The notes under the pieces: generated by a model
What the model was told of the DNA's origin: nothing
The model's database searches: none
Seen by the model: the letters and a program-made list of their open reading frames with translations, nothing else
Position numbers and translations under genes: made by a program
In this document: in pieces, positions 1 through 64,000 of the stretch
Layout: each line of letters opens with the position of its first letter
Position numbering within the stretch: position 1 is the first letter of the stretch
Assembly (NCBI RefSeq): GCF_006345805.1
Contig: NC_042999.1
Location: 89,590,001 to 89,654,000, forward strand
Direction of reading: 5' to 3'
DNA: 64,000 bases
Source: Octopus sinensis
Lineage: Eukaryota

Positions 1-194
1 TATGGACAGTGGATGAGGAGCGTTATTAATCCAATTAGCATGCATGTTATTAACCCTCATCTGTTTTTCAAGTAAGAGATCTCTTATTTCACATATCTTC
101 AAAGACCTAAAACCAGCAGATGATTTGTTGGCATCAGACATGACAGCAACAGTTAGATATAGCATTTGCTCAGTATTCCAACTCTAGGGTCTTA

Positions 195-543
195 AAAGTT
201 AAAGACTCCCTTTGGTCATGAATGACCATGGGATTGCACCTAGAAAGTTACCTTCCAAGGCACAAGTCTGGGCAAGGTTGTTTATAGAAGACCAGCATTT
301 GACCATGCATACCAGCCTCCCCTCCCCTCTCCATGCCACCGATGTTATCCAAGGAAAGAGCAAAGGCCAATATAGTTTGGCACTAGTGATATCACAACTC
401 ATTTCTACAGCTGAATGAACTGGAGCAACGTGAAGTAAAGTGTTTTGCTCAAGAACACAACACACAGCCCAGTCCAGGAATCAAACACACTACCTCGTGA
501 TTGGGAGCTCAATGCTCTAACCATTAAGCCATGAGCCTTCACT
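195..543 (-). mobile_element. tRNA-derived SINE, decayed
   Basis: Minus-strand head GTGAAGGCTCATGGCTTAATGGTTAGAGCATTGAGCTC; related truncated copy ~19723-19920 (+). Confidence 0.75.
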
Positions 544-1135
544 CTAGGATCTTATTATCCTAAAATTCAAGTCTAAAATTATCAGTCTATATTTTAAGAG
601 ATTGTTATAATAGACTCAGCTGTTACATTGAGCAGATCGCATATAAACAAATAAATCTATCTATTACATATATTTAACATTATAATGTCACTGTTGGTTG
701 TAGTTTTCCAGCAAGTCAATCACTAGTTCACTTCATTTATAATGGAAAGAGTGACAAAAGAATATTAGCAACTCTGCATTGCTGGGGTCACAAGCGAGTT
801 GTTAACCTATTATTTCCACTAGTACTCAACTCTCACTTGTGGCCCCAGCAACGTAGAGGTAGGTGTTGACAGAAGCGTGCATACAGGCAAACATAAATAT
901 ATGCATTACAAACATGCAAGTACTCCCTTGATCTGCAAGAACTAGCAGTTAAATATCTTCAATCCACATCTTACCATTTAAGAAAAGAGTAAATAAGAAA
1001 ATGTAGTCCTAGATTCATAATGCTTAAATAAAAGATGGAAAGCCTTTGGAGCTGAACATAACAGCATACAGAAGTTAGATTTGTATATTCAGGGAATTCT
1101 TTGTATTTGAATAACTCTCTCTCTCTCTCTCTCTG

Positions 1136-1190
<55 letters not shown>

Positions 1191-1623
1191 GACGGTATTC
1201 ATATTGGCAGCTCGTAAGTATCAGTTTTCTTTTTATGATTAAGTAAAATGATTAATTATGATGAAAATACATTTCAGATAATTTTTTAAAATAAATAAAG
1301 AGGCAACTAAATGACTTTTCAATGTATATTGTTTGTCACCAACACTTTAATCAAATGCTAACACAATGAATTAATTGAGAGTGAGCCAATAAGGGAGCCT
1401 CCAATTGGTTAGTTGATCTGCTTGAAATAGCAGCAAAATTTCTTTTAAGTCACACCCTGTCACTGAAAAATATGATCCTGAGTTCCTTGCACATAAGAAA
1501 AACATATATATAACAGTTGGAACACTTTTGATCAAAATCTGCTCCATCAGGGCTGGTCTGAAGTCAAACAACAACTGAGAATATTAATGATAGTTAAAAA
1601 CAAAAACTTCAATAGCAACTCAC

Positions 1624-1744
1624 ATTTCATTTTGCTAAAATCCAATGATGTTTCTCTAATACTAAAATCAGCCTGGAATGGTGCAATCTGTTCTCGTAGA
1701 ATCAGTAAATGTTTTATCATAAACATCTGACCATCTAGTAAGGT
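1624..1744 (-). CDS. COG3: COG3 exon 17 (gene continues left of the window)
   Basis: [40 protein letters not shown]; aAG / GTGAGT; 121 nt, phase 1; no further COG3 exon found in 1-1623. Confidence 0.96.
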
Positions 1745-2260
1745 CTTTAAAAAAACAAGGAAAAGCAATGTTGTTGAATTAGTTTTGACATGTTTCACTT
1801 TTAAAGAGTTATAAAAGAAATAGACAAATCAGTAGACTAGTTTATTGATGTAATTTGCATTCAATTCTTCTTAGTTCTCTAAACCACCAAAGTAATTATC
1901 AATGAGATCAATGCTTTATAAAACCATTTTCTCTTTATTTTAACCTGCTTTATTGTCAGTTAAGAAGTGTCGCATGTCTTCATTTTATCTTAAATACAGC
2001 ACAATAATGGAAAAATAATTTTTTCTACTATAGGCACAAGGCCTGCAATTTTATTGGTGGGGGGGGGGGAGTTGATTATATCAACTCTAGTGCTGAACTG
2101 GTACTTATTTCACTGACCTCCAAAAGATGAAAAGCAAAGTCAACCTCAACTGAATTTGAGCTCAGAGGGAATAAATGCTGTTAAGCATTTTGTCCTGTAT
2201 GTTAACAATTCTGCAAGCTTGCTGCCTTAATAACAGGATAATAAAACCTACAACTCTTCA

Positions 2261-3219
2261 CAGGGCCAACCATAGGAGGTTGCAGGGCCCAAATGGGAAA
2301 AATTTTGGTAGGCCCCAGGTTCCCAGTCAACTTATACTGAGTACAGAATTATTTTACACATACACATCCAGCACCAACCAATCGTGGCCATTACCAGCCT
2401 CATCTGGCCCCTGTGCCGGGGACACGTAAAAAGCACCTACTTCACTCACAGAGTGGTTAGCATTAGGAAGGGCATCAAGCTGTAGAAACACTGCCATATC
2501 AGACTGGAACCTGGTGCAGCCTCCTGGCTTCCCAGACCCCAGTCGAACTATCCAACCCATGCTAGTATTGAAAACAGACGTTAAACGATGATGATGATAT
2601 ATATATATACACATATGACAGACTTCCATTCACTCAGACTGCTTTGGTCAGCCCAAGGCAATAGTGGAAGACATTTGCCAAAGGTGTCATGCAGTGGGAC
2701 TGAACCCAGAACCATGTGGTCAGTAAGCAAGCTACTTACCACCCACCCACCCACTCCTGTGCATATATATATAAAATACACTTTATTGAAATAAAAGTTT
2801 CTCCAAAACTAAACATATTTATAGAAACTGATACACACAAACACATGCACAAATATATACATGCAATTTGCCCATGAACATACTCTCAGACACACAAATA
2901 TTTTGCCCAAACAACTTCGTAAACACTCCCAAACATTCACATACAAACATACATATTGACCCTTACACTAAAAAATACAATAAATTTCTTCAAATTCAGC
3001 GGCTGACCCAAGCAGTTTTGGATTTATCTTATGATATCTTGTGTCACTAAAGTGTAAAAAGTATGTTTTACTCCTTTTTTTTTTTGAAAGATTTTTTGAA
3101 AAGACTTCAGGGAGATCACATTTATGAAGTATAGAATGTGGTCCTCTTGTGCATGGGGCCCCCTGTGGTGTGGGGCCTGATGGGGATCATTCGGTCCAAT
3201 TGGTTGAAGGCCAGCCCTG
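2261..3219. mobile_element. hAT-type MITE with nested RTE tail and SINE
   Basis: TIRs CAGGGCCAACC / GGCCAGCCCTG; perfect 8-bp TSD ACTCTTCA at 2253-2260 and 3220-3227; nested inserts at ~2355-2762. Confidence 0.85.
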
Positions 3220-3858
3220 ACTCTTCAGCTAACAGTCTGATATGTTGTCCACAAAGACATTATGATTGTTAAATGTACATGGTTAGGATGTTTGCTTTGC
3301 AACCACTAAGTTCTACTTCCAAGCATTTTAAGCCAGTGTCTTTTACCTTTGCTTTGAGTTGGCCCAAGTTTTGTGAATGAAACTAGGGAGATAGAAACTC
3401 TGTGGAAGTTCATCATTTAACATCCACTTGCATATATCAGATGGAATTTGTTGTGGCAGATTTTTCTATGGTTGGATGCCTTTCTGTCCCCAACCCATAC
3501 CTGTTTCAGGCAAGATAATATTTTCCCACAGCTAGACAAGTTTTTCAGAGAAAACTGGAAACAAACAGTATTGCTTGTATGATGATGATGATGCTCATCA
3601 CATGATGTCCACACATGGGTAACCTCACCAAAAACATACACACACACACATACACATACAAATATAAATATATATGATTGATTGCTAAATCTACAAGATT
3701 TTTTAATTTTCTCTGTGTTTATTTCCTCATAGTCCTTTCTGTTGAAGAGCCTAGGCTCAAAACATAAAAGACTTTCTCACTTTCCCAAGCATCAAAGTAA
3801 TGCACCTGCTTGTTGTTCATACACCTGTCTTCATCTTTTGTTTTTCTGTAAATTTCAA

Positions 3859-3907
<49 letters not shown>

Positions 3908-4673
3908 TATATATATATATATATGGGTGGGGAGACTTCTTTGAGCTTTGGTTAACCAAATCCACTCACAAGGCTTTGGTTGACCAAGGACTATAGTAGA
4001 AGACATTTCCCCAAGGTGCCACAAAGCGGGAACTTAACCCAAAGCCACATGGCTGGCTGGGAAACAAGTTTCTTAACCACATAGTCATGCCTGCACCTAT
4101 CATAAAAATAAAATACTTCAGAAAAAAATTACTATTTCGAAAGAAATTATGTATTTTCTGGCTCTTTAATAACTTCAAAAAACTTTACAGTTTTCAAAAT
4201 AATCAAGGAATTTCTATGAGTAATGCTAGTCTAGAAATAATATATAAATGCTTATAACACTAAACATGAATCTATACCAATAACTGTTTCAAAGCTTAAG
4301 AAAAATCTTTCTAATATTTAAATGTTATCCTCCAAGTTAGAAAAAAATGTCAAAACTAGGTTATTTAGTTGAGGAAAATATTTAAACATTTTTGTAACAA
4401 TTAGCGATTTTTTCTTACATGATTTACAGAACATATAAAATAAAATTTGATGACACAAATGGACATGACTTAGATGTAATAAAGAATGAGCTAGTAATTA
4501 TTTTTTATGAATTTGGACTTACTGTCATTATAATTACTAGTATTATAATACTTGATTTCCAAACCAAAATATCAGTACAGGGTGAGTCACAAAATGTTAT
4601 AATCATTTAAAGATCAATTTTCACAATTGTAAGTAAAAGTATAAAAGTAAAAGTTTACATAAAGAAAATTTAC

Positions 4674-4763
4674 CTTTCGTTTGACAATACCTTCTTTAGC
4701 AACATTTAAACTTTTTATACAAGACTGTAGAGCTTCCTGTGAAAGTCCTTGGAATGTTGTTCG
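4674..4763 (-). CDS. COG3: COG3 exon 16
   Basis: RTTFQGLSQEALQSCIKSLNVAKEGIVKRK; ttcAG / GTAAAT; 90 nt. Confidence 0.96.
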
Positions 4764-5715
4764 CTGAAAGAATTGAAACATAAAATTATGCACTACTAAT
4801 ACAGAAAACATCAAAATAGCATAGAAAATAACAGTAGTTATTAATGCAAATAAAAAAAATAAGATACATATGCTAAATTGTTAAAATAACACTTTCCTAA
4901 TTAGTTAATGAGAGAGAAGTTTACTTCTTTCAGTTCATCACAGGATCTTTCATCATTGTATATTTTGTATACATAGTATCTTTTCATTAACCGTCTGAAA
5001 AAATATTCTTTTCACATTAGCACAAGGCCTTAGATATGTACACTGGTGAGGTCGGAATTCAAAATAGAAGCATTTTAACCTAAATACTGTAAGATATTAC
5101 TTTAACCTATTACATCAGCACTTCTACCATTCTATTGTTCTGGGGGAATGTAAATCAAGATTTCTGTCTCAAAAGGGAGTGTACAATCAATTAAGTTAAC
5201 TCAGTATATCACTGGCACATATTTAACTGATAATGAAAGGATGAAAGGTAAAGTTATCCTAGGCAAGATTTGAACTCAGAACATAAAGGGATGTTACTAT
5301 ATAACACAAATCAATTTGTGTCAGGCATTTAAAAGTTTGTGCTACTTACTACCTAAGTGAACAATAAAGAACTCTCATCTCATCTTCTATTATCGCCATT
5401 TAATCTATAAACTCTTCCTTTCAAGTTGATAATATGAAACAAGAAATACAGTACAAGATGACTTTCCTCATTCCTACTAATCTGCACTATGACTAATGTA
5501 AATTCAACAAATTTGACACAAAATACAAACTCATATGGAGAGTAAAATACTTGATAAAATTTGCCATTTATGTATAATAAACACAATGTGAATAATATTC
5601 ACAGGATTTACACCTGTAGATACACAAATGTACACATACACATGAGACCCAATGACACACAACCACACAGATATACACAGAGTCAAACTTGCTTCAAGTA
5701 AAAAATTCAACTTAC

Positions 5716-5825
5716 TGCAATACACCGATAGAGTTTAGACAAAGTGACCAAAGTTCTTCTTACTGTTGGATACCACATACCATGGAGATCAGCAGGTGAC
5801 ATGGGCATTGAAGATGAGTGAGTTT
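5716..5825 (-). CDS. COG3: COG3 exon 15
   Basis: [36 protein letters not shown]; ctcAG / GTAAGT; 110 nt. Confidence 0.97.
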
Positions 5826-6619
5826 CTGAGAATAGAATAGGAATGTTTTCAAAATTCATAAACCACTGAACATTTCACTGATTTCAGTATAACAGAGTGT
5901 TTGAATATTTGCAACTCTAATAACTATCTGCCAGAATTCCTTAGCATATCAGTTACATAACAAAATATATTAGTCTACTATTTTAAAAATCATCATCATC
6001 AATTTGACATTCACTTTTTCCATGCTTGCATGGGTTAGAAACAATTTGTTGAGGCAGATTTCCTGCGACCAGATGCCCTGCATGTTGCCAACTCTTACCT
6101 GTTTCCAAGCAAAGCAAACAACACTCATTTACAGCTATCACACAATGTCAATACATGGAACATAAACACACACATGCACAATGGTCTTCTTTCATTTTCA
6201 GACTACCAAATCCACTCACAAGGTTTTGTTCAGTCTGAGGCTATAGGAGAAAGCACTTGCTCAAAGTACCATGTAGTGGGACTGAACCAGAAACTACAAG
6301 CTGGGAAGCAAGTTTAAATAGACACAACCATAACAGAATAAGGAAAGACCTAGTTTGTTTAAAAAAAAAATCTGAACTTAATATTAGTGCAAGTACTAAT
6401 ATTACAATAGCTGATTTCCTCAATATAACTTTAATGCAGGTTAATATAAACCATAAAGAAAGCAAAATGGAAAATTCCACAAGGTGTTCAACTTTGTCAT
6501 GGCAAGAGACTAGGCTGAGTCTTATTGTTATCTCGTTTTGAGATCTGCTGTCCTTGGTCAAAACAAAAACAGAGTACTACAGAGAAAATATTTAATATTA
6601 GACGTTACACTGAGAAACA

Positions 6620-7120
6620 TCTGCAGCACCAATCTGACTTCCATTACAACTTCAACTTCAAAAAAAGCCTTTGACCATGTTTGGTGCAATGGGCTGTAGC
6701 AGATGATGAAGAATTGCAACTTTGACAACAACCTCATTAAAGTAACCAACACAAGGCATCCTGTATGAAAATTCAAGCAGTGCAGTTCTCCTGAACAACA
6801 CCAGAGAATTCTTCAGGACAACAGTAAGTGTTCAGCAAGGATGTCTCCTCTCTCACATGCATTTCAACATCTTCCTAGAAAGCATCATGCAGAAGATACT
6901 TCAAGGCCTTCATCCATCTGTCTCCACTGGAAGACAGCCCGTTTCCAGCCTGCACTTTGCTGACAACATTAACCTGTTACAAAGCAGTGAAAGGGAACAA
7001 CAGGAGATTACCATCAGACTGAGAAAAGTATTAGGAGCTTACAGGATGGAAATAAGGCCAGAAAAGAGCAAGATCTTGGTTAATAGTAACAACCAAAACA
7101 TAGCAACCAACACCACAAGG
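6620..7120 (+). mobile_element. RTE-like LINE RT fragment
   Basis: KKAFDHVW, VQQGCLLS..FNIFLE, LHFADNI (YADD motif), MEIRPEKSKILV. Confidence 0.85.
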
Positions 7121-7289
7121 TATCCTGTTTAATGCTCTAATGGTTCAGCCACTTCACCATCTATAAATACAGATTGACAAATTAAGTACCAGACTGAAAT
7201 ATTGACTGGGTTTAATATAATTGCTGTGAAAGCAATGCTTCGAAAAGGCAGAAGTCCAATAGCTGAAACCAGTAACAATAAATGAATAC

Positions 7290-7455
7290 CTGTAGATGGA
7301 CCTATAACTTCAGTGAAGCCATCACTGTCAGTTTTCTTATTCTCTTCTGTTGATTCTTGACCAGCAGTTATCTGAGCAACTTCCATACTTGTGCTTGAAG
7401 CATTCGATGCACTTCTAGAGTGTTGTTGAGTTTTCCTAATGTTTTCTGATATACT
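7290..7455 (-). CDS. COG3: COG3 exon 14 (Ser/Thr-rich variable linker)
   Basis: SISENIRKTQQHSRSASNASSTSMEV...IGPST; tgcAG / GTATTC; 166 nt; phase fits both neighbours; lies in the poorly conserved linker. Confidence 0.85.
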
Positions 7456-9589
7456 CTGCAAAATAGAATAAGAAAATGGGAGTAGGAGGTTTTAAAATTC
7501 TTTATAAATATAAATAACTTATAAAATGACAAATGAATAATCAACATTTAGAGTCTCTCTTCCATGCTGGCATGGGTTGGACAATTTGACAGGATCCAAT
7601 GAGTCAGAGAACTGCACTGAGCTCAATATAGTCTGTTTCTATGGTTGGATGCCAACACCTTTATGAGAAAGCACTGCAAGCCTTTTTTTTTTCATGACAC
7701 CAGCACTAGTGAGGTTGCCATGTAACTCACAAAACAAAGAAAAGACACTTGACTGAGTGGGAGGTGGCTTTCTTTTTTCTTTATTCACCTCAATGACTAT
7801 CTCATTCAGTTTTTCCCAACATATAGACATCAAAATATGGATCCAGAAACTCATTATAAATATGGTGTGATGTTTTGTAAATCCTATTTTTATGACATGA
7901 CATTTAATAACACTACAATAAGCTTTCTTATTTACAGAGAAAATATTGTAGCTGCACAAAGCAGGAATGTCGGACAACCAGTGAGTGTTATTTTGCAGTG
8001 AGCAGTGAGGAGTTCAAGTTTACCTATAACCTAAAAGGAAACAACAGTGAACTATTCTCAAACTCATTCCCAAACCACAATCTTCTACCAGCTTATCTAG
8101 GTAGCAGTTGATATAGAATATGAATCACAGTTGTGTCCTATATTTAACTTATTTCATACAGGCACCCCTATCAAAGTCAATAGCTTTACTCATCATTATA
8201 CTATTTACATCCAGTTTTCTAAGCTTGCACAGGTCAAATGGAAATTACTAAGGCAAATTTTCTGTGGTGGAATGCCCTTCCTGTTGCAAACCCTTCCATA
8301 TTTCAAAGCAAGATAAGTAGCACCCCATGAATGGATATGTTTACACAGCAGATTGGAAGGACTCTGCTTGTCTGACTGAAACATTTCTTACAACTATCAC
8401 ACTATTTCAAGAAAAGGACATGGGCACGGGGACACACACACACTAACTTGCACACTGCCTCTTTTGCTATCTATCAACAAAATCCACTCACAAGGCTTTA
8501 CTTGGCCCAGGACTCAAGGTGCTATGCAGTGGCACTGGGCCCAAAACCATTTGGTTAGGAAGGACGCTTGAACCACACAGCCATGCCCTGCACCTACTCA
8601 ATTACATACAACTTTTTGACCATAAGAGTTGCAATATCAAATAGATATTATAGCTACTGGTATAGCTATAGGCAGAGACATGGCTGAGTGGTTAAACTTA
8701 CATCACAACCATATGGGTTTGCATTCAGTCCTACTGTGTAACACCTTGGACAAGTGTCTCCTAAAGTCTCAAGTTGACCAATGCTTTGTGAATTTAATTT
8801 GGTAAATGGAAAGTGCCCATCATATATATAAATATAAATGTGTGTATGGGTGAATGTGTGTTTATACATTTGTGTGTATATGTGTCTTTATCTGTGTTGG
8901 TGTGTAATGGCTTTGCAGCAACACCTCTTGAGCAGAAGTGACATTTATGTCTGCATAAACAGTAGTCCAGCAATTTTGACATGCAAAAAAACCAGTGGAA
9001 TAGAGTACCTCACTTGAAAACAAACACAGCTTAGCATCAAGAAGGGTGTTTCAAAAAATCTCATTCGACTATGATGACAATACTTAATTGAGCTGTGAAT
9101 GCAGAAGAAAATCTTATCCACACTTTAGTTTTGTATTTAAGCATTCTTTCTACAACTGGGCACATTAATACCCAAAACTGAATTAAGCCTAAACTGAGAA
9201 AATTAGAAGCATCCATTTCAAAAAAAATTGTATCAGCTTGTAGTTTAACTCCAAGCTAGCCCTGATCTAGCATATCTACAATGGAAGTCATTCCAACCAT
9301 AATTAACCCATCACTTATTCAGACATAATGCATCTAGAACTACATTAGTCAAATTGTTTTATCCATTTTTAAAATAATAGAGTGTCATCTGAGAGAGATT
9401 TGGCATCTATTACTAGCAAGATGAGTAATTATAAAGAGACTACTTTGTTAGTTCATATCATCTAGAAAATTGTATGAGAACTGTTCTCTTTTTAGAAAAG
9501 TGGTATAACAAACATGACAAATGGAAATGAATTAGTACACAGTTGAAATAATTATGTAATATTTTACAGGGTAGCTTAATGTTCTTTAC

Positions 9590-9750
9590 CTCCATCATTT
9601 CTAGCTTCTCTGGATATGCTAAATCTCCTGATGCAGCATTATACATGAAAATATCATTCTTGATGTAGATATATGTTCTATAAACAAGTCGCTCTTGAAC
9701 ATCCATAAGCATTTGATTGCAAATATTCTCAAAGGCCTTCAGTTCTTGAG
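9590..9750 (-). CDS. COG3: COG3 exon 13
   Basis: [53 protein letters not shown]; tgcAG / GTAAAG; 161 nt. Confidence 0.97.
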
Positions 9751-10873
9751 CTGCAACAAAAGATTTTCAGTAAATAAATATCTTCAAGATTTTAAAAACA
9801 ATATTCTTTTTCAGATTCAAACAAAAAATCTTAAAGCACTAAAGAGGAGGAAGTTGATGTATTCAATTTTTCATTTGGCTTTTCTCCATTTTGTTAGCAG
9901 ACAACATCAAAAATATATTATGAATAATATTAACAGAGTTACAAGGGTTTTCTTCGTGACCTCTGAAGAAAATGTAGAAGTAGCTAGGGCTACCATGTGA
10001 TTTCCTATATCAGGTGGGAAAGGGAATATGGAACTATATGCATGGTTTTTAAAAGTGAGAAAGGGATGAAAAGACAGGCCAAGACAAACACTGCACAAAG
10101 AAATACAAGGATCACCCAGAAAGACATTAGAGACAATATTGATCCTGATTTCATTATAACCTAAGTGGCACAATAGAGGCAGTGGTCAGCACTGATGTGA
10201 TCTTTGATGATATGCAACTAGGTGGGGTCTGTAAAACAAAAAAATCATGATGACACCTTCCCCCAAGTCCACAAAAGATTCTGGAGCTGTACTCTGAAGT
10301 GGAAGCAGAGACAAAGACACTGAGATTGGTTATGCAGGACGTAAAAACTACCAGTTTTACACCTGGTAAAAAAATTAATTTAAGAGCTTTCTGTTCAGAA
10401 AAGTTGGTGAAGACTGAAGGGAAAGAACAGAACACATAACAATAGCAACAGCATGCCATTGTTGAGGTGGTGCTTTCATGGTACCACCAGTTGCAGCTAT
10501 GGAAACAACTGAGATTGCTTAATCTTTGGTTCCAGAGTTGAGCAGAAAGCAAAGGGACTTTCTACTCCTGGTCATAACCAACAGTACCATACAGCTCAGC
10601 TGATGTGATTTTTAAGTAATATACAGTGATGTACTTACAATAACAGATGATGACATACAAACCAACCCTTCAGCTGATTATAAATAATTTTATTATACAA
10701 ATGCATAAATAATTTTATTACGCATTTTCATGATAAAGAGGAATTAGACTGAACCTTTTAGTGACAGTATTTTCACTACCCATTGCACATATTCTAATGT
10801 TCAAATGATATTTGGTATATCAAATGGTTACTCCATAAAATTATGATGGAAGTAACAATTTAAATATGAACAC

Positions 10874-11324
10874 TTAACTGTTTAACATTTAAATCAGTGA
10901 TATCTGGCCCAAATATTCCGCCTGTCTTATATTCAAACTAAATATATACTGAACCTTGCACACCAACCCTGCAATGTCATTCAAATATTAAGAATCAAAT
11001 CATCGAAATCTTGAAGCTATGAGATAAGCCATGATTAATTTAGATCAATCATCATCATCATCATCATCATTATCATCATTATTTAACATCTGTTTTCCAT
11101 GCTGGCATAGGCTGGAAAGTTTGACCAGAACTGGTAAATATCAGGGGCTGCACCAGGTTCCATTGTTTGTTTTGGCATGCTTTCTATGGCAGGATGCCCT
11201 TCCTAATGCCAACCACTTTACAGAGTGTATGGGTACTTTTAATGTAGCCCTAACATCAGTGCTTTTTATGTTGCACCAGCCACAGACATTACATTTCACA
11301 ATAATCTGAATGCTAAAGGGTTAA
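10874..11324. mobile_element. TTAA-flanked MITE interrupted by an RTE 3' tail (~11045-11290)
   Basis: MITE halves in opposite orientation to the 16044 copy, flanking a (CAT)n-tailed RTE end. Confidence 0.75.
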
Positions 11325-11433
11325 AACAGATTATTTTGTATCAGTATCTTAGAATAAGAATGGATTTCACAAGAGTTGGCAGCAAAAGAGTAAAATGGTA
11401 TATAACATAGATTGCAATGATGATGTAACTTAC

Positions 11434-11467
11434 GGTTATTTCGTACATGCTCTTCAATCATTTCAAT
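11434..11467 (-). CDS. COG3: COG3 exon 12 (34-nt small exon)
   Basis: IEMIEEHVRNN(P) matches COG3 NEVLEDHVQNN; tatAG / GTAAGT; phase fits exons 11 and 13. Confidence 0.93.
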
Positions 11468-12118
11468 CTATAAATGAAACAAATATTAGATTGTATGTTG
11501 TTTGGAGAAATATGAAATAGGTTAAATAATATTGGTTTCTTGATAGAAAGAGAACTTTTACAAGAGAAGGTTTATAGTCAATCATACAGACTGCAATATA
11601 TGCTACTAGCATTACTTATTTTATCAAAGTTGAAAGGATGAAAAGTAAGATCAACCTAAGTATGATCAGAATTTAAAACGAAGCGGCAAAAGAAATAAAT
11701 ATTGTCAACCCATTGTTCAACTCTTTGTGTGTATAAATGTGTATACATGTGCAAAATCAAAGTGTGTGTGTGTGTATGAATGGTAAAATAAGGATTCAGA
11801 TAGAATAAGGTATTTGAAAAGATATACACCAGATAATTTGGATAAACTGGTGGTTCGGCCTATGGTTGATAAATATCAAATAGGATATTCTGGTTGTGTA
11901 CACAGAAAAAAAAAACAACCCTATGACTATTTAGCGCCTAGGGGCTGGTCCAAAGCATGCATTCTGTTGAATTGTATGTTGCTGGTATACTCTAGGGTAT
12001 CCAATAAGTCATAAATCGCCTTGGTGTATTATAATTAAATGAATAATAACAGACGATGGATAACTGTCAGCTCATTACAGCTGTTCCTGAAGTATTTTTT
12101 AACAGAAAAATGAGAACA

Positions 12119-12308
12119 TTACTTCATTACAAAAAACCATAATCATCAGATGAAACACAATTTTACAAACAGAAGAATATACCAATACAGAAGAAATTTC
12201 ATAGTTAGCCTCAACAGACTTCAGCCACATCCCTGCCATATTCTTGGGATATTGTTCTGCTTGTAATTTTGTTTCATCTGATGATTACAGTTTTTTGTAA
12301 TGAAGTAA
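12119..12308. repeat. Inverted repeat with ~60-bp arms and ~67-nt loop, COG3 intron 11
   Basis: TTACTTCATTACAAAAAACCATAATCATCAGATGAAAC... versus ...GTTTCATCTGATGATTACAGTTTTTTGTAATGAAGTAA. Confidence 0.9.
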
Positions 12309-12527
12309 CTCAAGAGTTGAGAGTGTCATGCATGACACTGATTTATATATGTTAGATGGTCTAATTGTTTAATAGTTATAACAAATTATAATGACTTAAT
12401 TACTATGAAATATTGGTTTCCTGTGAAAGCTTTCAGAGAAAAATGAAAGACTGTCTGTTTCAAACCTCAATACAAGTATTATAAATCAAACTGAAAACTA
12501 CTTTAAAAACAATAAAATGCCACTAAC

Positions 12528-12633
12528 TTTCAAGATCGCACAGAGTTCTGCTAGTGTTTCCAAGTGATTAATATGAATTATCAACGGACGGAATACATCA
12601 TAAAGGTTGGTACATAACTTCTCAAGCATTTGG
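12528..12633 (-). CDS. COG3: COG3 exon 11
   Basis: [35 protein letters not shown]; tgtAG / GTTAGT; 106 nt. Confidence 0.96.
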
Positions 12634-13462
12634 CTACAAAACATCAAAGAGTTTAGTCAGAAAAAATTAATACATAATATTTCATTTAGATATTAAAAAA
12701 TTCACATTTTTGTTGTTGTTTAACCTCAACTCAATCATGAGTGCTTAGACCTATGATCAAAAGCATTCCAGCCAGGACCTTTCCATCCTTATCACAAACA
12801 CTATATATTATCAGGATTTAGATTATTCAATGTGATCCTCCTTTATCAAAATGATATGGTTGAACATGAAGAAGATTTAGCTACTTTTTCAAATAGATTG
12901 AAGAACCATGTGGAAAATCTCTCATTATTAGTGCACCTATACCAAAAATAGGAGTTATTTAAACATGGCCTTTAAATGAATTATCAACTTCATCTCCATT
13001 TTTATTTGGGATTGTGAGGCAAGTTATGGAGACAGTATCAAATATAGTTATTTCTAATTAGTTTTTCATTTTAAAAATGGCAGTTTAAAATCATAAAAAA
13101 TAATTGCCTGTTAAAAACCAATGGAATAATTACCTCCTATATTTAACTATATCATACTGTACTTGCCACAAATGGCTATACAGCAGACATTTTGTTGAAA
13201 GCATAAAACAATAAAATTCAAAAACATTTTAAATGTTTTTAAAGTGGGGAATATAGATTACAAGTCTTAAATTTTGGGACAGTATTATCACAATAAATAT
13301 ACATGGTTAGATACTCTATTCAATGCTTCTGTTGATAAGCTGGCTATCTTCATATCATAAAGATAATTAAGTGCAAGAGACAGTGGTTAACCATTAATAT
13401 AAAAACTTTACATTCACATCATAAGAATGATGTATGATATCATAATTTACCAGCTTACTTAC

Positions 13463-13554
13463 TCAAGTAATGGTGATGGTTTTGAGAAAAAATTGAAATA
13501 AAGTTGGCTTTCATCTTCACACACGTGCACCATAAAAACACAACCACTGCGCAT
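13463..13554 (-). CDS. COG3: COG3 exon 10
   Basis: MRSGCVFMVHVCEDESQLYFNFFSKPSPLL(D); aacAG / GTAAGT; 92 nt, phase 2. Confidence 0.96.
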
Positions 13555-14380
13555 CTGTTAGAGACAAATGGAAGCAAAGTCAGTTCGAAAGAATTCTTAA
13601 TTAAAAAAGAAAATCTAATGAAATATACATTGAAACAAGTTTATGTAAAACATCAGCTTACATAGAATAATAACCTGAAAAAGAAAAAGCACAAATTGGT
13701 TGGTATGAAGAAGATCAGCTAGCACAAGGGTTCCCAACTTGGGGTACCTACACATTTTGGGGACATGAGATAGTATTTCAATGAGTGTGACAAAGTATAT
13801 ATTTTATTAAAATTACTTCCCAAAATAAAATTATTAACTAACTCTTATAAATAACATTATTCTATGAAGCATATCAAGAACTGAAGTTTTACATAATTAG
13901 GTACATTCTATATATGTGGAGTTAATCCTGATGAGATTATGGCCCCAAAACTGTGTTCTCATTACACATGCAATGACATACTTGTGGGAATACATATTCA
14001 TTTCTCTTTTGCCAATCAAGACAAAATTTAGAAATCACCTGAATTTACAAGTAGACCTGCAGATCACAATCAACAAGAGAGCTCCACATTTTGATAGTCA
14101 TAAAATGAATGAACAGTAGGAACAAACAAGCCATTGATTTTTATATTCGCAATTGTGATTGATTTCACTGTCTAAAGTTTTTCCTAACTGTTCATTTTAC
14201 AGTTGCATATTATGCACCATGTCAAAATCTTATCTTTTTCAGTTCACTTTGTTCACCCATAGTAGTTTATCTCTTGTCTTTTATTTGTTTCAGTCATTGT
14301 AGTCCAATGACTGAAAACAAGTAACAGATAAAACAAAAGGCATGATATTTCAGGCCTTTTGCAATAAAAGCAGTCGTCGT

Positions 14381-14620
14381 CATCATCATTTAACATCTGC
14401 TTTCCATGCTAGCATAGGTTGGACAATTTGACTGAGGTCTGGTAAACCAGATGGCTGCACCAGGCTCCAATCTGATCTGGCAGAGTTTCTACAGCTGGAT
14501 GCCCTTCCTAATGCCAACCACTCCAAGAGTTTAGTGAGTGCTTTTTACGTGCGACTGGCACGAGGGCCAGTCAGGCGGTACTGGCAACAGCCATGCTCAA
14601 ATGGTGCTTTTTATCTGCCA
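14381..14620 (-). mobile_element. RTE-type 3' tail with (GAT)n end, representative short copy
   Basis: Matches the 3' UTR of the 21250-22361 LINE; other copies ~2355-2600, 17865-18035 (+) and 5990-6130, 7535-7740, 11045-11290, 18905-19040, 20385-20620, 22580-22730, 30130-30340 (-). Confidence 0.85.
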
Positions 14621-14865
14621 AGCATTAACAATATAAATGAAATGAAATAGTTACAGATAGAAATCAAAACCAGGTTAGGGAATCAGTTCACTGGAAATTA
14701 CCCAACTTTACTTGTTCATATGTCTGAAAAGAAGAAAGAAATCTAAAAATTGAAATAATGTAGAAAGGGTTCAGCTTGGTATTAGAATAAAAGTCATACA
14801 ACAGAATCTTGTTGGATGAAACAACTCAACTTCAAATGTTAAGTAAGTAAAACAATAGCACATAC

Positions 14866-14992
14866 CAGAGCGCAATGGTCTCGTTGATATCGTGCAGCAA
14901 GATCAGCAATTGTAGACTCAACACTAGGCCCAAGAAGTAGTTCTCGTTGGGAGAAATAGCACTGGTGACAATCATTTAAGATCTGAGCATAC
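14866..14992 (-). CDS. COG3: COG3 exon 9
   Basis: YAQILNDCHQCYFSQRELLLGPSVESTIADLAARYQRDHCAL; tgtAG / GTATGT; 127 nt. Confidence 0.96.
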
Positions 14993-16043
14993 CTACAGCA
15001 TAAAATAAATCACAGAAATGTTGTTATAATTTCATAAATATTAAGTAGGCAATAGCAATGAATAGATATGATAGAAGGGAATTATTATAAACTTAAGTAA
15101 ATAAGACGACTGATTTGAAAGAATTACTGCTAAAAGCAGGCTAACTTTCACTACAGCTATCAACTAAAGCATATGCTCAGACATGTGAAACTGAAGAGAT
15201 TTGAGGCAGAAGAATTAAGAGGGATTAAAATATACCATGGTATCCTAAAATAAACACCTTTAAGGAGGAAAAGAATGGCTATAGAGAGAATAGTAGTCCA
15301 AATGTAATCATGGTTACAGGACTTTCAAGAAAAAGCAACCAAATCTCTCTCAAACCATTCCCTCCCATTTTAAAATGGGAAGGACACATGAGATAAAGCA
15401 GCCCTTGAAATATTGCTCATTACGAGAAACAGGTATGGTCACAATAGGAACACTTTCCATCATAGGTTTGCTCAGTCGGGAATGACATGGAGCTGAACAA
15501 CAACTTTCTAAAACCAAATCACTAAAGGAAATATAATTCAGGAAGGTTTTCTTGTTATGCAAAAAAAGGGTTTGGTTTTTGATTATCCTTCATACCAGAA
15601 CATAACTTGTTTATCAAATGTTTGCGATAATAACAAAAAATATGAGTTAAGTAAGCTAAGGATAAAAAGGCCAAGAGCTTAACAAATATTTTCCTTCCTA
15701 GCAAGTGAAGAGGATCAAATGAAACATGGCCTGTTAGACATGAAATCTTTATCTACAAGAAAGGTCAAGTTCTAGCAAAACAGAAAAAGCAACTATGATA
15801 GTTACCAATGTCATAGGTCCAAATAAGAAGGAAGGATGAAGAAAACAGTAGCATGACATGGGAAAGCAAAGATAGACAAAGTAAGAGTTAGGGGTCAAAA
15901 TAGTTAGATAAGGCCTAGTAACTCACTGATGTGAGAGTGTATGACTAAGATGCATGGAGACAAGTAGTATTAGTACTAGAAATGCTAACATAAGAAAACA
16001 GATATAATAACATTGATAGTGGCGTTTCAAGAAAATCATAAAT

Positions 16044-16272
16044 TTAACCCTTAAACATTCAGATTACTCTGTCAAATGTAGAGCTAATTTATTCACATTG
16101 TTTTGAATTAATCATGCATTATCTTATTGCTGTGAGATTTTGAGGCTGTGATTTGGTTATTTTTACAATGACATTGTAGGGTCGGTGTGAGATGTAGGAT
16201 CTGGTCAGTTTAAACACAAAAGAGGGAGAATATTTTGGCTGGATATGGCTTGTTTAAATGCTAAACTGTTAA
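16044..16272. mobile_element. TTAA-flanked (piggyBac-like) MITE, uninterrupted copy
   Basis: TTAACCCTTAAACATTCAGATTACTCTGTC...TTTAAATGCTAAACTGTTAA; other copies at 24684-24913, 10874-11324, ~17760-18090, 18175-19170. Confidence 0.8.
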
Positions 16273-16466
16273 AGAGTTATCCCTATATGTACTATGACAA
16301 AAAATAAATGTCAAAAAATACCATCTAATATCAAAATATTCAATTTTATTAGTAAATAACTTCATGTTGTGCATGTTGACTGCTACTGTTCTTATTTTTT
16401 CCTTCATTAAAATTATCAAAATTAAAAACATTTGAATATATACATCAAAAAGAAATGTTTACTAAC

Positions 16467-16585
16467 TCTACAGATTTATTAGTTCTTTGTTCCAGTTGCT
16501 CCATCAAAGCATGAACTCGGGGTGCATTTGTGCGGAATTTCCCATAAAAGAGTGTAAATGCATCATCACCTGCATTTGGTGTATC
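16467..16585 (-). CDS. COG3: COG3 exon 8
   Basis: DTPNAGDDAFTLFYGKFRTNAPRVHALMEQLEQRTNKSV(E); tctAG / GTTAGT; 119 nt, phase 2. Confidence 0.95.
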
Positions 16586-17510
16586 CTAGAAAAGAAAATA
16601 ACATTGGTATAATTGTATTAAAGTACTACTGAGAAAAAAGGTCAATTTAGTTTCAGTTTCTTTAATGACACAGATTAAACTAAACTTGAAATCCATAAGA
16701 ACACTTCAAACATTATTATTATTATGATGATGATGATGATGATTACTGGCAACCTCGTCGAGCTTGCTTGGTGAGGAGGGTGATTGTTGGACACCCTGCA
16801 GGATGAATAATAAGACCCGTCAAAGGGCGGAAGAACTACTGTGTAGCCAACAGCCAATTCAACAAGTACCATGTCATGGTCAAGTACCTGGAGAGCTATG
16901 CTGGAGGGAGAGAAATCTTCAGGCAGGTCTTACCAGGCCAGATAGGTCGAAGGGTAGAAGACAGACAAAACATAAATGGCAATAAATCAAAGCATCAGCA
17001 GCAGGGTGTGGATTTAGTTATTGGCAGGACCTAACAGATCAGATTTCTGGCTTTGAACTAGCAGGATGTCATGCAGAGGATCTTGAATACAAGACAATGG
17101 ATGAGACCCTAATATTCCTAGTTAGATAGAAACTGTGGGACTACATGGAGCAGCATTCTGTAACTCCTATAGTATGCGCAAACAAAACCCCTATTGGGGC
17201 ATCTTATGGGATGACCCAGATGAGATGAGATACTATATTTTAAAAGGATTGATGGAAATCTTCACAAAGGTAAATAGAAAAGACGAAGAGTGCAATGCAA
17301 TAGCAATAGATATTTCAAAATATCGTTCAACCAATAAAATATCTATTTCTATCCATATCAGAACAATTACCCAACTAGGACAATTCCCTCCTATGACAAC
17401 TACTCCCTATATTATTATTATTATTATCATTATTATTATTAACAATAGCAATTTAATATATCATATATGATTAAACAATATCATCAACAGAAAGAGTTCA
17501 ATATACTCAC

Positions 17511-17639
17511 CTTTTTAGGTAAAACTTGCTGTGTCGCATTTTGCAGGACTGTGATCACATGGCTTTTTATGAGGGTCAGTGCTCGGGACAAACATTGCTT
17601 GAATCGTGCCAAATACACTTGAGATTCTCGGTAACGAGA
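17511..17639 (-). CDS. COG3: COG3 exon 7
   Basis: SRYRESQVYLARFKQCLSRALTLIKSHVITVLQNATQQVLPKK; tacAG / GTGAGT; 129 nt. Confidence 0.96.
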
Positions 17640-18174
17640 CTGTAGAGACATTTTGTAAAATAAGTAATAATCAAAAACACAGCAGATCAGTAGGTATAAA
17701 AATGGAGTTATAATTCAGACATTTATGCTTAGATTTAGCAAAATAAAAGAAACATTTGATACTTTAGCGTTCAGATTATTCTGTCATATGTAATGATAAT
17801 TTATTCACATAATTTTGAATTAATTATACATTATCCCATATCTTTGAGATTTCAGTGATGTGAGACCTTGCTGGTAATGGTGCCATGTGAAAAGCACCCA
17901 GTCCAATCTGTAGAGTGGTCAGCATTAGGAAGAGCATCTGGCCATAAAAACCATGCCAAAACAGACAGTAGAGTGTAGTTCAGTTCTCTGGCTTGCCAGA
18001 TCTTGTCAAACCATCCAAGCCACACCAGCATGGAAAACGGGTAGAATATTTGGGCCGGATATGGTCAGTATTAATGTTAAAGTGCTAAACAACAGAAGAG
18101 ATATATAAAAAATGAAAACATTTTCCACAATTTACATTTCATTAATAACAACTTTCACTATTACAATTATCACC

Positions 18175-19170
18175 TTAACCATTTAGCATTTAAACTAGCT
18201 GTATCTGGCATAAATATTCTACTTGCTTTGTGTTCAGACTGTCCAAATCCAGCCTCTCACACCTACCCTAATATTTATTATTATTATTATAATCTTCCTC
18301 CTTCTCCTCCTCCAGTGCTTTAAATCCGAGTTTTGTCCCTGTTAACAGGGGTGGCCGCCATCTTGCCCAGTTTTGGGCATCCTCCTTTTTCAAACCAACC
18401 CTCCCAATCTCCTCCTCCGCCTGTCCCTTCCACCTTTTCCTTGATCTACCTTGCTTTTGCGCTCCATTTACCTCAAACAATCACCCTCCTCAGAACATGC
18501 TCTTCATCCCTCCTCCACACATGCCCATACCACCTCACTCCATTCGCCCTTGCCAACCATTCCACTGATTCCTCCAACCCCAGCATTCCCATCAAATCCT
18601 CAGTCCTCCTCTTATCAAACAGCTTCACTCCACACATTTCTCTCTCAAAATTGCCATCTCTCTCTCCATCAGATACTATGTCTCACTCCCATACAGCATT
18701 GCAGCTCTTACACAACTCTTATAGACCCTTCCTTTCATGTTTAATGAGAACCTTTCTGCATATAACAATGCTTTACATTCCCTGAACTTCACCCAGCCAA
18801 GTCTCACTCTTGCTGTCACAGCTGCTTCACATCCATCACTTACATCCACCCTATCTCCCAAATAACAAAAGCCTCCCACCATTTCCACCTCATCACATAG
18901 CGTTTCCACTGGTTCATCATTTAACATCCGTTTTCCATGCTGGCATGGGGAGTATGGTTTGACAGGTGCTATCCAGCTGTAGAGCTGCCCAGACTCCATT
19001 GTCTGTTTTGGGATGGTTTCTATAGCTGGATGCCCTTCCTAACATCATTCACAAATTAAACAATCACATCAATGAAATCTCAAAGCTATGAAATAATAGA
19101 TGATTAATTCAAAACAACTTGAATAAATAAGTATTGTGTTTGACAGAGTAATCTGAATGCTAAAGAGTTA
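18175..19170. mobile_element. TTAA-flanked MITE interrupted by RTE fragments (~18270-19040)
   Basis: Left half ends CACACCTACCCTA and resumes CATCATTCACAAATTAAACAATCACATC to AATGCTAAAGAGTTA. Confidence 0.75.
18330..18905 (-). mobile_element. RTE-clade LINE RT fragment
   Basis: GFCYLGDRV...AAVTARVRLGWVKFRE...KGRVYKSCVRAAMLYGSET...GRSRKRW. Confidence 0.9.
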
Positions 19171-19241
19171 CGTATTTCTAAAGGGATTGCATTCACTGCA
19201 CTCTAGGCAATGAATGCTCAAAAAATAAGTTAACTACTCAC

Positions 19242-19334
19242 ATTACTTGCAATATATAATATGCATTCATCCAGCCGTGCCAACATGTGTACAAAGGAGT
19301 CATTGGTGACTGCAAAGAGCGGGGAACCAAGTTT
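19242..19334 (-). CDS. COG3: COG3 exon 6
   Basis: KLGSPLFAVTNDSFVHMLARLDECILYIASN; ttcAG / GTGAGT; 93 nt. Confidence 0.96.
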
Positions 19335-19434
19335 CTGAAAAGAAATCAATAGGAAATAAGCTTCAGCATTATGGAATTCCATATCATGGCAAGATTTTCA
19401 GGAACACGATGCTTCTGTAATATAAGGGTTTGAA

Positions 19435-19610
19435 TGTTTGTGTGTGTGTGTGTGCACATGTGCATATGTGTGTATGTGCACACATGTGCACATGAATTCA
19501 TATAAAGGAGAAGCTATGATGTTACTCCTAAAACAGCTGTCGGACCTTTAACACCATGCATTTATATATATATATATATATATATACGTATATATTATAC
19601 GTATATATAC

Positions 19611-19677
<67 letters not shown>

Positions 19678-19695
19678 TATATATACACACACATA
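19435..19695. repeat. (TG)n/(TA)n microsatellite cluster
   Basis: Directly visible; other SSRs at 1114-1180, 3862-3925, 22320-22362, 47938-48030, 56845-56944, 57817-57874, 59081-59121, 61115-61240. Confidence 0.97.
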
Positions 19696-21249
19696 TACTA
19701 TTAATTAATGTATGTACAAGTAGGGGCATGTGGCTTAGTGGTTAGGGTGTTGCCTGCATGATCATAAGATTGGTTTCAATTCCTAGACCAGGCAATGCAT
19801 TGTGTTCTAGAGCAAAACACTTCATTTCACAAAAACAAGCAATCCTACAATGGGTTGGCATCCTGACCAGAGTAGGGGATTATATACACCACAGAATCTA
19901 GGAAACCAGTCTTATGAGCCAATTCCTCAAAAATGGCATTTGATCCTTTTTGGATATACAAGCACAGTATGGTTAAAAAAGTTCATTTCACAATCATAAG
20001 GTCCCAGGTACAAACCAACTGTATAGCATCTTGGGCAATTATCATTTTCTATAGCCTCAGATCAACCCAGTAAAACTGAGAAAATGGAAACTATAAAAGC
20101 TCATCTGACAGAGAGTGCCGGTAATTCAAAGATACAGTTTTTTCACACACTATATCACATTGATTCTGCTTGAGAATTACATTAACGGTACACTTCTCTT
20201 TGGAACATCCAACCATTTACAGGCTAATTAAATGAGCTGGTAATACAGCTGATCAAAACTGAGAGAGGACCACTCATATATATGTATATGGATGATTGTA
20301 TATCTGTATGTACTGATACAGATACCTGGTATTTCATTACTGTTAAGTTGTACCAAATTACGAATTTTATTCATAATCATGATCATATACCATCCACTTT
20401 CCATGCTGATATGGGTAGTACGGTTTGACAGGAAACTAACAAGCTACAGGCTTGTGTCAAACACTATTGGCCTTTTTTGGTATGGTTTCTATGGCTTGAT
20501 GTCCTCTCCAACGCCAACCACTTTACAACGCAGACTTTGTGCTTTTATCTTTGTGCTTGGGTGCTTTCTTTCATGCTCCTGGCACAAATGAGGTTACCAT
20601 GAAAGTTGCAAGACAGAAAAGAACAGAGAAGAAGAGAAGGAAAGAGAGGGAAAAAGCTCACTCTACTGCGAAGAAGTATTTATGAGGGGAAGGTGGAGAT
20701 GAGCAGCTGAAGAAGGTGGAGTGGCTGAAAGAGAAAGTGCACCTGCACTTGTTAACAATTATCAATATTCATATATTCATGGATCTTCAGATAAATTACT
20801 ATGTGTATCTCTGTTTAATATTATTTTGTCAAACACAGAACATTCTAATGGACTGGGCATAACTTCTTAGCATAATCTTTAAGGGTAACTTTATCACAGT
20901 GTAAAAAGTGCTTGCAAGGGAGATAAATCTTATACGAATACTAAAATTAGTCTTGTCCATCCATCCATCCATCCTTAAATACATATTTATACATAGATCA
21001 CTGATGAAATTTCTTCTTTAAAAATAAAAAGTAAAAACTTTTCTGCTTCCAAGTCACATTCAATTATAAGTGACTGTTGATTGACTGACTGATTGATTAT
21101 GGCAGTCAGGTGCGCGCGCATGCACACACATTCACTCACACACACACATACACCATCGTCGTCATTGTCATCGTCATCATAGCTTTCATGTGTGGCAGAT
21201 GCACAGGGGCAATAAACACCACAGATGCTCAAAAAACAGATTCCATCAC

Positions 21250-22331
21250 ATTCCAGGTGGAGAAACTAGTAGCTGATAGCTTCCACTACTTAGGTGACCA
21301 AGTTAGTAGTGGAGGTGGATGCTCAGAGAGTGTTACCACTAGAATAAGAATAACCTGGGCAAAGTTTAGAAAGCTTCTACCCCTACTGGTGACAAAGGGC
21401 CTCTCGCCCAGAGTGAAAGGTAGATTGTACGATGCATGTGTGCAAACTGCCATGCTTCACAGCAGTGAAACATGGGCCGTGGCTGCTGAGTACATGCGTA
21501 GGCTCAAAAGAAATGAAACCAGCATGATCTGCTGGATGTGTAATGTCAATGTGCACACACGACAGAGTGTAAGCGCTCTGAAAGAAATGTTGGACATAAG
21601 AAGCATCAGATGCGGCGTGCAAGAGAGACGTTTGCGCTGGTATGGTCATGTACTATAGATGGATGAGGAGAGCTGTGTGAAGAAGTGCCACTCCCAAACA
21701 GTTGAAAGAATCCAGGGTAGAGGTAGACCCAGGAAAACATGGGATGAGGTGGTGAAGCATGACCATCGAACGTTGAACCTCACAGAGGCAATGACAAAAG
21801 ACCAACACTTCTGGAGATATGCCGTGACTGCAAAGACCCAGCAAATAAAGTGAGTTCATGGCTGTATCCTACACCAGTTTTGCATAACCAGTCCCAGCCC
21901 ATTCAAAAGTACCTGGGATTGTAGGGCGACATGCTGTGCTTGAGGAGACCTATTGAGGAGTCAAGTACATCAGCATCAAAATGAAAATCAAATGGAAATT
22001 GTAGTCGTGATCCCTGTGCCAGTGGCACGTAAAAAGCACCATCTGAACGTGGCCAATGCCAGCGCCACCTTGACTGGCTTCTGTGCCAGTGACACATATA
22101 AAGCATCAATCGATCATGGCTGTTGCTAGCCTCCTCTGGCCCTTGTGCCGGTGGCATGTAAAAAGCACCAACTACACTCATGGAGTGGTTGGTGTTAGGA
22201 AGGGCATCCAGCTGTAGAAACACTGCCAGATCAGACTGGAGCCTGGTGCAGCCTCCTGGCTACCCAGACCCCAGTCAAACCATCCAACCCATGCTAGCAT
22301 GGAAAACGGACATTAAACAATGATGATGATA

Positions 22332-22361
<30 letters not shown>
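21250..22361 (+). mobile_element. RTE-clade LINE, 5'-truncated (RT C-terminus, 3' UTR, (GAT)n tail)
   Basis: FHYLGDQV...SVTTRIRITWAKFRKL...KGRLYDACVQTAMLHSSETW...RRLRWYGHV...RGRPRKTW; one in-frame stop. Confidence 0.93.
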
Positions 22362-22363
<2 letters not shown>

Positions 22364-22406
22364 ATAACATCTACTATAATTGAAAGAATTAAATTATTAT
22401 TCTTAC

Positions 22407-22481
22407 ACTTGATATTCTTTCTAATTCATTGAAATACGATAGTTTATTACTGATATTTTCTGCAGTGTTCATCAGACTTGA
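22407..22481 (-). CDS. COG3: COG3 exon 5
   Basis: SSLMNTAENISNKLSYFNELERISS; ttcAG / GTAAGA; 75 nt. Confidence 0.95.
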
Positions 22482-23723
22482 CTGAAATGAAACAAAAAGT
22501 AAAATAAATTGTAATGATATTAGTTTTATAGAGAAATAACATTATTTTAACATGAAACAACAACAGCAGCAACTTCCTCCATCAATATTTAACATTCATC
22601 TTTCTTGCTGGCATAAGTTAGACAGCTTGACAGAATTTGATGAGCCAGTGGACTGTGTCAAACTCCAGTTTCTGTTCTAGCATGGTTACTGTGCCCATAT
22701 GCCCTTCCTAACACCAACCACTATTAGTATTAACATGAATAAACCCCTCTTCTCTCTCTCACACACACATAAGCTGTGCTGTTAAGAAGCTTGCTTTTCA
22801 ACTACATAGTTTTGGATTCAATTCCACAGCATGACACATTGGGCAAGTTGCTTAGACTATAGCTCCCAAGCTGACTAAAGACTTGTGTGGATTTAGTAGA
22901 CAGAAACTGAGAGAAGCCCATCAGATATGTATAGATATGTCTGTATGCATGGGCATGTGTTTGTTAGCATGTGTCCTTGTTTTCACAGCATGCAATAGCT
23001 GTGAATGAGCCCTCATACAACCAGTACATTGCTTGGAATCCGGTAGAGTTAGCAATACAAAGTACATCTTGCCACAGAAGAATTATCTTATAAGAATTCC
23101 ATATGACCCATGCAAGTATGGAAAAATGATGCTGGTGATCATAACAATGACACACATACACATATATATCTATCTATATAGATACAGGGTGGCCCAATAT
23201 TAGGTTTACAGTTATCCAACTATCTCTTTCACATTCATATATTAACAGTTTAGATCTTAATTATAAAAATATATGAAACCATTATTCTATGCTAATTTAG
23301 TTAATTGTAAGATAGAAATTTAAATGTAATAAAATGTTTTTAAAAAAATTAAAGTACCAATTTGATAAGCCAAACTATTTACTGTTATAGCCTCATGCAT
23401 TATTTTCATGATAAAAGATTATGTAATTATCTTTAACTGAAGAAAATTAAATCTACTAAAAAAGTTATTAGGATCACTAATATATTAACAAAAACATTTT
23501 TCACCACAAAAATTTGAATAAACACATCCATCTCTACTCCACTTCATATGATACAAAATATTTTATTTTGAGTATATTTCAGGTATATTTTTGGCCTGCA
23601 TTTTGTTTTACTAGCAGAGGCACAGTTTGGACACTTAACAACAATGAGAGCAGTTAAGTATAGCAACTTGACCCCACAGCTGTTGTTCAACTAAAATTCA
23701 AGCAAACAAGAGTCTATCTTTAC

Positions 23724-23889
23724 CTGTTCTGCAAGTAAATGTTCACAGGCATCATGAAGTGCATTAGTTTTGAAAGATACTAAGTTATATTGGTGTTGTA
23801 AATTATTAAGGTAGTCAAGGGAGTCAGTGACTTCTTGTAACACATCACAGCACTGCTTTCTATAATTCTCAAGTTCTCTTATATAATTC
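23724..23889 (-). CDS. COG3: COG3 exon 4
   Basis: NYIRELENYRKQCCDVLQEV...QYNLVSFKTNALHDACEHLLAEQ (Sec34 domain); ttcAG / GTAAAG; 166 nt. Confidence 0.96.
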
Positions 23890-24097
23890 CTGAAATAAAA
23901 TGTTGAAAGCAACAGTAAATCTAAAGAGAAATAAGTAATAACTATTCAAGGGATAAACGTTACTACAATTATTCTATACAACTAATAAAAATATTATTTT
24001 TATTAAATGTTAAGTTGTTGTTATTACTTTCAAGACAACTTAAGAATAATAGCAAAACATTTACAAACAGTCTGAGATAGTGTGCTGAAACAAAAAC

Positions 24098-24376
24098 AAT
24101 TGCAGCGTGGAAGGTGTTTATATGTCATTTAAAAACACACAAAAATTATTAGATTCACTTCAACATTTAAATTTAATTTGTCAAAATATTTTCATCACTT
24201 TGAAACCACAACCTGTTCACTGACAAAATTTTGTGCTGCACAGAATTTTGTCAGTGAACAGGTCGCAGTTTCAAAGCGACGAAAATATTTTGACAAATTA
24301 AATTTAAATGTTGAAGTGAATCTAACGGTTTTTGTGTGTTTTTAAATGGCTTATAAACACCTTCCATGCTGCAATT
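24098..24376. repeat. Fold-back palindrome: two 139-bp arms with a 1-nt spacer, in COG3 intron 3
   Basis: Arms 24098-24236 and 24238-24376 align without gaps, 12 mismatches (manual alignment); probably a palindromic MITE. Confidence 0.95.
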
Positions 24377-24683
24377 ATTTACAAATGGAGTCTCTCAATA
24401 TTGCAAATAAAATTAAATTTATTGTAAAGTTTGTGTTGACTGGGACTTCAGATTTTGCCTAACAGCTTATTCAACTTCTGGTTGTATAAACCACTGTGTG
24501 AAATATTACTTTTATTAATAATTCTAGTTTGTAATTGATTGTTATGTCCTTACCCTTCCCATACTTGGTTACTCCAACAACTTGTTCTGTTTGATATCAT
24601 CATTTCCCTTTTGAGGAGTGAGTGTAAAGAATAGCAGTTATCTATGCATGCAAGTCTCCTCTCCTCATATCATCAATGATATT

Positions 24684-24913
24684 TTAGCCCTTTAGCATTC
24701 AGATTATTCTGTCAAGCATAATGTTTATTTATTCAAATTGGTTTGAATTAATCATGCATTAGCTTACTACTTCTAGATTTCAAGGATGTGATAGTATATT
24801 TTTAAAATGACATTTTATGGTAGGTGTGAGAGGCCAAATTTGGTCAGTTTCAACATAAAATAATGTGGAAATATTTGGGCCTGATTTGGCCAAATTAAAT
24901 GCTAAAGAATTAA
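24684..24913. mobile_element. TTAA-flanked MITE
   Basis: Same internal sequence as 16044-16272. Confidence 0.8.
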
Positions 24914-25146
24914 AGATCTATAAATTTGAAGACCCATTTAAAGTACATTATCTTCACTAATTGAAAAGTTATTTCTGGAAACCCCTACTGATTGATGTGT
25001 TTCTAGCAGATGTTGATTTGCAACAATTTAAGAGGAACATTAACAGTGTTAATCTCATTGGCCTTGAAGAGTACTGCCTTACCCTTCAATAAATATAAAT
25101 AAAAGTAGATATTAATATCAATGTGAAAAAAAGAACATAAACATAC

Positions 25147-25208
25147 CTATATGGCACTTCTTCTTCTTTAGATATATTTTCTTCAATACTTGCAAACCAG
25201 GAGAAAAA
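25147..25208 (-). CDS. COG3: COG3 exon 3
   Basis: ttttAG|TTT...TAT AG|GTATGT; FFSWFASIEENISKEEEVPYR; 62 nt, ends phase 2. Confidence 0.95.
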
Positions 25209-26142
25209 CTAAAATTAAGATTAAAAATACCAAAAGTTATAAAATATTAAACTCTAAATAAAACATTCATTACATTTGTTGATTAAATTTTCTCAAATAA
25301 ACCTGTATAAATGTAAATTCTGTCAGGTCAAGAAATAAAATCAATAATTCATTTCGTAAAGTTTCTTTAAATGATCTGCAATCACATTGATATGTTGCTG
25401 TTGTTGTTATTCCAAGTTGGCCCTGATACAGCAAACTTTATTATCAAAATCATTGAAAATAAATTTGATATCAAGAAAATGTACTCTGAAAATGTGCATA
25501 AAATCAACACATGACATTTCTCTTGTTCACTTTGTTTATTATTTATCTGGATGTTTAGTTTTTGTTCAATATTCCCAATAGTAGCTTTTCTACTAGTATA
25601 CTCTCCATTCATTTACAATGTTAATTTCAATCAATCTGTACAGTAGAATCTTTCAGTTATTTAGCTCTCTTCTAATAGAGATATTCCCAAACTTTCAAAA
25701 AAAGAAAAATTATTTGAGCAATAATAAATCTTTGAATGAGGTATTATACTTCGCTCAGAGATTTATTATTGCTTGTTTACACTTTTTCAAGATCAGTGAC
25801 TTTTCGTCACTGGAAAAAGGATATATGTATTTGCATTGGGACCCCTTCACATCGAAGACCAGTGATTGTCGTGCGCTGACGACGGGTAAATATTCAGAAA
25901 CCCAGGTCCGTGTGTATCGCATCAGGTTGACGATGGGAAGGATGGCTTCCCTTTGCAAATACTGATAGGGCACCGAAAGTGTGTCAATAGCCAGCTGGAG
26001 AAGATGTTTTCCTGGGGCTACAAGCTACAGTAGCATCCATCCTTAGTGGTGAGCTACATTTAAGTGACAAATAGACTTTACAAAAATTATTTGGCTTAAC
26101 TTTTAATCATTTCACAGAAGTCAAAACAACTTATAGACATAC

Positions 26143-26268
26143 TTGTTGGGCATTTTCAATTTTCTCTTCTAGTTCTGAAACTTTAGGTGAAACTAGAGAA
26201 CCCGGTAACTGTGTTGCCTGGTCATCTCTGGCAGAGAGGTGAGCGGTCGGGACATCATCTAGAGGCAG
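26143..26268 (-). CDS. COG3: COG3 exon 2
   Basis: ttacAG|CTG...CAA|GTATGT; LPLDDVPT...EEKIENAQQ matches COG3 LPIED...EERIETAQQ; 126 nt. Confidence 0.92.
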
Positions 26269-28659
26269 CTGTAACAAAATTTCATAGATATTTACTTATC
26301 TGAATGTTTAAGGTTCCAGCTTAGCTGGAGCACTGCTAGAAAAAAAATATGAATATAAATTTTAATAAGAGATTATGAGTAAACAACAAGCAAATAATTC
26401 CTAAGATTTTGTTGTTATCTTGGGAGGGTCAATAATTAACATGCACAGGTTCAATTTTACTTCTTTATTGTTAGTCAGTTGGTTAGCTATTTAACTACTC
26501 AATTAATTGATCGCTTATTTAATCAGTTGGTTAAACACTCAATCAGTACTTTCATCACTATTCGCAACATCACAAAAAGCATGCCCTCTTTCTTCTAGGT
26601 CTGTTTCAAATCTGCCTGTGAATGAACCCTATGCTTATGTACCAGCAGATAAGTGGTCACTTACATGAGAAGGGAAGTAAGAGAGAAAAAGAAGACTATG
26701 CGTGTGTGTGCTTACATGCATGTCTAATTCTCAAAATGTTTATCTTTAATAAGAATATTTGATAGAGCTACTACACCTACAAGATGGTGAAATGGCTGAA
26801 GCATTTGAATGTTGGATAAAAAGCTGTACAGTATTTGTCCCAACTCCCCAAGGTCAACTTTGCCTTTTATATTATCAGGATTCATAACAACATACTAATT
26901 CAGTAACTGTCAGGCAAGATACCTAGTGGCATCTGTTCTGGCTCTTTGCTTTCTATAAGAATATCTGTGGTGATAATGGCACAAGCTATATTGGCTAAAG
27001 TTGGCACCCTTTCCCTTGCATAAACATTAATGATATGAAGAGAGGACGCTTGCATGCATAGATAACTGCTAGTCTTTACATCCATCCCTCAAAAAACACT
27101 TATCAAGACCTGCACATAAATGTGCAGGTGTATGGTCGTCATTGACTAATGGAGGCCCAATTACTCCTGCAATAAGAAGTAAATTCATTGATAATGAATG
27201 AAGCTGCTAGTATAAAGGTAGATTAATAGTGACAAATGTACTTAATAAAACTATGCAATGTATAACATAAATTACTTCAAATAATTTAATAAAAATATAT
27301 ATTAAATATTTGATGCTTAATTGATTTTTAAATTGATAAAAAGTCACCCGCTTCAGCACCTTGCTAATTCACACAACCATCCTTGAAGCATGGTAATATA
27401 GTGTCAAAGAGAGGGGCCAGTACGTTGTACTGTAAACCCACCAGGTCGGAAAAACAAACATTGAAATAATGATGAAGATAAACAGGTGTGTGTGTAGCTC
27501 AAATCTTAAAATGTGTGACTAGACTTTTTATCTTAAATGTGTTATTAAAATTCATAGCAGTAATATATGTGATAAGGGTGTCTGTTTATGAATTTCATGT
27601 CAAAAAGGGGAAAATAGAGTCAATTACTTGGCTTTCTATTCTGATATTCAGCTATTAGATAAAAAGGATAAAATTAAGAGTTCATGCAGTTTGGTGCATA
27701 TTATCAGTGTAAATAAACTCAACAACATCTATGAATTAAAATAGAGTAGATTTCAGGTATAGGGGTTTCACTTCCCATTCTGCACCACCAGTAATGTATA
27801 GTGGAACTATCAAAAATAAATAGAATTATCTTTTTAGTTTCAGTTCCATTACATCGTATTTCTTCTTAAACATAGCACCAATCTATGTAATGCAACATTC
27901 CCAGAAAATTGGCTTCTATTCCAGGTAGCTGCATGGACAGAGGTATATAGATTTGTGTGCACCTGTCTGAAATACACAATACATGCAAGACCAGCAGCGG
28001 ATTAAAATCCAAGACCTTTGACCTAGTTAAGTCGATATTTCGCCACTGCTGAGGTAATTCGGTGAGATATACCTGCCACAAAAAATAACAGGTTAACAAC
28101 CTGCATTATATCTAACATCAATATAGTGAAGATAACAACTGTGGTAGTTCATTAGTTTATACTATACTTTTCTTTTAAGTATGGATTTTTTTGTTTTTTA
28201 GTAAATAGTAGCATCACTAAAGTCAAATTAGGGAAGTACTGTCTGGTTAACGACATCGATCGGAGAAAGTTCAAACTGAACATCGACCTCATTAGTCCCA
28301 GAAGACCTATAATAGTTATAGGTATCGTCCCTCTTTCCGGAGTTAATTCGTTTTAAACCAATCGTTATAATATAACCACAAATCTTGAAAGATTTCTTTT
28401 TCTTAGATGACAATTACACAATATCTCAGAAACTTTAAAAAATTCAACAAGCACGTTGTGCTCTAGTGTAAATCGAGTTTACGAGAGAGGTTTTATGTGA
28501 TCGTTCGACTGGCTATGAATAATAACCCAAACTCCTCAAGGCCTGTCTTAATAAAGGTAGGATGGTCGTGAGTGGAACGTCTTTGCTCATAGATCAACTT
28601 ACTCAAAGTTGGCCTGAGACGAACAACTTGTGTAAATATTAGTTTCGAATGTTGGCACA

Positions 28660-28840
28660 ATAGTAATTTCGTGGTAAGTCAATTACATCGACCCCAGTGC
28701 TCAGCTAGAACTTATTTTATCGACACCAAATGGATAAAAGGCATATAGACGTCGGTGGAATTTGAACTCAAAACGTTAAGATAGATGACATGCTGCTAAG
28801 CATTTTGCTCGGCGTGCTAACGATTCTGCCAGCTCGCAGC
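28660..28840 (-). mobile_element. SINE family A copy in COG3 intron 1
   Basis: Reverse complement of the family A head and core. Confidence 0.85.
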
Positions 28841-29292
28841 TTTCATGCTTAAGTATTCGCAGGTATACTTCCTGTAATAACAATCACAACACCCAGAAAA
28901 AAGTAGAACGAAATAGTAACGTGGTATTGATGTTATATAATGAAAAACGCCTGAACGAGGTGTATAAGGAAGAATAAACTTGTTCAATGAAAAAATCCAC
29001 ACAAACTTTACAATCATTCACTAGATTTGGTATTTTAACGAGAACTTAAAATTTTATAAAATACGATTTTGATACAACGATCTGAACCTTATACGTAAAC
29101 AAAGTCAGATAAATAGAAATCCTTTATTAAATAGTTAATTTAAATGTTTAAATGAGGTCAGTTTAATTCATCTTAAGCTATTCTGAATATTTGTCTCAAG
29201 CTAAACACTGCATCAGTTATATTAAAAAATTTCCTAGGATATGAAATGTCATTAGTGTTTACATGGCTTTATGAGAGTGATTCTTGTCCTAC

Positions 29293-29454
29293 CTCCACAG
29301 GAAGACGCCTGTGTTGTATCTGACTGGACAGTTCTATAAGTATATCCCTCTGTTTATCTGTCAGGTAGGCTCTGGGCTCAACATTAGCATCCCACTGACT
29401 TAACCGTTCTCTTAATGCCTTCTGATCGAGGAACTTTGTCGGCATATCCGCCAT
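29293..29454 (-). CDS. COG3: COG3 (conserved oligomeric Golgi complex subunit 3) coding exon 1
   Basis: ATG at 29454; MADMPTKFLDQKALRERLSQWD...LTDKQRDILIEL...RLPVE resembles the metazoan COG3 N-terminus (REKLALWD...LTDRQ); donor GAG|GTAGGA; 162 nt, phase 0. Confidence 0.93.
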
Positions 29455-29600
29455 TTTGACATTTTTATAAACTGATCGTCCCAGCTTCGCATGCCACGTC
29501 GATTACGGTGTTAATTACAGAGTATAGGCTGATGAATTAACGTCCTGGATTATCAGCACTACTGCTTTCATGATCGCATTTGTCAATCCCTGCATTAGAA
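29440..29600 (-). promoter_or_regulatory. COG3 proximal promoter/5' UTR with a YY1-type motif overlapping the start codon
   Basis: Minus strand reads GTCAAAATGGCGGA at the ATG (CAAAATGGCG is the YY1-type consensus); CpG-containing sequence upstream. TSS not determinable. Confidence 0.5.
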
Positions 29601-31249
29601 AAGCTATGTTCAAAACAATATTACCTAAGAAAAATTACATTTTAAAGCTAGACTTTTACGAAAGTTATAAAAATATGTTAAAAGAATAATCCTAGTTTTA
29701 AAAAGATGCTCAAGAATTAGAATTCTGCTAACATATTCTGATCTCTCTATAACAAATCTAAATTGTTGAATACGTTAGTATTTCCTACACTCCTACTTTC
29801 TTTCTGAGTTAGTTTTATGTTTGTCAATTACACTAGTTTTACCTAGTGTTACTTTGGTAAACAATAACTTTTGTAACATTTATCGGGTCGTCCATACGGA
29901 GAGAAGGGCACGAAGCATTGGCAGTTGTAAATTTTGTTTTGATAAATTATATTCATGTAACCATGTTTCTACCTCAAGCATTTCATTTAGATAATATTAA
30001 GAGACTTGAAGCAAATGCTGTAACATTTTAGAAGGGGTTTTTCAATAGTATCTTTGAAAAAAAGAAAAAAAAAGATTCTATCCCAAATTTGTTGGTTAGT
30101 TTTGGTCCATTGAAGTAAATGATGGTAACCATCATCATTTTAACACCCTTTCCATACCTACATTGGTTGGATGAAGTTTATTCAAGCAGATTTTTCTATG
30201 GCCCTTCCTGTTACTAACCCTTGCTTGTTTCCAAGTAAGGGCAATGTTTCCCAATGGCCAACATGATTTTGCAGAATACTGGAAATGAATAACATTGCTT
30301 GTATGACAGCGACACTCATTTAAAACAATCATGGGATATCTACGACAGGCTTCATTCAGTTTTTTTCTTCCAAATCCACTCACAAGGCTTTGGTCATCCC
30401 TAAGTAATAGAAGACACTTGAAGTGGGACAGAACTCAAAACCATGTTGTCGCGAGTGTGGTTGTCGTGGTAGCTACTGTTGTTGCTGCTGAATGAAAATG
30501 TGTTTCTCAGGCTGGATCTAAAACTAACAGATGATACTTGTGAATAATTAACAGATTTTATTACTGCACATAATGTTTTTTGTGTTGGTCTTTTAATAAA
30601 TACTAACAACAAGAACTACACACTGGTAGAGACATACTTCCAGGCTTCGTGTCAAGTTAACTGATATAGTAATCTGTGACTGGCCCATTACAACTGGAAA
30701 ATGCGTTATGTTCATAGATGAATTTTCTTACAAGAAAAGATGTCTTATTAGATGAATTTCCTTGTAGAACAAAAAGTACAAGTACAAAAGAAAATTTACT
30801 ATTTTACTTCTGTATATCTTTCATATCACGAAGATGAACATTTCTGAGATGAAGATCAAATATTACAAATTCAACGTTTGTTTTAATACTGGTACTGTAC
30901 TCATGATGCTTGCAGGCCTTCACCACATTATAGCTGTTCCTGCTATATGTGTAGAATCCGTGTGCACATGCAGCACTTTTCTATGTTGATGTTATTCGAA
31001 CTTTGTACTGATGATGACAGGAGCATTCTGTGGTCCATAAAAAGAAACCAAATCTTTAGTCTCTATATGAGATCATCAAAGATGTCATTCGTAACATCCA
31101 GACATTTGTACATTACTGCATACACTTTATACGCACTTTCTAACAAGTTGTGGTGCACCTGAGCGCTGTATACAATAATTTCATTATTATTATTATAACC
31201 TTTATAGCAACTTCAAGGATTTTAATTGCTCATGTATTTTATTTTCAAG

Positions 31250-31830
31250 TGAGGAAAGGCTGTGGTACATTTAACTGATATGTGTAGAAAGTTGTACTGT
31301 TCAAGGAAAGTACAATGTCATTCCTTGATCTCTGTCCATAAACGCAATGTACAGCGTTTAGGTTGGGCATGGACGATACCTGTTTGTGGAAAGTTATCGA
31401 AAAGTGAAGTCTAGCATAAACTGAGTGTGTAATAAACATGAAAACAGAATGGTATGGAAGACACAATGTGAATCTTGGAAACAAACTGGTGAGTTGAAGG
31501 GTTTACTGATGCTAAGGGCAACAGACAGTGCATTTGCTGAAGTCCTAGAGAGTAAAAGGTGTGTTGAAGAAGGATAAGTTTTTATATGGTCTGGTAACTC
31601 GGAAAGTGAAATGGTCAGAGCAGAAGAGATAAGGAAAGGTGTTTCAAGGCAGTGACTTTTTATGACTGTCTCCATTATCTTCAAGATGACAGAATTGAAG
31701 GTGATGGTTTGATAGCTGGCAAGATCCCCAAGGTTGTTGCTGATTTCGAGATGGGATACACTGTAGTGCTTCTCCTAAAATTAGGATGGATATCTGGAAG
31801 GTGAGAGAGAGAAGTAATTGAAATTTCAAA
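31250..31830 (-). mobile_element. CR1/L2/Jockey-type LINE RT remnant
   Basis: DLASYQTITFNSVILKIMETVI resembles NYRPISLTSVISKVME; heavily frameshifted. Confidence 0.65.
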
Positions 31831-32374
31831 GGGGACTAATATTTTACTATGATGAAGATTTATTAGATTGTTTTCTTTCGACTAGAGTACAAATTAATTG
31901 GAAGTATGGATTGAGTTAACGTCAATATATTTCTGATATTTATTTTATCGAATCTAAAAGGATGATAAAGTTGAACTCGATTAGGATATGCGACATTGAA
32001 AAACAATTCGTTCACTGCTTTTATTTCGTGTGTGTGTGTGCACGCTCGTCTTTCCAATTATCAATAATCACACCTCTTTGGCTATGGTAATGCCTGAAAA
32101 ATTTCATTCATAAGGCTGCTTTCAAAATAGGAATTATCTCCCTTAGACTACACTAGAAATGAACAGCCAGTCTTGTCATACTACAGTTTTTAGGAAGAAT
32201 GCAGAGATTTTCGTATGGTAAATGGTTATAATGATTGCTACAGAAAAAAAAGAAGAAGAAAGATGCATGGGATGATGCAGTTATGGTTACACTATGTCAG
32301 AAAAAGAAAAGAATTTGCTGCGTAGTTTTCAGCAAATTCTGCTCTCTGCTTGCAAGCAACTGCAAATAATATTC

Positions 32375-32573
32375 TTTCTACTAAGTCTGAAATTTAGGGT
32401 GAGGGGTTAGTCGACTACATCGACCCCAGTATATGACTGGTATTTACTTTATCGACCCAGAAAGGATGTGAAGCAACGTCGACTTCGGCGGTATTTGAAC
32501 TCAGAACGTACAGATAGACTTAATGCCGTTGAGCATTTTGCCCTACGTGTTAACGATTCTGCTAGTTAGCCGC
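32375..32573 (-). mobile_element. SINE family A copy
   Basis: Reverse complement of family A. Confidence 0.85.
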
Positions 32574-33902
32574 AACTCCAAATAATATCAAATACAATCA
32601 ACCATTAAACTTAATGAGATAAACATATCACACAAACATAGATGACAAAAATCCATGTAATTACAACATTCATACCATACAATAGTGCGAAGTGCAAAAA
32701 AGTAACGAAATGATATACAAATGACCGACTGTAAACATGTTCAGCAAAGGTGCTACTACATTTGCTGGAGTATTTATGATCGTGCGGTTAGTTGAAACAT
32801 CTTTCAACTAACTTCACGAAGAATTTATATTCTTCTTTGTTTGTTCTAAGTTAAAACCTTGTCCGAGTCGGTATTGCTTTTCATCATTTTAGTCTCAATA
32901 ACATAAATACCGGGCATCTGCCGGGATTGATTTAGTTGACTATACAACTCACATACGAATCTTTTCAGTGGAGTTTGCTAACACACTGGAATGTATATTT
33001 ATCTATTGTTACCCATACTGTTATATATTTTTTTTTTTCAGTATTGGAGTAATAGTTATCTCCCTTTAAATACAAATCTCTTTCTAAACCACTACCTTAG
33101 ATGCTAATAGTAATTTTCAATTTTGACACAAGGCCAGTAATTTCGGAGTATTGGATAAGTCGATTACACCGACTCCATTGCTCAACGGGTACTTATTGTA
33201 TAGGGCACCCAAAACAATATCATCCAATGTGCTATTTTCTAAGACGTTAGGTTGTGTTATGTGAAAGATTAGGCTGCTATTTTTAGGAGGGAAAACGACC
33301 ACTTAGCGGTTCCCACGTTAGCTCGTAACGATATGTCTTTCGATTTTCACAATGCCTAAAAATGACAGTTAGATGCGTTCTCGCCTTGTCAGTCAACGCT
33401 GTTTTCTTTGTAACACGAGACCAATTCTTAAATTAAAACGAACAAGGAGAAGCGCTGCGAAAATATCATTCAAATCATAACTTAAATGACGAAAATGTGT
33501 ATTTTATTTCAATAACTTGAAACAACTTGATCTGATAACCCAATACAATAATAACTGTGGCATTTGAAAAGAAGGTAGGTAAATGGAATTAATGAGTAAA
33601 AGATTAAACGAACTTTTGAAAAGTTATTGCTTCCCTTTCAAAGGAACAAAGATGTAAAAAATTTAAGTAAAATTTGGTAAGAAAGAGAAAATGAAATTCT
33701 TTTCAGTGTTGTAAACTATGTTGCATGAAACACAAGAATACTTTACACACTCACATTCTATACTTTGTATATTTTTAAACCATTATTCGAATTTCCCTCA
33801 TTATTCGCCTTATTTGCAAAATTAATGGATCAATTATAATCCCGAAAATATAAAGCATTGTTGAACAGAATATTACAACTTACAATATTAAAAGTTCTCA
33901 AA

Positions 33903-34119
33903 GGTGCCGAGCTGACAGAAACGTTAGCACGCCAGGCGAAATGTTTAGTTGTATTTCGTCTGTCTTTACATTCTGAGTTCAAATTCCGCCGAGGTCGACT
34001 TTGCCTTTCAACCTTCGGGGTCTATAAATTAAGTAACAGTTGCGTACTGGGATCGATCTAATCGACTAGCTCCTCACCCCACCCAAATTTCGGGCCTTGT
34101 GCCTCGAGTAGAAAAGAAT
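33903..34119 (+). mobile_element. tRNA-derived SINE family A
   Basis: GGTGCCGAGCTGACAGAAACGTTAGC...GAGTTCAAATTCCGCCGAGGTCGACTTTGCC...GTAGAAAAGAAT; other copies ~37953-38132, 39022-39177, 43129-43345, 44938-45092, 48247-48455, 63532-63735 (+) and 2020-2170, 28660-28840, 32375-32573, 41300-41470 (-). Confidence 0.9.
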
Positions 34120-34358
34120 ATTTAAAATGTTCAGTTAGAATTACACATCTAGCGACACGGATGTAGAGATAAGGAACAAGATTCATTTTTTTTTAAGGAA
34201 GAACCTGTCAGATATTCAGGTCTCACCCCGTTTTGGTCCTCTGGGCCTCGGACCAATGTACCAGCTAAACCTGTCTCTTATAAACATGAATGTGTAGTGT
34301 GTGTATGTGCGCGCGTGTGTGTGTAACATAAGTATATGTATAATCCTTTATACTAAAT

Positions 34359-34536
34359 CAGTTGTTCCCAACCTGTGGCCCGCGGACCTCTGGTGGTCTG
34401 CAACGATAGCACTGGTGAACTAAATTCAAAATTTCATACATACACACACACAGGGATAAGCGTATTAAAAGGGGTCCGTGGGATAACTCATTTAAATAAA
34501 AGGAGTCCTTGGTAGTGAAAAGGTTGGCAGCCACTG
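34359..34536. mobile_element. hAT (Charlie-like) MITE
   Basis: TIRs CAGTTGTTCCCAACC / GGTTGGCAGCCACTG; perfect 8-bp TSD TACTAAAT (34351-58, 34537-44). Confidence 0.9.
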
Positions 34537-35456
34537 TACTAAATCATAGGCTCATGTCTTTCCCTGAGTATGACCAATTGCTTAGGAGTGTGAGGTGAGG
34601 CTAAATATTGGGAAACCCTTAGTGAAGCGTACAACCCCTGCACAACCTTTGACCGTCCTTGCTTTCACGAAGAGAGCGTGCTCCTATTGATATGGTGTAT
34701 CTAGGAGGGCATATCATGAGAAAAAAAAAAGTGCCTATTCAGCCGAACTGACGGAAAAGGGCAATGTTAGTCGGACTGCCTATAAAGTACAGCTCAGGCG
34801 ATACCTGGAATGACAGCAATCTGTTGAAAGTTTGTTGCCCGATTCTGCAGGTTACACTTCATATGTGCTGCAGAGGATGTCTTCGATGCCCACACTGCAT
34901 GGGTCACTTTCTGACAACTCTGGATCCATCCTAATCAAAACCACACCACTTGCATTTTCTTCCCCGAAGAAAAAAATACACGTAAACGAGGAAGACCGTA
35001 AATTTTGATAGATGCACAAGCACGCGTTTCACAAAGAACAAAAAAAAAAAAACCTCGGATTTTTTTGCGTGGAATCGAGTACCCTGACATCCTAATGTGC
35101 CGCATTCAACGAAAAAAAAAAAACAAGCATTTTCCAATGATTTCCGGAAAGGGGAGGTGTGACATGTCCGAGGATTTCACCTCAACCAAATTTGCTTTTT
35201 CTGTTTGTTTTTTTTTTGTATCGAGTCTTACCAACAAACCACTGGAAATCGTTCGATCTTTAGGCAAACCACACCTTCAAAATGAAACGAGTGTAATAGT
35301 AAGGATTTACCGTTTTTATAACTTAACTCTTTTTATCGAACCGCTAGTGACAGTACATATGAACAACAGATAGAATATCATGCCTGTTTCAAGGTTTCAT
35401 GCTCGCATAGAAAATTTCTTACAGCTATACAACCGACGGAGAGCGTCAGCACTTTA

Positions 35457-36230
35457 TCGGCTGAATGTGTGTGTGGGGGGTGTAAATTTAATCTGAAAAA
35501 TGTTCATATGCATATGGAAAATTGGAGAAAATAAAAACGCACTTGATAGGGAATCCCGGAGCAAATAAATACTCATTGCATCCAAGAATTTTTAAGAAAA
35601 TCGTATTTAAAGAAAACAAAACAACAATATTGAACGGAAATACAAGCAAACAAAACTCCTTCAAATGTTCAACTTGTAAATTGGTTTATCTTTACAAGTC
35701 CGGTTTTGTTAACCAATCAAGGTCGCATGAACCAAAGCAAGCTAATAACGTACTGTCACCACATGAAAGAACATATACATCAGCCAATCATGTAAGAAGC
35801 GTCGTTTCTATTTTTTTTAGAATAGGATTCCCTCTTCCCCCCCATTGCTTTGAAGTGTGTGGTGTAAGAACAAATTTTTAATCCAGGCGAAAACGGAGAA
35901 ACTCCAACTTAAGTGAGACAGCTATTTCAAAAATCCGCGCAGACCACCAATAATAGAAACGACGCTTCTTACATGACGTATATGTTCTTTCAGATGGCGG
36001 CAGTATATTATTAGCTTGCATTTGGTTCATGCAACCTTGACTGGTTATCAAAACCAGTCTTAGAACGACTAAGTCAGTTGACAAATTGAACATTTGAAGG
36101 AATTTCATTTGTATTTTCTGCTTTCTATAATACGATTTTCTTCTATCAATTGCACTTTTTTTTCAGTTTTCCTGATGAATATGAACATTTTTGAGATTAG
36201 ATATACACACACTTATATGTATTCAGCCGA
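35457..36230. repeat. Large imperfect inverted repeat (arms 35457-35812 and 35952-36230; 139-bp spacer)
   Basis: Reverse complement of the right arm aligns to the left arm (TCGGCTGAAT, TAATCT.AAAAATGTTCATAT, CCTTCAAATGTTCAA, GCATGAACCAAA, GAAAGAACATATAC, CATGTAAGAAGCGTCGTTTCTATT); opposite-strand ORFs share ERTYTS. Confidence 0.9.
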
Positions 36231-36465
36231 CAAATACACTTTATGGGAGACAGCTATACTGAAGTCTTGCGGTCTAAAGTGACACATTATGAGTACTGTT
36301 TTCAGAGGTGCTCCAACGATATAATAGTGTTACAGGACTTTCCACCACCACCAAAACCAACACGAGCACTACCCCTACAGCTCGACTAATTTATTTATAA
36401 AACTACTGGACTCTTGCTCAACCCATCATGTAATAAATGCATTTTTATTTTTCAGGTTTTTCGCA

Positions 36466-37317
36466 ATGTCTTCGCCAGTCTTGAAATTATTCCAGATTAT
36501 TATGATACTATATATGGCATTAGGTGGTAATACATTTGCAAGAGAAGTTAAATATAATTCGAAAGTTGCAGGAAACAATACAAAGTCCAACATTAAAAGT
36601 ACAGCTACACCCAGTTCAAAAGTAATGAAACACAGAGTAGCTTCTTTAAAGAATCAGTCAAATAATATACACAATCTGAGAGTTGATGTTAACTCATCAA
36701 AATACCCTGTTTACGCAATGACAATGAAACCAACTTTGAAAATGAAACCAGCTTTGAAAACGAAACCAGCTTTGAAAACGGAACCAACTTTGAAAACGGA
36801 ACCAACTTTGAAAATGAAACCAGTTTTGAAAATGGAAACAACTGTGAAGGTGAAACCAATACGAAAATATAAAATATTACAATCCATCATTGTTAAAAGC
36901 TTCACTTTCAAAAATAACTCAACTAACCAAACCCTAGGAAAAACCAATGGTGTTTCTGCTTCGACAGAAAATTCCAGAATTGGGCAGGTGAAACGAATGT
37001 CTTTATTTCCTTCAAGATTATTTAGAAGACTTTCTCATAATCTACAAGGTGCTGGAAGTAAAAATGCTAGTAGTAAACCTGATAATGGCTTGGGTGTTCA
37101 TCTTATTCGAGTGTATCCCCCCATAATGCATGGTTTCCATAGGTTTTTCGTAAGGCGTCGGCCTTTTGCTAATTATACAGACAAAAATGATACTCTTCTT
37201 AAAATTGTATTAATTTCTAACGAAACTCCAGCGGTAAATAATTTCTTCCAACCATTTCTCGACTTTTTTCGAAGAATGACGATGTCCATTAAGTCATTTC
37301 TTCACGCCGTGAAATAA
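36466..37317 (+). CDS. Orphan secreted basic protein, 283 aa: signal peptide, (M/T)(K/E)P(T/A/V)LK hexapeptide repeat, many N-glycosylation sequons
   Basis: Longest ORF in the window (852 nt). Preceded by branch point CTAAT (~36385) and acceptor ttttatttttcAG (36454-36455), ATG 10 nt into the exon. Hydrophobic N-terminus ending TFA-RE. AATAAA at 37361-37366 followed by a T-rich element. No TE motif recognised. Confidence 0.8.
   Translation: MSSPVLKLFQIIMILYMALGGNTFAREVKYNSKVAGNNTKSNIKSTATPSSKVMKHRVASLKNQSNNIHNLRVDVNSSKYPVYAMTMKPTLKMKPALKTKPALKTEPTLKTEPTLKMKPVLKMETTVKVKPIRKYKILQSIIVKSFTFKNNSTNQTLGKTNGVSASTENSRIGQVKRMSLFPSRLFRRLSHNLQGAGSKNASSKPDNGLGVHLIRVYPPIMHGFHRFFVRRRPFANYTDKNDTLLKIVLISNETPAVNNFFQPFLDFFRRMTMSIKSFLHAVK
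36724..36867 (+). repeat. Coding 18-bp minisatellite, 8 units (ATGAAACCAACTTTGAAA consensus)
   Basis: MKPTLK MKPALK TKPALK TEPTLK TEPTLK MKPVLK METTVK VKPIRK, all in frame. Confidence 0.95.
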
Positions 37318-37360
37318 TTTTTGCAGTTAATTGCTATCTGACTGTATACAAGGATGTTAA

Positions 37361-37366
37361 AATAAA
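37361..37366 (+). terminator. Polyadenylation signal of the orphan gene
   Basis: AATAAA 44 nt after the stop codon, with T-rich downstream sequence. Confidence 0.65.
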
Positions 37367-37619
37367 GACTGATTTATTTCATTGATTTAGTTTTATTTTA
37401 TTGAAAAGTTTAGATTTCTTTTGACATTGCACAAACTTAATTATTTCTCCAGACCCTTTGATAGGGAGGATGCATTACTGATACTCTATCAATATATTTT
37501 CGTTGATTTCTTAAAAATTACCTATTCAGCTTGGACATGTCCGTTTATATCCAGTACACAGAGTCCATTAGTGAGAGTATAGGATATGGCATAGACTAGA
37601 GGGCCCATTATTGTCATAA

Positions 37620-37870
37620 GATACACGTATACCAATGGAAACAGCTCATCTCATTCGGAAACTCTTATGACCCTTGATGGTACAGCAATATATTTACGTA
37701 TATATCCAGACTGTCCGACATGGCTATCCACGCCACCGACATTGCACATATTTCTGTTTTTCTTTCGACACCTCGACTCGCTCGCCCTTCATAAATCAGG
37801 TGCTCAACACTTTCCTGGACTTCATCTCTCGTGAAAAATTACTCCAGAACTCTCTGAGGTAAATCTGTAG
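37620..37870 (+). mobile_element. Possible Penelope-like RT remnant
   Basis: ETLMTLDGTAIY resembles the Penelope LxTxDVxSLY motif; frameshifted downstream. Confidence 0.35.
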
Positions 37871-38466
37871 CGATAGGGGTGGCCCGCCTCGGATGACGCT
37901 TTATTAGCCAACGATGAAAATTATTATTATTATTAATATTTCGAACTGATTCAGGGAGGTGAGCTGGCAAAATGATTAGCGGCATTCCTTACGTTATGAG
38001 TTCAAATTCCATCGAGGTTGACTTTGCTTTTCATCCTTTTGGGGGTCGAGAAAATAAGTACCAGTTATGTACTGGGGTTGATGTAATCGACTATCCCTCT
38101 CCCCAAAATTTCAAGCCTTGTGCCTATATTACAATGGATTATTTCAAACTGTTTTGCTTCTCACCACTATTATGGAATTTAGGTAGGTTTACTTTTTGGA
38201 TAACAAGCCACCACGTGACCTCAACCATCCAAGAACTTTCGAATGATCTTCACGGGTCCAGCGAGTTATTATTATTATTATTATTATTTGTTTGACTTTT
38301 GCTTTATATTCTCAAGAGACAACAGGTCGGAAGTTCGTGATGTTGTTATGCCTAGTGTGCCATATATTTGGTTTTGTATTTAGTGTTGTACTAGTGAATG
38401 TAAAAAAAAAACCCCGAAAATTATGTTTGTTTTAAAACTTGAGATTACATAGAAAGTATTTTGCGT

Positions 38467-38467
38467 A

Positions 38468-38565
<98 letters not shown>

Positions 38566-39020
38566 CATTATTATTATTATCATCATTATGTGATTAAAAC
38601 TCGCAGCTTATTTTGCTGGGTATGATAGAAAGCGTCAGCTGTCCACAGCCAATAGACTAAGGTGACATTTGTTTACTGGTCATGCTTCAAGAACCTTGCG
38701 AAGAATTCTTGCAGTTCCAAGTAATGCTGATATTTGTAGGTGTTCTACCCTCACACTTGCACCAATCGTTTTTAGCCATGTTAGTAGATGAGTGTTGATT
38801 CTTCCAAGTGCATCAATTACTATTGGTATCATGTCTACTCTCTTCATTGACCACAGCTTTCGTATTTCTCACTTCTAATTGTCATAGCTATTTATTTTTT
38901 CTTCTTTCACACTGATCCTGTTGTCACCGGGGCATGCTATGTCGATTATCATGCATGTTCTTTCTTTTTTATTCACCACTACAATATCCGGTTTCCGATG
39001 TCTGGTCAGGTGATCACACT
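38467..39020 (-). mobile_element. R4/Dong-like (RLE-type) non-LTR retrotransposon 3' end with (ATA)n tail
   Basis: RKPDIVVVNKKERTCMIIDIACPGD...IPIVIDALG...SALLGTARILRKVL*; the (ATT)n run at 38467-38590 is its tail. Confidence 0.88.
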
Positions 39021-39287
39021 GCCGCTACGTTCTGAATTCAACATCCGCCGAGGTCGACTTCGCTTTTCATCCTTTCGAGATCGATAAATTAAGTATCAGT
39101 TGCGTTCTGGGGTCGATCTAATTGACTGGCCCCCTCCCCACAAATTTCGGGCTTTGTGTCTATAGTAGAAAGGATTATGGACATTTAATATATATTTTGA
39201 AACAAGATTACTTCTGAGTCAATTAATACTTCTAGATATTCTCAGCCTCATCATCTGAATGAATTAGTAGTTACAATAATCATATGA

Positions 39288-40700
39288 ACTAGCGGGACCC
39301 GTGAATATTTCACAGAATTAATGGTAAACTTACTGGGCTATTTCTGAAAACTTTATCCAAAAAAACATGAAAGCGTAGCCTGATAATCTGATAATCACTG
39401 AAAAGTGAAAGTAATTGGAATATGATGATTACTTCTGCACTTTATATATACAGCTTATATAAATTCATGTACAATTTTATAGACTTAATACATAGCACTA
39501 CCCCTCTTTCCATCTCCTCCTTCGTTTTACCATTTTTTCTCTCTCCTTTTTCTTTCGCTCTTCGCCTTTCCCGTCAACTAATCACCTGAAAGCGTTACAG
39601 ACGGGCTAAGTAACGGAGGAGAGAAAAAACATAGTTAAGAAAAAATATACACTTTAATTAAGCAAGCAAACAACTAATTACCTAATTGATTAAGCAAGAA
39701 AGCCACTAATTACTTAATTAAGCATGCAAGCAACTAATTTGTTAACTAACTGATTAAGCAAGCAAACAACAAATTAAATAACTTATTAATCAAGCATACA
39801 AACCACTAATTACTTAACAAATTGATTAGGCAAGCATGCAACTAATTAGTTAACTAAATTATTAAGCAAGTAAGCAACTGATTACTTAATTAATGAACTA
39901 ACTTATTTACGCAAGCAAGCAACTAATTAATTAAGCAAGCAAACAACTATTTAACTAAGTAATTAAGCAACCTACTTATTAAACTAATTCAGCAAGCCAC
40001 TAGTTAATTTAATAATTCATTAAGTGAGCAACTAATTAATTAACTAATTAAGCAAACACGCAACTAATTAACTAACCAATTAATTATACAAGCAACTAAT
40101 TAACTAATTTAGCTTGGAAGCAACTAATTAATTTAGCTGGGACGCATCAAATTAATTAAGCAAACAACTAATTATATAATTAACCAAGTAAGCAACTAAT
40201 AAATTAACTATTTTATTAAACTACTAATTAACTAAAGTGAAAGAAATTGGAATACGATGATTACATAATGCACTTCATGTACAATTTTATAGACTTGATA
40301 CTCATCGCTCATAAAATAAATATTCGCTCTTATTTTCCCATTTTCTCCATAAACAGAAGAAATGACATTTTTCTCAAAAATGCCCATTCTCTCTGCCCCA
40401 CCCTGTGCAACGTCTCATTTCACTCTACCGATTCATCTGCTCATCAGAAATACCTTGCTGATTGCCACCCCGCTTTCAAGCTCATGCAAACTCTTGCTTC
40501 TAACTCATTCTGTTTCCTCTTTGAGACCTCGCACTAACCACAATACTCAACCCTTCCTCCTTTTGTAGGGCATCAAACTTATGTGTTTCCTAGAGATGCT
40601 TACCCGGAATTTTTTCAATGGAACATCTGTCGCGTCAGTCTGACCAGCTACAGTGGAACTGAGAAGCCTACCGAGAAACTAACAATTCCTTAGTACTTCC
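39288..40700 (-). mobile_element. Helitron-like element carrying an internal AT-rich satellite
   Basis: Minus-strand end ...GTGAAATATTCAC-GGGTCCCG-CTAG|T (hairpin plus CTAG); the other end was not identified. Confidence 0.5.
39655..40235. repeat. Degenerate AT-rich minisatellite, ~28-31-bp unit (TTAAGCAAGCAA.CAACTAATT.ACTAA)
   Basis: Recurrent AAGCAAGCAACTAATTAA motifs over ~580 bp. Confidence 0.85.
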
Positions 40701-40714
40701 CGTTTTTTCTAACT

Positions 40715-41280
40715 AACGGCATAATGAGTACAGAAAACGCCATGATGACATTGCACAATGGTTTGACGGGAAGATGTGCAGGAGGTATGCGTTAGAGTGT
40801 AAGGCAAGTGGTAAGAACACCAAACTTTGCCAGTCGCAGAAAACGATCTGGTGAAACTCTTGCGGAGTATAATTGCCTATACTGAAAGAAGATGCAATAT
40901 AATCGACCAGATATTACTCTCCTACGGAAAGCAACAACAATAAAAAAATTGGATCTTCATTGATATAGCAGTACCTGCAAATCAGAACATTGCAGAGAAA
41001 GAAAATGAAGAAGCTGAAAGGTATCAAGACCAGGCATTTGAAGTGGAGTGCATGTACAGAGACTCAAGAACGAATGTATTACCTACCCAACATGACTGGT
41101 GCATTCGAAAATAACACTAAAACCAAGAATTCGTTGGAGGTACACAATTGGTGGTCACACTCAAAACAGCGTCCATGTTGTGAAAAGTGTTGCCTCTCTA
41201 AAGGGCGGGAAGACATGATACAGGTAACTGAAAACGTCAAAACTCGAGAGAATTGCCATAAAAACAATAATTGCTTGTAA
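40715..41280 (+). mobile_element. R4/Dong-like RLE-domain remnant
   Basis: YRKRHDDIAQW...IFIDIAVPANQNIAEKENEEAERYQD.AFEV. Confidence 0.8.
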
Positions 41281-42084
41281 CGGAGATATAAAGCCAGAAA
41301 TTCGAGGCAGGGTCAGTTGAGTATGTCGATCGCAGTTCTTAACTAGTAATTTATCTTATCGGCCTCGGAAGAAGCAAAAAAGGCCACCTTAACATCGGGG
41401 GGATTTGAATTCAGAGAGTAAAACACGGAGCAATTGCCACAAGACATTGTAACGAGTATGTGTGAGCGTGAATATCTTGTCTTGTACTTTCGGGGTACAA
41501 GAAAGCAATCACTAGCCGTTGCTTTAATAATCCAGAATTCTACCAGTCAGAAACAACAAGACGCAGACGTAAAATATATATATACTACTTTATTCTCTTT
41601 CTTGGTAACAGTAACAATAAGTGTGTTATCTGATGTCCATGGTTTTGGGCGCGCAAGGCTGAAAGTTAATCGATTGTAATATTTACAATGTTCAGCCGCC
41701 AAAAACAGAAAGGGTCAAAATGGCGTCCAGAGGAAGAAGATGACGTCTGCAACAATCCAGGTTAAAGGCCTTTTGGTAAGGACTGCTAGAAGCAAGTTCG
41801 AACGGAGAGAAAATATGCGTGACCGTCGCGTTCAATCGCTGCCGTCCCAAGTCCCCGCTGCTGCTGCCAGCGGTCAAACGTTCTACGGCCCCTTGCCTCG
41901 CTAACTGCTACGTAGGCAATAGGGTTCTTCTTCCGGTGCTTCGCGCATGCGCGAGAGGGCCCTTCCTCTCACTTGGTGAAGGCACCAACACGCGCGAAAT
42001 ACAAATGGACGGTGCGCGAGCGCGCGCCGTTATAGGGTCACTACAACATTTTAGCCAACGCTCAAACGATGCTGTCAATGGAAA

Positions 42085-42250
42085 CATCTCATGGCCTGAG
42101 TACAAGACCAAAGTATAGATTTATGGACACATTTCTACTATGGTTACTCAACACAGGATAGGCTTGATGGTCACAGCTCTCATCTTGAACACAAAGTCAA
42201 ACTTTGGAAACTTCTGCACCGTACGGCGCAGAAAGAGCGTCACTCAGCTA
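42085..42250 (+). mobile_element. pogo-type DDE transposase remnant
   Basis: LWTHF...RLDGHSSHLEHKVKLWKL contains the pogo LDGHxSH catalytic motif. Confidence 0.55.
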
Positions 42251-42694
42251 CATTGATGTTATTAGTAGTGACATAACATGAAATTGAGGACCCACCAAAG
42301 CTAATAGGGGTGGGGAGAGTTCTGAGATTCTTGGTGCAGTGTATTGAAAGGCATCTTGATTGAGGGTTGCTTGAAGAAAAAACATGTATTTGTAGGGGCG
42401 AAATGGTGGTGGTGGTGGTGGTGGTGGTATTAGTAGTAGTAGTAGTAGTTTTCCCATTTTAACTTTTTCTTTTTCAAAAATCTCTTTGGATTCCTATAAC
42501 GAATTTTTCTATAAAAAAAAAAAGGCCTTTTAAAATTTTAATTTACATCCCATCAACAAGCTATTTTGGTTTTAAATCTCTTACTTACTTTTATTTTCTT
42601 GATTTACTGGTTATTTTTGTAAAGATATGGTGATTAGAATTACGAGAGAAAGCAAGAAATGCTTTTTTAAAACTTCAGTCTCTTACCACATAGC

Positions 42695-43040
42695 CAAGCT
42701 GTTTGGTAAGAGATTGAAGTTTTGCTTCACAGCTTAATGGCTCCTTGGCAACTGTCTTCTGTTATAACTTCGGACCGACCATAGCCTTGGGAGTGAAATT
42801 AGTAGGCGGAAACTGGAAGAAGCCTGGCGTGTATACACACACACACGCGCGCGCGTGTATATGTGTTTGTCCCCCACTACCGCTTAATAACCAGTGTTGT
42901 GTGTTTACGTCCCTGTAACTTAGCAGAGACCGATAGATAAGTTTAAAAAAGAAATCGATTCATTCGACTAAAAATCCTTCAAGGCGGTGCCCCAGCATGG
43001 TCGCACTTTAATGACTGAAAAGGTACGGAATAAAAGACAA
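42695..43040 (+). mobile_element. tRNA-derived SINE family B (head, (CA)n centre, tail)
   Basis: ...GGCAACTGTCTTCTGTTATAAC..GGACCGACCATAGCCTTG...GAAACTGGAAGAAGCC; partial copies ~2620-2762, 3920-4097, 6185-6320, 8470-8595, 30340-30455 (-) and 8671-8820, 19970-20100, 22770-22925 (+). Confidence 0.8.
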
Positions 43041-43128
43041 AGCCGATCGCTAGCCATAATTTTCCACTTAAATATTGTGATCGTTAACAGAAAGAATACT
43101 TTCTTTTAGATATATATTCATTGATAAG

Positions 43129-43345
43129 ACGGCGAGCTGGCAGGGACGTTAGCACGCCGGGCGAAATGCGTAGCCGTATTTCGTCTGTCGTGACGTTCCG
43201 AGTTCAAATTCCGATGAGGTCGACTTTGCCTTTCATCCTTTCGGGGTTGATAAATTAAGTACCAGTTAGGCACTGGGGTCGATGTAATCGACTTAATTCC
43301 TTTGTCTGTCCTTGTTTATCCCCTCTGTGTTTAGCCCCTTGTGGT
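43129..43345 (+). mobile_element. SINE family A copy
   Basis: Near-consensus copy retaining CpGs. Confidence 0.9.
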
Positions 43346-43429
43346 TACTTATGAAATATATATATTCAATGAAATTAGCAACTGTTGGAAGAGTATTAGG
43401 GATGGCCCAAACGGTTTGAGGGTCTATGT

Positions 43430-43915
43430 CTGCGCAAGTGTTCGTCTCTATCTCTACCCTGTTTTCTTTCCCCCCACCATGCTTGCTCCCCTTAGGTAGG
43501 GAATATCCTCTCCTCTCCAACTGGGAGATAGATGAAGCTCTATTACAGAGGCGAGCGCTGGGTGTGTCAGCTGAGGATAGACGGAAACAGAGAGTATGGG
43601 ACAATCTGCGTTCAGGTGCCACTTTCAACTATCTCTTCGATCAATCTGATCAATTTTCAAGGTGTCGCCTACTTCCAGCTAGTGCAAAATTCTCGGGTGT
43701 CTGGACTGATGCTCTGCCGTTGGCCTACCAACCTGTGGTCCGCAAAGGTAGTATGAGGGGGTCTGTCAGCATGTTAAGCTGACAGGCCTTTCAATATCCC
43801 GGGGTCCGTGGGAAAACTCATTTAAATAAAAGGGATCCTTGGTTGTGAAAATATTGGGAACCACTGGTCTAGAGGAATTCTGCATCTCCATCGCACTAAA
43901 AGTAGGGGCTGGCGT
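43430..43915 (+). mobile_element. CRE-clade non-LTR retrotransposon remnant, split by a hAT MITE
   Basis: KQRVWD...SRCRLLPASAKFSGVWTDALP then, after the MITE, GLEEFCISIALKVGA; matches recalled CRE motif ARL.AA....SGAWL.ALP....F...A.RLG. Confidence 0.6.
43717..43866. mobile_element. hAT MITE, second copy of the 34359 family
   Basis: Shares GGGGTCCGTGGG..AACTCATTTAAATAAAAGG..TCCTTGG core; right TIR GGGAACCACTG followed by GTCTAGAG; left end decayed. Confidence 0.8.
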
Positions 43916-44721
43916 TTATAAGGTACTGAGACCACTGTGGTTGGCCCCTTGACCCCACATGTGTTCACGGTCTGTCTTGCCGCCTAAATGCTGGTTGCTT
44001 CGTTTGTTACACCGAGCTAAACCTAATCATTAAGCGGGCCCTCGCTCGGATTAATATCCCTTCCGTTCTGGAGCCGATGGAATTATCCAGAAGTGATGGA
44101 AAGAGATCAGATGGTCCTACCACCTTTTACTCACTTTTACTCATCTTGGATGCTCCAGTAAATAAGAGGGTCACTGCTTCCGTAGCCGAACAGAGGAAAA
44201 CCGAAGTGACAGGTAGTAATGCCGCGAGCATGCTGGCTTGCGTCAGTAGCTTCCGTTGAATCTTGTGGTGTACGATCAGTTGAGGCGCTTGGTGCTGCTT
44301 GTTGTTCTTTTTTTTTTCTCCTCTTTCTTCCCTACAAATAGTTTCAATAGTTTTAGCAGAAAGATTTGGAAGAATTAGAAGAAAGTTCTCCGGTAATTTT
44401 CTTTCCTGTAGATAAATGTTTGTGTTAATATAAGAATTTGCCAGCAAAATCTTATAAAATGACAATGTTCTAAATGATGTCTCTTGCAAAACATTGGATG
44501 ACCGGCGAATTTTTATGAAAAAGATGTAAGGATCTATTCAACCGACAACGTTGTACAACAGTTTATTTTTGTTGAACAAGTAGTATACGAAATATTAAGC
44601 ATAATAACGAATAGAAATTTTTCATGGTAACAATATAAATTAACACGAATAAAATTATTCTGATGCGTAAGCAATTATTTTCAAGTAATAAATAATAACG
44701 ATAATACCGCAACAGTCACTT

Positions 44722-44792
44722 GCATCGGTGGTTCAGTGGTAGAATGCTCGCCTGCCACGCGGGCGGCCCGGGTTCGATTCCCGGCCGATGCA
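44722..44792 (+). tRNA. tRNA-Gly(GCC)
   Basis: GCATCGGTGGTTCAGTGGTAGAATGCTCGCCTGCCACGCGGGCGGCCCGGGTTCGATTCCCGGCCGATGCA; full cloverleaf, A/B boxes, TTTTT terminator ~8 nt downstream. Confidence 0.98.
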
Positions 44793-45811
44793 CAATAACT
44801 TTTTGTTGAATAATATGTTTCTTTTTATTAGTTAGGGAAATAAAAAAAAACGAAAAAGGATTAACTCGAGAAATCTACTATTCACGCCTGTTCCAATAAA
44901 TTAATGGAAGGATAAATAATTAATAATATCAATATGTTGCTACGTTCTGAGTTCAAATTCCGCCAAGGTCGACTTTGCCTCTCATATTTTCGGGGGTCGA
45001 TAAATTAAGTACTAGCTGCATACTGGGGTCGATCTAATCGATTGGCCCCCTCCTCCAAAATTTCGGGCCTTGTGCCTAGAGTAGAAAAGAATATCAATAT
45101 GTAATACAACGATCGATGAATAAGTCCTTTTGATTTTCAGCTGTTGACAGTATACAGTTCAGCTAAGGTTGACATTACAAACATTACATCTTTGACCTTC
45201 CCGTCCGCTTATTTTTGGTCTTTTTTCAGACGCATCGAGCGATCACATAGAGGTTCTCTCATTGATTCATGATTACACACGTTGGCAGCTCGCCTCATCG
45301 AGATATCAGGTGATGCCCGTGAGGGCCCCTGGCTTTCCCAACGCCTTAGCCTCGCCACCGCCCACTGTAATGCTGCGAGTGTGCTGGCTTACTTCAGTAG
45401 GTACCGTTAAACCTTGAGGTATGTGACCAGTTGCTGTGAAAAAAAAATCCCCACATATGGTTTCAATACAGTTTTAACAAAAAGATTTTGAAGAATTGGA
45501 AGAAAGATCTATCACACTTTCCACCCCTACTTTCTCTAAGTTCGAGAAAGTGGATCCAATGAAAGCGCCTCAACATGGTCACTCGACCTGCTAGAAGTAG
45601 CAACAAAATATCTCCCCAAATCTCACACTTTAATTTATTTCATATAACAATTTGAAGGTAATGGCCTCGTTGCTTCCAGGTTTCCAACAGACAAATTACT
45701 GGCGGTTAGTGTGAAAAGAGTGTTTAATTGGATACCAAACAAATATTTCAAAGGGGTTTCGTAAAGTACCAGTTTTTTGCCGATGTTTTATTCTTCGCCA
45801 AAATTTCTTCA

Positions 45812-46191
45812 GCCAAATTCATCCACTAACCTATCCATCCATCCGTTCGTCCACCCATTCACCCATTCATTCATCCATCCCACCCGCCTACCCATCCATC
45901 CATCCATCCATCCATCCATCCATCCATCCATACATACATACATCCATCCATCCATCCATCCATCCATCCATCCATCCATCCATACATACATACATACATA
46001 CATGCATGCATGCATGCATGCATACATGCATACATACATACATACATACATACATACATACATACATACATACATACATACATACACACACAACACACAC
46101 ACACACACACACATACATACATACATACATACATACATACATACATACATACATACATACATACATACATACATACATACATACATACATA
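45812..46191. repeat. Compound (TCCA)n/(TACA)n/(TGCA)n/(CA)n microsatellite
   Basis: Directly visible. Confidence 0.98.
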
Positions 46192-46360
46192 CGAGGATCA
46201 GTTATAATTTTATTCAACATACTCCCGCTCAGATTCATTCACTTATTGCAGCGCCCCTTTAGTTTTTCTAAGCCCGGTAAAAGAACTCAGAAGCCTGGAC
46301 CTTCAACCAGACCTTTCACGACACCCTTAAAGTCAGGAACTTTTCAGCACCTCCTAGTAC
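46191..46360 (-). mobile_element. mariner-derived MITE, truncated
   Basis: Minus strand starts TACTAGGAGGTGCTGAAAAGTTCC and carries a decayed mariner C-terminus (GLEKL..RCNK...EYVE*). Confidence 0.7.
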
Positions 46361-47401
46361 ATGCATTCCAAAAATTCTCCAGCACGCATATTTACAAACA
46401 CCGGGAACTCTCTCAACTCAAAAACTCTTGTAGCTTTGCTAGCGACCGGCTTGAACTCTCCCAAGTACTTAAATAAAACTCAGAGAAAAATCATACTAAG
46501 TAAACTCCTCAAGAAATTACTCACTTCCCAATGACCCCAAAATTATTGGATTGGGATAACCTCAACAAAAACCAGGAAGGGAAAAATCTCTACGAAGATG
46601 AAAATTTACAAAAGCAAATTTTACGATAAATTATTATGAGTGAGATTTTAATATGAATACACACAACACAATCGGAGTAAAATTTGTAGATGTAAAGGGA
46701 TAATGATCTCTACGTATGAAAGAATATTAAGATCACCAGGAAAAGAGAGAAGAAAATAGAAAACACGGGACGAATGAAGCCTTCGTTATTCGTGTTGAAA
46801 CTCTTCGAAGACAATTTGTTTCTACACGATTTCTATATGATTTTTAAACTAACACCGAAGTCCATTTTATTTTAGACTTACACCGTAGACCTTTTTATTT
46901 TGCTTATAGTTAGCCTTTGAAATGTACTTCGGCTTTTTGTTTTATTTATTTACATCAAAAACTAATTTTCGGTCGTTTCTTTTGTTATCTAGTGATTATT
47001 TCTTGAAAAAAAAACCCCAACAAAGTATTATAGATATAATAAATGTCTGCTGTACTCAAATAGTTGCTTTTATGGCAATGAATTTATCGAAGCTCCCTTT
47101 AAAATGTTAATAAATAGTCAAGATATTTAGATATTCTACCCACCATGTATTTTTAAATAATTAATAATGCCACCCTGCGCGCGTTGAGAGTAAAATTTAG
47201 TTGTAAGATTTTAAAGACTTAAGCAGTCATAATATTCTCTTTTCAAAGTTTTAAAGAGTCATTAAAGGCGGAAATAGAATTAGTTGATGCAACTAAAATT
47301 CAATAAGTACATGAACAAAAAAAAAACTTTCTTTCAAGTAACACAAAAGCAGACAAGATTCATATAGTTAAAATAAGGCATCTGACGTTATCTGCGCTAT
47401 A

Positions 47402-47473
47402 GCCGTGATCGTCTAGTGGTTAGGACCCCACGTTGTGGCCGTGGTAACCCAGGTTCGAATCCTGGTCACGGCA
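47402..47473 (+). tRNA. tRNA-His(GTG)
   Basis: GCCGTGATCGTCTAGTGGTTAGGACCCCACGTTGTGGCCGTGGTAACCCAGGTTCGAATCCTGGTCACGGCA; genomic -1 base is A (G-1 is added post-transcriptionally in eukaryotes); T-tract downstream. Confidence 0.98.
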
Positions 47474-47947
47474 GCGCAGTATAATTTTGTTTTTATTGTA
47501 TGCATGATATTTTATGTGTATATATATTATTCCCCATTTTACTCTAGAAATTTATCACTGCTTTGTAGAGGGGAATGCAGGAAGCGGCGAGTCGTTTAGG
47601 CGTCATTGTCGGTATCCAGTTGCATGCTTCGAAAGCATTAAAAAGGAAACACAATAGTGCAGCATATGTGACTTATTTCATAATAATAGTAAAAGAAAAC
47701 ATTGAAGTGATTGCTATTGTAAATATCTGTACAATGTATTTAATCTTTTGATATATATATATATATTAAATATAACCATTAAATAATATGCCTACAAAGC
47801 TCTACTTGTTACTATGTATTCTTTCTAAATTCTGCTGTATCTTCTAAATATTTTTCTTTTCCTGGTTCTTCTCTTTTCGATTCCTCCCATCTATACATTT
47901 CCTTATTCCTTCCTTTCTTTTCTGTATTGTGTCTTTATCTCTCTCTC

Positions 47948-48017
<70 letters not shown>

Positions 48018-48769
48018 CTCCTCCTCTCTCTTTCTTCATTTACGCCTCGTTCTCACACCGCTTTCACTCTCTATCACTTTCATTGCCGAATGTTAAATAT
48101 TTTTAATGTTAAATTTTGAGTTGTAAGCGTTTATATTTTATAATCTCGGTATTTACGAGCTTCTTTTTGACTAAATGTACAACTCCTATACATTAAAATC
48201 TTTTATCGCTCTGAAAAGCGATATACGGACACCGGTATAAAATCTCCGTGGCGAGCTAACAAGAGTTAGCGCGTCGGACAAAAATGCTTAGCGGCCTTTG
48301 TTCTGAAGTTCTGAGCTCAAATCCCGCTGAGATCAACATTGGCCTTTCATTTTTTTCGGGGCTGATAAAATAAAAGTACCAGTCAAGTACCAAGGCTGAT
48401 GCAGTCGACTTGCCCGCTCCCTCAGTAATGCTGGTTTGGTGTCAAATTAGAAAGAATTATAATTATTGGGTAAAGAAGCTAACATAGCTGGTTCCCTGAT
48501 CAATATAGATTAGTCAAAATTTTTCGATAGGGTCAACCACCAACACTTGGCAGTTCTTCTCACGGCAGCTGGTTTCGATCTCGTCTTCTGCGGTTGGATT
48601 GCTGCAATGTATAGCGACATCTGTTAGGTGTTGAACGTGAATGGCCATCTGTCAGAGCCATTCAAGTATTATACGCTTGGTCCATCAAGGATGTCTCTTC
48701 TCATCTCTTCCGTATGTACTGTTTTTTAGCCACTATTGCTGAAACTAGAGACATTGAGAAACGTCCCGC

Positions 48770-49270
48770 ACAAACTAGAACTGTATCGGCATACACGGAC
48801 GATATCAACGACATAATTTTGGAAGTTAAGCACATCGAGGTGATCGGCATTATTCTAAGGAACAACGAAGCAGTGAATGGAGAAATATCAAATAATAAAA
48901 GTCGGAGGTATCTAGAGAGGCAGGTTCATGCCAACAACGTCGTAAGACGCCGGACGGTCCCACCGGTTAAATTGTGCGCAGTCTGGTTTGGTCCAAACTT
49001 CGAAGTGTAAAAGAACTGAGATATGGTGACGAGCAGGGTGTCCAATCTCATCCATAAATAGACCGAGAAAAAGCTATCTCTGAAAGGTCGGGCAGAGGTG
49101 GCGAATGCTTACATCGCCACCATCATATATTATCGCTTAACCCCAGTTCAGTCTCACTAAACTGGAGCGCCTGTTCTTATGCTTTCTACGGAAGGGACAC
49201 GTTCCACTGGTCAGGCATTCTATTTGCCGTCAACATCATTGTCAAACCCGCTTTTCTATGGCTCGTTTCT
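48770..49270 (+). mobile_element. Tx1/L1-like LINE RT remnant
   Basis: VSAYTDDI, EAVNG, VKLCAVWFGP, LSLKGRAEVANAYIATIIYYRL. Confidence 0.8.
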
Positions 49271-49779
49271 TTAACAGAGCTGCAGTCCGGACAAGAATAG
49301 ATCGAGGCAAGGTACCAGGCTCTTATTGTCGTCAGTCGCCCTCAGCCCTCTACTTGTTGGGAAATGCGATCGGTGGAAGTTCCACTTTGGCATTCTATAG
49401 AGGGTAGTCACTGAGCATCGACGAGAATCAACTGGAACAGTTGAATTTACTACAACTGGATTTACCTACAACTTATGATGTCTGGAAAGTAGCCATAAAG
49501 TGAAACTGAAAGCAGTAGGGCGAAAAGGAACCGTAAAAAGATCATATTTGATTTTAAACAATGTTTTACAACGGCTTAATGCGGAAAAAAAAGAACAGTC
49601 TCATTAGCAAAACATTAAAATTTGCAACATCTACAGTGAGAACAATACGTTGCAAACGAAAAATAAATAAATAAAATGCTCAAGAAGTTATTCCATTAAC
49701 CACTCGGAGCCTATTTTTTGATAGATCTAATGTGATGCTTAAAATATAGGTTTTTAGATCAAGGATCAAACTCGACATA

Positions 49780-50200
49780 ATGTGCCGGTTAAGTACAATA
49801 GTAATTAAGAAAGAAAAAAAGGCTAAAAGTTTGTATGACGATTTTGCAAAAATAAGAAGTTGAAACTTCTATCGAAGAACAATTTCTAGTTAATCTGAAA
49901 AGTTTAAGAAGCGCTTGAATTTGTACAGCATAAAAATGACTGGTGAAGTACCGCTGCTGATACAGTGGCTACTACCATTTACCCATAATATACTACGTTG
50001 ATGAACCTGCACTTTTCTGGAAGCGTATGGCCTGCCAGAATCTTATTCCTTGGAATGAAAAATCAACTTCAAGATTCAAAGCTTTCAATAATCGACTGAC
50101 GCTTCTTCTTGGAGGATATGCCCTGGTCATGTTAAATTAAAGGACCTCCTTGTGTATCACTCCGAAAATCCAAGTGCTTTCAAGGACTATGGAAAATTTA
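49780..50200 (+). mobile_element. Tigger/pogo transposase remnant
   Basis: YVDEPALFWKRM...KSTSRFKAFNNRLTLLLGG matches the Tigger FNVDETGLFWK..RLTLLLG motif. Confidence 0.8.
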
Positions 50201-51099
50201 ATCTACAATAAGAATAAACAATTTTTATTTGCACAAAGTCATTGGCGTAAGTTGTCAATTTGAAGCGTATTGTTTTCATTACTTTATCGGGTTTTATTCA
50301 TGTTTCAAACATCGCCCAACGTGCGCCAACAATGTAAAATGTTTTCTTTTAATTCGTGCGTTATAATACAATAAAGAACACTTTGACATCTATATGGCAT
50401 CAAAGATTAAAGAATTGCGATTTTCTGCGGTTACACGTGTTAATCTAATACTATGTGGCTTTATACTCTTTTCCCCCCTTTCGCACAATACGACTGTCTA
50501 CACATTCAACTCTCTCTTTATTCACATTTGCTAACCCTTGATCAGTTCAAAACGAATTTACGAGGGTGCTAAGGCTCGGCTTAAGGATCGGTGGTCTAAG
50601 ATCACTACTAGATCTTAGGTCACTGCATATACACTTTCATGTACGACAGTTACTTTGTTCATTGTATAAGTAATATTTTATCTTCGCTGTTGATGAAGAA
50701 TCATTGTTTAAATAAATTTGAGAGGTTTCGATAATTTGTTGTGTATATAATACTCGCTTAAAAGCCGCACTCCGTGAGGACTTTTAAGGTAGCTCCTGCA
50801 GAGGACTTATTGGGCCTGGAGACAGCTAATTAGAATGACTATAATACGTCTATAATGTCTATATACTCCGGCGATGTTTGATCATAGGTTAAGGACGGAT
50901 GAGAATTCTGTAATGCAAGCATTCTGTTGTTCCAGTCCCTATTGAATTCCAACTGTTGACCATTTTGTCCCAAAGTTCTTATCCCGACGTAAAGTTAATG
51001 AAGCAAATGTTATTTATCTCCTTCTTGATTTCTGACGTCATCTGACAAATGCCAACTAAGATGGCATGAATCAGCCAAGCTTTACCTGCTAGAAATAGC

Positions 51100-51275
51100 A
51101 ACCCAAATGCTTTTAAGTCAGATCCCAATGCTGGATGTTCAAGAATCAAATGAAAAGCAGATTTTCAATCCCGGGATTATCCTGATTCCAAAAAGCTATG
51201 TCTGTGTAGAACAAATGTAGACTGAGACACAGGGGTGCCGGACAGACAGAATTTCGTGTTTATTATTATAGATGA
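51100..51275 (-). mobile_element. Helitron-like 5' terminus
   Basis: Minus strand reads A|TCTATAATAATAAACACGAAATTCTGTCTGTCCG, the TC start plus TCTG repeat typical of non-autonomous Helitrons. Confidence 0.55.
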
Positions 51276-51612
51276 TGGTATTTATTAAAGGATGTAGCTT
51301 GACAAGTACCTTAATCGATAGAACTCTGAAAAAAAAATGGAAATGCGAACTAAGTAATTGTACGTATATTTCTTAAAGTCTCATTCTGTCATGTTGGTTC
51401 GTCAGCTTGAATATCTTCAGTAGTAAACTGTCTATTCTTATAGAATTAGCAAAATGTCAGTTGAAAATAGATGACATAAAGCAGCAAACGACACACTGTG
51501 AAACAGGCAGATAATAAGCGTGGTGAACTGGAAAAAAAATTGAACACGAGATATATTTCAAGCAAAGAATGTGGTTGAGAATTCCTGTGGAAAATCATAT
51601 TGAATATACATA

Positions 51613-53778
51613 GGGGAGACCGGGGTTAGTTGGCTACATTTTTTTACATTTTCACTGACAGAGCAATACTATTTAATGTATTCTACTGCATCGTGTATGA
51701 CACGCATAAATCAACCATAGCATAAGACTTACAAAGCTAGAGATCTCATCTTCTTATTTTCTGGATTTATATTTTGTGCATTTTCTAAAACCACTTAAAT
51801 GTGTCAACTTGCCCCGATACCGGAGCAAGTTGACACATATAATGGGGTATGTTGACACATGAATGCATTTTCTTGGAACATACATGTTAGTGGACAGAAA
51901 CACATGATATAAGCTTGTTGGTTTGATCAAGGGCCTTTATTACGGTTTCATTACATATCATCATCGAAAGTCACAATTTGGGCATGTGAATATTGTCAGA
52001 CCTGGTGTGCATGCCTCGTGAACCCAACCTTTACAATCAAAGCACTGAAGCCACACTTCCCTTCTTTTGCTGTTGCAAAAAGGCTCGCAGCACACTAAGC
52101 AATAGCACTTTTCCTCATCAGAGGTATCACTTTCTTGAATTTGAAGTTTTTTCTTAACAGTTGGACCTTTTCCCTTCGTTTACTTGCCCTTACTGAGTCC
52201 CTTTCCTATCGTTCCTTTATCAATGTTTGTCTTCTTTTTACTTTTACTTTTTGTCTTTTCTTCTATGATTGCTCTTTTAACCGGCGAGTCAGTGAGGATT
52301 TCAGAACAACGTTCCTTTCTTCCTCTGGTTGATTCTTTCCTAGGGCCTGCTTTGGGTAGTGGACGGATTTGAAATGGTGAAAGAAAAGACCTGGCGGCTA
52401 TGTCGCTTGAAGGCCCAGGTGTTGCAGCTGCTGAAGGCTCAGGTGTTGTAGCTACTGAAGGCCCAGGTGCTGAAAGTGCAGGATCTGGTCGGTCAGTGAC
52501 ATAGCTTGGTGCAAAGTCACTGTCTGTGAAAATGTTGCGATTAAAAGGACATTCCTGTAGAAGAAAAGCCACTAAGAATGTTCGTCGGAGTTGCAGTCAA
52601 TGGGCATGCAGTTTTGACAATACACGGAATGTCATAAACGGTCATCGTCTGGCCAGGATGGTTGATATGCCAGTCATCAATGGCAGTGTTTGTGTACTTC
52701 TTTAGTGGTCCATTGACAGCTTTGTCCAACGGCTGTAAACTGTGTGTGCAGTGAGGTGGGAAAGAAAGCATGGTGATGCCATTGTCTGATGCATAAGTAG
52801 CGAGACAGAGCTTTTAAAGTGATGCCAAATGTCCTCGAAGCTTCCCGCAAGGAGATGACACGAGCTCGGACCTGTTGAATAGCCTGTTGGATTACATCAT
52901 GTGGAAGGGTTGCCCTCTCGCCTTTGCGTTTGTAGTGTCGCACCATGACAATTGTAGATCTAGGTCAGTAAAGAGAGAGAGAGAGAGTGGAGGGAGGCAA
53001 AAAAACAATTTAGCTCATTGCATAAACCAACAGGGAAAGCAAAACGAAGCTCTGAGTGTTTACCTACTTTTTAGTTTCAAGCATGCCTGGTCACGGCATA
53101 ACTTCATGCTTATATATCAGTGGTACAGGTTACAAAGCTGAGGCAGAATACAAGCTGTTGACTAAGTAGGTAGCGGTATGAAGATAGAATAGGTTGGTAT
53201 ACATAAAGATAGCTGATCTAAAACTATAGCAAACAATACATAAATTACTCAATGAACTGATCCAATGTACCAGACATGAATCAAATAGCAAACACTCTTA
53301 GTTAAAATGGGATAGATACAGTCTGTGAATCAATGTAAGCAACCTACAACTTTATCACAGGCCGGAGCAAGTTGACACACTGTGTCAACGTGCCCCTGTT
53401 TACATGTGTCAACTTGCCCCGACCCCATTTCCCTCGTAAATGTAAACACTGAGAGAAAAACACTAGGGTTTCGCAAGAATCCATTTGTATAGGGTCGTGA
53501 GAGATATTTTACTAACTCCTTAAGGTTTAATACACATAATGCAATTAAACAAAATAACTAATTATCAAAAATGTGGAAAATAACTTACCAAGTGGAAAAT
53601 TCCAATGTTGTCCGCGTGTAGCACACAAACTCTCACAACGGCGACGAAATCAAATGAAAGGGAAGCTTATACTAACAGCACTACTATGATTTCATTAAAT
53701 CGACCGAAAGTAATTTCGCATTTTCTCTAGAGAGAATGTGACAACTTGCCCCTGTAGTCAACTTGCCCCGGTCTCCCC
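51613..53778 (-). mobile_element. pogo-family DNA transposon, internally deleted, with DDE remnant and C-terminal PHD finger
   Basis: TIRs GGGGAGACCGGGG(TT/CA)AGTTG(G/A)CTACA at both ends, flanked by TA duplication (51611-12, 53779-80). HTH MVRHYKRK...LREASRTFG (52946-52800), FPPHCTHSLQPLD motif, PHD CLVC..CFDC..HEAC..CPNC (stop 51961-63). Subterminal GTGTCAACTTGCCCC repeats. Confidence 0.92.
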
Positions 53779-55356
53779 TATTCACGACAGGTTAAATAGC
53801 TTAAAGAAACTGTTTAATGCATTGGTGGTTTTATGGTTGAATACGTTTTTTCTTGACCCCTATTTCTGTTTCCGATCGAAATTTGTGAAGATTTCTGAAT
53901 TTGATATACTGTTAGGTTAGTTTAAATATGTTTGAGACATAATTGATCTGTAAAAAAGGCCATTTTCTCTGCGCTTTGCTATGGAGAAAAAGAACTCGCT
54001 TGCGAGTTCTTGTTTGGAAAAAACCCCAGTCATCCTTGAACTAATATGGACTAATATATGCATTTTGAGTTCTTTATCCTCTCGTCAGTTTCAGATACCA
54101 AACAGGACAACACTGAAATAACTAGAAGCCTTGGCTTCCTTATAAGAAATTAATGGAAATGTATCAATGAAACCGTGCTACAACTGCTAGGCCGGAACAA
54201 AATACATGGCATGCGAAACTGTTGTGAAATGAGCAAACTTTGGATTTATTTTTTCCCACTAATTCACAACACTGCTTCGCATAATTGACGTGTTGATATT
54301 TGTGTAATTTCAAAGCCCATAGAATTTTGGTTTTCTACGATCTGAATTGATTGTCTAAATTTTTGTGTTGACGTCATGGTAGTCTTAACGCAAGTTTGGA
54401 ACTTCAATGATATTTACGGCAAAATATCACAACTATTTTATTCAATGTGCAACTGTTATGTTTTCTTGCTGCATGATGTATTCACAATATCAACTTAAAA
54501 CTTATATAATGCTTTGCCATTTGGTAGTGGCTGGTAGTTCACAACACTTGATAATTATTTTGCAATGGATATTGCGAAGGGATTCACTTGAATTTGTCGA
54601 AATTACATAAGTTATTGAAGTTATTGAAGTTATAAAGAAAGTATTGGATAAGACAAGTATTGTTATAGAAGATATGCTAGTGTCTTCTACATCGCTTTGA
54701 AAGAGTGAATAATTTTAGTAGATAGCGGTCTATTTGAATGTAGAAATAGGAAAGTGCCGCAAATTGTTGATATTTTGTAATGTTGTGAAGCCATTTCATA
54801 AGTGATTGGACTGTGATTAGTTGGGCATTCCTATAGAATAGAGTCGGATATTATCTAGACCACCAAAAACCATATCTCCGTGAATATATATATGATTATG
54901 TAACGCAGATAACGATTGCACAAATAAAAACTGATTGGCGAGAGACGGAGAATTTTTTCCACCATTTCCGTAATTTTTCAATTTTGACATTTTTAAAAAG
55001 TAATTTTTTTGCTCTGACTTATATTTTAAACGTCTATAATTATGATTCTTAAAAAAAAAAGGCGCAACAAAAATTTGGAGAATACATAAAAAACTTTTAA
55101 ATTACTAAAAGAAGGAAGGTAGGCATTTCCGTTCCCCAATACTCAAATTTATGTTTGTTGTTTAGAAGATTTGTGATCAACGATACTTGAAATATACACA
55201 TCAGAAGATATTACGATCTTTTGCGCATTAGAACATTTCTAACTCATGACGGTGAGCTGCACTAAATTATATTCTAGTACAATTATGTCTGAATAAAACG
55301 AATGGAATGTAGAATTAAAACATTACAAAGGTTAATAACATATACCAGACGCAGTT

Positions 55357-55427
55357 GCATCGGTGGTTCAGTGGTAGGATGCTCGCCTGCCACGCGGGCG
55401 GCCCGGGTTCGATTCCCGGCCGATGCA
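55357..55427 (+). tRNA. tRNA-Gly(GCC), single-nucleotide D-stem variant
   Basis: Identical to 44722-44792 except GTAGGATGC instead of GTAGAATGC; TTTT terminator downstream. Confidence 0.93.
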
Positions 55428-56425
55428 AAACAGCTTCTTTTGGAAAACTTCATATTGTTTTGGTTTAATTTTTTGCTTCCATTCAATTTAATCGACCATC
55501 TAACATTTTTAATAAGGCTGTAATAAATTCCGGTGAAAGCTGATCATTTGGAGGTTTTCAGATAAAACCTCCATGCATGTGCTTCATCCCTTAACTCCTG
55601 ACAGTCTAAGTGGACCGACTGCAGCCAGGTCACAGTTCCTGGATACTACTGCTACTGTTTGCAGTATAACTTGTGCTTTTTCTAGATGGTCACAGTGCCC
55701 AAAAGCCAAGATGCTTTGGGTGTCATAGCACCTCCGGTCTGAGACATCAGTTGAATGTAGAGCAAATGATAACTTCTTTTGTTCTCTTTCATTCCTTCTT
55801 GGCCAGATCCAGTAGGAACTCTTCTCAGCTGCTTCAGACATTGTCTTAGTTCTCTTTCTCTCAGAAATTAAGAGCCATTTAATAATACCACAGGCAGATT
55901 TGTCTATTGTCCCTGCTCCTTCGCTATTACTTTCTTAGAGAGGACTTTGTTTGAAAGCCAGATTCACTCAATTTGATTGCTAAACTGCATATTTTTCAGT
56001 CTTGTAGATATGAGCTTCCGCTTTTTTATAGGAATATGAAAAATATCAAATGATAATCAGTTCTTTATTTGACATCTGCCTACAACAAACCCTCATCCGT
56101 GATGATTATCATTTATACATATAGGATGAATTATATTTACATCCATGAGGGCTTGCATCTATACCTATCTTTTGCATTTTCTTGTCAGTCGTAGATTTTG
56201 AAATTTACGGCGAAAATGTAATTTTGTCAGTTGCACCAAAATTAATTTTAATGAATGTTAACCAGGTGTGGACTAAGAGTATTAAGGGCCCTCGGGCATA
56301 ACTGTTTACCGGGATCCTTAGCATAAATTTAGAAGAGTTAACATGTACAGTGCGGGCAACGCCCGATTGACCAGCGGTTCAGTCCGACCCTGATGCTAAC
56401 GTCTTCCAGTCAGAAAAATCGGTGT

Positions 56426-56807
56426 GGAAGCACTCCGTCGGTTACGACGACGAGGGTTCCGGTTGATCCGAATCAACGGAACAGCCTGCTCGTGAAATTA
56501 ACGTGTAAGTGGCTGAGCACTCCACAGACACGTGTACCCTTAACGTAGTTCTCGGGGATATTCAGCGTGACACAGAGTGACAAGACCGGCCCTTTGAAAT
56601 ACAGGTACAACAGAAACAGGAAGTAAGAGTGAGAGAAAGTTGTGGTGAAAGAGTACAGCAGGGATCACCACCATCCCCTGCCGGAGCCTCGTGGAGCTTT
56701 TAGGTGTTTTCGCTCAATAAACACTCACAACGCCCGGTCTGGGAATTGAAACCGCGATCCTATGACCTCGAGTCCGCTGCTCTAACCACTGGGCCATTGC
56801 GCCTCCA
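56426..56807 (-). mobile_element. Full-length tRNA-derived SINE with 15-bp TSD
   Basis: Head GGAGGCGCAATGGCCCAGTGGTTAG...GGTTTCAATTCC; TSD CAGAAAAATCGGTGT at 56411-56425 and 56808-56822. Confidence 0.92.
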
Positions 56808-56891
56808 CAGAAAAATCGGTGTATATGTTATCAGAAGGAATACCCTCACTCACTCACTCACTCACTCACTCTCTCTCTCTCTCTCTCTATT

Positions 56892-56944
<53 letters not shown>

Positions 56945-57820
56945 TCTAGATGCCATACAGCACTATGATGAATTTCAACATTCTATATTTCATAGCTATA
57001 GTTTAGTAGATTGTGATTAAGTGAAGTAGAAAAAACAATACAAACCTTTAGCCGTTCAGTTAGTTGTCTGACACCTCATACGATTATCCCTTTGTAACTG
57101 TATGGGAGAACGGAAATTTCTCTTCACAAAAGGAAAATAAATTTCCTGACTTTCAAAAACAATTGAATTAAATCCAACAAAGAGTAATATTAAAATACTT
57201 TATTTTTCAATTACAATTCTTGGATTGAGTTTGCAATGTTTCTAATTTCCTTAACCCTTCATTTGAATTGTATCGTCTATTTATAATAAAGAAATGATTC
57301 AGTAAAAGTTCGCCCATGGAGTTCGGATATTGTATTCCTATAAAAGACAAAAATTCATAAATGTTACAGAAATTTATTAAAGATAAAATGAAACTGCTTG
57401 CTTTGGGCGGTGTATAAGCCATTTCATCCTCATTTTTATCAGTCATAGTCCATTCGATATGTGTTTATATGTACCCCAGTATCTTGTTTTGTCTGCTCTT
57501 ATGGCTTCCCCTCTTTATAAAGAAATTGAACGGTTGCAGTTCAGTGTGAAGTTATTTGCTAGTCGATTAAGTGGACCAGGAACCAACAAATACATTGACT
57601 GTGCAATGTTTCTGTGAAGGGCATTGTATATATAACCAGTGGTGGTCAAAAACAGGGCTGGATTAACCATCAACCAAAATAACCGCATACATAGGTTATC
57701 AAGGGAAGGAGCACTATAAAATTATCTCAGCACTTAGATTAGGTGAAAATAGTCAACTGCAGAAGTTTTAATTATGATAGGGAAAAAAATATTGAGTTGG
57801 AGATTCATTGTCAGAAAATG

Positions 57821-57851
<31 letters not shown>

Positions 57852-59077
57852 TGTGTGTGTGTGTGCGTGTGTGTAGCTTTAAATTAATGGATTTATTTTG
57901 AATATTAAATATAGTTCTATGTCTTGTCTGGGGCAGCCTGAAAATAAACTGAATTGTTAAGCTATTATTTCACATTCGGCATTTACTGCCTAAATGTTTT
58001 GCCAGACAAAAGAAGGGTCGGGAGGACATTATTGTTGAATTGTACTTAGGACGTCAGTTGGCCTTCACCCAGCTCTGTCCAAATGCCATTTTCATATTAG
58101 ATTTTAATACTTTCAATGTTTTGTAAACAGTATTCCTCAGCATTCCACAAGTGAAAATTTCCATCAAAATTGCCTGCAAATACTAACAGATTTATGTAAC
58201 CTACATTTAGTTATCCTCAACTAATAATTAAAGAGAGTACAAACGGTCAGCGGTAACTTACACAACTATAGCCGGATTATTGATCCATGATTGTATGTGT
58301 GGCCTATCTAACGAAAAGATTAGACATAAATCCTTTTTTAAAGGTTAGCGAATGCATCTGCACGACTGCGATGGTATATTTTACAACGATAGAACGTTAT
58401 TTCTTAATATGTACAAAGCTCCTTACTTTTAGGGTGAAGTCATAAGACGCTTGCGCACGCACACAATCACACACAAACACACACATGGATACTTACGTAC
58501 ATGCACTATTAGAATGGACACGAGCTATAGTTTATGTTAAATATGTATGTTTGTATGCATGTATGTATGTATGAATGTATGTGTGCATGCATTTATGTGT
58601 TTGTGTGAGTGTGATGGACCTTATCATCAGGAACGATTTTTGAGCGCTCATTCACACTCGACTCTACGGAATATCCGGTCTAGTAAGTTCCAGCAAGACG
58701 TTTTGCTATCGAAAACCTGCACAATGAATTTGTTATGAGTGGAGTACGTTGTCTAGAGCCTTTCGAAGAATATCTCTACTTAAATGTTTAATCTGAACTG
58801 ATGCACGGTGGGCTACCTAACATACAGAAAAGGATGCCTGCTATAGAAAGTAGGGATGCAAAGCTTAACCATTTTCTGAATTACACTATCTTTATTTCAA
58901 TTAATTTTTAAACTAATGAAAAATTTAGTAAAACTCTATCTATTTAGCTAATGATTAGAACAAGTTAAAATGAAATTTCGATGGAAAGTTTTAATTAAAA
59001 TCGTAAACAAGAAATCTGTATCATAGAACCAAGGTCGTCTCAAGCGAGTTTGTATCAAAGCGGTTAAACAAATCAGA

Positions 59078-59123
<46 letters not shown>

Positions 59124-61153
59124 CTGCAATGTGACTTATCGAATTACCTACTATTATAGTTGAAATATTTGAACGGGTTTATTCCTACTTTTCTAGTATA
59201 CGGCATAGAATGTAACTCACTGTCAGGTACTTTTCTGGAAAACTTCTAAGGTAATACGAACATCAAATCGTTACAGATGAAATTAATATCACTTCTCTTG
59301 CTCATGTTGTTGTTGTTGGTGGTGGTGGTGGTGTTGTCTAACACTAAAGTTAACCTTAAAAGAGCAGATTTATAATGAAAGTTATTCAAGGTGTAACCAT
59401 ATTTTTACGGTTTACAAGGGCCGTTTTATCTAATGCATTCCCCCGCTGACTCTTTTTTTAAAAGTCGATGTGTTCTGAGGGAGATGAAGCTGCTAATTTA
59501 CGGTAATCGCAAAATATACATTCAGGAGTTATGTGGTACAAAATCAAAACCTTAAAACACAAGTGGTAGAATATTGCATTTGTATATTTTAATAGTAGTA
59601 CTTGTTTTCGGTAGAATTCGAAGAACTTGAGCAATATCGTTCAAAGAAAATACTACTCGATCATAATTCGGAAAGGAATTTCAAAGTATGTCCTACAAAA
59701 TAACTGCCATAGACTTAAATTGGTTTTAAGTTCACGATTTCGCCTTTGTGTGAAAAATAACTTGAAATAAATTTTTGAGAATGTATAAGGGCTAGAATGA
59801 ACCTAATCGTTTTCATGTAGCTTTTCTTCAAAACAACGAGCCCATGCTTTTCTCAGAGCTAGAACTGAAACTAGGTCGTTAACTTAGCACTAGCCATATT
59901 CTATATTTCTTAAAATTTTATTGCATAAAACAAAATCCCTCCTAACGGTATAACCTCAATACTATATTCCATAATGTATTCTTGGAATATATTAAAGTTT
60001 TTAAGCGTAGTGATTGTCTTCGTATTGAGATATACTATATTAATCTCCACGTCTAACTAATTTTCTTTTTACCTTAAAGCTTCGTCTGTTAGTTGGATAA
60101 TCATAACAATTTTGGTGTGTACTAAACCGGAATGTCCTTTCGGTTGTGTTTTGGTATCCTGTATTGTCTTCTTGCACACCTGCTTTATTCTGTTCATAAC
60201 AAAAAAAGAAAAAGAAAAAGAAAAAAAAAGAAAAGAAAAAAGAAAAAGAAATAAAAGTGTGATCTATTTTGACGTTTGTGCTTTCCTCGCATACAACTGC
60301 AAAATATTACTATAGAAAATTTAAACTAGATAGTATATTTATTTCTGTTCAGTGAAAATTTACGCTACGGCAATAATATATTTGTAACTGATGATATCTG
60401 ATATTTTTAATTCTGAGGTTGCAGCTCTTACATGCTGATAGGGAGTTTTTCAAGCGATACATCACAGCGACATCGTGAAGATTTCATCGAGATGTTGAAG
60501 AAATACACTGACTCTAGTAGTATCTGATTTAGTTTTTAGATTAGTCGACTGCTCTATCGACCCAGCATCGCTGGGCACATTGTTTCCACACGAATACCCT
60601 GAAATCAGTTCGAGTATACCTTAACTTCATTGACACAAACACTAAAATTACTACTCGCGCGCGTGCACGCACGCACTCAACCTAGACTGAAGATTTCTAC
60701 AAGTTTCTTCCTTTTGTTCTCAACATTAGCGTTAGGAAATCTATGAGTGTCAACGTTTAATTAGTAACTTTTCGAATCAAACCTAGGCAAAGGAAGATGA
60801 CAGACGAAAAATCTTTTGTTTAGCCGGACCTAATTTAGTTAGGAACAAATATAAATACGGGACCCAAATTCGGTTTTATTTCTTTCGCTTGGCCCCTGGC
60901 CAAAAGGTACACTTCACGTAAGGCTTGTCATCGCGCGATTCATTTTCTAACAGTCAACAAAAGTTGAACTAAACTGCCTACAAAATGGATAACCGAGCTG
61001 CTAATAGTATGTGTACAACAACTCGAAGATTTATATCATACATTGCAATGATAAAATAAAGGCCATACCATTTTCTTCCTTTCATTTATTTTCTGCATAA
61101 ATCATTACTTATATGTATTTGTGTGTGTGTGTGTGTTTGTATGTGTGTGTGTT

Positions 61154-61225
<72 letters not shown>

Positions 61226-61239
61226 TGTGTGTGTATGTG

Positions 61240-62065
61240 TGGGGTCTGATCAATAAGTATCCGGGCTGTTGCTATAGTAACGAAGCTAAAACACAGATAG
61301 TGAAGCCGCTTGAAACAGATTGACCTTGAACACTGCTGTGCATGTGAACTAAGTTTTAACATTCTAACTCACTTCCGCTGTTTACAGCAGTGCTTGGGAG
61401 GAAGGTGTGTAATGTGTGATCGTCGCATTGACCATGGCAGAGAAAGTTGAGGCCTACGCAAAGTTTTCATCGTTCTCGATATAATCAAGATCTTGTGCAA
61501 CTGAAACTCGAGTGTCGTTTTGGTCAGCTGAAAGCAGTTTTGGCACAAATTTGGCAGACACGCGTCACATACCCAAATCTTCAGTGATAATGGACTGAAC
61601 TGAACTGTAACTAATCTGCACATCTTCTGATAACTCACGGATGGTGATTCAACGATTTCTCCTCACAACTGCATGCACATCAGCGATATTTTTCTCAGTT
61701 CTGCTGGTTGCGGATCTCCCAGAACGTTCGTCAATATCGACATTTTTTCGGCCATCATGGAAATGTCTGAACCACTCGTACACTTGTGTGCGGCTCATAA
61801 ACTCTTCGTCGTGCACTTTCTGCAACTGTACTTTGGCCTCTGAGCAGGTATTGCCATGACAACTTTCTCTGTCATGGTCAATGCGACGATCACACGCTAC
61901 ACGCCTTCCTTCCAAGTACTGCTGTAAACAGCGGAAGTGACTTAGAGCATTAAAACTAAGTGCGCATGCACACTAGAGTTTAAGGTCAATCTGTGCCAAG
62001 CGGCTTCACTCAGTGTGTTTTAGTTTCGTTACTATGTCAACAGCCCTGATACTTATTGATCGAAA
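61240..62065 (-). mobile_element. mariner-family non-autonomous element with ~205-bp inverted termini
   Basis: Transposase N-terminal remnant (MSRTQVYEWFRHFHDGRKNVDIDERSGR...RRVSAKFVPKLL); 61241-61447 is the inverted copy of 61860-62061. Confidence 0.9.
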
Positions 62066-62084
62066 TGCCCAGATAGGTAATAAT

Positions 62085-62380
62085 CTTGGATACCAACCGC
62101 CTCTTACGACTTGTGTCATATGTTACAAAACTTGTAAGACAATATCTGGACTTTGACACATGCTAGCTGACAAAAACATTCCTTCAGAATTAGATTCCAA
62201 AGGGAAAAGATATAGAAGAAACTTAAATAATATCTGTCACTTGTGTTTTAAACCTTGTCAATCAGAAACTGGTCTTAAAAGTAATCTGGGACTCACCAAC
62301 GAAATGATTGTGCTGTGCGATGGGTTGTGGTGTGTGATGGTGGGACGGCTATCATCTGTCAAGATGAAGCAATCAGCATC
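62085..62380 (+). mobile_element. RTE-like LINE 3' end with decayed C2H2 fingers
   Basis: TCVICYKTCKTISGL..HM and ICHLCFKPCQSETGLKSNL. Confidence 0.6.
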
Positions 62381-63531
62381 GTATATATATAGAGAGATAG
62401 ATAGATAGATAGAATAATAGAACAAGTAATATATTTAGTTAGAAAATCTCTATAAGAGATGAAAGTAGTAACTGTACTGAGAAGTAATGTTTATCGCCAC
62501 TTCAACGTGGCTGTTTCGAAGGAACCGGTTTTACTACCGTTTTTAACCTCCAGGAGGACGCCTCCTCCAGCTGGTGTTAACGATGCCATCTGTACTCGAT
62601 ATATGTGCGTGAGTGCGTGCATGCGTGTGTGTATGTGTGTGTGTATGTGTGCGCGCGCGCGCGCGTGTATACTCAAATATGACAATAACTACTTTCGTAT
62701 ACAAAAGTATATTAAAATAGTATTTATGCTACACTCAGAGAAATTTCGGCATTGTTTTAGCGTTACAAAGAGAAGATCCACGATGAGGCACCGACATGCA
62801 ACATGGAAGAGGCTTGATTTGATGTCAAAATAGTTTACAGTTCAATATAACATAATGAGCTAAAGAAAATAACTTATGTGTGTCAATAGCATGGTGGGTA
62901 AGTAGATCATTTAAGGGTTTGTGTACTGAATAACGTTCGAAAAAAAAAAAAAAAAAAACAAGGAAAAGAAAACAATCGCAATAAATCAAAATTTGTCTCT
63001 TAGTTTTAGAAAGATAAAAAAAAATCAAAATTTGTAAATTGTAAGCAACTCTAAAAGAAAAGGATAGGTAATTTTAAGAAAAAATTAAGAATTAATTTCA
63101 CAAAAGTATTCTTTATATGAGGAAAATTTAATCATTATTAACAGGCATTGTAATCACTAGGACGGTCATATATTATGGGATCTTATCAATGAAGTAGAGA
63201 CAAATTCAGGTCAACTTGATCGGTCGACAGAAATTTTATAAATAGAAAAATAATGATTTTAGTAGGGGAGGGGGTTTGTGCCCATCGCTTCCCTTCCGAG
63301 ACAGGTGACATGTACACTGTTAACTGGACTCTTGAACATTTGCAAGTCAACAGTTGCAGAAAAAAAAAAAAAACAGATTTTCTGTAACCATGAACTTGGA
63401 GGGAATTCCAGGAGGATCACGTTCGGGGGAAGAAAGCTTTTCCTGGAGTAGTAAAAATAATATGGATAACTAGAGGAGAAAAGCAAGAGTTGGCAGTGTC
63501 TGAAGTGAGGTTGTACGAGACCAAGCTGGCT

Positions 63532-63735
63532 GCGAGCCAACAGAATCATTAGCACACCGGAATAAATGCTCAGCGGCATTTCGTCCGCTTTCATGTTCTG
63601 AGTTCTGATTCCACCGAGGTCTACTCTGCCTTTCATCCTTTCGGGGGTCGATAAAATAAGAACCAGTTGAACATTAGGCGCAGATGTAACTCCACACCCG
63701 AACTTGCTGGCCTTGTGCCAAAATTTGAAACGAAT
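63532..63735 (+). mobile_element. SINE family A copy
   Basis: GCGAGCCAACAGAATCATTAGC...GGGGTCGATAAAATAAGAACCAG. Confidence 0.85.
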
Positions 63736-64000
63736 ATAGTAGAAGTAGAAATGAGAAAGAGAAAGAGAAAGAGATGGAGGAGACAGCCCGCCTGTAGGTT
63801 AGACTGAGGTGTATTAATGAACGGTTTCGTTTCACACATCGACTGATTTTTCTTTAGATGCGTTCTAAATTGTCTGTGTGTCTAGCAGCAGCAACAGCTT
63901 CCTGGTAGATGTGACACTCCTGTATAGGTTTTACCAAGCTAGTAGTTATTGAGATATGAAGTATTTTAGGGCTCTGAAGAGGAAGGTTAGTTTTTGTGAT

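Follow-up and report, generated by a model that had tools for sequence, protein, structure and literature searches.

The open reading frame (ORF) described here is a genuine protein-coding gene of Octopus sinensis under selective maintenance, and it has an intact syntenic ortholog under purifying selection in the argonaut Argonauta hians. Our best explanation, held with moderate confidence and as one joint reading, is that this is an octopod-only gene, arranged as one coding exon after a non-coding exon and divergent from COG3, and that it would encode a secreted basic glycoprotein whose conserved C-terminal domain acts on a polyanionic partner. So far, the gene appears only in octopods, namely O. 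sinensis and A. hians. The comparison of the two species shifts attention to the C-terminal domain, and away from the tandem repeat and the dibasic sites that are the most conspicuous features of the O. sinensis protein.

The gene, its neighborhood, and its ortholog

The window (the whole 64-kb stretch of O. sinensis DNA that was analyzed, part of CM016861.1) holds a complete coding sequence at 36466-37317 of the forward strand, which runs from ATG to TAA over 283 codons and agrees exactly in position, and in its single coding exon, with an earlier note made on this DNA. Its frame is the longest stop-to-stop stretch in the window (329 codons), followed by a frame of 253 codons that is a simple-repeat artefact and then by frames of at most 189 codons; across the ORF stretch, the other five frames contain 6-28 stops each. 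At the composition of the window, an open frame of 283 codons is expected by chance about 1e-5 times per 64 kb, or about 4e-4 times if the repeat codons are set aside. The product is strongly cationic, as had been claimed (pI about 10.9, with 49 Lys and Arg vs 11 Asp and Glu), lacks Cys and Trp altogether (P of about 1e-4), and contains 10 N-x-S/T sequons and the basic clusters RK133, KR176, RR187, RRR230, and RR269. The manual counts in the earlier note all proved exact on recount.

The gene is already on record in RefSeq as LOC118762507 (XP_036357028.1, “uncharacterized protein”; UniRef100_A0A7E6ENW2), and its earlier presentation as undescribed has to be withdrawn. The RefSeq protein is 271 aa long and identical to the product read from the window except for one gap. 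A 96%-identical O. sinensis match was considered as an independent homolog and rejected, as it is the window's own locus; the locus sequence in GCA_006345805.1 is 100% identical to window positions 26466-47317. A literature search with LOC118762507, XP_036357028, A0A7E6ENW2, and three peptide motifs found nothing.

Given a 3′ splice acceptor ahead of the ATG (Table 1), one or more non-coding exons should lie upstream. Nucleotide similarity to A. hians starts exactly at this acceptor (blastn block 36440-36492), the DNA further upstream being unalignable, and the short 5′ leader that follows is the same at nine of 10 nucleotides in A. hians (ATTTTTCGCA). A cross-species blastn comparison from COG3 exon 1 to the acceptor, in which an upstream exon or promoter was sought, gave no conserved block. 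At the other end of the gene, the block TGTT[A/G]AAATAAAG in the region of the polyadenylation signal is kept at the equivalent A. hians position. The acceptor, the ATG context, and the polyadenylation signal, which the earlier note had read as an expression signature, are therefore features kept in a second octopod.

The neighboring called gene carries COG3_N and COG3_C domains and is COG3, as had been proposed. Its first coding exon is 80% identical between the two species, and the same head-to-head arrangement is found in A. hians, where 5.6 kb separate COG3 exon 1 from the start of the full ORF; a comparison of synteny had been suggested, and it supports the earlier placement. Over a neighborhood of 20 kb in both species, the alignable parts are COG3 exon 1, the ORF, and a tRNA-Gly only. 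SINE-like and palindromic repeats also lie near the ORF. A search with COG3 exon 1, made to reach other cephalopods through synteny, returned only a 61-aa Logan fragment on contigs of about 945 nt from another octopod, 84.6% identical at the DNA level; these contigs are too short to reach the position of the ORF.

The A. hians protein is GAB1606415.1 (Ahia01_000924100, “hypothetical protein”; phmmer E=2e-36). The deposited model of 196 aa misses 56 codons at its 5′ end relative to the full ORF, which begins MSSLILQLFF... and encodes 252 aa. For the C-terminal domain, BLASTP against A. hians (E=2e-40) aligns 152 aa, of which 44% are identical and 68% score as positives, and identity over the C-terminal 150-170 or so residues is 46-52%. 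The A. hians protein is likewise basic (pI 10.3), and its mature part contains no Cys or Trp. Using the NG86 method, we obtain a dN of 0.34-0.40 and a dS of about 1.7 for the C-terminal domain, a dN/dS of about 0.2, with synonymous sites saturated between the two species; mismatches at codon positions 1, 2, and 3 run at 0.34, 0.20, and 0.53. A. hians belongs to the superfamily Argonautoidea, and purifying selection on the gene has been maintained across a deep octopod split. Given a syntenic A. hians ortholog with such constraint, we are dealing with a selectively maintained octopod gene and not with a species-level orphan, and the term “orphan” used earlier fails at the level of species and genus.

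That the ORF is non-functional, whether a chance frame, a transposon-derived one, or a retrocopy picked up by automated annotation, seems to us very improbable. This reading could draw on the lack of a recognizable domain and of literature, on annotations that are only automated (“uncharacterized” and “hypothetical”), on a composition rich in K, N, S, L, and T that partly mirrors the A-rich strand, and on the SINE-like and palindromic repeats nearby. However, the ORF is far longer than chance would allow, no second copy of it lies in the window or in the other locus examined, there is no transposable-element (TE) domain, and no poly(A) tract follows the ORF or the polyadenylation signal. The frame is also intact in A. 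hians (252 aa), where the earlier note had allowed that it might be disrupted, and the splice, start, and polyadenylation signals are kept there, at a dN/dS of about 0.2, amid DNA that is otherwise unalignable.

Table 1. Positions of the features in the window, with the basis of each assignment.
Feature	Position	Strand	Basis or remark
COG3 coding exon 1 (MADMPTKF...RRLPVE)	29293..29454	-	head-to-head with the gene, 7.0 kb from the ATG
3′ splice acceptor: polypyrimidine tract (tttttatttttc) and AG	36442..36455	+	direct sequence reading
5′ leader, 10 nt, GTTTTTCGCA, A at -3 of the ATG	36456..36465	+	sequence
Signal-peptide-like leader, residues 1-20 (MSSPVLKLFQIIMILYMALG)	36466..36525	+	hydropathy and conservation
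Fast-evolving Ser/Thr/Asn/Lys-rich region, residues 21-84, net charge +9	36526..36717	+	A. hians comparison
Eight tandem 18-nt units, array of the hexapeptide [LV]K-x-[KE]-[PT]-x	36718..36861	+	Tandem repeat search (TRF), unit register
Two identical adjoining units (TTGAAAACGGAACCAACT x2, LKTEPTLKTEPT)	36772..36807	+	gap relative to the RefSeq model
Conserved basic Cys-free C-terminal domain, residues 135-283, net charge +17	36868..37314	+	A. hians alignment
Two more conserved sequons, N150/151 and N154	36913-36933	+	alignment columns
Three conserved sequons, N200 (NAS), N236 (NYT), N241 (NDT)	37063..37194	+	alignment columns
Putative C-terminal amphipathic helix, residues 258-283 (NNFFQPFLDFFRRMTMSIKSFLHAVK)	37237..37314	+	invariant columns, AlphaFold
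Polyadenylation signal AATAAA, 44 nt past the stop codon	37361..37366	+	direct sequence reading

Secretory features and the conserved C-terminal domain

The leader consists of Lys7, a hydrophobic core of 12 residues (LFQIIMILYMAL), and small residues at -3 and -1 (A-L-G), with a Kyte-Doolittle mean of 1.65 over residues 1-19. The opening Met-Ser-Ser is common to both species, and the residues invariant in A. hians are M1, S2, S3, L6, L8, F9, I14, Y16, L19, G20, and N22. By inspection, a -3/-1 site is kept after G20 (ALG/G in O. sinensis, TLG/L in A. hians). The earlier note had predicted a signal peptide of residues 1-25; the hydrophobic leader stands, but the cleavage site at A25 does not, being SIQ/I in A. 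hians, and the signal peptide is probably cut after Gly20, at the conserved site.

An uncleaved leader would instead make this a type II signal-anchored protein, or one otherwise associated with membranes of the secretory pathway, held by its N-terminal anchor or by the C-terminal helix. We consider this unlikely, though it has several observations to its credit: a mean hydropathy of 1.65 over 19 residues comes close to the transmembrane threshold, the hydrophobic run in A. hians extends to about 18 residues (LILQLFFMCLIPYVTLGL), the putative C-terminal amphipathic helix is conserved, and so is the place of the gene beside COG3, which is a Golgi-tethering gene. Yet the O. sinensis core spans just 12 residues between Lys7 and Gly20/21 and is followed by a small -3/-1 site, a layout typical of a cleaved signal, and adjacency to COG3 (5.6-7 kb) shows synteny rather than shared function.

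We favor a protein that is probably secreted and N-glycosylated. The richness in sequons noticed earlier is confirmed, with 10 in the whole O. sinensis protein vs 3.8 expected (P=0.0009); within the C-terminal domain, there are seven vs 2.0 expected in O. sinensis (P=0.001) and six vs 2.85 in A. hians (P=0.04). Four or five sequons are kept in position (alignment columns 154, 158/160, 204, 240, and 245), and the A. hians counterparts of N236 and N241 read NLT and NNT.

Judged from the alignment, selective constraint centers on the C-terminal domain, which forms the core of the protein. It includes the stretch LKIVLISNE, which is invariant between the two species, and its strong positive net charge recurs in A. 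hians (+13). Toward its end, the invariant residues F261, F264, F268, M271, I275, and F278 follow one another at a spacing of 3-4-3-4-3, and residues 258-283 are the sole segment modeled as helical, at low confidence, in both AlphaFold runs; the runs themselves are uninformative (pLDDT of 44.5 for the single sequence and 36.7 for the two-sequence C-terminal alignment). The hydrophobic moment of this segment is 0.85 in A. hians, a value reached in none of 2000 shuffles, and 0.64 in O. sinensis, where it is not significant (209 of 2000 shuffles). Because only the A. hians value reaches significance, we regard a conserved amphipathic C-terminal helix as suggestive only.

The variable region, the hexapeptide array, and the basic sites

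Residues 21-84, downstream of the leader, are only 12% identical to A. hians and for that reason effectively unalignable; with a pLDDT below 50, they are probably disordered. The equivalent region of A. hians contains a Thr-rich run (TTTDTATTTTTATTEG) and has a net charge of -1. The array that follows is detected by TRF as an 18-nt unit in 7.8 copies at 36719-36859 (85% matches, score 177) and reads in frame as MTMKPT, LKMKPA, LKTKPA, LKTEPT, LKTEPT, LKMKPV, LKMETT, and VKVKPI. It makes up 48 of the 283 residues (17%), and Tyr, Cys, and Gly do not occur in it. The A. hians ortholog lacks the array and has only KMSKPKSKKKPLKK in its place. The 8x hexapeptide repeat of the earlier note is therefore real, but the weight given to it for function is not borne out, as the ortholog does without it. 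On this comparison, the array is best read as a Lys/Pro/Thr spacer that can expand and that is particular to the Octopus lineage.

The one gap that separates XP_036357028.1 from the genome falls within the array. Its 36 nt (12 residues, two LKTEPT units) are present in the genome and missing from the RefSeq protein, and the gap can be placed in 10 equivalent ways between 36770 and 36814. An intron was considered as its cause and rejected, since none of the 10 placements has GT-AG, GC-AG, or AT-AC ends. A gap with no canonical splice ends suggests that the RefSeq protein was modeled on the transcript of an allele two units shorter, and the copy number of the array is probably polymorphic. Such a non-canonical gap is not what an ab initio predictor would be expected to produce, which, from the way evidence-based pipelines work, points indirectly to a transcribed gene.

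By analogy with other secretions, the Lys/Pro array might be the working part of a structural or adhesive product such as mucus, egg-stalk cement, or a coating of suckers or skin. The eight tandem units, the high pI, the leader, and the probable variation in copy number all fit this idea, and the A. hians protein has a Thr-rich, mucin-like run in this part of the protein, with Mucin as its only Pfam match (E=0.26; 11.7 bits vs a cutoff of 34.7). We nevertheless think it improbable. The array accounts for only 48 of 283 residues and is missing from the ortholog, the part under selection is the C-terminal domain outside the repeat, and the array has neither Tyr (and so no DOPA chemistry) nor Cys or Gly-rich cross-linking residues; in addition, the text of the argonaut eggcase-matrix proteome paper and one of its supplements contain no match to the motifs. 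The obvious molluscan point of reference, mussel foot protein 1, consists of tandem Lys/Pro/Tyr repeats with the decapeptide AKPSYPPTYK (PMC6282983). It shares with the octopus protein, for which secretion is a prediction, a molluscan origin, a secreted and highly basic nature, and short Lys/Pro tandem repeats. However, there is no homology between the two, and the octopus repeat lacks Tyr, amounts to only 17% of the residues, and has no counterpart in the ortholog, whereas mussel foot protein 1 is in essence its repeats; the octopus protein thus resembles this class without being a member of it.

The basic clusters invite another interpretation, which is that of a prohormone, neuropeptide, or antimicrobial precursor, cut by furin or a convertase at KR176, RR187, RRR230, and RR269 into small cationic peptides rich in Phe (for example, MSLFPSRLF or the C-terminal MTMSIKSFLHAVK). 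A signal-peptide-like leader accompanied by five basic clusters is what such a precursor should have, three of the sites come after Phe-rich hydrophobic motifs (SRLF/RR, HRFFV/RRR, and LDFF/RR), and the segments flanking the basic sites are amphipathic and cationic. Against this stands the comparison with A. hians, in which none of the four KR, RR, and RRR sites is kept (NR, TR, GQR, and RS are found there), together with the number of basic clusters, which does not exceed what composition predicts in O. sinensis (5 vs 7.1 expected) or in A. hians (3 vs 5.1). The amidation signal Gly-[KR][KR] is absent from both proteins, and conservation continues unbroken across the putative cuts, a pattern that fits a single or folded domain and not a set of discrete peptides. 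Known molluscan neuropeptide and prohormone precursors are similar to the octopus protein in their leader, small size, and scattered basic pairs, but differ from it in that the octopus pairs are neither conserved nor enriched, no amidation signal is present, and no conserved peptide unit is repeated. The di- and tribasic sites reported earlier are thus present but without the significance attached to them, and the antimicrobial-precursor interpretation, one of several proposed earlier, finds little favor here; we give the precursor explanation as a whole a poor chance. With neither the array nor the basic sites conserved, and with basic clusters not enriched, both the precursor and the repeat-based adhesive readings are weakened. 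As for the A. hians ortholog itself, it differs from the O. sinensis protein in having no hexapeptide array and no KR, RR, or RRR sites, and in carrying a Thr-rich run and an acidic-to-neutral N-terminal variable part.

Taxonomic restriction and proposed action

Homologs were sought among annotated or called proteins: 5.8 billion were covered by word-indexed searches, with the single sequence and with a profile, and 1.84 billion representatives by phmmer. The true phmmer matches among the 1.84 billion representatives are the O. sinensis protein itself and that of A. hians, and the single-sequence and profile searches of the 5.8 billion proteins recover the same two proteins only. Five other phmmer matches cover just the repeat (residues ~69-135) and come from bacterial, Logan, or unrelated proteins with an E/P/L/K periodicity; they were rejected. 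No homolog outside octopods was detected in either protein set, consistent with the earlier expectation of a lineage-restricted protein. Among the annotated proteins of other Octopus species, there is no ortholog, and the gene is either unannotated or missing there; the Logan read assemblies have no product like the ORF on record, and a metagenome scan with the conserved domain gave 600 pattern matches but no relative. With E<=10 as the limit, Pfam returns no family for the whole O. sinensis protein or for its C-terminal domain, and the PDB has no match to the two-species profile. A PDB match to R. bromii Amy4 (E=0.31) was also inspected and set aside as repeat-only and not homologous. The claim that the protein has no recognizable domain is upheld by these searches, and the match to a characterized family or TE that the earlier note had named as a contrary outcome was not found in Pfam, in the PDB, or as a TE domain.

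In the explanation that we favor, the N-terminal signal peptide would be removed, probably after Gly20, and the protein would enter the ER, gain N-glycans, and then be released. Outside the cell, its cationic C-terminal domain, of about 150 residues with four to five conserved sequons and an aromatic-seamed amphipathic helix predicted at its end, may bind a polyanion such as acidic glycans or mucus, the extracellular matrix, or a membrane surface, a proposal that we base on charge. The variable, glycosylated Ser/Thr/Pro/Lys part would act as an extended linker only, which may have grown in the Octopus lineage into the eight-unit, length-polymorphic hexapeptide array. A bolder and more doubtful possibility is that the gene founds an octopod-specific family, with the C-terminal domain a fold not seen before, which would work outside the cell as the effector or ligand of a secretion or signaling system peculiar to octopods, and with the array in Octopus a recent tunable spacer.

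To our knowledge, cephalopod genomes contain many lineage-restricted genes, of which very few have an assigned function. The cephalopod novelties described so far have been defined by the tissue in which they are expressed. The octopus gene is similar to lineage-restricted secreted genes of cephalopods in that the protein sets searched contain no homolog from outside its clade, that it has a signal-peptide-like leader and low-complexity repeats, and that it evolves fast except in a core; it differs from cephalopod orphan genes in that it is not species-specific and is present as a single copy in the sequence examined, not as a tandem family. It is not evidence for a new kind of biological system. 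It does offer a tractable example of a lineage-restricted gene, with one coding exon, synteny anchored by COG3, and a compact conserved domain. The analysis also corrects two database models, of which that of A. hians is truncated at its 5′ end and that of O. sinensis is two repeat units short of the genome.

An octopod gene kept beside COG3

An exhaustive phmmer search against 1.84 billion cluster representatives returned a single true relative (match P0002, E=2e-36, query residues 114-282), the Argonauta hians hypothetical protein GAB1606415.1, which comes from a chromosome-level assembly described in bioRxiv 10.1101/2025.05.16.652989. Five weaker matches, bacterial or unrelated proteins, were rejected as homologues because they align with the repeat region alone, by E/P/L/K periodicity. 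The deposited A. hians model (196 aa) is 5'-truncated and begins at an internal Met; in the genomic stretch L002 (BAAFZT010000052.1), the open frame covers 9833-10591 (252 aa), adding 56 codons (9833-10000) beyond the deposited start, and the upstream start is the conserved ATG with a signal-peptide-like leader. The A. hians ORF begins MSSLILQLFFMCLIPYVTLG and the O. sinensis protein MSSPVLKLFQIIMILYMALG. Nucleotide conservation sets in abruptly at a polypyrimidine tract and AG acceptor, followed by a 10-nt leader and the ATG, and TGTT[A/G]AAATAAAG is kept in both species ~45 nt 3' of the stop.

COG3 lies head-to-head with the gene in A. hians too, so that the synteny proposed as a check in the earlier note is kept in another octopod. 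Alignment of the two species over the 20-kb neighbourhood yields just four blocks: COG3 exon 1, the ORF start, the C-terminal half of the ORF, and a tRNA-Gly. The A. hians tRNA-Gly sits downstream of the orthologous ORF, and given its identity across species, the microsynteny COG3 - ORF - tRNA-Gly is kept in both octopods. Two Logan genomic contigs of ~945 nt from another octopod (SRR11869384, SRR11869391) cover COG3 exon 1; they match window 28851-29674, where identity is 84.6% to O. sinensis (promoter, exon 1, and intron 1 of COG3) and 79.6% to A. hians (COG3 exon 1), and we found no paper naming either run. No ORF-like product was found in the Logan read assemblies, whose contigs are short and would be broken by the tandem array, and no orthologue was found among the annotated proteins of other Octopus species.

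Nei-Gojobori analysis of the C-terminal domain (residues 135-283 in O. sinensis) gave a dN of 0.34-0.40 against a saturated dS of ~1.7, a ratio of ~0.2. Mismatches at codon positions 1, 2, and 3 (0.34, 0.20, and 0.53) follow the pattern that marks a protein under purifying selection. With orthologue, synteny, and purifying selection together, readings of the ORF as a chance frame, transposon, or pseudogene are disposed of. Its stop-to-stop frame, of 329 codons, also exceeds all others in the window, and the five remaining frames across the same stretch carry 6-28 stops each. The next-longest frame (253 codons) is a simple-repeat artefact, and all others reach at most 189 codons. Open frames this long are expected by chance ~1e-5 times per 64 kb at the window's composition, or ~4e-4 times with the repeat codons left out; chance does not explain the ORF. 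Its length, the A. hians orthologue head-to-head with COG3, and purifying selection thus come close to excluding a non-functional ORF, and the earlier note's view of a real gene is upheld, with the acceptor and ATG conserved as well.

The orthologue also makes the gene older than the divergence of Octopus from the argonauts. That divergence lies deep within the incirrate octopods, roughly 100 million years ago, and both the saturation of dS and the failure of intergenic DNA to align agree with such depth. Rather than the orphan it had been taken for, the gene appears to be lineage-restricted and shared by octopods.

Features of the gene and its surroundings (window positions)
Feature	Position	Strand	Details
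ORF	36466-37317	+	ATG to TAA end; 283 codons, read from sequence
Reverse-transcriptase fragment, decayed retroelement	6746-7129	+	Pfam RVT_1, E=1.7e-10
(ATT)n microsatellite	38466-38590		
AT-rich minisatellite	39623-40233		spacings ~28-36 nt, TAATTAAGCAAGCAA-like units
tRNA-Gly(GCC)	44722-44793	+	matches A. hians L002:14397-14469 at 100% identity (73 nt)
CATC/CATT-type simple repeat	45715-46473		source of 253-codon frame, IHPS-like repeats
tRNA-His(GTG)	47402-47473	+	
Second tRNA-Gly(GCC)	55356-55428	+	

A cationic domain and its leader

The ORF lies exactly where it had first been placed, and a recount of its product agrees with the earlier hand counts in every value: 49 K+R vs 11 D+E, no Cys or Trp (P ~1e-4 for the absence of their codons), 10 N-x-S/T sequons, and basic clusters at RK133, KR176, RR187, RRR230, and RR269. 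Comparison with A. hians separates what is conserved from what is not. Both species keep a Met-Ser-Ser start and a hydrophobic leader, as expected from the signal peptide previously put at residues 1-25; the Ala25 site is not conserved, whereas a small -3/-1 site after Gly20 is (A-L-G before G in O. sinensis, T-L-G before L in A. hians). Hydropathy (1.65 over 19 residues) would also suit a signal-anchored or membrane-held protein, which we regard as improbable; we favour entry into the secretory pathway via a cleaved signal peptide, and the protein is probably secreted.

The pI is ~10.9 in O. sinensis and 10.3 in A. hians, the C-terminal domain carries a net charge of +17 and +13, respectively, and the mature protein has neither Cys nor Trp in either species, the sole A. 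hians Cys being in the leader. Sequons exceed the numbers expected from composition in the whole O. sinensis protein (10 vs 3.8, P=0.0009) and in the C-terminal domains of O. sinensis (7 vs 2.0, P=0.001) and A. hians (6 vs 2.85, P=0.04). Five fall at common alignment positions, and N-glycosylation may occur at four or five conserved sites. The nonapeptide LKIVLISNE is identical in both species, and a C-terminal helix has invariant F261, F264, F268, M271, I275, and F278 (spacing 3-4-3-4-3); in A. hians the hydrophobic moment of this helix, 0.85, was reached by 0/2000 shuffles, whereas the O. sinensis value of 0.64 is unremarkable.

From the end of the leader to residue ~114, identity drops to 12%. 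The hexapeptide array is absent from A. hians, which has KMSKPKSKKKPLKK alone at that point and a Thr-rich run, TTTDTATTTTTATTEG, further upstream. Neither the repeat nor the basic pairs, then, form the functional core: KR176, RR187, RRR230, and RR269 are all lost in A. hians (0/4 conserved), and basic clusters show no excess over shuffling (5 vs 7.1 in O. sinensis, 3 vs 5.1 in A. hians). A peptide precursor cut by convertases at such pairs is also disfavoured by the lack of amidation signals and by conservation that runs unbroken across the putative cut sites. The best-supported picture is instead of a protein acting through its conserved, cationic, disulfide-free C-terminal domain, with the middle region as a fast-evolving spacer, probably O-glycosylated and disordered. 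Because the constrained domain has kept its charge, we favour binding outside the cell to a polyanionic target (acidic glycans or mucus, matrix, or a membrane surface, for example), a role that composition alone suggests.

Neither orthologue nor the conserved domain matches any Pfam family, and PDB sequences gave no match, even with a two-species profile, in keeping with the initial impression of no recognisable domain. A profile search of a 5.8-billion-protein database added no further members, nor did a metagenome scan yield further relatives; two structure predictions were both of low confidence (pLDDT 44.5 and 36.7). The nearest known kind is, as a class, the lineage-restricted secreted genes of cephalopods.

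The hexapeptide array and the RefSeq model

The eightfold hexapeptide repeat was borne out as an 18-nt unit in 7.8 copies (36719-36859, 85% matches), read in frame as MTMKPT, LKMKPA, LKTKPA, LKTEPT, LKTEPT, LKMKPV, LKMETT, and VKVKPI. The spacer has grown in Octopus by tandem duplication of this unit. A repeat-driven adhesive or structural protein would find a precedent in mussel foot protein 1, a Lys/Pro tandem-repeat adhesive built on the decapeptide AKPSYPPTYK (PMC6282983). However, the likeness is superficial, as the array fails the defining features: it lacks Tyr, Cys, and Gly, makes up only 17% of the O. sinensis protein, and is missing from the A. hians orthologue. This reading is therefore disfavoured.

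The sole match in the 5.8-billion-protein search was the O. sinensis 'uncharacterized protein LOC118762507' (XP_036357028.1, UniRef100_A0A7E6ENW2; 271 aa). It was rejected as an independent homologue and is the gene itself, because its locus (GCA_006345805.1 CM016861.1:89,616,466-89,637,317) is base for base the same as window 26466-47317. The gene is thus already annotated and still uncharacterised, and we found no paper naming its LOC, XP, or UniProt identifiers. The RefSeq protein spans the same 852 nt as the ORF yet is 12 residues shorter. The 36 nt absent from the model have 10 equivalent placements (36770-36814), none of which offers GT-AG, GC-AG, or AT-AC ends; alleles therefore probably differ in the length of the 18-nt array. 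Placed in codon register, the gap drops exactly the two identical neighbouring LKTEPT units. Our inference is that transcript alignments from a six-unit rather than an eight-unit allele guided the annotation; if so, the array is length-variable and the gene transcript-supported.

Repeats and other elements around the gene

The CATC/CATT-type repeat opens the antisense strand as well. None of seven further long ORFs in the window (10157-10561, 18324-18782, 18679-19038, 21089-21655, 48615-49007, 52183-52596, and 63262-63798) matched Pfam. A ~160-nt element with a tRNA B-box-like GAGTTCAAATTCC motif, probably a tRNA-derived SINE, lies on both sides of the gene in three direct copies (33963-34121, 37986-38142, and 39022-39178; 72-85% identical), with an inverted copy near 32462-32561 and none inside the ORF. 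About 260 nt 5' of the ATG is a large imperfect palindrome (35480-36208), whose nested arms (~35480-35782 and 35974-36208) are 81-84% complementary and which gives rise to two spurious ORFs that mirror each other, 35522-35881(+) and 35878-36108(-). Since the palindrome fails to align to A. hians, a MITE-like insertion or two inverted copies of a repeat element probably account for it.
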